A DNA stretch of 64,000 nucleotides from a bacterium (GCA_037143195.1 JBAWZD010000001.1:355733-419732), one strand, 5' to 3'. Positions 1 through 64,000 are shown, counted from the first letter of the stretch. The notes: generated by a model not told the origin, from the letters alone. A program made the numbers and translations.

Positions 1-2488
1 GGATCGTGTCCGGTTGCAGCCAAGAAGTCGAGTGCTTCATTCGAAAGTTCAAGCGCGATACCCTTTGTCGCAAGTCTGTCTGCAACAACTTTGGTACGAA
101 TAGTAACGATCTCGCGAATTGCTTCTTGTGAAAGCACATCGAACAAAACGATCTCATCAATACGGTTGAGGAATTCGGGACGGAATTGATCTTTGAGTGC
201 ATCGAGCACTTTGCCTTTCACATTCTCGTAATCACCCGTTGCTGAACTATTGGTAAACCCAATCGATTCCATTTTGGAAATAAATTGCGAACCAATATTA
301 CTCGTCATGATGATGATGGTATTTTTGAAGTTCACGACACGGCCTTTGGCATCAGTGAGTCGTCCATCGTCGAGGACTTGAAGCAACATGTTGAAGACTT
401 CTGGATGTGCCTTTTCAATCTCATCGAAGAGCACGACTGCGTATGGGCGATGACGCACTGCTTCCGTGAGCTGTCCTGATTCATCGTGGCCAACATAGCC
501 TGGTGGCGAACCAACAAGCTTTGAAATACTGTGACGCTCCATGTATTCAGACATATCGACGCGAATGAGCGCCTTGTCATCGTTGAACATAAATTCAGCG
601 AGACTCTTGGTGAGTTCTGTTTTACCAACTCCTGTTGGACCAAGGAAAATGAACGAACCAATCGGACGATTTGGATCACTGATGCCGGCGCGTGAGCGAC
701 GGACTACATCGGCGACACGTTTGATCGCATCGTTTTGACCAACAACACGCTTGTTGAGTTCTTGTTCCATACGCTCAAGTTTCGCGCGCTCTTCTTCGAG
801 CATACGTGTGAGCGGAATACCAGTCCAACGTGCGACGACTTCGGCAATATCTTCTGACGTGATTTCTTCTTTCAAAATGCGACGAGACTTTTGCAATTTT
901 TTCAGACGCGCAAGCTTCTGTTCGAGTTCTTTCTGAAGTGTTGGGATTTTGCCATAGCGAATCTCAGCAGCCTTGGTCAAATCCGCACGCATTTCTGCGT
1001 TGTCAGCTTCGAGGCGAAGTGATTCAAGTTCCTTTTTGATTGCACGAATATCAGAGACGAGGGTTTTCTCATTCTGCCATTTGAGTTCAATCTCCTTTGT
1101 CTTTTCGCGGTAGTTGGCGATTTCCTTTTCGATTTCTTTGATACGAGCCTTTGTGTCACGATTGTCCTGTGAACCTGCTTCAACTTCTGACTTGAGTGCT
1201 TCACGCTCAACTTCAAGACGCATCACCTTGCGGTTTGCTTCTTCGAGGATTGGCGGCTTGTTCTCAAGCGCAATACGAAGTGCTGATGCTGCCTCGTCGA
1301 TGAGGTCGATTGCCTTGTCTGGCAAGAAACGATTCGTAATGTATCGAGTCGAAAAGTTTACAGCAGAGACGATTGCATCGTCAGTAATGCGCACACCGTG
1401 GTAGACCTCGTATTTTTCTTTGAGTCCACGAAGAATTGCAATCGCATCTTCTGGCGTTGGTTCGTCGACGAACACTGGCTGGAAACGTCGTGCGAGTGCA
1501 GGATCCTTTTCAATGTATTTTTGGTATTCCTTGAGTGTTGTTGCACCGATAGCGCGAAGCTCTCCGCGCGCAAGCGCAGGCTTGAGCATGTTTGACGCGT
1601 CGAGTGATCCTTCAGATGCTCCGGCACCAACGAGTGTATGAATTTCATCGACAAAGAGAATGATTTTGCCATCAGCTTTCTCAATCTCCTTCATGATTTG
1701 TTTCAAACGCTCCTCAAACTCTCCGCGATATTTTGTACCAGCAAGAAGTGAACCCAAATCAAGCGACACAATCTCCTTGTCCTTGAGTGACTCTGAAATA
1801 TCTCCTTTGGCAATGCGATTTGCGAGTCCCTCGACGACAGCGGTCTTTCCCGTACCTGCCTCACCAATGAGAATTGGATTGTTCTTTGTGCGACGCGAAA
1901 GAATCTGCATGATACGCATGATTTCTGTATCACGACCAATGACAGGATCGAGTTTGTCCTCACGTGCGAGCTTGGTGAGATTGCGCGTGTACTTGGTGAG
2001 CATGCGCATTTTCTTTGGACCTTCTGCGTCTGTCACGCCATTGTTCTTGACCTCCTCAAGCACTTTCATAACTTGATCTTTGGTCAAACGGAAACGATTG
2101 AGCAAATCTTTGGTCTCGCCAGACACTTCGAGGATTGCGATGAACAAATGTTCTGTCGAAACGAATTCATCTTTCAGTGATGCGGCGATTTTTGACGATT
2201 GTTCGATTGCATTCGCAAGATCTGGAGTGAGATAGATTTGGTAACTTGGAGAAAGCGTCTGAGATGTTTCAGGCGCTTCAATCGCTTCGAGCAGTGTGTC
2301 AGTGAGCAAAATTGTATCTACTTCGAGCTTGTCGAGAATGGAAATAACCATCGACTCTTCTTGAGTCATCAGCGCAGTCAAAAGATGTAGTGTCGAAACA
2401 TTGTTTTGGCCACGTTCAATCGCGAGCTCATGTGCTCGACGGATGGCTTCTTTGGCTTTGGTTGTGAAATGGTTGAATGGTGGCATAG
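1..2488 (-). CDS. clpB: ATP-dependent chaperone ClpB (AAA+ disaggregase), partial; the C-terminal ~30 aa lie beyond the window start
   Basis: Hand translation of the minus strand from the ATG at 2486-2488 gives [36 protein letters not shown] (Clp N-domain). It continues through Walker [24 protein letters not shown], a long coiled-coil middle domain of ClpB type, and a second AAA module. The frame is open to position 1, so it is missing from the ORF track only because no stop lies in the window. Confidence 0.9.
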
Positions 2489-2500
2489 ATATTTATTATA

Positions 2501-3319
2501 TTACAATGTTTTTTGAGTAAGGTCAACAGGTGGGTTTTTTATAAATGTTTGGACTGCATCACTTGCGATAACGTATTCAGTAGTATCATTTTTGGCAAGC
2601 ACAAGACCGATAACATCCCCTTCTAGATTCACCACAAACGTTCCGTCGTCTTTCATTGCTACTTCTGGACTCAAGTCGATGACGTTTGGGCTGTTCTTGC
2701 TTGTTGGATCGAGCGATGAGATTGATTGAACGATTGCTTTACCAACTTTTTGCATCGAAACGATGACTGCTGTTTGTCCTGACTTACTATCGCTATCTTT
2801 TCCAAACGTTCCTGTGGGCAAATCTGTAAGTTTAATCGTTGTATCTGTCGTCGTAAGAAATGCAAACCCGAGTGGCGAGACGGCAGTGACTTTGGCTTCA
2901 GCATATGTCGTTCCAACTTTTATACTATACGTATGCGTGGTATCAAGTGCGCTCGATGAGGTGATAAACTGTCCTCCGCCGATTGAATACCCCTCTCCAA
3001 TCGAACTCGTCGCGTCTTTCGATGTATAGAGTGGATACAGGTGACTGCGAGTTTTGGTAACGGCATCGACGACAAGATCATCTTCTTTGACCACGACGGT
3101 CTGAACTTTGTTTGGACTATAATCGGGAGAAACTTTTTCGATGGTTTGTTGGACAACGCGATTGACTGTCTGGGTAAATCCGGTTGGTGCCTGTTGCATC
3201 AATGTGACCGTAACGATTCCCGTCGCAATCGAGACGACAAACGACAGCAATATTGCAAGCAATATCAGCTGAGTTTTGTTGAGGTCCTTTATTTCTACTG
3301 GCCGATCGTTTTGGTCCAT
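2501..3319 (-). CDS. membrane-anchored protein with a trypsin-like (HtrA/S1C-like) domain, possibly catalytically degenerate, no PDZ domain
   Basis: N-terminal TM helix LILLAILLSFVVSIATGIV. The C-terminal segment KDDGTFVVNLEGDVIGLVLA resembles the GNSGGPLVN-x-GxVIGIN region of HtrA, with the catalytic Ser position replaced. Confidence 0.45.
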   Translation of the reverse strand: MDQNDRPVEIKDLNKTQLILLAILLSFVVSIATGIVTVTLMQQAPTGFTQTVNRVVQQTIEKVSPDYSPNKVQTVVVKEDDLVVDAVTKTRSHLYPLYTSKDATSSIGEGYSIGGGQFITSSSALDTTHTYSIKVGTTYAEAKVTAVSPLGFAFLTTTDTTIKLTDLPTGTFGKDSDSKSGQTAVIVSMQKVGKAIVQSISSLDPTSKNSPNVIDLSPEVAMKDDGTFVVNLEGDVIGLVLAKNDTTEYVIASDAVQTFIKNPPVDLTQKTL

Positions 3320-3350
3320 AATCCCAGTATATCATACGACGCAAGTGCTT

Positions 3351-4532
3351 TTAGTGGTGCCACTTTTCGTATTTTTTCGCAATTGATTCGAGTGCTTTGA
3401 GCGCTCGTTCGATATCTTTTTGATGCGTTGTTCGTCCGATTGAAAATCGCACACTTCCCCATGTTGCATCGTCGCCTTCACCGTACAGAGCTTTGAGTAC
3501 GTGCGAGCCCGTGTCTTTGGTAGAGGCACAAGCACTTCCCATTGAGCATTGTATGCCACGCGAGTCGAGCTCAAGCACGAGGAGCTCGCTCTGAATTCCT
3601 CGTATCGAAATATGAATATTGTTTGGCAGGCGAAATTTTCTACTACCATTTATGCGCGCGTTTGGAATTCGTTTTTCAATCTGTTCCAAAAATGTATCGC
3701 GAAGCAGGATGAGTCGCTGTTTTTCTTCTTCCTGAATCGATCGCGCACTCGTGAGTGCTTTGGCGAGGCCAATACATCCAACAATATTTTCTGTACCCGA
3801 ACGAAGTCCTGATTCTTGCCCGCCTCCATACATGATTGGTGCGATCGGTGTTCCGCGATGCACATAGAGCACAGCAATGCCACTTGGTCCTCCGATTTTG
3901 GTTCCGTTAAACGTCATTAGGTCGACACCAAGCTGTTCAACATTACAATTCTCGTACTGTATGGCTTGGCACGCGTCTGTGTGAAAGAGCGGATAGTGTT
4001 GTGCGCTATCTGTATTTGTTTTTTTGAAATGACGAATCTCTTTTGCCACATCGCGAATCGATTGGATTGTTCCAATCTCGCTATTGCCGTATGCGATTGA
4101 AACAAGAATTGTTTCTGGTCGGAGCGATGCACGCAATTGCTTCATATCAATGCGACCAGTCTCGTCTACCTTGAGATAGGTGACATCCGCTCCGACCGCC
4201 TCAAGATGATGGCACGCTTCGAGCACGGCAGGATGTTCCGTTTCGGTCGTAATAATATGGAGAGTCTTGTTTTGAAACAGTGGATTCATTCGCGCGTGCT
4301 TGAACACGCCAAGAACGGCGAGATTGTCGGATTCAGTGCCGTTCCCTGCAAAGAAAATTTCGCTTGGGTGGGCAGAGAGTGCTGTGGCAATGTCGGCGCG
4401 CGCGCCCGTAAGGGCGCGCGCGCTTTCTACCCCCTTCGAATGTATCGAACTCGCATTCATAGCCCAAAAACTCGCCCAAAAAGTAGCCCATCGGACCTCG
4501 GGGAGCATTGGCGCGAAAGCCGCATAGTCCAT
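3351..4532 (-). CDS. cysteine desulfurase (NifS/IscS family, class V aminotransferase)
   Basis: Contains ...HTDACQAIQ...LMTFNGTKIGGPSGIAVLYV...SGTEN, typical of NifS/IscS. Start placed at the ATG at 4530-4532 (MDYAAFAPML...), which matches the usual MxYLDxAAT start. The track's longer N-terminal extension is unlikely. Confidence 0.85.
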   Translation of the reverse strand: MDYAAFAPMLPEVRWATFWASFWAMNASSIHSKGVESARALTGARADIATALSAHPSEIFFAGNGTESDNLAVLGVFKHARMNPLFQNKTLHIITTETEHPAVLEACHHLEAVGADVTYLKVDETGRIDMKQLRASLRPETILVSIAYGNSEIGTIQSIRDVAKEIRHFKKTNTDSAQHYPLFHTDACQAIQYENCNVEQLGVDLMTFNGTKIGGPSGIAVLYVHRGTPIAPIMYGGGQESGLRSGTENIVGCIGLAKALTSARSIQEEEKQRLILLRDTFLEQIEKRIPNARINGSRKFRLPNNIHISIRGIQSELLVLELDSRGIQCSMGSACASTKDTGSHVLKALYGEGDDATWGSVRFSIGRTTHQKDIERALKALESIAKKYEKWHH

Positions 4533-4621
4533 ATATGTAGTTGTCTGTCGAGCCAAACGGCCCAAAAATCGTGGTCTTTTCATTTTGAATTTTACGTTTC
4601 CTAGTATATACTCTAGCCTGC

Positions 4622-5083
4622 ATGAGTACAAACACCATTCTCTTCGGTGCCCTTTTTCTTTTGGTGGCGATTGCCCTCTTTTTGATTGTGCGCATCGAGA
4701 TTCGTCTCAAGAAATTGTTCCGCGGAAGCCGAGCAAGTAGTCTTGAATCACTCCTCGCCGACATGGCAAAGGCTGTTGATATTCAGAATGATCGCGCAGA
4801 CACAAACGAAGAGCATCTCAAAATACTTGAGGCACGTCTCGAAAAGCAGGGACATGGTGTGAAGCTCGTTCGTTTCAATCCATTTACTGAAGTCGGTGGC
4901 AACCAAAGTTTTGCTGTCGGTATCGTAAACAAAGAAGGCGACGGCGTCGTCTTCTCAAGCCTCTACTCACGTGAGCGCATGAGTGTCTTCGCAAAACCAA
5001 TCACCAAAGGCGTCTCAGATATCGAACTTACCCCTGAAGAAAAATCAGTCGTCGACGACGCTCACAAAAGCGCTAATCTCTAA
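4622..5083 (+). CDS. small membrane-anchored protein (resembles the DUF4446-type family from memory; unverified)
   Basis: N-terminal TM helix, then a conserved-looking block NPFTEVGGNQSFAVGIVNKEGDGVVFSSLYSRERMSVFAKPI. It sits directly upstream of infB on the same strand. Confidence 0.4.
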   Translation: MSTNTILFGALFLLVAIALFLIVRIEIRLKKLFRGSRASSLESLLADMAKAVDIQNDRADTNEEHLKILEARLEKQGHGVKLVRFNPFTEVGGNQSFAVGIVNKEGDGVVFSSLYSRERMSVFAKPITKGVSDIELTPEEKSVVDDAHKSANL

Positions 5084-5092
5084 TCAATTATT

Positions 5093-6610
5093 ATGAAAAA
5101 ATCCGGCGCAAAGAAAACTGAAGACAGTACACGTTCGCCGATCGTCGTCGTCATGGGTCATATCGACCATGGCAAATCTACCTTGCTCGACTACATCCGC
5201 AAGTCAAACGTCGTCGACGGCGAAGCGGGAGGCATCACTCAGCACCTCTCCGCATATGAGGTTGCCCACAAAGACGCCGAGGGCAAAGACCGCACAATCA
5301 CCTTCCTCGATACCCCAGGACACGAGGCATTCAAAGGCATGCGCAATCGCGGTGCACAATCTGCAGACATTGCTATTCTCGTCGTCAGTGCCGAAGACTC
5401 AGTCAAAGCACAGACACTCGAAGCATGGAAGACTATAAACGAAGCCAAACTTCCCTACGTCGTCGCAATCAACAAAATCGACAAGCCAAACGCCAACCCT
5501 GAAAAAGTCAAAATGGATTTGGCCGAAAAAGGCATTTACGTTGAAGGATTCGGAGGAGATGTACCATTCGTAGAAATTTCTGCAAAGACGGGACTTGGGA
5601 TTGATTCGCTCCTTGAGACGATTCTTCTCGTAGCAGACCTCGCCGAGCTCAAAGGAAACGCAGGACTTCCTGCAGAAGGTGTCGTCATCGAAAGTCACCG
5701 CGACACTCGCCGTGGTATCACTGCGACGCTCATCATCCGCAACGGCACACTCGAAAAAGGCATGTATCTCGCATGTGGTAACGCAATCGCAGGAACACGC
5801 ATCATGGAGAACTTCCGTATGAAGCAGATCGATACCGCGACCGTATCACAGCCTGTCGGTATCGTTGGCTGGAGCGATGTTCCCCCAGTCGGTGGTATCT
5901 TCCATACGTACGCGACAAAGGCCGAAGCTGAAGAAGCAGCCAAGGGTGGCAAACACGGTGAAGCATCACAGACCATGCGTGCAGTCGGTGAGAAGATTGA
6001 TAAGAGTCGTCGTATTCCAATCATCATCCGCACAGACACCACCGGTACAGCAGACGCCGTTGTTTCTGAAATCCGCAAACTCGAGATTCCTACAATCGGT
6101 TGGAAAATCCTCGTTGCAGGTGTGGGAACAATTGGCGAGAACGATATCAAAATGGCAGGTGTTGATCCTGAGACAATCATTGTTGGATTCAATACAAAGA
6201 TGGATCCTCGCGCTCGCGACATGAATGAACAATTGAACATCACGGTCAAAACATTCGAAATCATTTACAAACTCTCAGACTATTTGAAAGAAGTCATCGA
6301 AGAACGTCGTCCTCGTGTTGAAACACTCGTCGTTGGAGGAGTGTTGAAAGCTCAGAAAATCTTTTCAAAGACCAAAGACCGCCAAGTCGTTGGAGGCACA
6401 GTGCAGACAGGAGACATTGGCGTTGGGAACGAAGTTCGTATTCTCCGCCGTGAAAACGAAATCGGCAAAGGTACGATCGTGCACCTTGAGCAAAATCGTT
6501 TGAAGGTGAAGACAGTCGCTGAAGGCCTCGCCTGCGGAGCACTCATCGAGAGTCGCATCGAGATAGCTCCAGGAGACATGATCGAAGCAATCACGAAGAA
6601 GATAGAATAA
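5093..6610 (+). CDS. infB: translation initiation factor IF-2 (short form, 505 aa)
   Basis: GTPase G1 motif VVVMGHIDHGKSTLLD, G3 motif DTPGHEAF, NKIDK, and C-terminal beta-barrel domains. rbfA follows as in the classical operon. Confidence 0.95.
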   Translation: MKKSGAKKTEDSTRSPIVVVMGHIDHGKSTLLDYIRKSNVVDGEAGGITQHLSAYEVAHKDAEGKDRTITFLDTPGHEAFKGMRNRGAQSADIAILVVSAEDSVKAQTLEAWKTINEAKLPYVVAINKIDKPNANPEKVKMDLAEKGIYVEGFGGDVPFVEISAKTGLGIDSLLETILLVADLAELKGNAGLPAEGVVIESHRDTRRGITATLIIRNGTLEKGMYLACGNAIAGTRIMENFRMKQIDTATVSQPVGIVGWSDVPPVGGIFHTYATKAEAEEAAKGGKHGEASQTMRAVGEKIDKSRRIPIIIRTDTTGTADAVVSEIRKLEIPTIGWKILVAGVGTIGENDIKMAGVDPETIIVGFNTKMDPRARDMNEQLNITVKTFEIIYKLSDYLKEVIEERRPRVETLVVGGVLKAQKIFSKTKDRQVVGGTVQTGDIGVGNEVRILRRENEIGKGTIVHLEQNRLKVKTVAEGLACGALIESRIEIAPGDMIEAITKKIE

Positions 6611-6631
6611 TCCTTCATCCATTTTTATACT

Positions 6632-6958
6632 ATGGCAATCCGAAATCACAACGAAAAATTAGAACAAGCAATCATTCGCGAAGCAGCGATGTTTTTTGAG
6701 CGCGAAGGCAATCGCACCGCACTTATCACTGTCACGAATGTCGTCCTCACCAAGCGTGGGAATGGAGCAACACTCTTCGTATCAGTCTTCCCTGCCGACA
6801 AAGAAAAGACGGCACTTGATTTCGTCAATCGAAACCTCGGCGAACTCCGCAAAGTCCTTCGCGAAAAGATTCGCTCCCGTGCGATCCCAAGTTTCAAAGT
6901 CATTGCCGATCACGGCGAACAAACTCGCGACGAAATCAACAAGCTTTTGAAAGAATAA
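6632..6958 (+). CDS. rbfA: ribosome-binding factor A
   Basis: 108 aa. RbfA-like ...ALITVTNVVLTKRGNGATLFVSVF... Located immediately downstream of infB. Confidence 0.85.
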   Translation: MAIRNHNEKLEQAIIREAAMFFEREGNRTALITVTNVVLTKRGNGATLFVSVFPADKEKTALDFVNRNLGELRKVLREKIRSRAIPSFKVIADHGEQTRDEINKLLKE

Positions 6959-6960
6959 GA

Positions 6961-6986
6961 AAAACGCCCATTGGGCGTTTTTCTTT
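6961..6986. terminator. rho-independent terminator (bidirectional) after rbfA, ahead of tRNA-Leu
   Basis: aaaacgccc att gggcgttttt hairpin, with an A-run upstream and a T-run downstream. Confidence 0.7.
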
Positions 6987-6990
6987 TGTG

Positions 6991-7071
6991 TGCCCGAGGT
7001 GGGACTCGAACCCACACTCCTTACGGAATTCGATCTTAAGTCGAACGCGGCTACCATTACGCCACTCGGGC
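6991..7071 (-). tRNA. tRNA-Leu(UAA)
   Basis: The reverse complement folds as a cloverleaf: gcccgag acceptor, anticodon loop ctTAAga, long variable arm, ttcgagtcc T-loop. Confidence 0.8.
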
Positions 7072-7097
7072 ATTCCGACGCACTATACCGCACAATG

Positions 7098-7168
7098 AGG
7101 CCTGGGCGAGAATCGAACTCGCGATGAGGGATTTGCAGTCCCCTGAATTACCACTTTTCTACCAGGCC
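7098..7168 (-). tRNA. tRNA-Cys(GCA)
   Basis: Reverse complement ggcctggtagaaaagtggtaattcaggggactGCAaatccctcatcgcgagttcgattctcgcccaggcct. Acceptor ggcctgg pairs with ccaggcc, and the anticodon loop is ctGCAaa. Confidence 0.8.
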
Positions 7169-7225
7169 GTGTCGAAACACTCAGGAACTATACAGGTATT
7201 AGGGCGCGAAATCAAATCAAAAAGC

Positions 7226-7253
7226 TTGAAATTTCTTATAAAAAAGGTATACT
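7226..7253 (+). promoter_or_regulatory. sigma70-like promoter for the tRNA-Lys/tRNA-Leu(UAG) pair
   Basis: TTGAAA, 16-nt spacer, TATACT, about 19 nt upstream of tRNA-Lys. Confidence 0.5.
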
Positions 7254-7271
7254 GATGACTGTTTTATAGTT

Positions 7272-7344
7272 CCGCCCATAGCTCAGCTGGTAGAGCACTC
7301 GCCTCTTAAGCGATTGGTCGTTGGTTCGATTCCAACTGGGCGGA
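7272..7344 (+). tRNA. tRNA-Lys(CUU)
   Basis: ccgccca acceptor, D-arm gctcagctggtagagc, anticodon loop ctCTTaa, T-arm ggttcgattcc, 3' acceptor tgggcgg plus A. Confidence 0.8.
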
Positions 7345-7371
7345 CAACAGTGGGCGTACAATGTGCATCAT

Positions 7372-7453
7372 GCCGGGATGGCGAAATTGGTAGACGCACT
7401 TGCCTTAGGAGCAAGCGGGGTGACCCATGGAGGTTCAAGTCCTCTTCCCGGCA
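7372..7453 (+). tRNA. tRNA-Leu(UAG)
   Basis: gccggga acceptor, anticodon stem cttgc/gcaag with loop ctTAGga, long variable arm cggggtgacccatgg, ttcaagtcc T-loop. Confidence 0.8.
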
Positions 7454-7460
7454 CACATAC

Positions 7461-7491
7461 AAAAAAGGACGGCGTGAGCCGTCCTTTTTTG
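7461..7491. terminator. rho-independent terminator (bidirectional) ending the tRNA pair (+) and the pilin-like operon (-)
   Basis: aaaaaa ggacggc gtga gccgtcc tttttt. Confidence 0.8.
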
Positions 7492-7508
7492 CACCCTATT
7501 GTACAAAT

Positions 7509-7826
7509 TTAATTTGCTGGAATGTTTGGGTTTGCAGTGATACCGAGAGTCTTTTCGATGATATGCAATATCGTAAAAACTCCGAGCATGATAACCATAC
7601 CGATGATACCCCACAATATATGATCCTTGCCTGTCTCACGAGCCTCAGCTTGGTCTGCCTTTGAGAGAAATTCGAATACTCCGTAGAGGAAATAGACGAG
7701 GGCTGCTGCGAACATGAGAATGATAAGCGGATTCGTTATATAGCGGTTTACGCGCCCTACAAAGGCTGCTACAGGCGAGGTAGCTGCGTATGCGATTGCG
7801 GGTTGAAAGTAGTTGAGAATGTTCAT
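7509..7826 (-). CDS. small protein with TrbC/VirB2-like two-helix pilin-like domain (paralog 1 of 6, no N-terminal extension)
   Basis: 105 aa. Two TM helices around the motif FLYGVFEFLSKADQAEARETGKDHILWGIIGMVIMLGVF. This motif recurs at the C-termini of the five upstream genes. Confidence 0.75.
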   Translation of the reverse strand: MNILNYFQPAIAYAATSPVAAFVGRVNRYITNPLIILMFAAALVYFLYGVFEFLSKADQAEARETGKDHILWGIIGMVIMLGVFTILHIIEKTLGITANPNIPAN

Positions 7827-7870
7827 GGTGATACAAAGCGGCCTCGGCTACGCCGAGGCCGCTTATAACT

Positions 7871-8257
7871 TTAGAATGAAGGAAGCTGTCCAGGACCAGT
7901 ACTGTTGTTGACACCGAAGGTACTTGTGAGAATGTTTACCAATCCCCAAAGTCCAAGGATAACAGCGAAACCGATGATACCGTGAACCATTGCTCCGCGA
8001 GCAGCACTCTTTTCTTCAGCATCACTTGCAGTAATGAACTGAACGATACCCCAGATGAAGTATGCAACAGCACCGAGGATGAGCACTGGAATGACGATCT
8101 TGATCAATCCGTAGACGATACAGATAACGTGTGTGAGACCGACACCTCCACCACCAGCACAGTCAGCACTTGGAACTCCTGTTACCTGAGCGAGAGCCAT
8201 AAGCGGGAGAAGCACACTAACTCCAGTCGCACCGAGAACTGCAATATTCTTTTTCAT
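7871..8257 (-). CDS. secreted pilin-like protein (paralog 2), signal peptide plus C-terminal two-helix domain
   Basis: Start placed at MKKNIAVLGATGVSVLLPLMALA (signal peptide; ATG at 8255-8257). C-terminus FIWGIVQFITASDAEEKSAARGAMVHGIIGFAVILGLWG. Confidence 0.7.
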   Translation of the reverse strand: MKKNIAVLGATGVSVLLPLMALAQVTGVPSADCAGGGGVGLTHVICIVYGLIKIVIPVLILGAVAYFIWGIVQFITASDAEEKSAARGAMVHGIIGFAVILGLWGLVNILTSTFGVNNSTGPGQLPSF

Positions 8258-8386
8258 TGTATAAATTTCTGGCGTTAGGATACCTCCTCGCCGATTACTA
8301 AAATACTGATAATCAATACATGTGACCCTCACAATGTCTTAGGTAATTATATCACAAAGTCGATTCCGGCAACTACACCTTGTGGA

Positions 8387-8803
8387 TTAATCCACAGGCA
8401 GTTGAGGGATAACATTGTGAATGCCAAAAGTGCTTCCAACCAAAGTTGTAATCCCCCACACTGAAAACATGACCGCAAGCGCAATAATGCCCCACAACAT
8501 AAATTGTTTCCCTGCTTCACGCTCACTCGACTCTTGCGTTCCGATAAACTTAACAACGCCATACATAAAGATGACGATAGCAACAGCAAACAAGAAAGGA
8601 ACAATTGATTGCTCAATAAAACATGCAAAATATTTGATAACATCGGTTACATTGTGCGAACCGCCGATAAGCGAGCTCGGCACTCCACTCGAACAATATC
8701 CAGTCGCAGTTGTTGTTCCAGCCGCAAAAACGACCGAACTTGAAGCAACAAAAAATACAACGATAGCTACTAAACGGATTGTCTGTGAAAAATATGTTTT
8801 CAT
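8387..8803 (-). CDS. secreted pilin-like protein (paralog 3)
   Basis: Signal peptide MKTYFSQTIRLVAIVVFFVASSSVVFA, a Cys pair, and C-terminus FMYGVVKFIGTQESSEREAGKQFMLWGIIALAVMFSVWG. Confidence 0.75.
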   Translation of the reverse strand: MKTYFSQTIRLVAIVVFFVASSSVVFAAGTTTATGYCSSGVPSSLIGGSHNVTDVIKYFACFIEQSIVPFLFAVAIVIFMYGVVKFIGTQESSEREAGKQFMLWGIIALAVMFSVWGITTLVGSTFGIHNVIPQLPVD

Positions 8804-8827
8804 ACTGAATATACTAAATAATAAATC

Positions 8828-9424
8828 CTACCCCTGTATCGTCGGCGCATTCGTCGTCGGCACAGTCGGCGCTGAATTATTCAATCGAAATGTCTGGTTG
8901 AAAATAGTCAAAATCCCCCAAACTGAAAAGATAACTGCAAAACCAACAACGCCCCAAATCATAAACTGTCTGCCTTCTGCTCGTTCCTCTGCATCACTCG
9001 AAGAGATAAATTGCACCATCCCATACACAAACAAAAGCAAGCCAATGGCAAGCAGGAGCGGAACAATATATCTTTGTAGTGTACACGTGAAGTATTTGAG
9101 GAGATCTGGAATGGAAACAACTCCTGACGCCGGCGTAGCGGAATAATTTTGACAATAGCCTGATAGGTTTTGTGTAGGTGCTGCACCATTCGTTACTGGA
9201 GTTGCAGCAGGATCAAATGGAGCATTGGTCGGATCTGGCGCTGTCTTAAGCGTCGACCAATTATTTACGAATGGATCTGGAGACGTACCGATTGGACCAC
9301 TTCCAGGAATCGGATTTGGGCTTAGCAACTGGGCGTTTGTTGCTAGTGGCACAAAAACCATCACCGCGAAAAATATTCCGAGAAATAGTGCCGTATTCTT
9401 TTTGTTTCCAAGCAATGAGCGCAT
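8828..9424 (-). CDS. secreted pilin-like protein (paralog 4) with Pro/Thr-rich N-terminal region
   Basis: C-terminus FVYGMVQFISSSDAEERAEGRQFMIWGVVGFAVIFSVWG. Start placed at MRSLLGNKKNTALFLGIFFAV (ATG at 9422-9424). The track's longer ORF begins at a GTG. Confidence 0.7.
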   Translation of the reverse strand: MRSLLGNKKNTALFLGIFFAVMVFVPLATNAQLLSPNPIPGSGPIGTSPDPFVNNWSTLKTAPDPTNAPFDPAATPVTNGAAPTQNLSGYCQNYSATPASGVVSIPDLLKYFTCTLQRYIVPLLLAIGLLLFVYGMVQFISSSDAEERAEGRQFMIWGVVGFAVIFSVWGILTIFNQTFRLNNSAPTVPTTNAPTIQG

Positions 9425-9429
9425 TATTT

Positions 9430-10437
9430 TTAACATCCTGTCCCCCCTGCGAGACACCCTACCGTGCTTTTAATAATCGTAGCAAAACCTTCTGCCCCAA
9501 GCACAACCGCAGCACCGATCATGGTATAGAGCAATGCTTGTTTTGCCTCGCCAAGCTTTTCTGCGTTTCCGAGCGCGGTAACAAACAAGAAACCCGAGTA
9601 GAGCATCATAATCACAACGACTGGCGTCAAGAGCAGTGCAACGGCCTTCAAGATCGTCTGAACAAAACTTGGTAAATCCGCACTCCCCTGAATCGGATTA
9701 TCGAGTTTAAAAGCGAGGTTCAAATTGGACTCAATTCCATTTGCAGAAGTTGGGCTCGCATTGGACAATCCTGATTTTGGGGTAACTGGTGTCGTTGTTT
9801 CGCCGACAAGGTCATTTTTTGTTGTCGAATCTGTTCTGGTTACGATGAATGTATACGGAGTATCATTCTTCAGCCCTGGCACTACGATTGGTGACTTTGT
9901 ATCGCTTGCGGTGATGCCACCAGGACTAGCAGTGACCGTGTATGTTGCAGGTGAGCTCCCTGTTGTCGTCGGAAATGTTACTGTTGCTTGTGTGTCTCCG
10001 GCAACGGCAGTAACACTACTCGCTGTCGAGTTGGCAGATTTCGGAGTGAACGGAAGTGACGGTATCGAGTCTGGACTCGAACCCACAGCATTTTTGGCAA
10101 CTACTGTAGCAGTATAGGCGATATCATTTTGCAAGTTTGGCACAGTAAAACTTGTAGTACTAATCGGTGTATAGGTGATATCACCTTTTGACGAATGCGT
10201 TGTTACGACATAAAAATCGGTCGTGAAATTCGCATTCGGGTCGAACGTATACTGTCCAACCACAGAAGTAACTGGGTCAAATGTGATAGTGGCAGTCTGA
10301 TCACCGACTGACGAGACTTTGATATTTTTTGGTGCAGGAGGAACACTCCCAGCAGCAAGCAAAAGTGCTGGTGCAATACTAACACTCAAAACACAAACCA
10401 AAAGCAGGAAACGAATACGGAGTGCTACTTTTTTCAT
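9430..10437 (-). CDS. surface protein with Ig/fibronectin-like N-terminal domains and C-terminal pilin-like two-helix domain (paralog 5)
   Basis: Signal peptide MKKVALRIRFLLLVCVLSVSIAPA (ATG at 10435-10437). Beta-rich repeats (ATITFDPVTSVVGQYTF...). C-terminus MLYSGFLFVTALGNAEKLGEAKQALLYTMIGAAVVLGAEG. Confidence 0.7.
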   Translation of the reverse strand: MKKVALRIRFLLLVCVLSVSIAPALLLAAGSVPPAPKNIKVSSVGDQTATITFDPVTSVVGQYTFDPNANFTTDFYVVTTHSSKGDITYTPISTTSFTVPNLQNDIAYTATVVAKNAVGSSPDSIPSLPFTPKSANSTASSVTAVAGDTQATVTFPTTTGSSPATYTVTASPGGITASDTKSPIVVPGLKNDTPYTFIVTRTDSTTKNDLVGETTTPVTPKSGLSNASPTSANGIESNLNLAFKLDNPIQGSADLPSFVQTILKAVALLLTPVVVIMMLYSGFLFVTALGNAEKLGEAKQALLYTMIGAAVVLGAEGFATIIKSTVGCLAGGTGC

Positions 10438-10471
10438 AGTAAATCTATTATACCAATTTGCCTTATCGACG

Positions 10472-12475
10472 CTAGTAAAATCGTGGGAAACCTGAAACGT
10501 TCGACGGACTAAATTCGTTGTAGCCAAGATGAGTAAGGGTGAATTGCACGATGAGCCAACCACCCATCGCGATAACAAGACCCATGACAGCTTTGATCAT
10601 CATACTCTTTCCTTTTGCAATCGATTCAGCTTTGCCTCCACTCGTGAGAATCAATACGCCAGCCCAGAGCATTACGCCGACCATGATTATGGGAGCAACA
10701 AGATAGAGCAGGAAGCTAATCAAGCGGTTGATGAGTTTCAAAAATTCTTCAAAGTTACATGATTGTACTCCATTGCTCCCTGTATCAGTTGCATCGTTTT
10801 TTCCATTGGTGAGTGGTCCTTTCAATCCACACGTCACCAATGCTCCACCGGTATAACCTGATGTTGCTGAGCCAGTCGCACCGCCTGTCGTATCTGTAAT
10901 CGTTGGAACAGTCGTTGGTGTACTTGAAGATTTTGCTAATGTCAAAAACGTATATGCTGTTGTGTAAACATTTTTACCATCTCCTGACTTGATTTGGTAA
11001 TAATATCCAGTGTTTTCTGTTAATCCGGAAATAGGCGCCGAGTACAGACCAACTTCACCAGAAACAGCTCTGAGAGCAGCTGGAGTTGTCATACTTTTTG
11101 CGTCCTTGCCATAATACGCAGTTGGATTTTCTGAGCCATCAGAAATTTGTGCAAAAATTGTTGCTGATGTGTCTTTTAATTCACTCACGTACGCTGAAGC
11201 ATACACAGGCAATGTTGCAAACGATTCAACGTTCCAAAGTCGAACCTTTGAATCGTTTGGCTTGATTGGAACAAGGTGATACGTGCTTCCCGCTTTCAAG
11301 CCGGTAATCGTAAAACTAAAAGTCTTGTCATTTTGAATTTGTGGAGTTGTTCTCGAATCAAAACTGCCATTCCCTGTCTTGTCGATCAAAAATTGAATTT
11401 CATTTGAAGCAAGTGCCACTTTGCCGACAACAGTCACTTCATTTTGCTTAATATTTTTTATTGAAAGCGATGTAACAACATTTGATACAAGCGTACTATT
11501 CGTAGTATTTGCGTTTGTTATAAATTGCGCTGGATCTGCGAGTGGTTTACCGTCGATAGTCGAAAACGGCTGATAGTAATACGGCGTCCTTTGTGTTAGG
11601 CCCGTAATTCCAGCGTAATATTCAGTGCCGTTCGAAAAACCCGTTACTGATTTCGTAAGCGTGATTCGAGTAGCTCCGTATTTTACAAGTATCGCTGTTG
11701 AAGCGTATGTGCCAGACAACTTAAAATAAAGGTCGACAAAGGTATCCTGCGGAACAACACGAGCTGTTGCAGTCACTGCCCCGATCGTTGTCGTCGTAGT
11801 TGTATTTGTATTTGTCGAGGAACCGATTGCAAACGTCTGGTTCGCTGTAAATGACGCACCGTGGTTTGTAGTCATGCGTACAAAATACGTACCATCAAAT
11901 GCGACATCCGCGGGAAACGGAATCGTGACGGTAAACGAACCATCAGACGCAGGTGAAACTGTGGCTTCATCAGCATTCACATAATCTGCGCTTTTCGAAT
12001 AACTAAGTGACTCAATATCTGGTGATGTCCCCACGATAGTAACGGTTCTACCAATCACGTTCACACTTGATATCGCTGCAACGATAGTCGAGGTGGTAGT
12101 TGTTGTGGTTGTGGTTGTCGTCGAACCAATAACAAACGTCTGTGGCGTAGTCAATGATGTCCCACTGTCTGTCGAGGCGTTCACATAATACGTACCATCG
12201 TAAGCAGCATCAGCAGGAAACGGAATCGTGACGGTGAAAGCGCCTTTTGCATCTGGAGTAATAACTACTGAATCAGCTCCGACAAAACTTTTACTTTTCG
12301 AATAATACAATGTCTCAAGATTGTCCCCTGCTGTTCCAGTAATTTCAACAGTTCGTCCTGTCACGACTATGTTTGTAATCGTTGTTACCGAACCAGCAAA
12401 CACGACACTCGCCGAAAAAAGAATCCCGACAAGTGAGAGTAGCAGTGTGAACAATCGTGTTTTTGAGTAAGTCAT
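10472..12475 (-). CDS. large surface protein (paralog 6) with two tandem ~100-aa repeats, poly-Thr linkers, and a C-terminal pilin-like two-helix domain
   Basis: Signal peptide MTYSKTRLFTLLLSLVGILFSASVVFA. Two tandem repeats (GRTVEITGTAGDNLETLYYSKSKSFVGADSVVITPDAKGAFTVTIPFPADAAYDGTYYV and its paralog), each followed by a T-rich run. C-terminus LYLVAPIIMVGVMLWAGVLILTSGGKAESIAKGKSMMIKAVMGLVIAMGGW. Confidence 0.7.
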   Translation of the reverse strand: MTYSKTRLFTLLLSLVGILFSASVVFAGSVTTITNIVVTGRTVEITGTAGDNLETLYYSKSKSFVGADSVVITPDAKGAFTVTIPFPADAAYDGTYYVNASTDSGTSLTTPQTFVIGSTTTTTTTTTTSTIVAAISSVNVIGRTVTIVGTSPDIESLSYSKSADYVNADEATVSPASDGSFTVTIPFPADVAFDGTYFVRMTTNHGASFTANQTFAIGSSTNTNTTTTTTIGAVTATARVVPQDTFVDLYFKLSGTYASTAILVKYGATRITLTKSVTGFSNGTEYYAGITGLTQRTPYYYQPFSTIDGKPLADPAQFITNANTTNSTLVSNVVTSLSIKNIKQNEVTVVGKVALASNEIQFLIDKTGNGSFDSRTTPQIQNDKTFSFTITGLKAGSTYHLVPIKPNDSKVRLWNVESFATLPVYASAYVSELKDTSATIFAQISDGSENPTAYYGKDAKSMTTPAALRAVSGEVGLYSAPISGLTENTGYYYQIKSGDGKNVYTTAYTFLTLAKSSSTPTTVPTITDTTGGATGSATSGYTGGALVTCGLKGPLTNGKNDATDTGSNGVQSCNFEEFLKLINRLISFLLYLVAPIIMVGVMLWAGVLILTSGGKAESIAKGKSMMIKAVMGLVIAMGGWLIVQFTLTHLGYNEFSPSNVSGFPRFY

Positions 12476-12482
12476 AGTCGTG

Positions 12483-13796
12483 TTAGTTTTTGGTACCAAG
12501 AGCCGTTAATAGCGCACTCGCTTTTGAAAGTGCGGATGATGGGTCGAGCGCTGATGAACTAATATCTTTGATGAGACTTGCAAAAACTTGATCGGACGAT
12601 GCAGGGTTTGGATCAATCCATGACTTTTGGACGAGCTCGGCATTGTACAAGAAACCGAGATATGGGTCAGCAGTTGGCTTGACCGCAAGGACGTCTCGTC
12701 TGGTTGGAATAAGAGAAATGACTCCCCCATATTTTGTAATGAAAGAAGTTTCGTTTGCTGCGTTTGCAAGGAGCGTTGTTGCTGTGTACGAAAGTAGTTG
12801 GTTTGGTGCTGATTTTGGAATAGCAAATCCGTAGGAACGACCAGTCGTCATTGGTAAGCCACTTACACCACTTGGTGGAAGCGCTATACCAAAATTAAGA
12901 TTTGGGTTTTCTGCTCGAATTTGGGGAAGCTCACTCGCAGTTCCAAAGTAATACGCGAGATTACTCTGTGCAAACGCTTCGCGGTCGAGTGGCTGACCGG
13001 CATTCCATGAATACGTGCTGTTAATCGGATTTGAGAATCCCATATAAAACTGCATCGCTGCTATCGAAGCATCACTTTCTGTTTTTGTTGCCGAGGTACC
13101 GAATCGAGCCGCAAGCGATCCGTTTGACTGCGTAATGAATGGACTTCCACTTTGCATAAACAAGAGCGCGAGAATATCTTTTGGGTGCGCGATATTTTTG
13201 TATGTACCCATCGCAGTACCGCTTTGTACCAAAGTAAGATCGGAGCGTTTTTTTGTTAGGAGCGGAATACTGTCCACAAACTGTTGCCATGTAGCTGGTG
13301 GTTGTGCATATCCGATTGCCGATAAGAAATCTCGATTGTAATAGAGCACGAGTGGATCAGCTACCCACGGCACAGCGATAGTGCCATCCGTAGCCGAAAA
13401 AATATTTGCGCTATCAGCAAACGTCGATGTAAATGTAGCCGCTGGAAGTGAAGCAAACGGAATGTGCGTCAACTTGTCTTGGAAACGCCAGAGAAGATTG
13501 TCTGGGAGAAGCACGAGGTCTGGTGGCGTTCCGTTTGCGAGTGCTTCAATCAGACTCGTGTCAAAAGTTGCGGGGTCCTTTTGCACATAGGCAATATGAA
13601 TATCTTTGCTTTGGTTGTTGAAATCAGAAATAAAACCGGAGAGTGCTTGTTGATCGAGCGTACCCCAGATCGTCGCAGTACCCGTGACTGTCGTAGTCGT
13701 GCTTCCTCCAACGTTGATAATACCCGAAAATACAAGGAGTCCTCCGACCGCCCCAGCAACGAATATTCCGATAAAAATGATTTTGAAATTCGACAT
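12483..13796 (-). CDS. membrane-anchored extracellular solute-binding protein (ABC transporter SBP family 1-like)
   Basis: N-terminal TM anchor. About 400-aa periplasmic-binding-fold region with an SBP_bac_1-like signature. First gene of the co-directional operon that continues into the pilin-like array. Confidence 0.55.
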   Translation of the reverse strand: MSNFKIIFIGIFVAGAVGGLLVFSGIINVGGSTTTTVTGTATIWGTLDQQALSGFISDFNNQSKDIHIAYVQKDPATFDTSLIEALANGTPPDLVLLPDNLLWRFQDKLTHIPFASLPAATFTSTFADSANIFSATDGTIAVPWVADPLVLYYNRDFLSAIGYAQPPATWQQFVDSIPLLTKKRSDLTLVQSGTAMGTYKNIAHPKDILALLFMQSGSPFITQSNGSLAARFGTSATKTESDASIAAMQFYMGFSNPINSTYSWNAGQPLDREAFAQSNLAYYFGTASELPQIRAENPNLNFGIALPPSGVSGLPMTTGRSYGFAIPKSAPNQLLSYTATTLLANAANETSFITKYGGVISLIPTRRDVLAVKPTADPYLGFLYNAELVQKSWIDPNPASSDQVFASLIKDISSSALDPSSALSKASALLTALGTKN

Positions 13797-13820
13797 GAGA
13801 TAGGTGGTCAGAGTTAGAAA

Positions 13821-14345
13821 CTATGTTCGCACTAATATCATACCATAATGCATATCACCTGCGTCGATATCACGCTCTTTTTGAAAGCCATGACGACGAA
13901 AGAGTGCAAGCGCCATGTCACTTGTCACTTTGTGTTTCGCATGCGGACCACCGGCAACATCGTGGCGCCACTCAACGAGCAATACTTTTCCTCCTGGACG
14001 AAGCAGACGCTTCACTTCCTGAACAAACGCATCTCGATCATCAACTTGGAAAAATATATTTGTTGCAATCACTCGATCAATCGTTTCTCCTGCAAGCGGA
14101 ACACCTGTCAGACGAGAAACATCACCCCAAAGAGTATGGATATTTGTAAGTCCTCCCGTGCGAGCTTCTGTCACGAGACGAGAAAGCATTTCTTTTTCGA
14201 TATCAACTGCAAACAAACGTCCTCCTTCGAGTCGTTTTGCCGCGGCGAGTGCAAAATGTCCAGCACCACTTCCTAAATCAGCGACATGTTGCGTGCCGTA
14301 AACTCCAAACTGTTTGAGAGCGTCATCTGGATCAAGAAATTTCAC
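13821..14345 (-). CDS. class I SAM-dependent methyltransferase
   Basis: Motif I VADLGSGAGHFALAAA, motif post-I LFAVDIEKEM, and PGGKVLLVEW. Confidence 0.8.
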   Translation of the reverse strand: MKFLDPDDALKQFGVYGTQHVADLGSGAGHFALAAAKRLEGGRLFAVDIEKEMLSRLVTEARTGGLTNIHTLWGDVSRLTGVPLAGETIDRVIATNIFFQVDDRDAFVQEVKRLLRPGGKVLLVEWRHDVAGGPHAKHKVTSDMALALFRRHGFQKERDIDAGDMHYGMILVRT

Positions 14346-14377
14346 ATATAAATTATAGCAATTAATTTGTGTTTACT

Positions 14378-14518
14378 CAAAGCGAGGGTGCAAAAAATAC
14401 AAAATGCCTTTTCAAAGTACTCGCGGAGCGCGACGGCGCGAGCGTGAGGCGAAAATCCTTCAGGATTTTACGCCGGTACTTTGAAAAGGCATTTTGTATT
14501 TTTTGCACCCTTGCTTTG
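14378..14518. repeat. long perfect hairpin (about 43-bp stem) enclosing a conserved ~55-nt core; copy A of a two-copy element
   Basis: 5' arm aaagcgagggtgcaaaaaatacaaaatgccttttcaaagtac, 3' arm gtactttgaaaaggcattttgtattttttgcacccttgcttt. Core tcgCGGAGCGCGACGGCGCGAGcgtgAGGCGAAAATCCTTCAGGATTTTACGCCG (capitals shared with copy B at 21237-21291). Lies between the gyrA stop and the methyltransferase start. Confidence 0.8.
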
Positions 14519-14521
14519 ATA

Positions 14522-16996
14522 TTACAAACAAGTGATTGATGCCACTTTGTCTCCAGCACGAAGCTTCATGATCGAGACACCTTGAGTTTGTCGTCCGAGT
14601 TTTGAGACTGAATCAAGCGCTGTACGAATGACCTGTCCCTTCTGACTCATCGCAATGAGCTCTGCTTCATCAGTAATGACCTTGGCCATAATGAGATCAC
14701 CGGTCTTTGGAGTGACTTTCGCAGTCTTGATTCCAGAACCTCCGCGCTTTTGCACTTTGTATTCTTTGAGTGGAGTTTTCTTTCCGAGTCCGTTTGCACT
14801 CATGACGAGCAACATCGCAACATCACGTGTTTCTTTTTTGACGATATCGAATCCAACAATGAGATCACCCTTGCCGAGTTTCATTGCGCGGACACCACCT
14901 GCAGTGCGTCCCATCTCACGAACATCAGCTTCCTTGAATCGGACACTCTGGCCCTTTGCCGTCGCAAGCATGATTTCATCTCCTTTTTCAACGAGACTTG
15001 CGCCACGGAGACTGTCGTTCTTGTCGAGGTTGATTGCGATGATGCCACTGCGACGAACATCGGCGAATTGTTTCGAACTCATTTTCTTTCCTGTTCCATT
15101 TTCAGTCATCAAGAAAAGATATTGCTCCTTGCCTTTTTCTGATTTTGAAACAGGGAGAATACTCATGACACGCTCGCCATCAGCGAGAGAAATGAAGTTC
15201 ATTACAGACTTCCCTTTCGTCGCGCGCTTTCCTTCTGGAATATCATACATTTTGATTTGATATGCCTTTCCGAGGTTTGTAAAGAAGAGCAAATCATCAT
15301 GTGTGTTTGCAGACAAGAGAATTGTGACAAAATCTTCTTCCTTGGTCTCAAGGTCAACAACGCCAACACCTCCACGCTTTTGTGAGCGGTATTCAGCCGG
15401 ATCAGTGCGCTTCACATAGCCACCTTCGGTAAAGACGAGCATCGATTCTTTTTCCGGAATCAGATCTTCGTCAGTGATTTCTTTGACGCCACCTTTTACG
15501 ACGCGAGTTTTGCGATCATCGCCGTACTTTTCTTTCATTTCACCAAGCTCTTTGCCAATGACTGCAAGCATGCGTTTTGGACTTGCAAGAATCGCTTTGA
15601 GTTCGGCAATCAAATCCTGTTTCTCCTTGAGTTCTTGTTCGACTTGTTTGCGTTCAAGACCCGCGAGTTTTTGCAAACGCATTTCAAGAATAGCAGTTGC
15701 TTGCAAATCGGAGAATTTAAACTCCTTCATAAGATTGAATTTTGCAATTGCTGCGTCTTTTGAGGCGCGGATAACAGAGATAACGCGGTCGATGTGGTCG
15801 AGTGCCTTCTTGAGACCGAGCAAAATGTGCTCGCGTTCTTCTGCCTTGCGGAGATCGTATGCAGTGCGACGCTTCACGACGTCTTTGCGGTGCTTGATGA
15901 ACTCGTCGAGAATGCCCTTGAGTGAGAGTGTCTGAGGTACGCCATCAACGAGCGCAACCATGTTGAAGTGGAAAGCTTGTTCGAGCTGAGTGTGACGATA
16001 CAGATAGTTGAGGACTTTTTGTGGGAAGACTCCTGTCTTCAAATCAATCACGACGCGGATGTCTTTGGTCGATTCATCGCGGAGACCTTTGATACCTTCA
16101 ATTTTTTTCTCTTGCGCAAGTTCGGCAATACTCTGAATGAGGTTTGATTTGTTGACGCGATATGGGATAGACGTGATGACGATCTGTGAGAGTCCAGCTT
16201 TCTGCTCGACAATTTCTGCTTCTCCACGACAGACGACGCCACCGCGGCCACTTGAGTACGCATGAAGCATATCCTTTGAACCGTAGACGAGTCCGCCCGT
16301 TGGAAAATCCGGACCTTTGACGAATTGCATGAGGTCTTCTGTTGTCGCCTCTTCGTTTTCGATGAGGTGCAATGTCGCATCAACAATCTCAGTGAGATTG
16401 TGTGGAGCAATGTTCGTCGCCATACCAACGGCGATTCCAAGCGTTCCATTGATGAGCAAGTTTGGTACGCCAGCGGGAAGCACGATCGGCTCTTTGAGCG
16501 TCGCGTCGTAGTTTGGACGGAAGTCGACGGTCTCCTTTTCGAGATCTTTCAAAAGATCATTCGAAAGTTTTGACATCTTGGCCTCGGTATAACGCATCGC
16601 AGCAGCGTTGTCGCCGTCGATCGAACCGAAGTTACCTTGTCCGATAATGAGCGGATAGCGGAGAGAGAAATCTTGAGCCATTCCCACCATCGAATCATAC
16701 ACAGCGGTATCACCGTGTGGGTGGTATTTTCCGAGCACATCTCCCACCACTGCAGCAGATTTCTTGGTCTTCGCGCTTGAAGTGAGACCCATCTCATGCA
16801 TCGCATAGAGAATACGGCGGTGCACTGGCTTCAAGCCGTCGCGGACATCAGGAAGCGCACGAGCTGTAATAACAGACATCGCGTAACTAATGTATGAAGT
16901 TCGCATTTCAGTACTAATACCAATCGGAACGACTGAAACGTGCGGAATCTTCGGAATCTCTTCGGATGCTTCGGTTTTGCCAGTTTTTTTAGCCAT
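14522..16996 (-). CDS. gyrA: DNA gyrase subunit A
   Basis: 824 aa. Active-site region AAMRYTEA, GyrA-box-type C-terminal beta-pinwheel, and QRRGGxG repeats ([11 protein letters not shown]). Confidence 0.97.
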
Positions 16997-17034
16997 GTAG
17001 GGATAAATATATCACACGCACACTGTTAAATCTA

Positions 17035-17331
17035 TTATTGGTTTCCTGCGCTCGTAGCCGGAGACAAACTTGCTGGAACTCCGTGCAGTTGCTCGAACGA
17101 AGGAACGGAAAAAGTTTTTTGGTATGTGGTGTCATTCACCGTATCCTTCACATTTCCAACGACACTATTTACAAAACCGATACGGGTCTGACTTTCTGCG
17201 CGAAATGTCGCATACCAAATCGTAAGCACGATCGGAGTGAGCACGGCCATCGCAAGGACCAAATATCGCTCGCGAATATGTTGCGGTTTTTGACGAATCG
17301 AATGTATTTTTTTTGAAATTGCTTGTTGCAT
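17035..17331 (-). CDS. hypothetical small membrane protein
   Basis: 98 aa, one TM helix (YLVLAMAVLTPIVLTIWYATF). Start overlaps the stop of the upstream gene (translational coupling). Confidence 0.5.
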   Translation of the reverse strand: MQQAISKKIHSIRQKPQHIRERYLVLAMAVLTPIVLTIWYATFRAESQTRIGFVNSVVGNVKDTVNDTTYQKTFSVPSFEQLHGVPASLSPATSAGNQ

Positions 17332-17948
17332 TAGTTTGCAAGAAGAACGATTACTTCGCCTTCTTTCGCTTCAATTTCTTTTCGACGAATCGTGAGCTTG
17401 TCGAGCGGTTCTACTTTTTCTTCACCGGCTTCCTTGAGGAATGTCTTGAGTGATTCAGCAGTGTAATCCATTGGAATGATGATTTTGGGTTCGATTGCTA
17501 CAGAGATCTTGTTTGCTGCTGCTGCGCCGAGCGTGTTGATCGGAACAAAAAGAATGTCACAGTTGTTGAGGACTTCCATTTGAGATGCGAGGAGGGGTTT
17601 GTCGATTGGTCCAAGGAAACCGAGTTTTGTATCTTCGAAAATGAGCGAGTATACGGCAGTGTTGTATTCTTTGCCGTCGATTGTCGTCATTGTCCCCTTG
17701 CCTTGCACAGTAACCCCCGCGTGTTCATATTCACCTGGACCCGTCACACAAAATGGAACAGTCTCGCCATAGGTCACGCGATCAAAACCAGTGAAGTCAG
17801 GATGGTTCGTGGTCGAAATCGCAAGCACCGAACCGAATCGAGCTGCATCTTTGCCGTTTTTGCCATCCTTTGATGGTGGGTTGATTGCGATAGCAGTATC
17901 GCCTTGTGCAATTTTGAAAAATTGGTTGCCGTAGTACGTGATAATCAT
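17331..17948 (-). CDS. MBL-fold metallo-hydrolase-like protein (Lactamase_B_3-like)
   Basis: 205 aa. N-terminal MIITYYGNQFFKI..GDTAIAINP pattern typical of small beta-lactamase-fold hydrolases. The metal-binding motif is not clearly canonical. Confidence 0.5.
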   Translation of the reverse strand: MIITYYGNQFFKIAQGDTAIAINPPSKDGKNGKDAARFGSVLAISTTNHPDFTGFDRVTYGETVPFCVTGPGEYEHAGVTVQGKGTMTTIDGKEYNTAVYSLIFEDTKLGFLGPIDKPLLASQMEVLNNCDILFVPINTLGAAAANKISVAIEPKIIIPMDYTAESLKTFLKEAGEEKVEPLDKLTIRRKEIEAKEGEVIVLLAN

Positions 17949-18065
17949 GTGACTACTATACTAAATTTGAGCAAATAAAAAAAGCGATTGTTAAAAATGG
18001 GTCTCGAGGCAAAGAAATAGCCCACAATTGCTGTGAGCTTTTCCTTCAATATTTTTTACGTTTTT

Positions 18066-18758
18066 TTACTTGGTGTAATCCAAGGGGACAACCCGATGAC
18101 CTTCGTCCTCGTTCATAATTACAAACTTCATACCCTTGGGAATGATAATTTTCATTTTGTTTTTTACAGAATCGTACCTCCTTGGGAGAGAGTAGCAATC
18201 CGCGTAAAGCTCTGCCTCAAGAGGAGTCATCTTAAAGGTCTTACAGAGTGAACCTCCACTCGGCATAACAAAGACTGAATCTTTTCCGTCGTTGTCGCAC
18301 GGTGCGTATTCTACTTCCTGCAATTCGGAATTAGAATCAGATACTGAAGTAAAACTTCCGCGCTCGAAATACGTGGAAATTGTATGAATGTCATTTGCTA
18401 GTGAGCAAAAAACACTCACGCCAACAAAACCAATAGCGATAAACACCCGCCACTCGCTGGCAGCAAAAGGAGTAATCGCATCCCCCTTTTTTTGTAATCC
18501 TACCCTAGCCCCAAAAAGGAGCACCAGGTAGAAGATACCTTTCAGTATCCCCCAACTGATCCCAAGCTGGTCGGGGTTCGTCATCGTTACCGATGATGAC
18601 AAAAAGAGAGAGGCGCTTGCAACCTCAAAGGTTCTCCAAGCTGCAAACCGCCACCGAGAATTGGTGACGAAACGAAGGATTACAATACTTGCGCCCAATA
18701 ATCCGAGCGCTGTCCAGATTACGGCTGGTGCCGACAAAAAAGTTGTGAACTTTGTCAT
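18066..18758 (-). CDS. hypothetical polytopic membrane protein with a C-terminal soluble domain
   Basis: 230 aa, four predicted TM helices, Cys-containing C-terminal domain. Confidence 0.5.
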   Translation of the reverse strand: MTKFTTFLSAPAVIWTALGLLGASIVILRFVTNSRWRFAAWRTFEVASASLFLSSSVTMTNPDQLGISWGILKGIFYLVLLFGARVGLQKKGDAITPFAASEWRVFIAIGFVGVSVFCSLANDIHTISTYFERGSFTSVSDSNSELQEVEYAPCDNDGKDSVFVMPSGGSLCKTFKMTPLEAELYADCYSLPRRYDSVKNKMKIIIPKGMKFVIMNEDEGHRVVPLDYTK

Positions 18759-18960
18759 ACTAAGACAGTTTTTAAAAATTAGAAAATGGTTTGAACTTAT
18801 TCAAACATATTATGCCATACAATGTCAAGTAGCCAAAAACCCCTATATATAGTAGTATCGGTCCATTACCAGTCGGATCTGAGCGAGCCTGTAAAGGCGA
18901 GCGAAGACATCCTCACGGAGAATAACCCTCGCGGAATACCGCGAAACCTCCATGAGTACT

Positions 18961-18982
18961 CCGCATTAGGCGGATTTTTTTA
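18961..18982 (+). terminator. hairpin plus T-run immediately upstream of the rpsA start (leader attenuator, or terminator of an upstream small RNA)
   Basis: ctccgc atta ggcgga ttttttt, ending 9 nt before the rpsA ATG. The preceding ~130 nt are GC-rich and noncoding. Confidence 0.45.
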
Positions 18983-18990
18983 TACCAATT

Positions 18991-20109
18991 ATGGCAAAAA
19001 AGAAAGACACAGTAGCAGAGCCAGTCGTGGTAGAAGAGCGCATTTTAAGTGAAATGCACACTCTCCTCGACAAAGGCACGACTCCCCTCACAGTTGAAAA
19101 ACTGATTGAAGGTCCAGTCATCGGCATCGAGAAAGCATCCGTATACATTGACCTTGGTCCTTACGGAACAGGTATCATCTATGGTCGCGAATACCGCAAC
19201 GCACGCGAAATCATCAAAAAGATGAACATCGGCGACGTTGTCAAAGCAAAGATCGTCGAGACAGAAAACGATGAAGGATATGTTGAGCTTTCCCTCAAAG
19301 AAGCAAAACAGGCTCTCATCTGGAGTGAAGCAGAAAAGGCAATCAAAGAACGTGCAATCTTCGACCTCGCGGTCAAGGATGCAAACAAGGGTGGACTCAT
19401 CATCGAATGGCAAGGTATCGCAGGATTCCTTCCAGCCTCACAGCTTAAGCCAGACCACTACCCTCGCGTTGAAGATTCTGACAAGGACAAGATCCTCAAG
19501 GAACTCAAGAAACTCATCGGTAAGCGTCTCAATGTCACGATCGTTTCAGCTATGCCAAAGGATGGCAAACTGATCTTCAGTGAGAAAGAGTCATCAACAG
19601 ATGAACGTCAGGCAGTCGTTGGCAAATATGCGCTCGGCGATGAACTCGAAACTACAGTTGCAGGAATCGTTGACTTCGGAGTGTTCCTCAAAGTTGAGGA
19701 AGGTCTCGAAGGTCTCGTTCACATCAGTGAACTTGATTGGGGTCTCGTAGAAGATCCTCGCCAGCTCTACAAAGTTGGTGACAAGGTCAAGGCAAAGGTT
19801 ATCGACATCAAAGACGGCAAAATCTCTCTCTCCATCAAGGCCCTCAAGGACAACCCATGGAAAGAGTTTGACGGCAAGCTCAAGAAAGGAGATATCATCA
19901 AGGGTGTTGTTATCAAATTCAACAAACATGGTGCTCTCGTTTCTATCAAGCAAGGTGTCGCAGGTCTCGTTCACCACTCAAACTTCGGATCAGAGGCAAA
20001 ACTCCGTGAGAAGCTCGAGCTCGGCAAGACATACACATTCCAGATCACTCTTTTCGATCCAAAGGAACAGCGCATGACGCTCTCATGGCTCGAAGAAAAG
20101 AAAGCGTAA
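18991..20109 (+). CDS. rpsA: 30S ribosomal protein S1 (short four-S1-domain form)
   Basis: 372 aa with repeated S1 domains (GxV.G.V..I.DFGVFV-type: IVDFGVFLKVEEGLEGLVHISEL). Confidence 0.9.
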   Translation: MAKKKDTVAEPVVVEERILSEMHTLLDKGTTPLTVEKLIEGPVIGIEKASVYIDLGPYGTGIIYGREYRNAREIIKKMNIGDVVKAKIVETENDEGYVELSLKEAKQALIWSEAEKAIKERAIFDLAVKDANKGGLIIEWQGIAGFLPASQLKPDHYPRVEDSDKDKILKELKKLIGKRLNVTIVSAMPKDGKLIFSEKESSTDERQAVVGKYALGDELETTVAGIVDFGVFLKVEEGLEGLVHISELDWGLVEDPRQLYKVGDKVKAKVIDIKDGKISLSIKALKDNPWKEFDGKLKKGDIIKGVVIKFNKHGALVSIKQGVAGLVHHSNFGSEAKLREKLELGKTYTFQITLFDPKEQRMTLSWLEEKKA

Positions 20110-20130
20110 TCAGCAATCGAATATGTTTTC

Positions 20131-20163
20131 ACAAAAGCACCCATCTTGGGTGCTTTTGTTTTG
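20131..20163 (+). terminator. rho-independent terminator of rpsA
   Basis: aaaagcaccca tctt gggtgcttttgtttt. Confidence 0.75.
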
Positions 20164-20223
20164 TCCATCACGAGCGTTTTGACTTATTCGCATGATAGTG
20201 CAATATGGAACAAAATACTCTTT

Positions 20224-20535
20224 ATGAAACTAATTATCTCAATATGCATATCGCTCTATGCATCGTATGTTGCTCACAAAAACGGAGAGAGCATCCGTGC
20301 TGTAATATTTTTCGATATATTTTATCTTATAGCTGGCTATGCTCAGCTTTTCGGACTAGAAAAAACAGGAAAAAGACTCCGAATGACACCAGATGGATCA
20401 ACGTTGAGAAAAGAATCACAGCCAATTGCAATTATTGTTGCATTCTCAGCAATAGCGCAAGTTCCATTTTTGCTATTGACGACGGCATCACTCATTGGGT
20501 ATGAAATATATCTTACTCAAAAAAAGCAAGCGTAA
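20224..20535 (+). CDS. hypothetical membrane protein (weak call)
   Basis: Three hydrophobic helices. The track's ORF start overlaps the rpsA terminator, so a later ATG at 20224 is used. Confidence 0.3.
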   Translation: MKLIISICISLYASYVAHKNGESIRAVIFFDIFYLIAGYAQLFGLEKTGKRLRMTPDGSTLRKESQPIAIIVAFSAIAQVPFLLLTTASLIGYEIYLTQKKQA

Positions 20536-20568
20536 TTGGGGAGTCACATCATGTGACTCCCCAATTTA
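20533..20568. terminator. bidirectional terminator hairpin between the 20224 ORF and pth
   Basis: aatt ggggagtcacat c atgtgactcccc aatt. Confidence 0.65.
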
Positions 20569-20573
20569 AGTTA

Positions 20574-21164
20574 CTAGTTATTAAACACCGTCATCATCTT
20601 CCCTCGCCCTTCGTGCGCGTACATGTCGAGTGATTCGCCAACACGCTTTGCGATTTTTTTCAATTCGGCAAGTTCGCTGTCTTTAAAATCTTTCATCAAA
20701 AAATCAATCACGGCCTGTTCGCCTTTTGGTTTTTTCATTTTGCCCCCAGGAGTTTCTGGCGAGACGCCAATACGAATACGCACGAATTCCTGACTCTTGA
20801 GTACTTTGATGATGTCGCCGAGACCGTTGTGCCCGCCACTCGAACGATCGAATGAAATCTTGATGCGACCGATAGGCAAATCGAGATCGTCATAAATCAC
20901 GACGAGATTTTCCAAATCTTTTTTGGCTTTGATGAGTGGCTTCACGCTCCCACCAGAATTATTCATAAAATTGTCTGGCGCAACAAATTGCATTTTAGTC
21001 GTGCCAATTTTGCCCGTAGCCCACAGCGCACGGGTGCGTTTGTCCGCGTACCAATCCGAAAAATCATTTTTCTTGGCAAGCATCTCCAAAATAATTCGTC
21101 CCGCATTGTGACGAGTCTGTACGTATTCCTCTCCTGGATTTCCAAGTCCTACAACTGTAAGCAT
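20574..21164 (-). CDS. pth: peptidyl-tRNA hydrolase
   Basis: MLTVVGLGNPG..YxxTRHNAG, and GHNG catalytic region. Confidence 0.95.
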   Translation of the reverse strand: MLTVVGLGNPGEEYVQTRHNAGRIILEMLAKKNDFSDWYADKRTRALWATGKIGTTKMQFVAPDNFMNNSGGSVKPLIKAKKDLENLVVIYDDLDLPIGRIKISFDRSSGGHNGLGDIIKVLKSQEFVRIRIGVSPETPGGKMKKPKGEQAVIDFLMKDFKDSELAELKKIAKRVGESLDMYAHEGRGKMMTVFNN

Positions 21165-21191
21165 TCAAACAGTATATCTCATTCGGAGCAC

Positions 21192-21335
21192 AACGGAAAC
21201 GGTGCAATTATGCAAAATGTGTGCTCCGAAAGCATCTTCGGAGCGCGACGGCGCGAGAATAAGGCGAAAATCCTTCAGGATTTTACGCCGGTGCTTTCGG
21301 AGGTCATATTTTGCATAATTGCACCGTTTCCGTTT
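21192..21335. repeat. long hairpin enclosing the same ~55-nt core as 14378-14518; copy B
   Basis: Arms aacggaaacggtgcaattatgcaaaat..ctccgaaagca pair with tgctttcggag..attttgcataattgcaccgtttccgtt. Core tcttCGGAGCGCGACGGCGCGAGaataAGGCGAAAATCCTTCAGGATTTTACGCCGg. The arm sequences are unrelated to copy A, but in both copies the arms are self-complementary. Confidence 0.8.
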
Positions 21336-21381
21336 GACAATATAAAGTACATTGTTGTCAATAGGGATTGTATACTACAAT

Positions 21382-21960
21382 ATGCCACATATGGATGAAA
21401 TTAAAAGCCCCCAGTCAAAATGGCATGGTGCCCGTGAATTCGGTAAGTTTATCTTCATGGTCGTCGCAATAGTAGTCGTGGTTCGTGTATTCATCGCCCA
21501 GCCGTTCGTCGTGTCTGGAACCTCAATGGTGCCTACATTTCAGGACAAAAACTACCTCATTGTCGATGAATTGACCTATGACTTCAAAAAGCCATCTCGT
21601 GGCGACGTCATCGTCTTCCATCCCCCAGTCGACATGAGTACCTACTACATCAAACGAGTCATCGGTCTTCCTGGTGATACCGTCACAATAAAAAACAGCG
21701 TCATCACTATCACAAATGTAAGTCATCAGGACGGACTCGTACTCACCGAAGACTACATCACCAAAGACACTCCCGACGACAATTTCTCTGTCACCGTTCC
21801 GGCCAATCAGTACTTCGTGATGGGAGACAATCGTCCCGCAAGTTTTGATTCACGCCGTTGGGGACTCCTTCCTGCAAAAAATATCACTGGCCGTGTCCTC
21901 TTCCGTCTCTTCCCCGTCAACGAAATCTCTATTTTCCCTGGCGAACATTCTAAATATTAA
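21382..21960 (+). CDS. lepB: signal peptidase I
   Basis: SGTSMVPTF (catalytic Ser box), KRVIGLPGD, GDNRPASFDSRRWG. Start placed at MPHMDEIK after the track's short N-terminal extension. Confidence 0.9.
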   Translation: MPHMDEIKSPQSKWHGAREFGKFIFMVVAIVVVVRVFIAQPFVVSGTSMVPTFQDKNYLIVDELTYDFKKPSRGDVIVFHPPVDMSTYYIKRVIGLPGDTVTIKNSVITITNVSHQDGLVLTEDYITKDTPDDNFSVTVPANQYFVMGDNRPASFDSRRWGLLPAKNITGRVLFRLFPVNEISIFPGEHSKY

Positions 21961-21976
21961 TTAATTATTCGCAGTA

Positions 21977-23299
21977 TTGTATATGCCTACATCAAAAAAA
22001 CCCGCAAAGAAAGCTGCTCCAAAGACAGGAGAACTCGCCGCACCAAAAGGAATGCGCGATCTCATTGGTGAAGAATATTATCTCTTTCAGGGATTCTTCG
22101 AAAAAGCTCAAGAGGTAGCAATGTATTACGGATTCAAACCCGTAGAGACACCAATGCTTGAACATGATTTCATTTTCAGCTCTGGAATCGGAGCTGGTAC
22201 TGACGTCGTCGACAAAGAAATGTACACGCTTCGCACAAAAGGTGGCGACATGCTCGCCCTTCGTCCAGAGCACACGGCGAGTCTCATGCGTGCATACATC
22301 GAACACGGTATGGCAAACCAGCCACAGCCATGTATGTTCTATCAATACGGTCCTTCATTCCGTCACGACAATCCGCAGAAAGGACGTTACCGCGAATTCT
22401 ACCAATTCGACATCGACGCACTTGGTTCTGAAAAAAGTATTCTTGATGCACTCGTCATCAAGACAATGCTCACCATCATCAATGAAAGTGGCGCACCAGC
22501 AACATCGATTGATCTCAACTCAATCGGTTGTAAAGATTGTCGCCCAGGATATGTTCGTGAACTTGTGAACTACTACAAGAAACATGTAAACAATCTTCCA
22601 GCAGTTGATCGCGAGCGTTTGAAAGCAAATCCACTTCGCATCCTTGATTCCAAAGAAGAAAAGACTCGCGAGATCAACGAAGGTGCTCCCGAAGCAATTT
22701 CATTCCTCTGTCCTGCATGTAAAAAGCACTTCAAAGAAGTCCTCGAATATCTTGAGGAAATGGAAGTGCCTTACAACATCAACAAGAATCTTGTTCGTGG
22801 TCTCTCCTACTACTCCCGCACAGTGTTCGAAGTCGTCGTTCCATCAGAAGACGGTGGCGCACCAATGGCAATCGCCGGTGGAGGTCGCTATGACTATCTC
22901 GGACGTCAGCTCGGAAGCAAAAAAGATATTCCAGCGATTGGTGTTGCGCTCGGCGTTGATCGTCTCATCTCGATGCCATGGTACAACAAGCACACTCCAC
23001 GCATCATCAAGAAGCCTCGCGTCTACTTCATCCAGCTCGGTATTGAAGCAAAGCTCAAGAGTCTCAACATCATTGAGATTCTCCGCAAAGCGCATGTCCC
23101 AATGGCACAGGCGCTCTCAAAAGATTCGCTCGGTGCACAGCTCGCAATGGCAGAAAAATCTGGTGCTCCATACACAATCATCTTCGGACAAAAAGAAGCC
23201 ATCGAACAGTCCGTCATTGTGCGCAATATGACTACGCGTTCTCAAGAAACAGTCAAACAAAAAAACTTGGCTGACTACATGAAAAATCTTAACAAGTAA
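21977..23299 (+). CDS. hisS: histidyl-tRNA synthetase
   Basis: Class II aaRS motifs. HisRS-specific GMRD, ALRPEHTAS, FYQFD, GGGRYDYL. C-terminal anticodon-binding domain. Confidence 0.93.
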   Translation: MYMPTSKKPAKKAAPKTGELAAPKGMRDLIGEEYYLFQGFFEKAQEVAMYYGFKPVETPMLEHDFIFSSGIGAGTDVVDKEMYTLRTKGGDMLALRPEHTASLMRAYIEHGMANQPQPCMFYQYGPSFRHDNPQKGRYREFYQFDIDALGSEKSILDALVIKTMLTIINESGAPATSIDLNSIGCKDCRPGYVRELVNYYKKHVNNLPAVDRERLKANPLRILDSKEEKTREINEGAPEAISFLCPACKKHFKEVLEYLEEMEVPYNINKNLVRGLSYYSRTVFEVVVPSEDGGAPMAIAGGGRYDYLGRQLGSKKDIPAIGVALGVDRLISMPWYNKHTPRIIKKPRVYFIQLGIEAKLKSLNIIEILRKAHVPMAQALSKDSLGAQLAMAEKSGAPYTIIFGQKEAIEQSVIVRNMTTRSQETVKQKNLADYMKNLNK

Positions 23300-23320
23300 T
23301 CACTCACCTGTTTCAAACTC

Positions 23321-23923
23321 ATGTTGACCATCGTCCAAAAAGAAAATCCTGTCTTGCGTGCAATCGCACAGGAAGTTCCGATTTCCGAAATTGAGAGCGC
23401 ACACATCAAGCGTGTCATTCGTGACATGAAAAAGATGCTCAAGACACAACCTGACGGTGTCGCTATTGCCGCACCACAGATCGGTGAATCGCTCCGCATC
23501 TTCGTCGTGTCTGGAAAAATCTTTGAAGAATCATGGCAGAAAGAACTCGTGCTTCCTGAAGGCACAGCAGTCCAGACGCCAGATCTCACATTCATCAATC
23601 CTCGAATTTTGAAACTTTCAAAGACAAAGAAATGGATGCACGAAGGATGTCTTTCGGTGCGACCACTCTGGGGTGAAGTTGAGCGTTCGACCAATGCAAC
23701 GGTCGAAGCGTATGATGAAACCGGCAAAAAATTTACCCGTGGAGCGGGCGGATTGCTCGCGCATATTTTCCAACACGAGACAGACCATCTTGATGGCGTG
23801 CTCTTCATCGACCGTGCACGAAATGTCGCCCCTGGAGAAGTTCCTCCTCCCGTGACTCCCGCAAAAAAGGCTCGTAAACCCAAAGCGCCAGTAAAAAAGT
23901 CGCCAACCAAAACGAAGAAATAA
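23321..23923 (+). CDS. def: peptide deformylase with a Lys-rich C-terminal tail
   Basis: GVAIAAPQIG, EGCLSV, HETDHLDG motifs. Confidence 0.95.
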   Translation: MLTIVQKENPVLRAIAQEVPISEIESAHIKRVIRDMKKMLKTQPDGVAIAAPQIGESLRIFVVSGKIFEESWQKELVLPEGTAVQTPDLTFINPRILKLSKTKKWMHEGCLSVRPLWGEVERSTNATVEAYDETGKKFTRGAGGLLAHIFQHETDHLDGVLFIDRARNVAPGEVPPPVTPAKKARKPKAPVKKSPTKTKK

Positions 23924-23924
23924 C

Positions 23925-24779
23925 ATGAATCCGCAAATCAAAATTGCATTCTGGGGCACGCCACAACTCACGACTCATTACCTCGATGCACTTGAGCAAG
24001 CAGGACTCAAACCTGCGCTCATTATTACAAACCCCGACCGCCCAAAAGGTCGTGGTCAGGAGATCGCACTCACTCCGGCAAAAGTCTGGGGTATCAAACA
24101 CAATGTGCGCGTCTTGCAACCAGAGCGACTTGATGAAGCTTTTTTTCAAGAATTTTTGGAATATAAAATAAACGTTTCGATTGTCGTCGCGTATGGATCA
24201 ATCCTTCCAGAACGCTTCATTGACGTACCTCAATTTGGCACGCTCAACGTCCACTACTCACTCTTGCCCCGCTACCGCGGGGCCTCACCCATCGAGGCCT
24301 CAATCCTCTCCGGAGACAAGGAAACCGGCGTTGCAATTCAAAAGATGGTTCGTCTGCTCGACAGCGGTCCACTCATTGCCGAGAAAATGGTGCCACTGGA
24401 TGAGCACCTGACCGCGCCAGAGCTTCGTGAGCACCTTTCTGTTGTCGGCGCACAACTCATGTTGGAAACGCTTCCCAAGTACCTCACGGGGCTCCTCACA
24501 CCCGCTCCACAAGACGAGTCCAAGGCAACATTCTGCACCAAAATCCAAAAGGAAGATGGCTTCCTTGATCTCACAGGTAATCCTGTCTACCTCTATCGCA
24601 AATACCGCGCATATTACGAATGGCCACGCACATTTTTCTTTTACGAGAGTAACAACAAAAAAGTTCGCCTGATCATTACCAGAGCGAACTTCGTTGATGG
24701 CGTATTCGTCGTCGAACACGTTTTGCCTGAAGGCAAGAAAGAAATGAGTTTCGACGATTTCAAACGCGGGTTTAAATAG
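23925..24779 (+). CDS. fmt: methionyl-tRNA formyltransferase
   Basis: IAFWGTPQ, NVHYSLLPRYRGASPI (formyltransferase SLLP motif). Follows def in the classical def-fmt arrangement. Confidence 0.95.
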   Translation: MNPQIKIAFWGTPQLTTHYLDALEQAGLKPALIITNPDRPKGRGQEIALTPAKVWGIKHNVRVLQPERLDEAFFQEFLEYKINVSIVVAYGSILPERFIDVPQFGTLNVHYSLLPRYRGASPIEASILSGDKETGVAIQKMVRLLDSGPLIAEKMVPLDEHLTAPELREHLSVVGAQLMLETLPKYLTGLLTPAPQDESKATFCTKIQKEDGFLDLTGNPVYLYRKYRAYYEWPRTFFFYESNNKKVRLIITRANFVDGVFVVEHVLPEGKKEMSFDDFKRGFK

Positions 24780-24802
24780 GGCCTAGATAAATCGCGCGAA
24801 AA

Positions 24803-25171
24803 TTATTTCTTCCACGAAAGTCCCTTCATCATAGATTTGATTTTGCGTGCACCGCGATGAAAGAGTGTGCGTCGTTTTGCATTACTCTGTGTGACTTCAC
24901 GCATGAGTTCTTCTTTGGCGAGATCTACCGCCGCAGTAATATCGCCCGCAACACCTGTCGCAAAAAATTCACGTTCGTGGAGTTTAAATTTCACTTCCAC
25001 ATGATATGAATCGTCGCGTGTACGTGCCGTCGCGCGCGAAACAGTGAGGAGTATTTCGTGACCAACATCGTCGGTCATAAAACGCTCAAACCCACGAAAA
25101 CGCTTCTCGATATAGTCACGAACCTTGTCCGAAATCGAAACCGTGTCCCCTGTTATTGTGTAAGTAATCAT
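24803..25171 (-). CDS. hpf: ribosome hibernation promoting factor / RaiA family
   Basis: 122 aa, MITYTITGDTVSISDKVRDYIEKRF..., YfiA/HPF-type beta-alpha-beta-beta-beta-alpha fold signature. Confidence 0.8.
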   Translation of the reverse strand: MITYTITGDTVSISDKVRDYIEKRFRGFERFMTDDVGHEILLTVSRATARTRDDSYHVEVKFKLHEREFFATGVAGDITAAVDLAKEELMREVTQSNAKRRTLFHRGARKIKSMMKGLSWKK

Positions 25172-25183
25172 GCGTATAGTATA

Positions 25184-25420
25184 TCACTCATTCTCTCCCG
25201 GCATAGTGATAGAAAAAATCTTGTGCGGACTCTGGTGTCCGGAAATGAGTCGAGCGGTATTCTCAGGCACGCCAAGCTCTCGCGCAATGAGCGTACGGAT
25301 GCGTACATTCGCGAGATTGCGCTCGGCTGGCTCTCGGACGCTGATCTCATAGCGGTCAGGCCCGAGTCTCGTCACAAGCTCCTTTTTGGCCCCTGCCGTA
25401 ACATTGACTCGGATGTACAT
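25184..25420 (-). CDS. DUF167/YggU family protein
   Basis: MYIRVNVTAGAKKE..LVTRLGPDRYEISVREPAERNLANVRIRTLIARELGVPENTARLISG. Start placed at the ATG at 25418-25420. Confidence 0.7.
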   Translation of the reverse strand: MYIRVNVTAGAKKELVTRLGPDRYEISVREPAERNLANVRIRTLIARELGVPENTARLISGHQSPHKIFSITMPGENE

Positions 25421-25513
25421 ATCTTTGCATTTTAGCACTTTTTTTGTTAGTATTTTTGAGTTCGTGACGCGTGTCCAAATGTGCGCCGAAGCGTGCCCTT
25501 GAAAACCCAATAT

Positions 25514-25829
25514 TCCCCTGTAGCTCAGCGGTAGAGCAATCGACTGTCAGTAAGGCAGCTTCCTAGAGAAATCTAGGTCGAAAACGAGGTGAACTCGGTG
25601 AAGCCCACGAAAGCAATTTCTGGGGTAATACCGAGCCAAGCTCTGATATCAAATTCAGAGAAGGTGTAGAGACTATCCCCTTTGCGGGAGTACTCCGACA
25701 TCTGTCGGCGGAAGCGCCTCGGCCCTCACAGACCAGAAATGGTCAGAGGGTATGATATAGTCCACCCCTTTAAGTAATTTTAGGACAAGTGTAATCGATT
25801 GGTCGCAGGTTCGATCCCTGCCGGGGGAG
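25514..25829 (+). tRNA. tRNA-Asn(GUU) interrupted by a group I intron in the anticodon loop (exons 25514-25547 and 25792-25829)
   Basis: 5' exon tcccctg ta gctcagcggtagagc a atcga ctgt. 3' exon taa tcgat tggtc gcagg ttcgatc cctgc cggggga g. Spliced product is 72 nt with anticodon loop ctGTTaa, discriminator G, and acceptor tcccctg/cggggga. Confidence 0.8.
25548..25791 (+). ncRNA. group I self-splicing intron (~244 nt) inserted between tRNA-Asn positions 35 and 36
   Basis: 5' exon ends in U and the intron ends in G (omega-G). A candidate P1 forms between exon ctgt and intron ggcag near the intron 5' end. The conserved group I core elements are present: ttcagagaaggtgtagagactatcc (R/P7-like) and atgatatagtccac (S element GAUAUAGUCC, 25754-25763). 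Confidence 0.75.
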
Positions 25830-27533
25830 CAGAGTAGGACACACGTCCTCAAAAACCGCATTTCGTCCTGAAGTATCAAGTATATTTTTAGGTTCGAACT
25901 GCGGATTTTTTGTTTTTGCTTCAAGCAATCCTTTTTCGATCGTCTTATACAGAATTCCCTTTGTAATTATTACTTTTTTCTCGGTTAAAGTTAGGTTCGA
26001 ACCCAAACTAGAGAGTGCCTCCGTAATCTCTTCAAAATCGCCACTTTTGATAACTTCTTCCAATTCCGTGAGAATCTCGAGCTTATTGGTAACATCTCTC
26101 ATATCGAGCTTAAAGTCTTGTCCTACGCCCATTCTGGCGCGAACATTCGCCATTTCTCCCTTTATTTCTAACTCTTTTTCTCTAAAGCCCTCCTCGTCCG
26201 TAAAACCTCTTGTGTACGCATCAAGTAATCGTCCATGCTGTTCTTCGAGTCGCTTCATATCCTGATGCCAGCTGTTTTCGATCGTTTTGTCAGTCGTTTT
26301 CTGCTTATGTTCTAATATCTCTATGTTATCAATACACCACCTCGCAAGAGGTGGTGAGAGAGCAATTGTGCGGATATAATCATCTACAACCTGTTCACCA
26401 AGGACACTTTCGCTGAAGCTTTTCGCTGGACAATCAGGCACTTTCTTTTTTGTGCAGTGATAATAGATATAATTTAAAACTTTATTCTTGATACTACGTA
26501 AACCACTACCACATTTGGGACACGCACTTTTATTCGACACAGCAAACTTGTTTTTGCAATTACCACACATAATCTGCAGTTTCTTTTCAGCAGTAACTGA
26601 ACCACCGCAGTGTCCGCATTTTAAGAAATTCTTGTACGGAAATTCTTCTCTATGGGTGGATGATCGCGGATTACCTCTACGACGAATCAATTTGAGAATT
26701 TTGTAATGCTCTCGTTCTGTTATCATCCGTGGCACTAAGGGATTCACTTCATACCTGACAGTGTTCCCATCCGAATCTTTACCGAAGAAGAATCCTGCAT
26801 AGAATGGATCACTGAGCATCTTGTACGTCAGCGAAAGTTTCAATGGTTTACCTCCAAACTTCTTTCTCGCAACACTATGAAGCATAAAATCGTTCACAGC
26901 AACACGGTGCAATTCTCTGACTGAATATTTCTCTGTTAGAAACATTTGAAATAGTTTTTTGACGATTTCAAATCTTTCTGGATCAATCAACGTTTTTCGA
27001 AACCCCTTTTCTCCTCGATCATTCGCATATCCGATTTTTGCAATTCCGGGCGGATATCCCATCTGTCGCTTTTTCACAAGCCCGCGCTTAACGTTCTCGC
27101 CCTTGTTGTCGTTCTCCATCTTTGCCTGACTACAGAGCATCGTGAAGAAAAACTTGTCAGAGGGTGTATTTCGGAATATCTGTTGTTTGGTAATTATATA
27201 TTTTAATTTTTCCTCATCTAACAAATCAACCAGTCGCCCAGCATCTCCAGCATTTCTCGAAAGACGATCAGGGTGCCACGTGATAATTGCTTGCACGCTA
27301 CCTTTGTTAATATCTTTAACCATCTGCTCAAAGACAGGTCGTTGTCCTGATTTCTTTGCTGATTTTGCTTCGGTCAATTTTTCGCTTTCTTGTAATTCAA
27401 AACCATAGCTTATAGCAAGTTTATCTGTCTCAGCTTTTTGTGATTCTATCGACAATGCCTGACGTTCTTCTTGCTCGCTTGATTTGCGATTATATGAGCG
27501 TGCTTTAAGTCCTTTGAATTCACCTTTATCCAT
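25770..27533 (-). CDS. large serine recombinase (phage-integrase-type, resolvase/invertase catalytic domain plus recombinase and zinc-ribbon domains)
   Basis: N-terminus ARSYNRKSSEQEERQALSIESQ (catalytic Ser region), central recombinase domain, Cys cluster CGHCGGSV...CGNCKNKF...CPKCGSG, coiled-coil tail. The 3' end (…LPRQGSNLRPIDY) is encoded antisense to the tRNA-Asn T-arm and 3' exon. Confidence 0.85.
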   Translation of the reverse strand: MDKGEFKGLKARSYNRKSSEQEERQALSIESQKAETDKLAISYGFELQESEKLTEAKSAKKSGQRPVFEQMVKDINKGSVQAIITWHPDRLSRNAGDAGRLVDLLDEEKLKYIITKQQIFRNTPSDKFFFTMLCSQAKMENDNKGENVKRGLVKKRQMGYPPGIAKIGYANDRGEKGFRKTLIDPERFEIVKKLFQMFLTEKYSVRELHRVAVNDFMLHSVARKKFGGKPLKLSLTYKMLSDPFYAGFFFGKDSDGNTVRYEVNPLVPRMITEREHYKILKLIRRRGNPRSSTHREEFPYKNFLKCGHCGGSVTAEKKLQIMCGNCKNKFAVSNKSACPKCGSGLRSIKNKVLNYIYYHCTKKKVPDCPAKSFSESVLGEQVVDDYIRTIALSPPLARWCIDNIEILEHKQKTTDKTIENSWHQDMKRLEEQHGRLLDAYTRGFTDEEGFREKELEIKGEMANVRARMGVGQDFKLDMRDVTNKLEILTELEEVIKSGDFEEITEALSSLGSNLTLTEKKVIITKGILYKTIEKGLLEAKTKNPQFEPKNILDTSGRNAVFEDVCPTLLPRQGSNLRPIDYTCPKIT

Positions 27534-27591
27534 ATAGGTTACATAACAACACATACCAAGTAATGGCTTCGAAGTCCATACCCAGCGGTTA

Positions 27592-27759
27592 TTAGCGATT
27601 ATTTTTTATAATGCGCCTGCAGGCGTGTTTCTTTGCCAGCATTGCCATTCGTAGGAGTCGAGTCGCGAGCTCAACGGCTTCAGCATGCGACAACTGAACA
27701 CCATAATCCTGATCGATTATTTCGATAAGTCGGCTAAGTTGTTTCGCTGATAAGTCCAT
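27592..27759 (-). CDS. small helical protein immediately upstream of the recombinase (candidate Xis/RDF or regulator)
   Basis: MDLSAKQLSRLIEIIDQDYGVQLSHAEAVELATRLLRM.... A 14-bp inverted repeat (27761-27802) overlaps its start. Confidence 0.35.
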   Translation of the reverse strand: MDLSAKQLSRLIEIIDQDYGVQLSHAEAVELATRLLRMAMLAKKHACRRIIKNNR

Positions 27760-27896
27760 ACAAAATGGCCAACAGGACGGTGACTTCCTGCTGGCCATTT
27801 TGTATGACGTCACCGTATGGTCAACGCAAAACGCGCTACCACATTTCTATGGTGACGCGTTTTGATTCGATAATCTCCCTAGGTTTTAGAGGGTCT

Positions 27897-28655
27897 CTAA
27901 AACCTCTTATTTTTGAGTTTGTTGTACTCAGTGACAACCCGCTTAATTGTCGCAGTACTGACCTTAATCTTATCTTCATTACTTAAGATTTTTTGAATAA
28001 TCATTTCCTTTGTCTGATCCACGCACGTTGGATCAAGTTCTTTTCGGGATTTTCTAGACAGGGCGTAGATTTTTTCATCTCTTTCTTTGTTTTGAAGTGG
28101 ATTCATTTTTTCAGGTTTTTTCTGTGTTTGCTCCATGAGAGAATCCTGAATTCTTTCCCAGTTCTCCTTTATGAATTCTTGAACATCTTTGTAATTTGTC
28201 GCTTCAGGAAAAATAAAAAGTTTAACGAATGGTTGCTTCACCGCGACATAAAGATCATCTAGACATTGAAATTTAGAACCGTATTTGTACGCATCTGTAT
28301 CCAAGACAGCAATAGTGTTCTTTGTTTTTCGTTTGATTGCTCCATCTTCATGTTTTTTCATTTTTCTGGTTTCGGGATCACCGAAATAAAGATAGTCAAA
28401 TAAGAAATCTCTATCTAACAATGACACTCCGTACTTTTTTGCAAGATTTATTTGTTCAAGGAACAGATCTTCTGTCATATTTGCATCTAGTCCTTTTATC
28501 CAATGAGTTTTGAGTATCTCTTTCTCGAATCCAAATATTGGCATCTTAAATTTACGACGTATATTGGCTACATCTTCCCAAAAAACGTCACTGAAGGTTA
28601 TCTTATATAACTGATCCTCAAGCCGAGATACTGTCTCGGCGTCACCGCTATTCAT
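27897..28655 (-). CDS. hypothetical protein (island)
   Basis: 252 aa, AT-rich codon usage, no recognisable motif. Confidence 0.5.
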   Translation of the reverse strand: MNSGDAETVSRLEDQLYKITFSDVFWEDVANIRRKFKMPIFGFEKEILKTHWIKGLDANMTEDLFLEQINLAKKYGVSLLDRDFLFDYLYFGDPETRKMKKHEDGAIKRKTKNTIAVLDTDAYKYGSKFQCLDDLYVAVKQPFVKLFIFPEATNYKDVQEFIKENWERIQDSLMEQTQKKPEKMNPLQNKERDEKIYALSRKSRKELDPTCVDQTKEMIIQKILSNEDKIKVSTATIKRVVTEYNKLKNKRF

Positions 28656-28923
28656 ATACCCAAAGTGTACCAGAAAGTGCCGTTTATGCTATGATAATTT
28701 TGTACCGCAAGGTATTCGAACAATTTAATATGAAAGTAACCTAAACCATCGCTTCGGCGGTGGCATGGTGAAAAAATCCGACTAAGGAGCAAACAACCCA
28801 TCATATGGGGGCTTCCTTAGTCGGTCATACGTCGAAAGGCGTATGGATGTCGCAAGACATCACCCCTGTGATGGGCTTTTTGCTGTCCATTTAGGGGGTT
28901 TTATCAGACTTTAAAATAACATT

Positions 28924-29127
28924 ATGGAAATAGCTATAATCATTTTATTAGTGATCATTGTTTTTCAATTATCGGCAATGAATGGGAATTTAAGAATCAT
29001 CGATCAAACACTGGAGGGTATCAGAGAAATGTCTGAGATGAGTGCTGGCCAACGCTGGGAGCACGATTTAAAAATTGACGATCCTGAAGAATATAAACGC
29101 TACCAAAATAGGGATCGTTCTTATTAA
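28924..29127 (+). CDS. hypothetical small membrane-anchored protein (island)
   Basis: 67 aa, N-terminal TM helix MEIAIIILLVIIVFQLSA. Confidence 0.35.
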   Translation: MEIAIIILLVIIVFQLSAMNGNLRIIDQTLEGIREMSEMSAGQRWEHDLKIDDPEEYKRYQNRDRSY

Positions 29128-29158
29128 GTTAGATTGCCACAGAGATATCTAACTCAAT

Positions 29159-29488
29159 TTAATTTAGTTTGCTTTTCAAAAAAGCTATGCCATTTTGCTT
29201 GCCCTCAAGAGTTGTAGCGTACACATCATAATACACCTCTGTTGAAAGAACATCTTCTCCTTTTTTATTCCATTCTTCAACACGCGCATCAAGCCAAGTT
29301 TGTAAATCGTCCTCAGTAAAAGCTTTTTTAAAGTGATCAACGAAATATTCATATGAGGCGCAGATGTACACGCTAGAGTATTTGCTACCATGATCAGACA
29401 ATAAGCGCAGGATTGTCCAATATACATCCCTGTGAGTATCTTCTCTTAGTTTACTATTCTCGATTCTCATAATTTTATTATACCACAC
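29159..29488 (-). CDS. hypothetical protein, last gene of the R-M/defense operon
   Basis: 109 aa. Its start overlaps the stop of the DUF3800-like gene. Confidence 0.5.
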   Translation of the reverse strand: MWYNKIMRIENSKLREDTHRDVYWTILRLLSDHGSKYSSVYICASYEYFVDHFKKAFTEDDLQTWLDARVEEWNKKGEDVLSTEVYYDVYATTLEGKQNGIAFLKSKLN

Positions 29489-30290
29489 TGATTAGTCTTC
29501 TAAATTTTGCTTTTATTCTGTCGGTGCTTTCTTTTATTGAAGGTGATAATGTTCTTTTAGGGTAAACATTGAAACCTTTTCCTAAAATTGTATTAAGATC
29601 GGTATCATCTGATTTCCAAAAATTATCCTTTATGATGGGTAGAAAATTATACGCCATCTCCTTCATACTATACTGAATTGCACCTAATACTACGTCGTTA
29701 ATTTGATGAATCTGACTATATTCATTACTGATTTGAACGACAGGATAAATAATATAACGCAGATCAGAATAATCTATTCCATTAGCATAGGCAGAAAAAC
29801 AATGTCCGGTCATGTGGGAAGTAAACGCTTGCTCAAAGCAATCTGATATAACCATACCATTTTCTCTTATTGATTCGAGGTACTGATTAAATTTATGCAG
29901 ACAAACATTCATTCCATATTTTGTTGTCTGTAATTGGCGAGATTTATTTATTCTAAATTTAATAATCATATCCACGAAACTCATATCGTGATAGAAGTCA
30001 TGTGGTGCAAGATAAACAATAATTTTGCATTTTGACTTACTCACCATTTCTAGAATACGTTGTTTAAATTCTGCATGAATAGTAGCATCTAATATTCCTT
30101 CTCCATTCCAATTGTTATTTGTCCATTTTATTGGACGCTCATGTTTTATTCCATAATGACTTTTTAGTTTCAGTACCTTCTTACAAAGAGGGGCAAGTTC
30201 TTTTTCATCTACAATAATTCCACCATAAATGAAGAATTCGAATTTGTCGTCACTGGTTATATTGGACTCATCAGTAATAAGGAATTTCAT
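29478..30290 (-). CDS. DUF3800-like protein
   Basis: 270 aa. N-terminus MKFLITDESNITSDDKFEFFIYGGIIV matches the M..IDESG.. start characteristic of DUF3800. Sits 14 nt downstream of hsdR. Confidence 0.5.
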   Translation of the reverse strand: MKFLITDESNITSDDKFEFFIYGGIIVDEKELAPLCKKVLKLKSHYGIKHERPIKWTNNNWNGEGILDATIHAEFKQRILEMVSKSKCKIIVYLAPHDFYHDMSFVDMIIKFRINKSRQLQTTKYGMNVCLHKFNQYLESIRENGMVISDCFEQAFTSHMTGHCFSAYANGIDYSDLRYIIYPVVQISNEYSQIHQINDVVLGAIQYSMKEMAYNFLPIIKDNFWKSDDTDLNTILGKGFNVYPKRTLSPSIKESTDRIKAKFRRLISVV

Positions 30291-30304
30291 CTGTTAGTCA
30301 GTAT

Positions 30305-33271
30305 TTATTTATTCATCTTCTTGACCACATATTCGAACACTTTCTCTTGGACGAATTTCTTGAGTTCTGGACTCTGATCAAGTTTTTGATACAAGCTGAA
30401 GTGATTGTCGAGCACGCCAACAAGCTCGTCTTGAAAGAGCTGATCAAATTTCAATTTCGCAGAATCCTTGCTGTTATTTTCTACAGAACCTCTCAGCACT
30501 TCACTTGCAAGAAGTCGCTTACTCAAGTCATTGAGAATAACTCGATCACCATCAGTGAAATTCGTACCGTATCGTTCATTGATTTCTTTTATGATTTTTG
30601 ATAGCGCGTCTCGTTCATCTTCGGTTGAACCCTTACTATCTCCACTACCCATTGGATCGATAACTCCTTCAGTATTTTCAAGTTGAACATTCTTTTCTCC
30701 AGTCTTTTCAATTCTATATGTTGCCATATCTATCGCTTCAAGCACTTCATACGGAAGTGGATTTTCTCGTCTTGGTAATTTCTTAATCAGAAACTTCAGG
30801 AAGATATATAGCTTCTCAAGCTGAGGATCTTCAAATGTAACAATCTGCGAGATGAATGCGTATTTTTTGAGATAGTCGAATACAGTTGTTTTGAAACTTT
30901 CCATTTCTTCTTCAGTAAGATTTTCTTCTTGGATTCTTGAAACGACACCATCAATTATGTGATTGAGCTTATCCGGTGTTGCACCTGCGAAGTATTCATC
31001 TATAAACCCATTTACCTCGAAATCCGTGAAGAACTTGAATCCACGCACCTCACGCTCGAGATCGTGCAGTATATTCGGATTAGTAGCTTCTGAGAGCACT
31101 GTGGTGGTGTAATAGGGCTGAAAAGCGTCCTTAATCTCGTCTGTTTGATTCACAAAGTCGAGAACGAACGTATCGTCCTTTCCGTAAGTAGTTCGGTTCA
31201 ATCGTGAGAGTGTTTGAACTGCACCAACCCCTCCAAGCTTCTTATCGACATACATCACCGAAAGCAACGGCTGATCGAATCCTGTTTGATATTTTTCCGC
31301 TACGATCAAAAACTTATACTCGTCTTTTTTGAATTCTTCAGTAGTTTGAGTATCGGACACCTTGTTCATCTGCGCTTCAGTATATTCCAACTTCGTGTCG
31401 ACATCTTTTACGGTACCAGAAAAAGCCACTAATGCTTTATGGTGGTATCCTTTTTCCTTGAGATATTTATCAAACGCAATCTTATATCGAACAGCGTGGA
31501 GACGAGATTTTGTTACCACCATCGCCTTTGCCTTGCCACCGACAAGTGAAGCTATTTTTTCTTCAAAGTGCTCCACCATGATCGCTGTCTTTTTATCGAT
31601 AGCATGCTCATGGCGCTCCACGTATCCGATCATCAATCGCTGTGCTTTTTTCTTGTCGAATTCAGGATCGTCTTCAACTTTTTTCAGAAGCCCGAAGTAT
31701 GTTTCGTATGTCGTGTAATTCTTCAAAACATCAAGAATGAATTTCTCCTCAATAGCTTGTTTCATTGAATACAGAGAGAACGGTATATATTTTCCAGTGA
31801 GTGGGTCTTCAGCTCCAAAGAGTTCAAGTGTCTTTTGTTTTGGAGTTGCAGTGAACGCAAAGAAGCTCAAGTTTGGTGAAGCGACCTTTCGCGCTTTCAT
31901 GCGCTCAATGATTTGATCTTCCACTGTCTTGAATACTTTTTCTTCTTTCTCCGTTTCTTTTTCTGCTTCGTCCAAAGTAAGTACTTGTCGCAAATCGGCG
32001 GCAGATTCTCCGGATTGCGAAGAATGAGCTTCGTCAATGATGACTGCGAATTTTTTGCCCTCCACTTTTTCTATTGCATCAACAATCACAGGGAATTTCT
32101 GCAGAGTCGTCGTAATAATTCTTACTCCTGCTTCCAATGATTCCTTGAGTTCTTTTCCTCCATTCTCTATGTGTTTTACAAGCCCTGTCACCTGACTGAA
32201 GCTCTTTACCGTGTCTGAAAGCTGTTTATCGAGCACACGGCGGTCGGTAACGACAATAACGCCATCAAACACGTTCTTGCTTGCAATATCGTGTAATTCG
32301 GCAAGACGATGCGCTACCCATGCAATGGTATTACTTTTTCCTGATCCAGCGCTGTGTTGAATAAGATAGTTTTTCCCTGAGCCATTCTCCTGAGCATCTA
32401 ACACGATTTTTCTCACTGTCTCCAATTGATGATAACGAGGGAAGATTATTTTTTCTTCCTTACTTTTCTTTCCGTTTTTGTCTTCTTTTTCTTCGGTGAT
32501 ATCTTGTATGAAATTCCCGAGTAAATCAAACACACTGTCTTTTGACCAGACATCTTCCCAGAGATAGTGGGTTTTGTATTTTCCTTTTGGTGCATCAGGA
32601 TTGCCAGACGAACCATTGTTGCCTTTGTTGAACGGCAAGAAATATGTCGTAAGACCAGTGAGTCGAGTCGTCATATATGCCTGTTCAGTGTCTACTGCAA
32701 AGTGAGTCAGGCATCGCTTGAAGGATAGGAGTTTCTCTTTTTGATCACGATCCGTTCTGTATTGAGAAATAGCATTGATAACATTCTGTCCTGTAAATTG
32801 ATTTTTGAGTTCCACAGTAAAAACAGGGAGTCCGTTCACGAAGATAACCATGTCTAGAGAGTTCTCGTTCTTTGCGCTGTATTTGACCTGACGCATAACA
32901 CTCAATATATTTCCAGCGTAATCAGCGAGTGTTTCCGGATTTTTGTCATTTTCTGGCTTGAAGTGCGCAAGATGAAAACGCACCCCCCGATCGGTAACCC
33001 CATCACGCAGAACACTCAACAAGCCACGAGAAAGAAGCTCCTCATCAATTCTAGCCAAGAATTTACTCTGTGCTTCTCCTCCGTACTGCTCAACAATCTT
33101 CTGCCATGCTTCATTCTGAGTATTTTGAATAAACTCCAAAACCAGCTCTGTATCCATACAGAGAGTTTTATCGTAGGAAGAATTTAATCTCGAACGATAT
33201 TTGTGGAGCTCAGCAAGTTCCTTCTCGATGAATTCTTCAAATCCTTTTTCTTTTGTGTTTGTTTTTATCAT
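30305..33271 (-). CDS. hsdR: Type I restriction enzyme R subunit
   Basis: 988 aa. N-terminal PD-(D/E)xK nuclease (DMVIFVNGLPVFTVELK). SF2 helicase motifs: motif I IQHSAGSGKS, DEAH box FAVIIDEAHSSQ. C-terminal helical domain. Confidence 0.93.
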   Translation of the reverse strand: MIKTNTKEKGFEEFIEKELAELHKYRSRLNSSYDKTLCMDTELVLEFIQNTQNEAWQKIVEQYGGEAQSKFLARIDEELLSRGLLSVLRDGVTDRGVRFHLAHFKPENDKNPETLADYAGNILSVMRQVKYSAKNENSLDMVIFVNGLPVFTVELKNQFTGQNVINAISQYRTDRDQKEKLLSFKRCLTHFAVDTEQAYMTTRLTGLTTYFLPFNKGNNGSSGNPDAPKGKYKTHYLWEDVWSKDSVFDLLGNFIQDITEEKEDKNGKKSKEEKIIFPRYHQLETVRKIVLDAQENGSGKNYLIQHSAGSGKSNTIAWVAHRLAELHDIASKNVFDGVIVVTDRRVLDKQLSDTVKSFSQVTGLVKHIENGGKELKESLEAGVRIITTTLQKFPVIVDAIEKVEGKKFAVIIDEAHSSQSGESAADLRQVLTLDEAEKETEKEEKVFKTVEDQIIERMKARKVASPNLSFFAFTATPKQKTLELFGAEDPLTGKYIPFSLYSMKQAIEEKFILDVLKNYTTYETYFGLLKKVEDDPEFDKKKAQRLMIGYVERHEHAIDKKTAIMVEHFEEKIASLVGGKAKAMVVTKSRLHAVRYKIAFDKYLKEKGYHHKALVAFSGTVKDVDTKLEYTEAQMNKVSDTQTTEEFKKDEYKFLIVAEKYQTGFDQPLLSVMYVDKKLGGVGAVQTLSRLNRTTYGKDDTFVLDFVNQTDEIKDAFQPYYTTTVLSEATNPNILHDLEREVRGFKFFTDFEVNGFIDEYFAGATPDKLNHIIDGVVSRIQEENLTEEEMESFKTTVFDYLKKYAFISQIVTFEDPQLEKLYIFLKFLIKKLPRRENPLPYEVLEAIDMATYRIEKTGEKNVQLENTEGVIDPMGSGDSKGSTEDERDALSKIIKEINERYGTNFTDGDRVILNDLSKRLLASEVLRGSVENNSKDSAKLKFDQLFQDELVGVLDNHFSLYQKLDQSPELKKFVQEKVFEYVVKKMNK

Positions 33272-33275
33272 AAAT

Positions 33276-35150
33276 TTATTCTTTCAATTTAGCATGCACC
33301 GACAACACAAAATTATAGAAGGTTGTATATTTATCTTGTATGATTTGCTTGGTGTTTGTTTTTTTAACGACATCAGACAATACTTTGTTTGTAATCAAAG
33401 ATTTTAATTCTTTTAGATCGTCATTCGGGCTTATTTTTCTTAGTGATTTTAGTTTATCTTTTACTTCATCTAAAACAGCTTTCGTTGAATCAATTTGTAT
33501 TATTACAGAAAAAAGTTCGTTTACTGATTCAATAATAATTTCAGATGGTAGTAAATCTTCTATTGTAAAGTAAGCTTTACTTTGAGCTGAAAAATCATTC
33601 AATTCAAAGATATTATTTTTCAAAGAAGAGTTATCCTTAATCATGTTATTTTTTATACTCTTACCTTTTTGATCTGAGTCAAGAATAAAAAAACCTTTAA
33701 CTAGTTTATTATCGAAGAATTTTGCATATGTAGGCATTTTGTCAGCACTCTCAGAAGATATAGAACCTATATCTAAAGGTTTTATGTCAGATTTAAATTT
33801 TGATGTAAAAACATCAAACAAATCCTTATCGGTTCTACCTTCAAAAACTAACATATATGGTTTTATGTGTTCGTACACTGATGTTCCGAGTGCTTCATAT
33901 AATACTTCTTCTTGATATGGATTTTCAGGATCAATAGAATACGCACTTGTAACAGAACCTTTCGATACACTTCCACATTTCTCAACTCTTACATGTCGAT
34001 TTAAACTTTTTCGATCAACCATATAGATTGAATGCGTTGAAACAAAAACTAAATTGTTTTGCGCGATATTTAGTATCTCATCTCTAAGATATCTTACTCC
34101 GCTTGGGTGCAAGTGAACTTCGGGTTCGTCCAAGAGAATAACTTGGTTTTTTAAAATTGATTTTTTGTTTTCAACAGAAAGGTTAAGTAATATTGATACG
34201 AGTTGTCGAAATCCATCACTACGTTGAGACATTGCATATTTAGGTGTTGGATCATCCTTATCTTCTACGTAAACCGAACATGATAAATCTTGCTCGATTT
34301 GTATTCTAATCGAGATATTGTGTTCCGACCAAATCAAATTTATATGCTCAGTGATTGCTCTGGAGAGATCTTCCTGTAACTCCATTCTATTTTCTGCACT
34401 TTGTGATGCAAGAGAAACTGCGTAAGGGATATCATCTCTTTCAGCTATTTTAAAGATATTTCGAAGTGGAATTGACTTTGATTGATCTGTTGCAAATTCA
34501 TTCAGATTTACAGGTTTATTTATTAGATACTTGTCGTCATTAGGAGCCCAAAAAATTATTTTTGGAATACCTAAATCAAAAATTGTAGATTTTTCTGATA
34601 AAATCTTCTCTAAAATTTCCTTGTTTAAGATTCTTGCACCCGCACCAACAAGTGTGACGATACTTTCTTCTGTAACTGGTTCTTCACCCTGATATATTTC
34701 TTTGATTAACTTAATAGCGTTTTGTCCATCAATGAAATAGAGCCCGAGAGTTTTTATGTCATCAATTTCTATAAAAAATTGATCTATTCGCTTGTTCTCG
34801 AAATCAAAAACAACCACGCTTTCTATATTTTTAATCTTTATTTCTTTTGCCAAATCAAGAGGGATACCATTTTTACTCAAGTGGTCAACATAAAATTGCC
34901 AATTTTGAATTCCTAAGTTTAAACGAACTGATACTGATTCTTTTTTCTTCTGTGCCGATTTAAGACAATCAGTATTGTAGTTAATTGTTTCTCCTTTTGA
35001 TATAAGATTTATCGCTTTAAGTATATTACTTTTACCCGTCTCGTTAACACCCAAGAGTATATAGCAACTCTTATTGGCAATCGAATCAGTAGTCAAAAAA
35101 ATCTCTTTAATACTTCGGTAGTTATTTATTTTTATACTGTTTATTTTCAT
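33276..35150 (-). CDS. OLD-family ATP-dependent endonuclease (ABC-type ATPase fused to a Toprim/DUF4435-like nuclease; PARIS/Gabija-like), embedded between hsdS and hsdR
   Basis: MKINSIKINNYRSIKE... Walker A LLGVNETGKSNILKAI, signature-like SDGFRQLVSILL, Walker B/H-loop VILLDEPEVHLHP, VFVSTHS. C-terminal Toprim-like motifs MLVFEGRTDKDLF and GFFILDSDQKG. Confidence 0.75.
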   Translation of the reverse strand: MKINSIKINNYRSIKEIFLTTDSIANKSCYILLGVNETGKSNILKAINLISKGETINYNTDCLKSAQKKKESVSVRLNLGIQNWQFYVDHLSKNGIPLDLAKEIKIKNIESVVVFDFENKRIDQFFIEIDDIKTLGLYFIDGQNAIKLIKEIYQGEEPVTEESIVTLVGAGARILNKEILEKILSEKSTIFDLGIPKIIFWAPNDDKYLINKPVNLNEFATDQSKSIPLRNIFKIAERDDIPYAVSLASQSAENRMELQEDLSRAITEHINLIWSEHNISIRIQIEQDLSCSVYVEDKDDPTPKYAMSQRSDGFRQLVSILLNLSVENKKSILKNQVILLDEPEVHLHPSGVRYLRDEILNIAQNNLVFVSTHSIYMVDRKSLNRHVRVEKCGSVSKGSVTSAYSIDPENPYQEEVLYEALGTSVYEHIKPYMLVFEGRTDKDLFDVFTSKFKSDIKPLDIGSISSESADKMPTYAKFFDNKLVKGFFILDSDQKGKSIKNNMIKDNSSLKNNIFELNDFSAQSKAYFTIEDLLPSEIIIESVNELFSVIIQIDSTKAVLDEVKDKLKSLRKISPNDDLKELKSLITNKVLSDVVKKTNTKQIIQDKYTTFYNFVLSVHAKLKE

Positions 35151-36391
35151 ATTTTTACTTTTCCTGTTACGACATTCGATATTAACGACGACTTAAACTC
35201 TTTTAAAATTTCAATTGATTGTTCTGTCTTGCGGATAGCAGTATCAAAAAGCTTTGTTTTTTCGTTTAGTTTATTTACGATTTCTTTTTGTTTTTCTAAA
35301 TTAGGAAGTGAAAATTCATAGTTTCTAACGAATGAAGTAGTAACTCGTTTTTGTCCTGCTGTCCCGCGCATTTCAACTTCGCCTGATTTTCTGAATTTAT
35401 CAGAAAAAATTAGATAGTATAGATAATCAGCCAGTATCGAATCTTTCGGACGCATAACCATGAATTCGGTTGTGCCAAAACCAAACCCATTCTTTAATCC
35501 TTTCATTACTCCGGCTTTTCCGTTTTCGTAGCATGGAGTAATCTTGGCTAAAACAACATCTCCATTTCGAAAATAGGTAAACCCATCTTTTACCTCTTTG
35601 TATTTTTTTTCTTGTAGTTCAAGTTTTCCGTTCTCAGATATAGCTTCCATTGGTACAAACGAAACAGTATCTTCTAAGTCAGTGTCTGAAACAACTTTTT
35701 TTGTGGGATTTACTTGTACATGATTTTTAATTTTTACAAAATCACCTTTGATATCCATAATCATATGATTAACCAAAGCGGTGCGCCTTTCTTTTAGCAA
35801 TTCAATTTGTATTTCTTTTTTTTCTATAATTTGATCGATAAACGATGTTTTTTCATCAAGATAATTTGCAATTTTAGTTTGTTCTTTTGATTCAGGAACC
35901 GTAATTAAGATTCGTTTCATTTCGCTCTCACGAGTAGTCCAGAGATCGTCAACAATGCCTCGCCCCCAGCGATAAAACTCTTCAGAGAATAGATTACTTC
36001 TAAACAAATAATGAAAATACTTTGAGTCAAAAGTCGGGTTTCTTTTTCGGAGAACGTTGTAAACAAGAGAAACTCCTCCCTCATATTCTGACATTCCAAC
36101 AGCACCTTTTCTATCTGATCGCCCATTGATAGCTATATCACCAATCTTTACATGTTTTCGCAAGCTACCCTCGGCAACCTTGGCAGCATTTTCTATTTGC
36201 TTCTTAATACCACCATAGGTGACTGACAGAGGTTCATAATTTTCTTCAGTTACCTTATCATGGGGGAAATCAAATACTGATACAACTTTTTGCGATTCCC
36301 AACCTTTAGGAATTTTACCCAACCACTCAACACCCGAATCTTTGTATTCAGGATATTTATCGTATTTTTTTGTGAGTTTTAGTGTTTGCAT
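35147..36391 (-). CDS. hsdS: Type I restriction-modification specificity subunit (two target-recognition domains)
   Basis: 414 aa, duplicated TRD architecture with conserved central and C-terminal coiled-coil spacers. The 4-nt ATGA overlap with the downstream OLD gene indicates translational coupling. Confidence 0.9.
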   Translation of the reverse strand: MQTLKLTKKYDKYPEYKDSGVEWLGKIPKGWESQKVVSVFDFPHDKVTEENYEPLSVTYGGIKKQIENAAKVAEGSLRKHVKIGDIAINGRSDRKGAVGMSEYEGGVSLVYNVLRKRNPTFDSKYFHYLFRSNLFSEEFYRWGRGIVDDLWTTRESEMKRILITVPESKEQTKIANYLDEKTSFIDQIIEKKEIQIELLKERRTALVNHMIMDIKGDFVKIKNHVQVNPTKKVVSDTDLEDTVSFVPMEAISENGKLELQEKKYKEVKDGFTYFRNGDVVLAKITPCYENGKAGVMKGLKNGFGFGTTEFMVMRPKDSILADYLYYLIFSDKFRKSGEVEMRGTAGQKRVTTSFVRNYEFSLPNLEKQKEIVNKLNEKTKLFDTAIRKTEQSIEILKEFKSSLISNVVTGKVKI

Positions 36392-36392
36392 A

Positions 36393-36635
36393 TTAATTAA
36401 TTTTTAACAACCAAAGAACAATTCCAGAGATTAATGCAATCGCAACACCAATTAATATCTGCCCCATAACTGATTTAGGTAGTAATGATTGAGCTGTTTT
36501 AAAAATTGATCTTATTATTTTTGTTCTCGTTCCTTCATTTTTAATTGCATTATTAAAACCAATAAATTCACAGTCCTCAATTTTTGTGTCAGAAGCTTCT
36601 TTTGTTATATGAATACCAATAGTTTTATTTTCCAT
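36393..36635 (-). CDS. small protein with a C-terminal TM helix, between hsdM and hsdS
   Basis: About 80 aa from MENKTIGIHITKEASDTKIEDCEF... to ...ILIGVAIALISGIVLWLLKIN. Its ATG overlaps the hsdM stop by a few nt. Confidence 0.45.
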   Translation of the reverse strand: MENKTIGIHITKEASDTKIEDCEFIGFNNAIKNEGTRTKIIRSIFKTAQSLLPKSVMGQILIGVAIALISGIVLWLLKIN

Positions 36636-36639
36636 ATAT

Positions 36640-46371: not shown

Positions 46372-47511
46372 TTAATCAAATTTCATTCCGAGGTGTAAAC
46401 CACGCTCGCGAACGACCTGCTCGACACAATCTGCTGACCACGCTCCAAGTGTTGGAATGAGGAGCAAATTCTCTCGTGTCCGCTGAACTAAATCAAACAA
46501 ATTTTGAATACTCGCTTTTTTCAACAGACGAGATACTCGGTCAGGAAGGTTTAGATTTTCAAGGGTCACGCTCATTAATCTAGTTTTTTCAGTTTCGATA
46601 CTCCGTGCCTCTTTGGAGACTGACAACTCAAGATTTTTGATTGTATCCAGCTCATTTTGAATCGTAATTAACTTGTTCCACAACTCAACATAGTCAGAGA
46701 CTGTCTTACAAATGAAATAATGTTCATTGTTCAACTCATTCGATAAGCGCGAAATTGCATTCCTTTGGGTTAGCTCAAAAAACGCGTCGGTCACATCGTA
46801 CTTTTCCATCAAATCGGATTTGCTTTCGTTAGAAAGCTCATACTTGGCCTGAACGAATTCCTTCTCGCGCCAATCGAAGTTACCGATTCGAATTTTGAGA
46901 TACTCGATGAACCTTTCATCAAAATACCGAGATTCTCTCGTCTTAGGCGACAGAAGCATTTCGCATGTCGATGATGTAAGCAGGCTACGAATAGTCCCTA
47001 TTTTCAGATCTTCTGGAAAAGGAATTTCTTCATTGTGCATTTTTTTTAATACCTCATCGAGGTAGTGTCCTGCTGTATTTTGATCTTTTACTTCAGGATA
47101 CAATTTGTTAATCAGCGCTTTCCACCCTTCACAAATGCCGGGTGAAAACATGTTGCCTCCAGACATGTTTTTGTAAAAAATTGCTCCAGCAATAAAGTCT
47201 TCCCATCTGATTAAATTGAGGTGCTTAAACAGATGAGGTTTCAAGTCAATAATCGCGGGAGATTTCATCACAAGTGAACACTCGAGATCGTCAGCTACAA
47301 GCCACGCATATACCTTCAACAGGTATAACTTGTTTTCGGGGACAGCCTCCTTCTTCAGATCTACGTTTTTGGACTCCTCAGGGAGGTTGCTATTAACGCA
47401 ACTCTCAGTAATTTTATACAGTTCCGCTATGAGTTTAAGCGGGATGCTATTCTTGTACAGAATCGCGATGTTCCTCTTCATTTCTGGGGTGACTACTTTG
47501 TGTGTGGACAT
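46372..47511 (-). CDS. protein with a C-terminal RNA polymerase alpha-subunit CTD-like (HhH) domain
   Basis: C-terminus LENLNLPDRVSRLLKKASIQNLFDLVQRTRENLLLIPTLGAWSADCVEQVVRERGLHLGM matches the RpoA alpha-CTD consensus (LEELELSVRSANCLKRAGI.TLGDL..).. Start placed at MSTHKVV... (ATG at 47509-47511). The track's extension runs through an inverted repeat. Confidence 0.6.
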   Translation of the reverse strand: MSTHKVVTPEMKRNIAILYKNSIPLKLIAELYKITESCVNSNLPEESKNVDLKKEAVPENKLYLLKVYAWLVADDLECSLVMKSPAIIDLKPHLFKHLNLIRWEDFIAGAIFYKNMSGGNMFSPGICEGWKALINKLYPEVKDQNTAGHYLDEVLKKMHNEEIPFPEDLKIGTIRSLLTSSTCEMLLSPKTRESRYFDERFIEYLKIRIGNFDWREKEFVQAKYELSNESKSDLMEKYDVTDAFFELTQRNAISRLSNELNNEHYFICKTVSDYVELWNKLITIQNELDTIKNLELSVSKEARSIETEKTRLMSVTLENLNLPDRVSRLLKKASIQNLFDLVQRTRENLLLIPTLGAWSADCVEQVVRERGLHLGMKFD

Positions 47512-47714
47512 ATATTTTGATTTTAACGGTTGCCACAAAAGATTGGTGACGCTTCTCTGGCAACCGTTAAAACCATATTTTTCAATGAAATAATCAACCA
47601 TGAATACTACACATATATTCACAAATGTCAAATTATCCACGTTTCAAAGTTGGCCAATTATGGCTCAACGATGTTACGTTAATTGTGATCAACGTTCCTG
47701 CTATTACACATGTG

Positions 47715-48020
47715 TTAGCGATGCGGACATCCAGCCCAACAACACGGACGGCGCTTCCCTTTCAAAAGATTTTCGCTCATGATTCGCATTCGGCGATTGC
47801 GTGTTTCAAGTTTCTTTGCAGAAGTAATCCAACAAATCCATTCGTTACGCGCGAGCGGAGTGAGGTCTTTCCATAGTGTCGATATATCTTGTTTTGATGC
47901 GAGTATTTGCTGCACATCAAGCGGGACTCGATGCACCATCTTCGCGACGACTTGTTTCTGTGTCATAGGTTCTATATTACCAAAATCTCGTCTCGAGCGC
48001 CCTGTGTATGATTGTTCCAT
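47715..48020 (-). CDS. YdeI/OmpD-associated (OmdA) family protein
   Basis: C-terminal signature LTPLARNEWICWITSAKKLETRNRRMRIMSENLLKGKRR (W..WI.SAKK.ETR..R). Confidence 0.55.
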   Translation of the reverse strand: MEQSYTGRSRRDFGNIEPMTQKQVVAKMVHRVPLDVQQILASKQDISTLWKDLTPLARNEWICWITSAKKLETRNRRMRIMSENLLKGKRRPCCWAGCPHR

Positions 48021-48128
48021 TTGACATTCTCCAGAAACTGCTTAATCTGTCAATAATACCTTCCTCTTTCATTATTTTGGTGACCACAGAAGATTTCCGC
48101 CTTTTGTGGTCACCAAAATAATATACGT

Positions 48129-48449
48129 ATGTGGCACTTCATTAAATCACTGTTCGTTTTCGAAAATGTGAACCATTTCATATGGTTTTTAGGATCAATA
48201 ACGATCCTCGTTTATCTCGTGGCAAATTCACTCTTGTACAAAAGGAGTGCGTTGCTAAAATTTCTCACGCAGATTTTCCTTATTCTTGCATTGATAGCTG
48301 CATTTTGTGTTTTTATTCTTTATCCGAATCTAAAAATACAAGAGCATACCTTCACCATACATTGTGTTTGGTACAATACATTATTGGGAGTCGTAACATT
48401 CTTGTTTCGACGAAAAATAGAGAAAATAAATCATAAAAAGCCAACCTGA
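48129..48449 (+). CDS. hypothetical membrane protein
   Basis: 106 aa, three hydrophobic helices. Terminator hairpin at 48434-48464 (aaaagccaac ctgaaa gttggcttttt). Confidence 0.45.
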   Translation: MWHFIKSLFVFENVNHFIWFLGSITILVYLVANSLLYKRSALLKFLTQIFLILALIAAFCVFILYPNLKIQEHTFTIHCVWYNTLLGVVTFLFRRKIEKINHKKPT

Positions 48450-48479
48450 AAGTTGGCTTTTTATCTGGGTTACGCTTTT

Positions 48480-49208
48480 TTATTCTTTACCGTATTTCTT
48501 GGCGTACACGTAGAATCGTGCACTGACTGCAAGAAGCGCAATGAGTGTGACGATGAATGCCCAGAACCAACCAGAACGGACAGACCACGTTCCTGCGCCG
48601 ATTGCCGAAGCAGACAAAGCTTGCGTCGTGACTGTTTCAGTTTGAGCGGGAGCTACGACTTCTGGTGCCTTCACTGCCTCGACTGGAGCAACTTTCTTCA
48701 CCGGCGTTGTTGTTACAGTTGTGACTTTCTGCTCAAGAGGAGCAGTGATGGTGATTGCAACCGGAGCACTTGTGATTGCAGTTTGTGTACTTTCCTGAAA
48801 GGCAATCGAGTTCGAATCAATTGAGATTTGGCCAACACCTGCTGATTTCGCGGTAAAGGTAATTGTTTCAAATACTTTTTTGCCAGAGAACCCACCAGGA
48901 AGTCCAGCAGTCTTGATAAGAATTCCGTTTGTCGCGTCAAGCGAATCATATCCTGCTTGTGTCAGCGCCATCCACTCATTGGTCTGTGCGACATTCGTGA
49001 CAGATACAAGATCCGTTGGATATTTGATTTCAATTTTTTCTGCGTCATTGACGTCAGTCGCAGAATCAACACTGACAGTAATCGTAAACGTCGTACCTGC
49101 GACTGCGTTTACAGAACTTGGCGACATACTTGCAGTTGTAGCTGCGAATGTCGCGTGACTAAACATGAGAACTCCGAGCACAATGAGAATTGTAGAATAT
49201 TTTTTCAT
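48480..49208 (-). CDS. cell-surface anchor protein with a cohesin-like beta-sandwich domain and a C-terminal TM anchor
   Basis: Signal peptide. Domain ...SPSSVNAVAGTTFTITVSVDSATDVNDAEKIEIKYPTDLVSVTNV... resembles the cohesin/Ig-like fold. T/V/P-rich linker. C-terminal TM WFWAFIVTLIALLAVSARFYVYAKKYGKE. Confidence 0.5.
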   Translation of the reverse strand: MKKYSTILIVLGVLMFSHATFAATTASMSPSSVNAVAGTTFTITVSVDSATDVNDAEKIEIKYPTDLVSVTNVAQTNEWMALTQAGYDSLDATNGILIKTAGLPGGFSGKKVFETITFTAKSAGVGQISIDSNSIAFQESTQTAITSAPVAITITAPLEQKVTTVTTTPVKKVAPVEAVKAPEVVAPAQTETVTTQALSASAIGAGTWSVRSGWFWAFIVTLIALLAVSARFYVYAKKYGKE

Positions 49209-49212
49209 ATAA

Positions 49213-51951
49213 TTATTTCGTCCATTTCGCCATAAGCATTACAAAATCCAGCACATCGACCTTCCCGTCACTATTAAAATCTGCAATATTACTTGTACCG
49301 GTACCTCCCCAATGTGCCATCAATGTGACGAAGTCGAGAATGTCTACCTTACAATCGTGGTTGGTGTCTACTTTTCCAAGCGAACACGTGTTGCCACCGC
49401 CGCCACCTGAACCTCCTCCGCCTCCGCCACCACCTCCACCTCCTCCACCACCGCCTCCGCCACTAGTGGTTGAGCAAGGGCTCGTGGTAAAGGTCATATC
49501 ACTTCCTGTACCGTTGCCGTACGAATTGACGGCAAGTGCTTGATAGTGATATGTCGTCGCACATGTGAGACTTGGGAGATCAAGATGAAATACTCCGCTC
49601 GTAAAGGTGCCTGTCGCGATGACCTGACCGCCATATGCACTCGTCGTTCCAAATGAGAATCCTCGTCCGGTTACCGTACTTGAGCCCGTGTAATCGATAA
49701 TTCCGTTAATCGTTGCGCTTGTCTGTGTGATTGAAGTCGCAGCTGATGTCGTTACATATGGCACAGGCTGGCGTGTCCAGATGAATCCAGGAGAATCATC
49801 ACCTGCAACAATCCACAAACCGTCTCTCGACATTCCAAGCGAAGCCCAGAACGCAGAACCGGCCGATGTTTGTGGAACCCATGTTGTTCCGCTATCAGTC
49901 GAAATCAAAATGAAATGACCATCAGCATCCGGACCACCTTCGGCAAGCACAATTACTTTGCCATCGTCAGAGACGCGAGCGTTGCTCCAATCTCCAGTAC
50001 CAGCACTTGTCATTTTGGTCCATGTCACGCCACCATCAGTTGAACTATACGCGTACCCGTGCGCTTCGACAGCGACAATATATGTTCCATCACTTGAAGC
50101 GGATACGTTTTTCCAAGAATGTGAACCGAGATCGGTAAAGTCTGCCCATGTGAGTCCACCATCGAGCGATTGATGAATGAGCCCGTTTGAGTCACTTACA
50201 ATAATGTCTGTTCCATTCTGAGCGACGGCGAGCGCACTCCACGGACCCGAACCAAGGACTGTAGCATCCGTCCATGTCATTCCTCCGTTATGTGAAATTG
50301 AAAGATATCCTGCGAACGTTGTGTATAGAATAGTCTGGCCATCAGTACTAAGGCCGAGCGCCTGACTCAATTGTGATCCAAGAGTCGGAAGCGCGCTCCA
50401 TGTTGCTCCTGTATCAAATGAAATATATACCGAGCCAGTTACTTTGTCTGAAGCAAGCATTCGAGTGCCAGAACCTGAGATTGCGACACTGTTCCAAAAA
50501 TGCGTACCGAGATTTGGGACTTGTGTCCATGTCACATCACCGTCGGTTGAGATATACAAATTTTCATTTGGATAATCGGTTGCAATCGTTGTTTGACCAT
50601 CATCGGAGGTCGCGATATTTGACCAGAAGTGTGCACCCGAACCGACTTGACGAATCCACGCCGAACCAGAGTACACAGTGGTACATGGAAGCGTCTGCAC
50701 CGTCGCATCACTACCATACGAAACACCATCAGCATTTGAAGCGAACGCACGATAGTGGTAGAGAGTATTACATGCGAGTCCGGTATGCACATCAGCGCCG
50801 GTAAATGACGGCGAGTTTCCTTGTGTAAAAGGAAGCGTGAGTCCAATCGTAACGTTCGTACCATATGCAGTTGTGAGACCATATTCGGCTCCAACACTTT
50901 CGAGGAACGAATCACCGTAATCAGGAACTGATCCATTCAATTGAGCTCCAAATTCACGAATCGTTCCTGTAGTCAAAGTCGTGACGACAGGTGGTCGTCC
51001 GTTTGTATAAATATATCCACCCAAATCTACAGCAGAAAATGGTGCACCGTTTGTCGTTGAAGCCACTGCTTGCCACATACGATTGCCCGCGACTGTATCA
51101 TGCACCCATGTAGATCCACCGTCATATGATTCGTACAATCCTCCTGCTCCGTTATCGGCTGCAATGAGCGTCATGCCATCCGCACTACTTGCGACAGATG
51201 ACCAACTTCGCACACCCGAACTGTAATCAGGATTCCATGTCGTGCCACTGTCTGTTGAGGTATACAAATAGTCACCGACAGCACCAGCCGTCATATGTGT
51301 ACCGTCTGCATTGATTGAAATACTAAGCCATGAACGATTCCCAGCGCTTGTAGCTTCAGTCCATGTTGCACCAGAGTCGTTTGAAATCATTATTGATCCG
51401 ATTGCGCTCGCAGCTGCAAGTGTCGTTCCGCTACTTGAAGATGCTACTACTTGCCACAGAGAAACCCCGAGTGATGTCTGGGTCGTCCATGTCGCTCCAC
51501 TGTCTGTTGAGAGATATACATTTCCGTTTGATTCAGCTGCGATCAATTGCGAACCACTCGCATTTGAGGCAATTGAGGCCCATACGTGTGAACCGAGACT
51601 CGTTTGCTCAGTCCATGTCACACCACCATCAGTTGAAGTAAAGAGTGATCCACCCGCAACGATAGCTGCGAGCTTTTGGCCATCAGCACTTCCGGTGACA
51701 GAGTTCCATTCTTGCGGACCTGTTGCAGTTTGTTGCGTCCAATGCAAACCACGATCAGTCGACGTATAAACGTATCCAGCGCCTGATTCATTGTCTACTG
51801 CGGCGAGTCTTGTGCCATCAGCGCTACTCGTAATCGAAAGCCAGTGATGCTGACCAGAATCCGTTCGCTCAATCCATGTATGGGCTGACGCGACGTGAGT
51901 AACTACAAAAAATAAAACTGCGAAAAATGGAACTATAGCTATTTTTTTCAT
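49213..51951 (-). CDS. secreted BNR/Asp-box repeat protein (>15 S-x-D-x-G-x-T-W units) with poly-Gly linker and C-terminal dockerin-like domain
   Basis: Signal peptide. Repeated STDGGVTW / STDSGATW / SNDSGATW units. GGGGGGGGGGGGGGGGGSGGGGG linker. C-terminus DTNHDCKVDILDFVTLMAHW...DFNSDGKVDVLDFVMLMAKW, a duplicated dockerin type I calcium-binding motif. Confidence 0.75.
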   Translation of the reverse strand: MKKIAIVPFFAVLFFVVTHVASAHTWIERTDSGQHHWLSITSSADGTRLAAVDNESGAGYVYTSTDRGLHWTQQTATGPQEWNSVTGSADGQKLAAIVAGGSLFTSTDGGVTWTEQTSLGSHVWASIASNASGSQLIAAESNGNVYLSTDSGATWTTQTSLGVSLWQVVASSSSGTTLAAASAIGSIMISNDSGATWTEATSAGNRSWLSISINADGTHMTAGAVGDYLYTSTDSGTTWNPDYSSGVRSWSSVASSADGMTLIAADNGAGGLYESYDGGSTWVHDTVAGNRMWQAVASTTNGAPFSAVDLGGYIYTNGRPPVVTTLTTGTIREFGAQLNGSVPDYGDSFLESVGAEYGLTTAYGTNVTIGLTLPFTQGNSPSFTGADVHTGLACNTLYHYRAFASNADGVSYGSDATVQTLPCTTVYSGSAWIRQVGSGAHFWSNIATSDDGQTTIATDYPNENLYISTDGDVTWTQVPNLGTHFWNSVAISGSGTRMLASDKVTGSVYISFDTGATWSALPTLGSQLSQALGLSTDGQTILYTTFAGYLSISHNGGMTWTDATVLGSGPWSALAVAQNGTDIIVSDSNGLIHQSLDGGLTWADFTDLGSHSWKNVSASSDGTYIVAVEAHGYAYSSTDGGVTWTKMTSAGTGDWSNARVSDDGKVIVLAEGGPDADGHFILISTDSGTTWVPQTSAGSAFWASLGMSRDGLWIVAGDDSPGFIWTRQPVPYVTTSAATSITQTSATINGIIDYTGSSTVTGRGFSFGTTSAYGGQVIATGTFTSGVFHLDLPSLTCATTYHYQALAVNSYGNGTGSDMTFTTSPCSTTSGGGGGGGGGGGGGGGGGSGGGGGNTCSLGKVDTNHDCKVDILDFVTLMAHWGGTGTSNIADFNSDGKVDVLDFVMLMAKWTK

Positions 51952-52110
51952 GTTATTGAATTATAGCATACTTGTTTTAAAAGTCAAATATCCCAAAAGT
52001 ACTAAGGCTTGAAAGAAAATGGGTCACGAACTGGAGAAAGAATTTTGTACTATTGACACAAATCGATATTATATGTAATACTATGAGTCAACCATTTAAA
52101 TCTAAAGAAG

Positions 52111-52296
52111 ATGAAGTCACAACTTGCAACACAAGGAAACGGCCTAGTAATACCATTTCCATTAGAGAAAGAAAACACCGTCGTAACTGATGGCGAAGGA
52201 ATGAAACCTACAGGTGAGGCTGAAGAATTCCCCGAAGTTCCGTTCGACCCCGAACATGTGGGGTACGACACGAAATCAGATAGAGATGGAAAATAA
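52111..52296 (+). CDS. hypothetical small acidic protein
   Basis: 61 aa. Followed by a terminator at 52317-52355 (aagccatcatttt agt gatggctt tatttatttt). Confidence 0.3.
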   Translation: MKSQLATQGNGLVIPFPLEKENTVVTDGEGMKPTGEAEEFPEVPFDPEHVGYDTKSDRDGK

Positions 52297-52569
52297 CTTT
52301 TCGTCTCGATCCAAATACAAAAGCCATCATTTTAGTGATGGCTTTATTTATTTTGTGTCATTTATATAATTAAATGACGGATATACTTGGTGTGCCCACA
52401 ACGGGGCGATAGTTAGCCCGTTCCTACATGAGGAGCGGTGAGGGAGAAAAGTGTGGCCTTCACAAAGGAAAGCATGAATTCAATTTGTTTTCAGTGTGAA
52501 GAACTTTTGTCCATTGAGAACGGGTTCTCAAGTTTGGTACGGGCTACATGCTCGAACTATTCTTTTTTA

Positions 52570-52612
52570 AAAGAAAACACCAGCCATCTTTCGAAGGCTG
52601 GTGTTTTCTTTG
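52570..52612. terminator. strong bidirectional terminator (16-bp perfect stem) closing a ~230-nt noncoding stretch
   Basis: ttttttaa aagaaaacaccagcc atctttcgaa ggctggtgttttcttt. Confidence 0.7.
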
Positions 52613-52806
52613 AAGAGAGTCTCAAGTTCAAAGCAAAAATCAGCCTTCGAGAGGAAGGGTAATCACAATTGCTTTTCCTTTGGACATGCGACGAAACATA
52701 CTCGAAGTATAGCAGGTAACACTCCCCCGTCAAGCAATCGAGTTGTATACGCGCACGAAAAAATATACAATTACATGCATTACAAGAAATTAATTCTATA
52801 TTTATT

Positions 52807-53547
52807 ATGAGTTTTTGGAACAACAAAGAATACGATTCACTTAAAATGCTGCTCGTCGCCGTACTTGTGACAGCAATTGGGTTGTTTACGTACAATGAAA
52901 TGAAAATTAAGCCGCTTGAAAACGCGGGACGAGTTATCTCGACGAGTGCTTCGGGGAATCATCGTGGCGCAAAAGGTGGCAATCCGTACGGAAGTGATGT
53001 TGGTGGCGGGAAGGGCGTATGTGATCAATCTGTCACTGTCGCGCTCGTGCCTTCGTACAACACTGGGACATCAGCAGCATCATTCAGCTTGAATCCTTCA
53101 TCGACGAGCGGAGTAGCAAATACAAACGTCAACCTCGGAACATACCGACTCGACAACCCGAGTCCATGTCCAATGAATGTCACCATGATGAAATTCATAT
53201 CGAATCCCTCAACAGTTCCCTCTCCTTCATACAGTGTGATTCAAAACATCAAATTATATGAGGCGTCGAGTGGTACACAATTTGGCGCGACACTTCCGTT
53301 CACGACCCCGATCGATAGCACCGGAACACTTCCATTCACTTCAACAGTCGGAGTCAACGTACCAGCATATGGATACGCGGAGTTTACCCTCGTTGCTGAT
53401 GGACGTAATGTTCCCCCACCAGCACATATTACGATACAGCTCACCGAGTTCAGCGCGACAAACATCTTGACCACAGTGGTTGACCACGCAGTCTTTCCAA
53501 CAAGCATGCCACTCGTGTCTGCTCCAACCGTAACATTCGTTCCCTAA
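52807..53547 (+). CDS. hypothetical membrane-anchored extracellular protein
   Basis: 246 aa, N-terminal TM LKMLLVAVLVTAIGLFTY, S/T-rich beta-type sequence. Confidence 0.5.
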   Translation: MSFWNNKEYDSLKMLLVAVLVTAIGLFTYNEMKIKPLENAGRVISTSASGNHRGAKGGNPYGSDVGGGKGVCDQSVTVALVPSYNTGTSAASFSLNPSSTSGVANTNVNLGTYRLDNPSPCPMNVTMMKFISNPSTVPSPSYSVIQNIKLYEASSGTQFGATLPFTTPIDSTGTLPFTSTVGVNVPAYGYAEFTLVADGRNVPPPAHITIQLTEFSATNILTTVVDHAVFPTSMPLVSAPTVTFVP

Positions 53548-53550
53548 TTC

Positions 53551-54147
53551 ATGAACACCTACAAAGATATCCTCGGCGTTGTAACAATCGTCATTGCGAT
53601 CATTAGTTATTCGGACTATTTTTTTTCTATTTTCCGAGGGAACACAATCCCACGCACAATATCTTGGCTCATCTGGGGCGTTCTTGGAGCAATCGCATTT
53701 GTCGTTCAATACAATGCAGGTGGTGGAGCCGGAACATGGATTACTGGCTTCACAGCGCTAATGTGTTTCCTTGTCGCTGGTACATCGTTCATAAAATGCA
53801 CTGAGCATTTTACACTTTATGATTGGGTTCCACTCTCAGGTGCAGTGATTACTCTTCTGTTTTGGTGTGTCACAAACAATGCACTCGTTGCAATATTCCT
53901 GATCATCATTACGCACACGCTTGGGTTCATTCCAACGATGCATAATGCGTACAAGAATCCCGACGAGGAAACCGCGATGACGTTCATGCTCAACGGCTTA
54001 AAATTCTCAATTGCGATCATCGCACTTGATTCATATACGATGACGACATGGCTCTACCCTGCTGTTATCGTGTTATTGAATATACTTCTTGTGCTGATTA
54101 TCGTCACGCGCAGAGTATCGCTTCGAAAAATACGAGCAATTTCGTAA
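53551..54147 (+). CDS. hypothetical polytopic membrane protein (about six TM helices)
   Basis: 198 aa. Lies 3 nt downstream of the previous gene. Confidence 0.5.
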   Translation: MNTYKDILGVVTIVIAIISYSDYFFSIFRGNTIPRTISWLIWGVLGAIAFVVQYNAGGGAGTWITGFTALMCFLVAGTSFIKCTEHFTLYDWVPLSGAVITLLFWCVTNNALVAIFLIIITHTLGFIPTMHNAYKNPDEETAMTFMLNGLKFSIAIIALDSYTMTTWLYPAVIVLLNILLVLIIVTRRVSLRKIRAIS

Positions 54148-54193
54148 GAGACAAGGTATACTTAAGACTTATCACTAACAGACGCAAATTCCA

Positions 54194-54320
54194 ATGGCAA
54201 AAAGAAAGACGAGTGTCAGCCCAAAGAAAATGACTCGACACCCGCACAAGACGGCAAAGCGCCTTGCGGCAAAGAAAGTCATGCTCGCAAAAAAGGCTAC
54301 GAAAAAAGCCCGAGCATAAT
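54194..54320 (+). CDS. very basic 41-aa ORF (ribosomal-protein-like composition; unassigned)
   Basis: MAKRKTSVSPKKMTRHPHKTAKRLAAKKVMLAKKATKKARA. Below the ORF-track length cutoff, found by hand. Confidence 0.3.
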
Positions 54321-54466
54321 GATTTGATTGAGGGAATATACTCAGTCACCCATTACACAAAAGCCACCTCACGGTGGCTTTTGTGTACGTCGTACATACT
54401 AGTAATCGAGTGCAAAATTCGGTATAGTAGAGAGTATTTTATTAATAAATAAGTAGAATTTTTTGT

Positions 54467-54847
54467 ATGTTGAATCGTATTCAAAATAGTGCTTTGTTCA
54501 CAACGGACACAGGAATGCTCGTGCTCCGCATCGGTCTCGGAATCGTGTTTATTGTTAGTGGTTGGATGAAAGTCTCCAACATGCACAGTACTGTTGGTTT
54601 CTTCGCATCAATCGGATTTAACGCATTCTGGGCATACCTTGCTTCAGCAGTTGAATTTCTTGGCGGTATCGCAGTCCTTCTCGGTGTCTTTACTCGCATC
54701 GCAGCAGCTCTCCTCGTTGTTGTCATGATCGTCGCTGTCTATGTCGTCCATGGTCAGCCAACAATGATTATGACCCCACTCTCAGTTGGATTCTCAGCGC
54801 TCGCGCTCATGTTCGCAGGTGCAGGAAAATACGCACTTCGAAAATAA
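54467..54847 (+). CDS. DoxX family membrane protein
   Basis: LVLRIGLGIVFIVSGWMKV...FLGGIAVLLGVFTRIAAALLVVVM, typical DoxX. Bidirectional terminator at 54868-54908 (atcactgcga gaatat tcgcagtgat ttttttt). Confidence 0.8.
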   Translation: MLNRIQNSALFTTDTGMLVLRIGLGIVFIVSGWMKVSNMHSTVGFFASIGFNAFWAYLASAVEFLGGIAVLLGVFTRIAAALLVVVMIVAVYVVHGQPTMIMTPLSVGFSALALMFAGAGKYALRK

Positions 54848-54913
54848 TTTTCGTCCGGTTTACGTTTCAAAAAAATCACTGCGAGAATATTCGCAGTGAT
54901 TTTTTTGTACCTA

Positions 54914-55555
54914 TTACTGAGTAACCACGCCGAGTGTGCTGAACAATCCGTCAACAACGGGAATGATTGTTTCTTTTGTTACCACATCCTTCTTACCATG
55001 TGTAATTTCAAACATAATATCGAGTCGGTATTCCTCGTTTGGGACGGCTGTATCTGCTTCAAGAACTCTCCCCGCCTTGATTACAACAGACGTAGCATCA
55101 CCGAGACGAACATACGAGCGTTCAATGACAGAATCACCCCGATCGCCAAACAAGACAACGTAGGTTGAACCTCCCATTGAATCTTCAGACAGAGTCATCG
55201 GTGCAAATACGTCAAGACGCGCCTTCGTTCCACCTGAATCACTTTGAATGAATTTTCGCCCAATCAGTGCACCAAGCTTCACGGTACCTGTACCGATTTT
55301 TTTGTTACTCCCCATATACGGGTAAATTCCCGTACCATCGTGCAAGCCAACAAGAGCGTCACCTTTTGGAAGTGTTACAACTGCTTTCATAAGTCGATCA
55401 TTACTGGTCGTACTATATTTCGCAATTGTGAGATTTTCAGCAATGCGTTCACGAACCAATGTTTCCGCTCGCGCGTTCTCGATCTTTCGTGCAACGATAA
55501 AACAAATAAAAAAAACAAGTACTGTTAGAAATGGTATTAAAAATCTCTTTCTCAT
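54914..55555 (-). CDS. hypothetical membrane-anchored protein
   Basis: 213 aa, N-terminal TM, beta-rich ectodomain. Confidence 0.5.
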   Translation of the reverse strand: MRKRFLIPFLTVLVFFICFIVARKIENARAETLVRERIAENLTIAKYSTTSNDRLMKAVVTLPKGDALVGLHDGTGIYPYMGSNKKIGTGTVKLGALIGRKFIQSDSGGTKARLDVFAPMTLSEDSMGGSTYVVLFGDRGDSVIERSYVRLGDATSVVIKAGRVLEADTAVPNEEYRLDIMFEITHGKKDVVTKETIIPVVDGLFSTLGVVTQ

Positions 55556-55577
55556 ACCTCTAGTATATCATGGACGT

Positions 55578-56186
55578 TTATGAATGTTGTTTCGCGCGTT
55601 TCCAGATACGCTTCCAAAAAACAGCAAGTAAAATGATGGCGACGACAATAATGCTCAGCAAGAATTTACTCACCAGCGCGCTAATGGAAGGCCAATTGTC
55701 TCCAACATAATAGCCAATCGTACAATACAAAAGTACTTGAAGAATTTCACCGATACTTTCATATACAATATATTTGCGGTATGGAACCTCTCCAAGACCA
55801 CAGATAATGTTCACGCAGAGATTCGACACGACCTCAAACCTCGTAATAAAAATAAGAAATGCTGGTTTTGATTGAATCCGTTGTTCGAACGTCGCATATT
55901 TTTCGGAGGCAAGTATTTTTCGAAATCCGATTTGATTTAAAATACGCTTTCCATATCTTCGAGCAACATAATAGCCAACGTTGTCGCCCACAATGTTGCC
56001 AAGACTTCCCCACACAACAATCCAAAAGAATGACAAATATCCCTGACTCGCGAAGGCGGCACTCGCCATCAAGAGCGTCCCTGGTGGCACAGGAAATGCA
56101 AACGCAGCAATGAACGTAATAACAAAAATGGCTCCGTATTTATACAGAAGTAGATACGGCAGAATTACTTGGACGAGCCATGACAT
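55578..56186 (-). CDS. DedA/VTT-domain (SNARE-associated) family membrane protein
   Basis: ...GYLSFFWIVVWGSLGNIVGDNVGYYVARRYG... (DedA signature G..GD...Y..GR..G). Start placed at MSWLVQ (ATG at 56184-56186). Confidence 0.75.
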   Translation of the reverse strand: MSWLVQVILPYLLLYKYGAIFVITFIAAFAFPVPPGTLLMASAAFASQGYLSFFWIVVWGSLGNIVGDNVGYYVARRYGKRILNQIGFRKILASEKYATFEQRIQSKPAFLIFITRFEVVSNLCVNIICGLGEVPYRKYIVYESIGEILQVLLYCTIGYYVGDNWPSISALVSKFLLSIIVVAIILLAVFWKRIWKRAKQHS

Positions 56187-56221
56187 AGAAATACGAAGAG
56201 ATACGAGTATAATACTAACAC

Positions 56222-56782
56222 ATGTCAAAAAAAATACAGGATTACCTCAATACACTTCGCCTTCGTGACGATAGCCACGAACATATTGTGCGATCACCGC
56301 TTCGTGTCAAAAACGACGGATCAGCGACTTGTATTGAGGGCGCGCTCCTTGCAGCAAGTATCCTCAAGGCGCAAGGAGCGCGCCCTCTCCTCCTCGACCT
56401 CAAAGTAGGAGCCCGAAACACAAAAGACGTTGACCATGTCGTCGCCCTCTTCAAAAAAAACGGTGTCTGGGGCGCACTTTCTATGACCCACCATGCCGTC
56501 CTCAGGTACCGCGACCCGATTTACAAATCCGTCCGAGAACTCGCGATGTCATATTTTCACGAATATTTTACGGATGATGGCAAAAAGAATCTACGAAGTT
56601 TTTCGAAGCCGTTTGATGTCGACAAGCACGCAATACAAAATTGGGAAACGAGCACTGAAGATCTTTTTGAAATTGCCGTTGCTCTTGATGACTCCCCTCA
56701 CGAAATGATTCTTACAAAAGAAATGGAGCGCGGTCTCAGACTCGCAGATCCAATTGAAATACGTGCGAGTAATACACAATAA
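56222..56782 (+). CDS. hypothetical protein, possible papain/transglutaminase-like Cys-His fold
   Basis: 186 aa. Candidate catalytic Cys in DGSATCIEGALLAASIL and His in DHVVALFKKNGVWGALS. Weak inference. Confidence 0.35.
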   Translation: MSKKIQDYLNTLRLRDDSHEHIVRSPLRVKNDGSATCIEGALLAASILKAQGARPLLLDLKVGARNTKDVDHVVALFKKNGVWGALSMTHHAVLRYRDPIYKSVRELAMSYFHEYFTDDGKKNLRSFSKPFDVDKHAIQNWETSTEDLFEIAVALDDSPHEMILTKEMERGLRLADPIEIRASNTQ

Positions 56783-56785
56783 TCC

Positions 56786-57271
56786 TTACGAACGAGTAAG
56801 GTACGTAAAAAGATCAGTCCTCATTTTGCGTGACAAACATGGGAGTACTGTTTCTTCATCTTTTCCATGACGGTGCCACGATACTGCAAAATCACTCATG
56901 CCGAAAAATGTTTTGCTTCGAACTATTTCTACGTTAGTCAATTCTTTGTATGCAATCGCAGTAACAGTGTGAGACAAAATACCACTTCGTATATAAAGTC
57001 CTTTTTCTCCAGCCAAAAACGAAAAACCAAAATATTCAGGCAATACGGCAAGGCCCAAAAACAGCACGAGCGTACACACAAAAAAGAGTGCGACATGATA
57101 CGGCTTTCCAAACAAGAGAATAGCAAAAGTACTTTTTGCGAAAAACACTGAAACCAACCAGTGCAAAAGAACGAGCCCTCCTCCGATAAGCACAGGGTAT
57201 TTGATACTTCCGAGGACCATTGCGATTGCCGCTTGATACCCAAGTGAATACGGCCGGTCTCGTACAATCAT
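56786..57271 (-). CDS. membrane protein with a bacterial PH domain (YdbT/DUF304-like)
   Basis: Two N-terminal TM helices followed by a ~80-aa domain with the GEKGLYIRSGILSHTVTAIAYKELTNVEI pattern typical of bPH_2. Confidence 0.55.
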   Translation of the reverse strand: MIVRDRPYSLGYQAAIAMVLGSIKYPVLIGGGLVLLHWLVSVFFAKSTFAILLFGKPYHVALFFVCTLVLFLGLAVLPEYFGFSFLAGEKGLYIRSGILSHTVTAIAYKELTNVEIVRSKTFFGMSDFAVSWHRHGKDEETVLPCLSRKMRTDLFTYLTRS

Positions 57272-57331
57272 AGGGTTATTATAGTCGCTTTGGGCATTTA
57301 AAAAAAGGTAAAACTATGGTATCTTGTCCAT

Positions 57332-58942
57332 ATGAAAAAAACAGCCCTTCTCTCGGTCTACGACAAAACTGGTATTGTCGAATTCGCCCAAAGTTTACTT
57401 GATTTGCCCAATCAAGACTGGGAAATCCTCGCCTCAGGCGGTACTGCAAACGCGCTCGTTCGCGCAGGTATTCCCGTCACCGATGTTGGGAGTATCGTCG
57501 GCGACCCTATCCTCGGACACCGCGTCGTCACGCTTAGTCGTGAAGTCCACGCAGGACTCCTCGCCAAAGACAACGCCGAGGATCGTGCCGAACTCGACGC
57601 ACTTGGTATTCGCTTCATCGATCTCGTCTGTTGCGATCTCTACCCTCTCAAAGGCGCGATTACGGCGAGCGATGCAACAATGGAATCTGTCATCGAACAG
57701 ACCGATATTGGTGGGCCAACAATGATCCGTAGTGGTGCCAAAGGTGGACGTATCACTGTTTGTGATCCTGCCGACCGCACACGCGTCATCGAATGGCTCA
57801 CCACCGGTATGCCCGACAAGGAAAAGTTTGTCCAAAATCTCCGTGCCAAAGCCGAAGCTGTCATTGCCGACTATGTACTCACCTCTGCCCGATATCATGC
57901 GGGCGGTATGTACGACGGTATGGTTGGTACGCAAATCGCTGAATGCAAATATGGAGAAAATGCATACCAAACCCCAGCGCGCGTTTACGACGCGCTCTCA
58001 AACGACCCACTCGCGCTCAAACAATTCACTCTCGTCGCAGGAGCCTCGCCATCGTACAACAATTGGTGTGATGTCGACCGTATGCTTCAAACCATCACCC
58101 ATGTCGCCGCAGGTTTTGATGTGAATTTCAAATCAGTTCCAAAAATCGCGCTTGCGGTGAAGCATGGCAATACTTGTGGCGCAGCATTTGGTGACAACGC
58201 AGTCGAAGTACTTCAGAAGATGATCATGGGTGACCCTCGCGCAATTTTCGGAGGACTCGTCATGACCAATTTCCCTATCGACGACGCACTCGCAGAAGTG
58301 CTCCTTTCGTACAATATGCCCGAGGGTCAGCGTCGCATTCTTGACGGTATCATTGCTCCGGAATTCACCGGAAGTGCAATCGACCATTTGAAACGCAAAG
58401 GTGACAAATGTCGTTTCCTCGCAAACAGTGCGCTCCTCTCACTCACAAAAGACAGTCTCGATATGAATCCTCGTTTCCGTTATGCGCGCGGTGGTTTCCT
58501 CACTCAGCCAAACTACACATTCATTCTTGATTTGAAGAGCACAGATCTTGAGAAATCTGGACAAGCAACAGAAGCGCAAGAAAAAGATTTGCTCCTCGCC
58601 AAAGCGATTTGTGATACATCAAATTCAAATACAATCGCACTCGTTAAAGACGCGCAACTCATCGGCAACGGTGTCGGACAGCAAGACCGTGTCAGCGCAG
58701 CCAACCTCGCGACAATGCGTGCAGAAGCAGCAAACCATTTCATCGTAGGCGCAGTCGCTGCAAGTGACAGCTTCTTCCCATTCCCTGATGCTCCAGAGGT
58801 ACTCATCGCAGCCGGTGTCAAAGTCATCCTCTCGACCAGCGGTTCGGTCAACGATCCAAAGTCCATCGATGTCTGCCAAAAAGCGGGCGTCCCTCTCTAC
58901 CTCATTCCCGACACACTCGGTCGCGGATTCTTCGGTCACTAA
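57332..58942 (+). CDS. purH: bifunctional AICAR transformylase / IMP cyclohydrolase
   Basis: N-terminal MGS-like domain MKKTALLSVYDKTGIVEFAQ, ASGGTA, C-terminal AICARFT domain. Terminator at 58947-58978 (aaagccccga ttgt tcggggcttt gttttttt). Confidence 0.9.
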   Translation: MKKTALLSVYDKTGIVEFAQSLLDLPNQDWEILASGGTANALVRAGIPVTDVGSIVGDPILGHRVVTLSREVHAGLLAKDNAEDRAELDALGIRFIDLVCCDLYPLKGAITASDATMESVIEQTDIGGPTMIRSGAKGGRITVCDPADRTRVIEWLTTGMPDKEKFVQNLRAKAEAVIADYVLTSARYHAGGMYDGMVGTQIAECKYGENAYQTPARVYDALSNDPLALKQFTLVAGASPSYNNWCDVDRMLQTITHVAAGFDVNFKSVPKIALAVKHGNTCGAAFGDNAVEVLQKMIMGDPRAIFGGLVMTNFPIDDALAEVLLSYNMPEGQRRILDGIIAPEFTGSAIDHLKRKGDKCRFLANSALLSLTKDSLDMNPRFRYARGGFLTQPNYTFILDLKSTDLEKSGQATEAQEKDLLLAKAICDTSNSNTIALVKDAQLIGNGVGQQDRVSAANLATMRAEAANHFIVGAVAASDSFFPFPDAPEVLIAAGVKVILSTSGSVNDPKSIDVCQKAGVPLYLIPDTLGRGFFGH

Positions 58943-58987
58943 TACAAAAGCCCCGATTGTTCGGGGCTTTGTTTTTTTAATTTCAAT

Positions 58988-59329
58988 TTACTCTGCGGAA
59001 AAATATCCGATTCCTACGAGAAACAAAAATAGTTCGTTCTCACGTTCGGTTAAATTGATTTCCGGTGGATTCGCTCCCTCGTGAGGTGAAGGATATTCAA
59101 GCGCCTCTTTGTACAGAGCTATCCTCGGCGCACAGGTTGCATACTCACGAACCAAAGGATTGTTCTTATGCTCATCGAGCAATGCTTTTCTTGTTTTCGG
59201 TTCGGTTGGAACGAAAACAAAATCAGCGCACGGCCTGTGCTCAGCGATACGTACTTGTCCGTCAGTAAACGGTTCGAGGTCAACTTGAGTGTCCTCATTT
59301 GCGGGATTGATTGTGTCTGTGATCTGCAT
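58988..59329 (-). CDS. hypothetical protein
   Basis: 113 aa, acidic, no recognisable motif. Confidence 0.4.
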   Translation of the reverse strand: MQITDTINPANEDTQVDLEPFTDGQVRIAEHRPCADFVFVPTEPKTRKALLDEHKNNPLVREYATCAPRIALYKEALEYPSPHEGANPPEINLTERENELFLFLVGIGYFSAE

Positions 59330-59505
59330 ACAAATTTAGTTTTGATTTAAAAGAAAAAATAGCCCTTCAGGTCGAGTGACCGAAGGACTTTTGGTGGCGC
59401 TCCTTGATTCAAGAAACAACAACAGAAACCCTCCGAAGGAGCGGCTTCTTCGTCTTCTTTGTTGTATTCAATTGGAATGCGTACTGTGTATTCATGGCTT
59501 CTTTT

Positions 59506-59540
59506 ATAAAAAACCGCCCTCTTTCGAGGGCGGTTTTGTT
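59506..59540. terminator. rho-independent terminator hairpin
   Basis: aaaaaaccgccctc tttcga gggcggttttgtt. Confidence 0.65.
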
Positions 59541-59930
59541 GCAGTGCGAGTAGTGACTATACAACAAATGAGCCCTCAAGTGAGAGTGGCTTCGCCTTCT
59601 TTGAATTTGTTGTGGACAGACAATACATACCTGTTTTAATCATACGTGGCGAAGCGCTCACTGTCAATAATTATCTACGATTTTATAAAACATGATCCTG
59701 TATTGACGAACACACATGAAATGCTAATCTAAATATATGATGCTCGTAAAGCAACAAACGAATGCAGCTCCGGCAACACAGGCCTTTTATTGGACTCTCA
59801 CATTAGAGAGCTCCTCTTTGCGCTGACTTCCCCTCCTCCCCACAAAATAGCACAGACCAAAAAAGAGCTCTCTAATCATGAGAGCCATTTTTTTTGTGTT
59901 CCGAATCAATTCATCCTTTAAAAAAAGAAT

Positions 59931-60134
59931 ATGCAAAACCAAACAAATCATGCCGTACTCATCGTCCACGAGGGACCTCACGGCCACTACGCAGAATGTA
60001 CCTGCAAAGAACTCCATCCAGTACATTGGGCTGAGGGTGTTATCCCGATTCCCGATACGACGATCAAGTTGTGCAAGGAATGTAAACAAAGTTACTGTTG
60101 CAATCTTTGTCGTCTACTTGGTTCAATCCACTAA
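59931..60134 (+). CDS. small Cys/His-rich ORF (possible zinc-binding protein; weak call)
   Basis: 67 aa with HEGPHGHYAECTCKELHPVHW...CKECKQSYCCNLC. A bidirectional terminator follows at 60153-60188. Confidence 0.25.
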   Translation: MQNQTNHAVLIVHEGPHGHYAECTCKELHPVHWAEGVIPIPDTTIKLCKECKQSYCCNLCRLLGSIH

Positions 60135-60197
60135 CAGGTCACAAATGGCCGAAAAAAAATAGCCACCAAAAAGGTGGCTATTTTTATACAAAACACA

Positions 60198-61601
60198 TTA
60201 TTTTCCTGCAAGTTTTGCAGCGAGACCAATGTAATTCTCAGGAGTGAATGCGAGCAATTCTTTTTTGACAGCTGGTGTAACATCAAGCGCTTCAATGAAA
60301 GTCTTGAATTCAGCTATCGTCACGGCACGACCGCGAGTGAGCTCTTTGAGCTTCTCATATGGCATGGCGACTTTTTCTCGACGAAGCACGGTCTGGATTG
60401 CTTCCGCGATAACTTCTGGGTGGTCGGCGAGCGCTCCGCGAATGGCTGTTTCTGAAACGGCAATTTTTGAGAGACCTTTTTCGAGCGAGCCGTAGGCGAG
60501 CACGCTGTAACCGAATGCACTTCCAAAGTTGCGTTCAACAGTCGAATCAGAAAGATCACGCTGAAGACGTGATATTGGAAGCTTCGTTGCAAAATACATC
60601 AACATCGCGTTTGCCATACCAAGATTGCCTTCTGAATTTTCAAAATCAATCGGGTTCACTTTGTGAGGCATTGTCGAAGACCCAATCTCCCCCGCCTTTG
60701 GCTTTTGGATAATCCACGCGTCCGAAATGTAACGCCACATGTCTTGGTTGAAATCAATCAAGATTGTATTCGCACGACGAATAATATCGCAGAGTTCTGC
60801 GTATGTATCATGTGACTCAATTTGTGTGGTGATCAAATTCGCCTCAAGTTGTGCGCCTTTCTTTGTCATGACAGTCGTCTTTGTATCAATCGTGTTCAAA
60901 CTTGCAATAAACTTTTTGGAAAAATTCATCCAATCAATCTTTGGAAACGCAGACATATGCGCATTGTAGTTTCCCGTCGCACCATTTACCTTGGCAAGAA
61001 TTTTGAAACTCTTGAGCATCTTGATTTGTCGTTCGAGGCGAAATGCATACACGGCGAATTCTTTGCCGAGTGTTGTCGGCGAAGCACTCTGACCATGCGT
61101 GCGTGAGAGCATTGGAAGTTTGGCATATTCTTTTGCGTAGCCCTTGAGCTTCGCATGGATACTCTCGAGCGCTGGGATCAAGACGTCGTTCAATCCGTCA
61201 CGGAGCATGAGCGCATACGAGACATTGTTTGCATCTTCGGACGTGAGGCCGAAGTGAATCCATTCGATTTCATTCTTGATTGAAGTTTTTGCGAGCTGTT
61301 CCTTGAGGAAATATTCCACCGCCTTCACATCGTGATTGGTCGTTGCTTCGAATACTTTGACTGCTTCTGCATCACTTGGTGAAAGTTTGCAGACGGTACG
61401 AATTGTTTCCTTTTCGCTTGAGGTAAACGCACGAAGTCCGAGACCTTTTGTCTCGGAAAGTGCAATCAAATACTCACCCTCCATCACTGCGCGATATCGC
61501 ATAAGCGCCGCCTCACTGAAATATGGGCGAAGTCCTGCGACTTTGTCAGCATAGCGACCATCGAGCGGTGAAAGTGATTCGATTTGATTATTTGATTTCA
61601 T
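60198..61601 (-). CDS. purB: adenylosuccinate lyase
   Basis: 467 aa, fumarate-lyase signature region GSSTMPHKVNP, long PurB type with C-terminal ADSL_C. Confidence 0.95.
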   Translation of the reverse strand: MKSNNQIESLSPLDGRYADKVAGLRPYFSEAALMRYRAVMEGEYLIALSETKGLGLRAFTSSEKETIRTVCKLSPSDAEAVKVFEATTNHDVKAVEYFLKEQLAKTSIKNEIEWIHFGLTSEDANNVSYALMLRDGLNDVLIPALESIHAKLKGYAKEYAKLPMLSRTHGQSASPTTLGKEFAVYAFRLERQIKMLKSFKILAKVNGATGNYNAHMSAFPKIDWMNFSKKFIASLNTIDTKTTVMTKKGAQLEANLITTQIESHDTYAELCDIIRRANTILIDFNQDMWRYISDAWIIQKPKAGEIGSSTMPHKVNPIDFENSEGNLGMANAMLMYFATKLPISRLQRDLSDSTVERNFGSAFGYSVLAYGSLEKGLSKIAVSETAIRGALADHPEVIAEAIQTVLRREKVAMPYEKLKELTRGRAVTIAEFKTFIEALDVTPAVKKELLAFTPENYIGLAAKLAGK

Positions 61602-62559
61602 ATTGTTTGAGATTATTTTGAATACGCTGTTCGATTGGCACAGTGAAATCCATAGTGAATTCTTTGCCGGTCATCGTTTCATAAATCTCAATATATCGGC
61701 GTGAGAGCTCGGCAACCAAATCCTTCGGAGCATCGGGAATCGTCGCATCGTTGTATGGATCACAATTGTCTTTGAACCACAGACGGAGGAATTCCTTGTC
61801 GAAATATTCTGGTTCTGCGCCACTCGCCATACGTTCAGCATATGAGCCAAGTTTCCAATACCGTGATGAATCTGGAGTGTGAATCTCATCAATGAGTGTG
61901 AGTGTACCGTTCTCATCGAGACCGAATTCATATTTTGTATCAACGAGAATCAATCCGTGCTCGGCAGAAATTTCTTGTCCTCGTTTAAAAAGTGCGAGTG
62001 CGGTGTCACGAAGCCGTGTGAGTAATTCTTTCGTCGCAAAACCTTCGGCGACAAGCTCGTCGAGCGTGAGCGCGCGATCGTGTGCGTCTTCTTTGGTCGT
62101 CGGGTCAAAAATTGGTTCAGGGAGTTTGGAATTTTTTTGCAAACCGTCGGGCAACACAAGTCCTCCAAAATTGCGCTCACCATTTGAGTAGCGAGTCCAA
62201 ATTGAAGTATTGGTCGAGCCAGTGAGGTATCCGCGCACGACGGCTTCGACTTTGATCACTTCGCAACGCTTCACGACAACGACGTTCGCATCAGGCATGT
62301 CGATGATGTGGTTTGGCACAATGTCCTTGGTTTGCTCAAACCAAAAACGGCTCGTGCCTGTGAGGACGGCACCCTTACATGGAATATGCGCGATAATACG
62401 ATCAAACGATGAATGACGGTCGGTCGAAACCAAAATAACCTTGTCTGCCTGCGTGTAAATGTCGCGCACTTTGCCCTTCTTCTTCTCGCCCAAATTCGTA
62501 AGGTTGGTATCCTTGAGCACAAAATCGACGTTCTCCTTGAGTTTTTCGATTGGTATCAT
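61588..62559 (-). CDS. purC: phosphoribosylaminoimidazole-succinocarboxamide (SAICAR) synthetase, long form
   Basis: 323 aa, ...GKVRDIY...LVDTKYEFG... SAICAR synthetase motifs. Overlaps the purB start by 14 nt. Confidence 0.9.
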   Translation of the reverse strand: MIPIEKLKENVDFVLKDTNLTNLGEKKKGKVRDIYTQADKVILVSTDRHSSFDRIIAHIPCKGAVLTGTSRFWFEQTKDIVPNHIIDMPDANVVVVKRCEVIKVEAVVRGYLTGSTNTSIWTRYSNGERNFGGLVLPDGLQKNSKLPEPIFDPTTKEDAHDRALTLDELVAEGFATKELLTRLRDTALALFKRGQEISAEHGLILVDTKYEFGLDENGTLTLIDEIHTPDSSRYWKLGSYAERMASGAEPEYFDKEFLRLWFKDNCDPYNDATIPDAPKDLVAELSRRYIEIYETMTGKEFTMDFTVPIEQRIQNNLKQYEIK

Positions 62560-62586
62560 ACGTTTGAATCGCTACTAATAAATAAT

Positions 62587-63630
62587 TTAGACCAATACTG
62601 TCTTTCCAACTCCCGCCACAATCTCGCCGATCTCATATGGCTTGAATTCTTTTTCGTTCGCGAGCATTTCCATCGCACGAGCTTTTTCTGTTTGTGGCAC
62701 GATGAGCACCATACCGATACCCATATTGAATGCGCGGTACTGATCACTCTCAGGCACATTTGCAATTTTGATGATCGCTTGGAATATTGGAAGCACTGGC
62801 CATGTGCCTTTTTTGATTTGTACGTTTACGTTTTTTGGAATGACGCGCGGAATATTTTCGATGAATCCGCCTCCGGTGAGGTGCGCGATTGCGTTCACCT
62901 GTACACTTGCGTCGAGTACACGAAGTACCGCGGGAGCATAGTTGAGGTGGACTTTAAGCAATGCCTCTCCGATCGATTCGCCGAGACCTTCGTAGGTATC
63001 ATTTACTGTGAGTTTTGCCGTATCAAAAAATGCCTTTCGCGCGAGCGAGTAGCCGTTTGTATGAAGACCACTCGACGAAAGACCAATCACTGCATCACCG
63101 ACGGCAACTTTTTCACCAGTGATGATTTTGTCTTTTTCAACAACACCGGTGATTGCTCCCGCAATGTCGTGTTCACCTGCGAGATATGTTCCTGGCATTT
63201 CAGCCGTTTCGCCACCAATCAAACTAATTCCACCATCAAGACAGGCCTGTGCCATGCCACGCATAATCTCAGCCATGATACTTGTGTCGAGTTTCTCGTG
63301 CGCGACATAATCAAGAAATGTGATTCCTTTTGCGCCCATACAGACGATGTCATTGGCGCTATGGTTGACGATATCGGCACCGACGCGAGAATAGTCATTC
63401 GCCATTTTTGCGACCATGAGTTTCGTTCCAACTCCGTCGACACTCTGCACGAGCACAGGATTTTTGTAACTTTTCGCAATATCTGAAATATCGTAGAGCG
63501 CACCAAAACTTCCAATGCCTGCGAGGACGTTTGGAGTGTGGGTTGCCTTCACAATATCTTTGATCTGACGGACGACTTCATTGCCCGCCTCGATGTTTAC
63601 GCCTGATTGTGAGTATGCATCTTCGGCCAT
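62587..63630 (-). CDS. purM: phosphoribosylformylglycinamidine cyclo-ligase (AIR synthetase)
   Basis: 347 aa, ...GIGSFGALYD..., DGVGTK, PurM N- and C-domains. Confidence 0.95.
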   Translation of the reverse strand: MAEDAYSQSGVNIEAGNEVVRQIKDIVKATHTPNVLAGIGSFGALYDISDIAKSYKNPVLVQSVDGVGTKLMVAKMANDYSRVGADIVNHSANDIVCMGAKGITFLDYVAHEKLDTSIMAEIMRGMAQACLDGGISLIGGETAEMPGTYLAGEHDIAGAITGVVEKDKIITGEKVAVGDAVIGLSSSGLHTNGYSLARKAFFDTAKLTVNDTYEGLGESIGEALLKVHLNYAPAVLRVLDASVQVNAIAHLTGGGFIENIPRVIPKNVNVQIKKGTWPVLPIFQAIIKIANVPESDQYRAFNMGIGMVLIVPQTEKARAMEMLANEKEFKPYEIGEIVAGVGKTVLV

Positions 63631-63631
63631 A

Positions 63632-64000
63632 TTATTTTTGTCCTTCCAAATATGCCTTCACACCGAGACTGTGAAGTTTGTCATTCTTGATAGTAATATC
63701 ACTTGCCATTTTCTTTTTGTAATCGACAAGTTTTTGTGTGAGCGTCGCGTCGTTCGTCGCGAGAATTTGAACAGCAAGAAGTCCTGCATTCTTTGCTGCA
63801 TTAACTCCAACACAGGCGACAGGAATACCTGGTGGCATTTGGACCATTGAGAGGAGTGAATCAAGACCGTCGAGCGACTTGCCTTTGATTGGCACAGCGA
63901 TAACAGGAAGCGTTGTAACTGCAGCCATAACACCGGCGAGGTGTGCCGCGCCTCCAGCAGCAGCGATCATGACCTTAATCCCACGAGAGCTCGCCGAAGA
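63632..64000 (-). CDS. purE: N5-carboxyaminoimidazole ribonucleotide mutase, partial; the N-terminus lies beyond the window end
   Basis: ...[51 protein letters not shown]... canonical PurE core. The frame is open to the window edge. Confidence 0.9.

Follow-up and report, generated by a model that had tools for sequence, protein, structure and literature searches.

Two adjacent genes lie on the minus strand of a 64-kb stretch of DNA (hereafter called the window) from a small-genome bacterium of Patescibacteria type. The first encodes a putative secreted protein of 912 residues (the cargo). The second, directly downstream, encodes a 242-residue protein that is probably held in the membrane (the anchor). 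The features of the locus, from upstream to downstream, are:

51960–51987, minus strand: promoter-like TTGACT-16 nt-TATAAT with a TG extension, 8 nt 5' of the cargo ATG (consensus match only)
49213–51951, minus strand: cargo gene, BNR double propeller with C-terminal dockerin (ORF, Pfam, AlphaFold model with mean pLDDT 84.6)
51883–51951, minus strand: predicted cargo signal peptide, residues 1–23, MKKIAIVPFFAVLFFVVTHVASA followed by HTW (read by eye from the translation)
50998–51879, minus strand: BNR/Asp-box beta-propeller 1, seven blades, residues 25–318 (AlphaFold pLDDT 93–97, Asp-boxes, Pfam)
50695–50988, minus strand: beta-sandwich (FN3/Ig-like) domain 1, residues 322–419 (secondary structure of the model)
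49771–50658, minus strand: BNR/Asp-box beta-propeller 2, seven blades, residues 432–727 (AlphaFold model, Asp-boxes)
49486–49758, minus strand: beta-sandwich (FN3/Ig-like) domain 2, residues 732–822 (AlphaFold model)
49393–49464, minus strand: Gly/Ser linker, 24 residues, residues 830–853 (S G17 S G5; translation)
49216–49392, minus strand: dockerin, residues 854–912, two Ca-loop plus helix segments, DTNHDCKVDILDFVTLMAHWG and DFNSDGKVDVLDFVMLMAKWTK (Pfam, family profile)
49209–49212, minus strand: intergenic spacer TTAT, from the cargo stop TAA to the anchor ATG (ORF boundaries)
48480–49208, minus strand: anchor gene, predicted membrane-anchored cohesin-fold protein of 242 residues, proposed dockerin receptor (ORF)
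49143–49208, minus strand: predicted anchor signal peptide, residues 1–22, MKKYSTILIVLGVLMFSHATFA followed by ATT (translation read directly; conserved in the family)
48729–49142, minus strand: cohesin-fold beta-sandwich, 138 residues, residues 23–160 (predicted structure)
48573–48728, minus strand: T/P/V/A/E-rich stalk, residues 161–212 (low complexity, pLDDT ~33)
48483–48572, minus strand: C-terminal TM helix, residues 213–239, and basic tail KKYGKE (predicted helix)
48433–48464, minus strand: intrinsic-terminator-like hairpin, 14-bp stem, 4-nt loop and T-rich tail, 16 nt past the anchor stop

The two genes have an operon-like anatomy. Only 4 nt separate the cargo ORF from the anchor ORF, and both ORFs and the gap are exactly as an earlier note on this DNA had given them. 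The promoter-like site agrees with the consensus at 11 of 12 positions and is the best within a 4.8-kb region, in which the total number of such sites equals that expected after shuffling.

A double propeller with a C-terminal dockerin

The cargo consists of a seven-bladed BNR propeller and a beta-sandwich, the same two modules again, the Gly/Ser linker and, at the C-terminus, the dockerin. The earlier description of a 912-residue protein with BNR units holds: Pfam identifies BNR (35.6 bits, cutoff 27) as well as Sortilin-Vps10 (57.7 bits, cutoff 33), and both models match propeller 1. In the AlphaFold model both propellers have pLDDT values >90, the blades of propeller 1 are four-stranded with a period of ~42 residues, and residues 1–22 have low pLDDT. 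Each propeller carries six Asp-boxes (residues 64, 106, 148, 190, 232 and 275; residues 468, 511, 553, 595, 637 and 684), and there are 14 blades in total. Strict counting (S.D.G..W) yields 10 Asp-boxes and relaxed counting 12, far above the 0.03 expected in shuffled sequence; the figure of >15 units proposed previously was too high. The sequence of beta-sandwich 1 recurs in beta-sandwich 2 (...C..TYHY.A.A.N..G...GSD.T..T.PC). The linker noted earlier is also present, with 24 residues at the position listed above and not 23 residues at 49390–49470. At related loci, the partner proteins also have linkers rich in Gly, Ser or Pro ahead of their dockerin.

The propellers resemble those of the GH74 and Ycf48 types, and not sialidases. 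The closest folds found with Foldseek are GH74 xyloglucanases (E 2.9e-24), at identities of 13–16% and with low whole-chain TM-scores (0.25–0.33). The NCBIfam glycosylhydrolase model F510_1955, which matches residues 551–697, scores 102.5, below its cutoff of 175. Tandem seven-bladed propellers with Asp-boxes are common to the cargo and to BNR propellers of the GH74, Ycf48 and Sortilin-Vps10 types. In GH74 xyloglucanases the two seven-bladed propellers pack against each other, and the substrate cleft that they form contains two catalytic Asp. By contrast, a beta-sandwich of ~100 residues parts the propellers of the cargo, so that in the model the inter-propeller cleft is not evidently formed. 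Most likely the propellers bind a ligand or glycan; possibly they are hydrolytic. Sialidases (GH33) are defined by a six-bladed propeller, a FRIP motif and an Arg triad. We rejected the sialidase-like reading put forward at first: the cargo has seven blades per propeller, scores only 13.7 bits with BNR_2 (PF13088, cutoff 31.4), has no FRIP motif ([FYW]R[IVL]P) in its 912 residues and has no sialidase among its top 50 Foldseek matches.

Judged by its sequence, the C-terminus of the cargo is a dockerin. Dockerins were recognized by two segments of ~22 residues, each a Ca2+ loop (D-x-[DN]-x-[DN]-x-x-x-[DN]-x-x-D) and then a helix. The duplicated motif recorded earlier is confirmed, because both loops are present (DTNHDCKVDILD, then FVTLMAHW; DFNSDGKVDVLD, then FVMLMAKW) and PF00404 (Dockerin_1) matches residues 862–907 with 26.5 bits, above the curated cutoff of 22.9. 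The protein stops directly after the second dockerin helix. As there were no dockerins in the alignment, the full-length model gives this region pLDDT values <50; helices are nevertheless predicted at residues 872–880 and 900–908. The duplicated pattern of Ca-loop and helix is kept across 30 aligned family dockerins, and in a PDB sequence search a profile of these 30 matches solved dockerins best (5lxv_B, 2jnk_A/2ozn, 2y3n_B and 5nrm_B). A census of this dockerin subtype returned only fragments of ≤111 residues and is hence uninformative on the range of cargos; its source names point to Parcubacteria, Berkelbacteria, Saccharibacteria and Gottesmanbacteria.

A predicted cohesin fold on a membrane stalk

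All parts of the anchor described earlier (signal peptide, beta-sandwich, T/P/V stalk and C-terminal helix) can be read in its 242 residues. The beta-sandwich is confidently modelled (residues 24–155, pLDDT ~90), and it is a beta-sandwich/jelly-roll of ~140 residues, as in cohesins. Its conserved core is W79..GYD88..DN92..G95..KTAG102.PGG106. The NCBI title of an identical protein is 'cohesin domain-containing protein'.

Sequence models tell a different story. The earlier note had described the domain as resembling cohesin and had named PF00963 as the check. The fold stands; the sequence match does not, as PF00963 gave no match at E≤1 in the proteins of the window, nor at E≤10 in seven family members. 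NCBIfam likewise gave no cohesin match for the anchor. Moreover, no cohesin appears among the PDB sequence matches of the anchor, whether the query is its own sequence or a profile of 7 or 79 sequences. The relation to cohesins is visible by fold comparison only.

The anchor belongs to a family of 514 clusters (50% identity) at E≤1e-30. Each protein, and each locus, has a single cohesin-fold domain. The length of the stalk differs among members. A C-terminal hydrophobic helix followed by a tail of ~47% K/R is found in 68 of 79 members. The LPxTG motif occurs in none of the 79, and on this ground we set aside anchoring of the protein by sortase.

Gene order across related loci

The order of dockerin gene and then cohesin gene is near-universally conserved across Patescibacteria, and the cargo is interchangeable. 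A dockerin-ended ORF ends just before the anchor homolog at 44 of 52 loci. Among the 48 loci with a readable upstream gene, 46 have a dockerin-ended gene directly upstream, one of them frameshifted (L011); L006 and L007 show the dockerin as a contig-edge fragment, and L017 and L027, cut at a contig edge, were left out of this count. The gap between the two genes has a median of 5 nt in the 44 loci and is ≤30 nt in 40 of them. PF00404 recognizes 30 of 43 upstream partner proteins on their own (E≤1e-3). There are two exceptions. At L031 no upstream dockerin was found, and at L051 a single ORF joins the cargo directly to a cohesin-like domain with its TM helix.

Dockerins are otherwise rare in these regions. 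The window has a single dockerin ORF in 64 kb, and the 475,007 bp of related loci and flanks hold only one other clear dockerin, in a tandem second dockerin gene at L028. A further match, marginal only (E 3.7e-05), lies inside the L051 fusion ORF.

The partner cargos include CHB_HEX_C_1/Fn3_assoc, Bact_surface_Ig-like, Peptidase_S8 (subtilases), Beta_helix/NosD, LTD and polysaccharide deacetylase proteins, and many are small Ig-like or CHB_HEX_C_1 binding modules. Among the 43 partners, BNR cargo is limited to the lineage of the window. A BNR–dockerin protein reached through the cargo search and not through the anchor (P0073) provided an independent prediction, which was borne out: the gene that follows its own, 3 nt downstream, is cohesin-like (43% identity, E 3e-38). 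Distances among the cohesins correlate with those among the dockerins (Mantel r 0.46, 0 of 2,000 permutations), though this is confounded by phylogeny and is weak evidence, because shared ancestry alone could yield the correlation.

The earlier note had called cohesin–dockerin pairs sporadic outside cellulolytic Firmicutes, which, at 514 clusters, is an understatement for this lineage. The plug-and-socket pair recurs with varied cargos in nearly all related loci, and it is therefore probably a general method of hanging proteins on the surface.

A possible link to SEML1_0315, an essential dockerin-annotated envelope protein of the cultivated Saccharibacterium Southlakia (PMC10633639), was dropped. 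The neighbours of its gene are a tRNA gene and an opposite-strand hydrolase, and not a cohesin-like gene.

Discussion

We propose that the pair is a Ca2+-dependent, non-covalent cohesin–dockerin surface tether made from one transcription unit, and we regard this as likely. Both genes would be transcribed together, and both products would be exported by Sec, since each has a signal peptide. The C-terminal helix would keep the anchor in the cytoplasmic membrane, with the basic tail inside, and the flexible stalk of ~50 residues would hold the single cohesin-fold domain off the membrane. The cargo would be set free into the envelope, where its dockerin, two Ca2+-binding F-hand segments on a 24-residue Gly/Ser leash, would plug into the anchor cohesin. 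This physical contact and its dependence on Ca2+ are presumed, as are the export and membrane topology of both proteins. The outcome would be two seven-bladed BNR propellers on the cell surface. The surface-display pair suggested earlier, a BNR–dockerin protein with a membrane-bound cohesin-like receptor, thus finds computational support: the dockerin passes PF00404, and adjacency is conserved while the cargo changes.

Some points speak against such a tether. The dockerin has low confidence in the full-length model, and L031 and L051 depart from the rule; as the fusion at L051 shows, a cohesin-like domain does not always come with a dockerin on another protein. With a 1:1 pair one may also ask why the cargo does not simply carry a TM helix of its own. 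An alternative is that the anchor is an independent surface or stalk protein, Ig-like or CBM-like, with a host ligand or a polymer of the wall as its target. In that case the dockerin would dock elsewhere (on another protein, a polysaccharide or a host-cell cohesin), and adjacency would reflect co-regulation of envelope proteins. We think this unlikely. Should the two modules not bind each other, the strict linkage of their genes would still call for an explanation.

Alternatively, the contact is real but transient, and the membrane protein is a device for holding, folding or releasing cargo after Sec, for example by Ca2+-gated release onto a host cell. The 1:1 bicistronic layout at translational-coupling distance does resemble pairs of a cargo and its dedicated partner, and some of the cargos (proteases, a polysaccharide deacetylase and beta-helix proteins) could work away from the cell. 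However, the long stalk and Gly leash fit display, and the many small binding-module cargos are most sensible if displayed. Moreover, the cohesin–dockerin complexes of characterized systems, as generally known from cellulosomes, are very tight, long-lived structural joints. We consider a transient contact quite improbable.

It is very doubtful that the C-terminal helix and basic tail are a sorting signal, cleaved by a sortase- or exosortase-like enzyme so that the cohesin is covalently on the wall (as for R. flavefaciens ScaE) and still binds dockerin cargo, a variant of the tether: the tripartite motif, hydrophobic helix and K/R tail are typical of such signals, and a juxtamembrane [LIV][TS][LF]GT[GDE] is present in 21 of 79 family members (0.9 expected by chance), but LPxTG is missing throughout, the window protein has SASAIGAGTWSVRSG in place of the juxtamembrane motif, and no sortase was noticed near the locus.

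The proposed tether differs from known cohesin–dockerin systems. In the non-cellulosomal system of Clostridium perfringens (the NanJ GH33 cohesin 2vo8, the NagJ cohesin 2w1n/2o4e and the NagH dockerin 2jnk/2ozn), cohesin and dockerin are parts of secreted glycoside hydrolases and toxins and link one enzyme with another. Here a small TM-anchored protein has the cohesin as its only globular domain, and its gene is directly downstream of that of its presumed ligand. Sequence identity is only 6–9%. The single-cohesin anchors OlpA and OlpC of C. thermocellum (3ul4, 4dh2) and ScaE of R. flavefaciens (2zf9) are held by SLH modules or by sortase and LPXTG, and such anchors serve many dockerin-bearing enzymes or scaffoldins in polysaccharide-degrading Firmicutes. 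Here there is a C-terminal TM helix without LPxTG and an apparent 1:1 ratio within an operon. Most of the cargos are proteases, beta-helix proteins or binding modules of a non-catalytic kind. Peer and colleagues are reported to have catalogued, in 2009, scattered cohesin- and dockerin-like modules over the three domains of life. These and the non-cellulosomal cohesin of Archaeoglobus fulgidus (2xdh) were described as sporadic single occurrences with no assigned role, whereas the present family is large, uniform in architecture and constant in its partner gene.

In a cellulosome, several plant-cell-wall enzymes are assembled through their dockerins on a scaffoldin that has several cohesins and usually a CBM. 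The description of our pair as cellulosome-style is apt for the cohesin–dockerin pairing and for nothing else: there is one cohesin and no scaffoldin, Pfam matched no CBM in the window proteins or in seven family members, and no recognized cellulase is found among the cargos. A dockerin/cohesin gene pair in CPR, Patescibacteria, Parcubacteria, Saccharibacteria or DPANN was not found described in the open-access full-text literature, an absence that is no proof.

Cultivated Patescibacteria (CPR) have tiny genomes and are attached to other microbes, and the means by which adhesins and enzymes are fixed to their surface are largely obscure. Published work on CPR attachment concerns mainly type IV pili. 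We suggest, tentatively and with rather less confidence than for the tether itself, that the pair is one instance of a modular plug-and-socket surface display found throughout Patescibacteria. Its divergent cohesin socket would lie below the detection of current sequence models, and its upstream dockerin cargo would have been swapped repeatedly, with propellers, adhesin-like Ig modules, beta-helix proteins, proteases and a deacetylase all used in turn. As these bacteria live on host cells, whatever the socket carries would do much to decide what they adhere to or attack. If this is true, it offers a concrete and easily testable mechanism of surface display, and the displayed surface proteome could be predicted from genomes by reading upstream of the socket gene. 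Outside cellulolytic Firmicutes, cohesin–dockerin pairing would then no longer count as sporadic: it would be a mainstream device of the envelope in a major bacterial radiation. It would also supply protein engineering with dozens of compact natural cohesin–dockerin pairs, which would be natural 1:1 protein connectors and possibly orthogonal. One MAG has the whole module twice: the two cohesins are 96% identical and the dockerins 90%, and the cargos 57%.

A two-gene unit

On its minus strand the window encodes a 912-residue BNR protein with a C-terminal dockerin (hereafter called the cargo) and a 242-residue membrane-anchored protein that we model as a cohesin fold (the anchor). The gene pair is as an earlier note described it, in both reading frames and in the 4-nt spacing between them, and only small numerical corrections are needed. 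The junction from cargo stop to anchor start reads TAA-TTAT-ATG. The elements of the unit are:

51987..51960, minus strand: near-consensus sigma-70-type site, TTGACT-16 nt-TATAAT with TG before TATAAT, 8 nt upstream of the first ATG (consensus match)
49213-51951, minus strand: cargo gene, 912 aa
48480-49208, minus strand: anchor gene, 242 aa
48464..48433, minus strand: terminator-like hairpin with a 14-bp stem, 16 nt past the second stop (consensus match)

No further open reading frame (ORF) of note lies between the promoter-like site and the terminator-like hairpin. Together with the 4-nt gap and the two signals, this gives the pair the anatomy of a bicistronic unit; the bracketing signals are consensus matches whose function is predicted.

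The cargo is a double propeller on a glycine leash

The AlphaFold model of the cargo (mean pLDDT 84.6, 35 homologs in the alignment) and its sequence give the following layout:

aa 1-23: signal peptide, ...VASA/HTW (cleavage read by eye)
aa 25-318: propeller 1 (model)
aa 322-419: beta-sandwich 1 (model)
aa 432-727: propeller 2 (model)
aa 732-822: beta-sandwich 2, related to the first (model)
aa 830-853, nt 49393-49464, minus strand: linker S-G17-S-G5 (sequence)
after the linker: C-terminal region with two short helices (model)

Pfam matches are to Sortilin-Vps10 (57.7 bits, cutoff 33), BNR (35.6 bits, cutoff 27) and, at residues 862-907, Dockerin_1 (26.5 bits, cutoff 22.9), so that both families proposed for this protein, BNR and dockerin, exceed their curated cutoffs. 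The blade period of about 42 residues implies seven blades per propeller. We count 10 Asp-boxes with a strict pattern and 12 with a relaxed one, six per propeller (0.03 expected in shuffles); the "more than 15" reported earlier was an overcount. Comparison of whole-chain folds ranks GH74 xyloglucanases first (E 2.9e-24, 13-16% identity) and generic tandem 7-bladed propellers next. We rejected a sialidase-like reading of the propellers: BNR_2 scores under threshold, the FRIP motif is absent from the cargo and there are seven blades, not six.

The duplicated dockerin motif is genuine. Its two segments, DTNHDCKVDILD-FVTLMAHW and DFNSDGKVDVLD-FVMLMAKW, are both canonical Ca-loop plus helix, with D863, N865 and D867 in the first loop and D892, N894 and D896 in the second, and the protein ends three residues past the second helix segment. 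The full-length model gives the dockerin low confidence, since almost no dockerins were in its alignment.

The anchor is a cohesin by fold

The anchor is laid out like a type I membrane protein, its globular domain outside:

aa 1-22: signal peptide
between signal peptide and stalk: globular domain of about 138 aa (modelled, pLDDT about 90)
aa 161-212: disordered stalk rich in T, P, V and A
aa 213-239: C-terminal helix, followed by the tail KKYGKE

By sequence, the anchor has no cohesin match in Pfam, where the proposed check was negative, in NCBIfam or in the PDB, including PDB searches with 7- and 79-member profiles. In a Foldseek search of the PDB, cohesins occupy ranks 1-38 for the modelled domain (best E 5e-9), so the ectodomain has the cohesin-like fold that had been suggested for it. 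By its predicted structure the anchor is thus unambiguously a cohesin, one that sequence models place outside Pfam Cohesin. An identical protein in NCBI (on a 451,635-bp MAG contig) is already named "cohesin domain-containing protein", so the resemblance was already detectable by annotation pipelines. The family alignment shows a conserved patch (W79, G86-Y87-D88, D91-N92, K99-T100-A101-G102, G106) that is a candidate dockerin-binding surface.

Dockerin and cohesin genes are linked across related loci

A word-indexed search returned 7 anchor homologues. An exhaustive profile search returned 3303 representatives at E<=1e-3, of which 937 remain at E<=1e-10 and 514 at E<=1e-30; nearly all family members are 225-275 aa long and match the anchor over its full length. 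Species-representative genomes hold 45 such loci, and the record titles are nearly all Patescibacteria/CPR, including Paceibacterota, Parcubacteria, Saccharibacteria-labelled MAGs, Jorgensen-, Wolfe-, Nealson-, Azam-, Magasanik-, Doudna-, Nomura-, Vogel-, Taylor- and Brennerbacteria, and Kazan. Two loci (L036 and L038) come from MAGs titled "uncultured Gammaproteobacteria"; since the distribution is otherwise exclusively Patescibacteria, a binning or labelling error is more likely than real spread.

We ran a dockerin HMM built from four sequences on 3,427 ORFs of at least 40 aa, from 52 loci (475,007 bp) and the window. In 44 of the 52 loci an ORF with a terminal dockerin stops just ahead of the cohesin-like gene, with a median of 5 nt from dockerin-gene stop to cohesin-gene start and at most 30 nt in 40 of the 44. 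Among the other loci, the dockerin is a fragment at the contig edge in L006 and L007 and frameshifted in L011; L017 and L027 are cut within the cohesin gene, leaving the upstream gene unreadable; the upstream dockerin is absent from L031; the cohesin gene of L040 is reduced to a 59-aa remnant; and in L051 the cargo, the cohesin-like domain and the TM helix are directly fused in one ORF. Every locus has exactly one cohesin-like ORF; the 64-kb window also has a single one, together with a single dockerin ORF. The 475 kb of loci contain one further clear dockerin, encoded by an additional tandem gene upstream in L028; the sole other match is marginal (E 3.7e-05) and lies inside the L051 fusion. 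This linkage supports the earlier note's interpretation of a surface-display pair, apart from its "sialidase-like" and "cellulosome-style" labels.

The L051 ORF (L051:4603-6573, Brennerbacteria MAG) encodes 656 aa with a signal peptide, an FN3-like cargo region and a weak dockerin-like stretch, and represents the two-gene module in naturally fused form. In L028 (3293-5960), dockerin-ended genes of 213 and 667 aa stand in tandem upstream of one cohesin-like gene, the only locus seen where one anchor might serve two cargos.

If the pairing is real, the gene for P0073, a BNR-dockerin protein found through the cargo and not the anchor, should be followed by a cohesin-like gene. The prediction held: a 244-aa gene lies 3 nt downstream, and its product is 43% identical to the window anchor (E 3e-38). 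One genome, CSMAG_1227, carries the module twice (contigs L013 and L023), which indicates that the unit duplicates as a whole. Between the copies the cohesins are 96%, the dockerins 90% and the NosD/beta-helix cargos 57% identical; the cargo has changed more quickly than the connector. Over 40 pairs, the divergence of the cohesins correlates with that of the dockerins (Mantel r 0.46, 0/2000 permutations), a result to which we give little weight because shared ancestry by itself could produce it.

The cargo is interchangeable

All 43 upstream partners are built alike: a signal peptide comes first, then the cargo, a Gly/Ser/Pro-rich linker and the dockerin, after which the protein stops. In Pfam content the N-terminal parts vary greatly, and BNR propellers are limited among them to the window's own lineage.

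Pfam content of the N-terminal parts of the upstream partners
CHB_HEX_C_1 / Fn3_assoc modules (proteins of about 210 aa): 8
Bact_surface_Ig-like: 5
Subtilases: 3
Beta_helix / NosD: 2
LTD: 2
Polysaccharide deacetylase: 1

The cargo is thus interchangeable while the dockerin and cohesin arrangement stays. Many BNR homologs elsewhere carry a C-terminal PG_binding_1 (PF01471) in place of the dockerin, so this type of cargo has other anchoring modules too.

Pfam Dockerin_1 matches 30 of the 43 partners unaided. The consensus of both halves, D-x-N-x-D-G-K-V-D-I-L-D-F-N-x-L-M-x-N-W, defines a recognisable subtype, and the family dockerin profile matches solved dockerins best among PDB sequences, with calmodulin EF-hands next. 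A variant (L004:1011-1658, L016:5347-5982, L011:5363-5935, L043:4937-5995) has lost the first Ca2+ loop (for example GGTVGISDFVLLMTHWG) and kept both helices and the second loop, which suggests a single-calcium subtype.

In the closest relative (L001, anchor 84% identical), a 744-aa DUF285 protein is encoded upstream of the pair (L001:2935-5169); it has no dockerin, and by eye only its C-terminus is peptidoglycan-binding-like. The window lacks this gene and has at the equivalent place an unannotated, secreted-looking 246-aa protein on the other strand (52807-53547).

A probable surface-display mechanism

We consider it probable that the exported cargo is held at the cell surface by putative Ca2+-dependent binding of its dockerin to the membrane-anchored cohesin. 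Cargo and anchor would both be exported, as their signal peptides suggest. The anchor would stay in the membrane, with its cohesin carried on a stalk whose length suffices to span a thin wall, and the dockerin on its glycine leash is predicted to bind there in a Ca2+-dependent manner, so holding the cargo at the surface. Type I dockerins of cellulosomes have a dual binding mode; by analogy, the dockerin halves here, near-identical at conserved positions, would permit the same.

It is unlikely that the anchor is an unrelated Ig-like surface protein and that the dockerin binds something else. Slightly less probable still is a real contact that serves transient holding or release and not display. 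A variant of the display model, in which the anchor C-terminus is a cleaved sorting signal and the cohesin becomes wall-linked, is improbable; it was prompted by a juxtamembrane motif, [LIV][TS][LF]GT[GDE], present in 21 of 79 family members (0.9 expected in shuffled tails), but the window anchor lacks it and LPxTG occurs in none of the 79. Where present (for example LTLGTGN, in the C-terminal 60-90 residues of the family alignment), the motif immediately precedes the C-terminal hydrophobic helix and K/R tail, a layout that resembles a protein-sorting signal and differs from LPxTG.

Comparison with known systems

The display pairing we favour would work in the manner of the cellulosomal anchoring proteins with a single cohesin (OlpA, OlpC, ScaE), and also of the non-cellulosomal pairs of cohesin and dockerin in C. 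perfringens enzymes, the anchor's best structural matches. "Cellulosome-style" does not fit, because the module has one cohesin only and lacks scaffoldin, CBM and cellulase. It differs from all described systems in combining anchoring by a TM helix, a constant 1:1 bicistronic layout in which the cargo gene comes first, and interchangeable cargo, and in being near-universal within a large lineage of small-genome bacteria.

We found no description of this gene arrangement in the open-access full-text literature. The nearest item concerns SEML1_0315, an essential dockerin-annotated envelope protein of a cultivated Saccharibacterium, with cohesin unmentioned (PMC10633639). We ruled it out as an example of the module because its gene has no cohesin-like neighbour. 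The window pair belongs to a widespread Patescibacteria module that is apparently undescribed.

Other features of the window

At 46372-47640 (minus strand) lies a gene for a 422-aa protein that has no family match over most of its length and, at its C-terminus, a domain like that of the RNA polymerase alpha-subunit CTD (PF03118, 31.4 bits). A low-GC block at 25770-39545 (minus strand; GC 0.33-0.41 versus 0.45-0.48 elsewhere) resembles a defence island gained by horizontal transfer. It carries genes for a serine recombinase, a DUF3800 protein, a Fic/DOC protein and a type I restriction-modification system (HsdR, HsdS, HsdM), the last of these split by the gene of an AAA_15/AbiEii-like ATPase.
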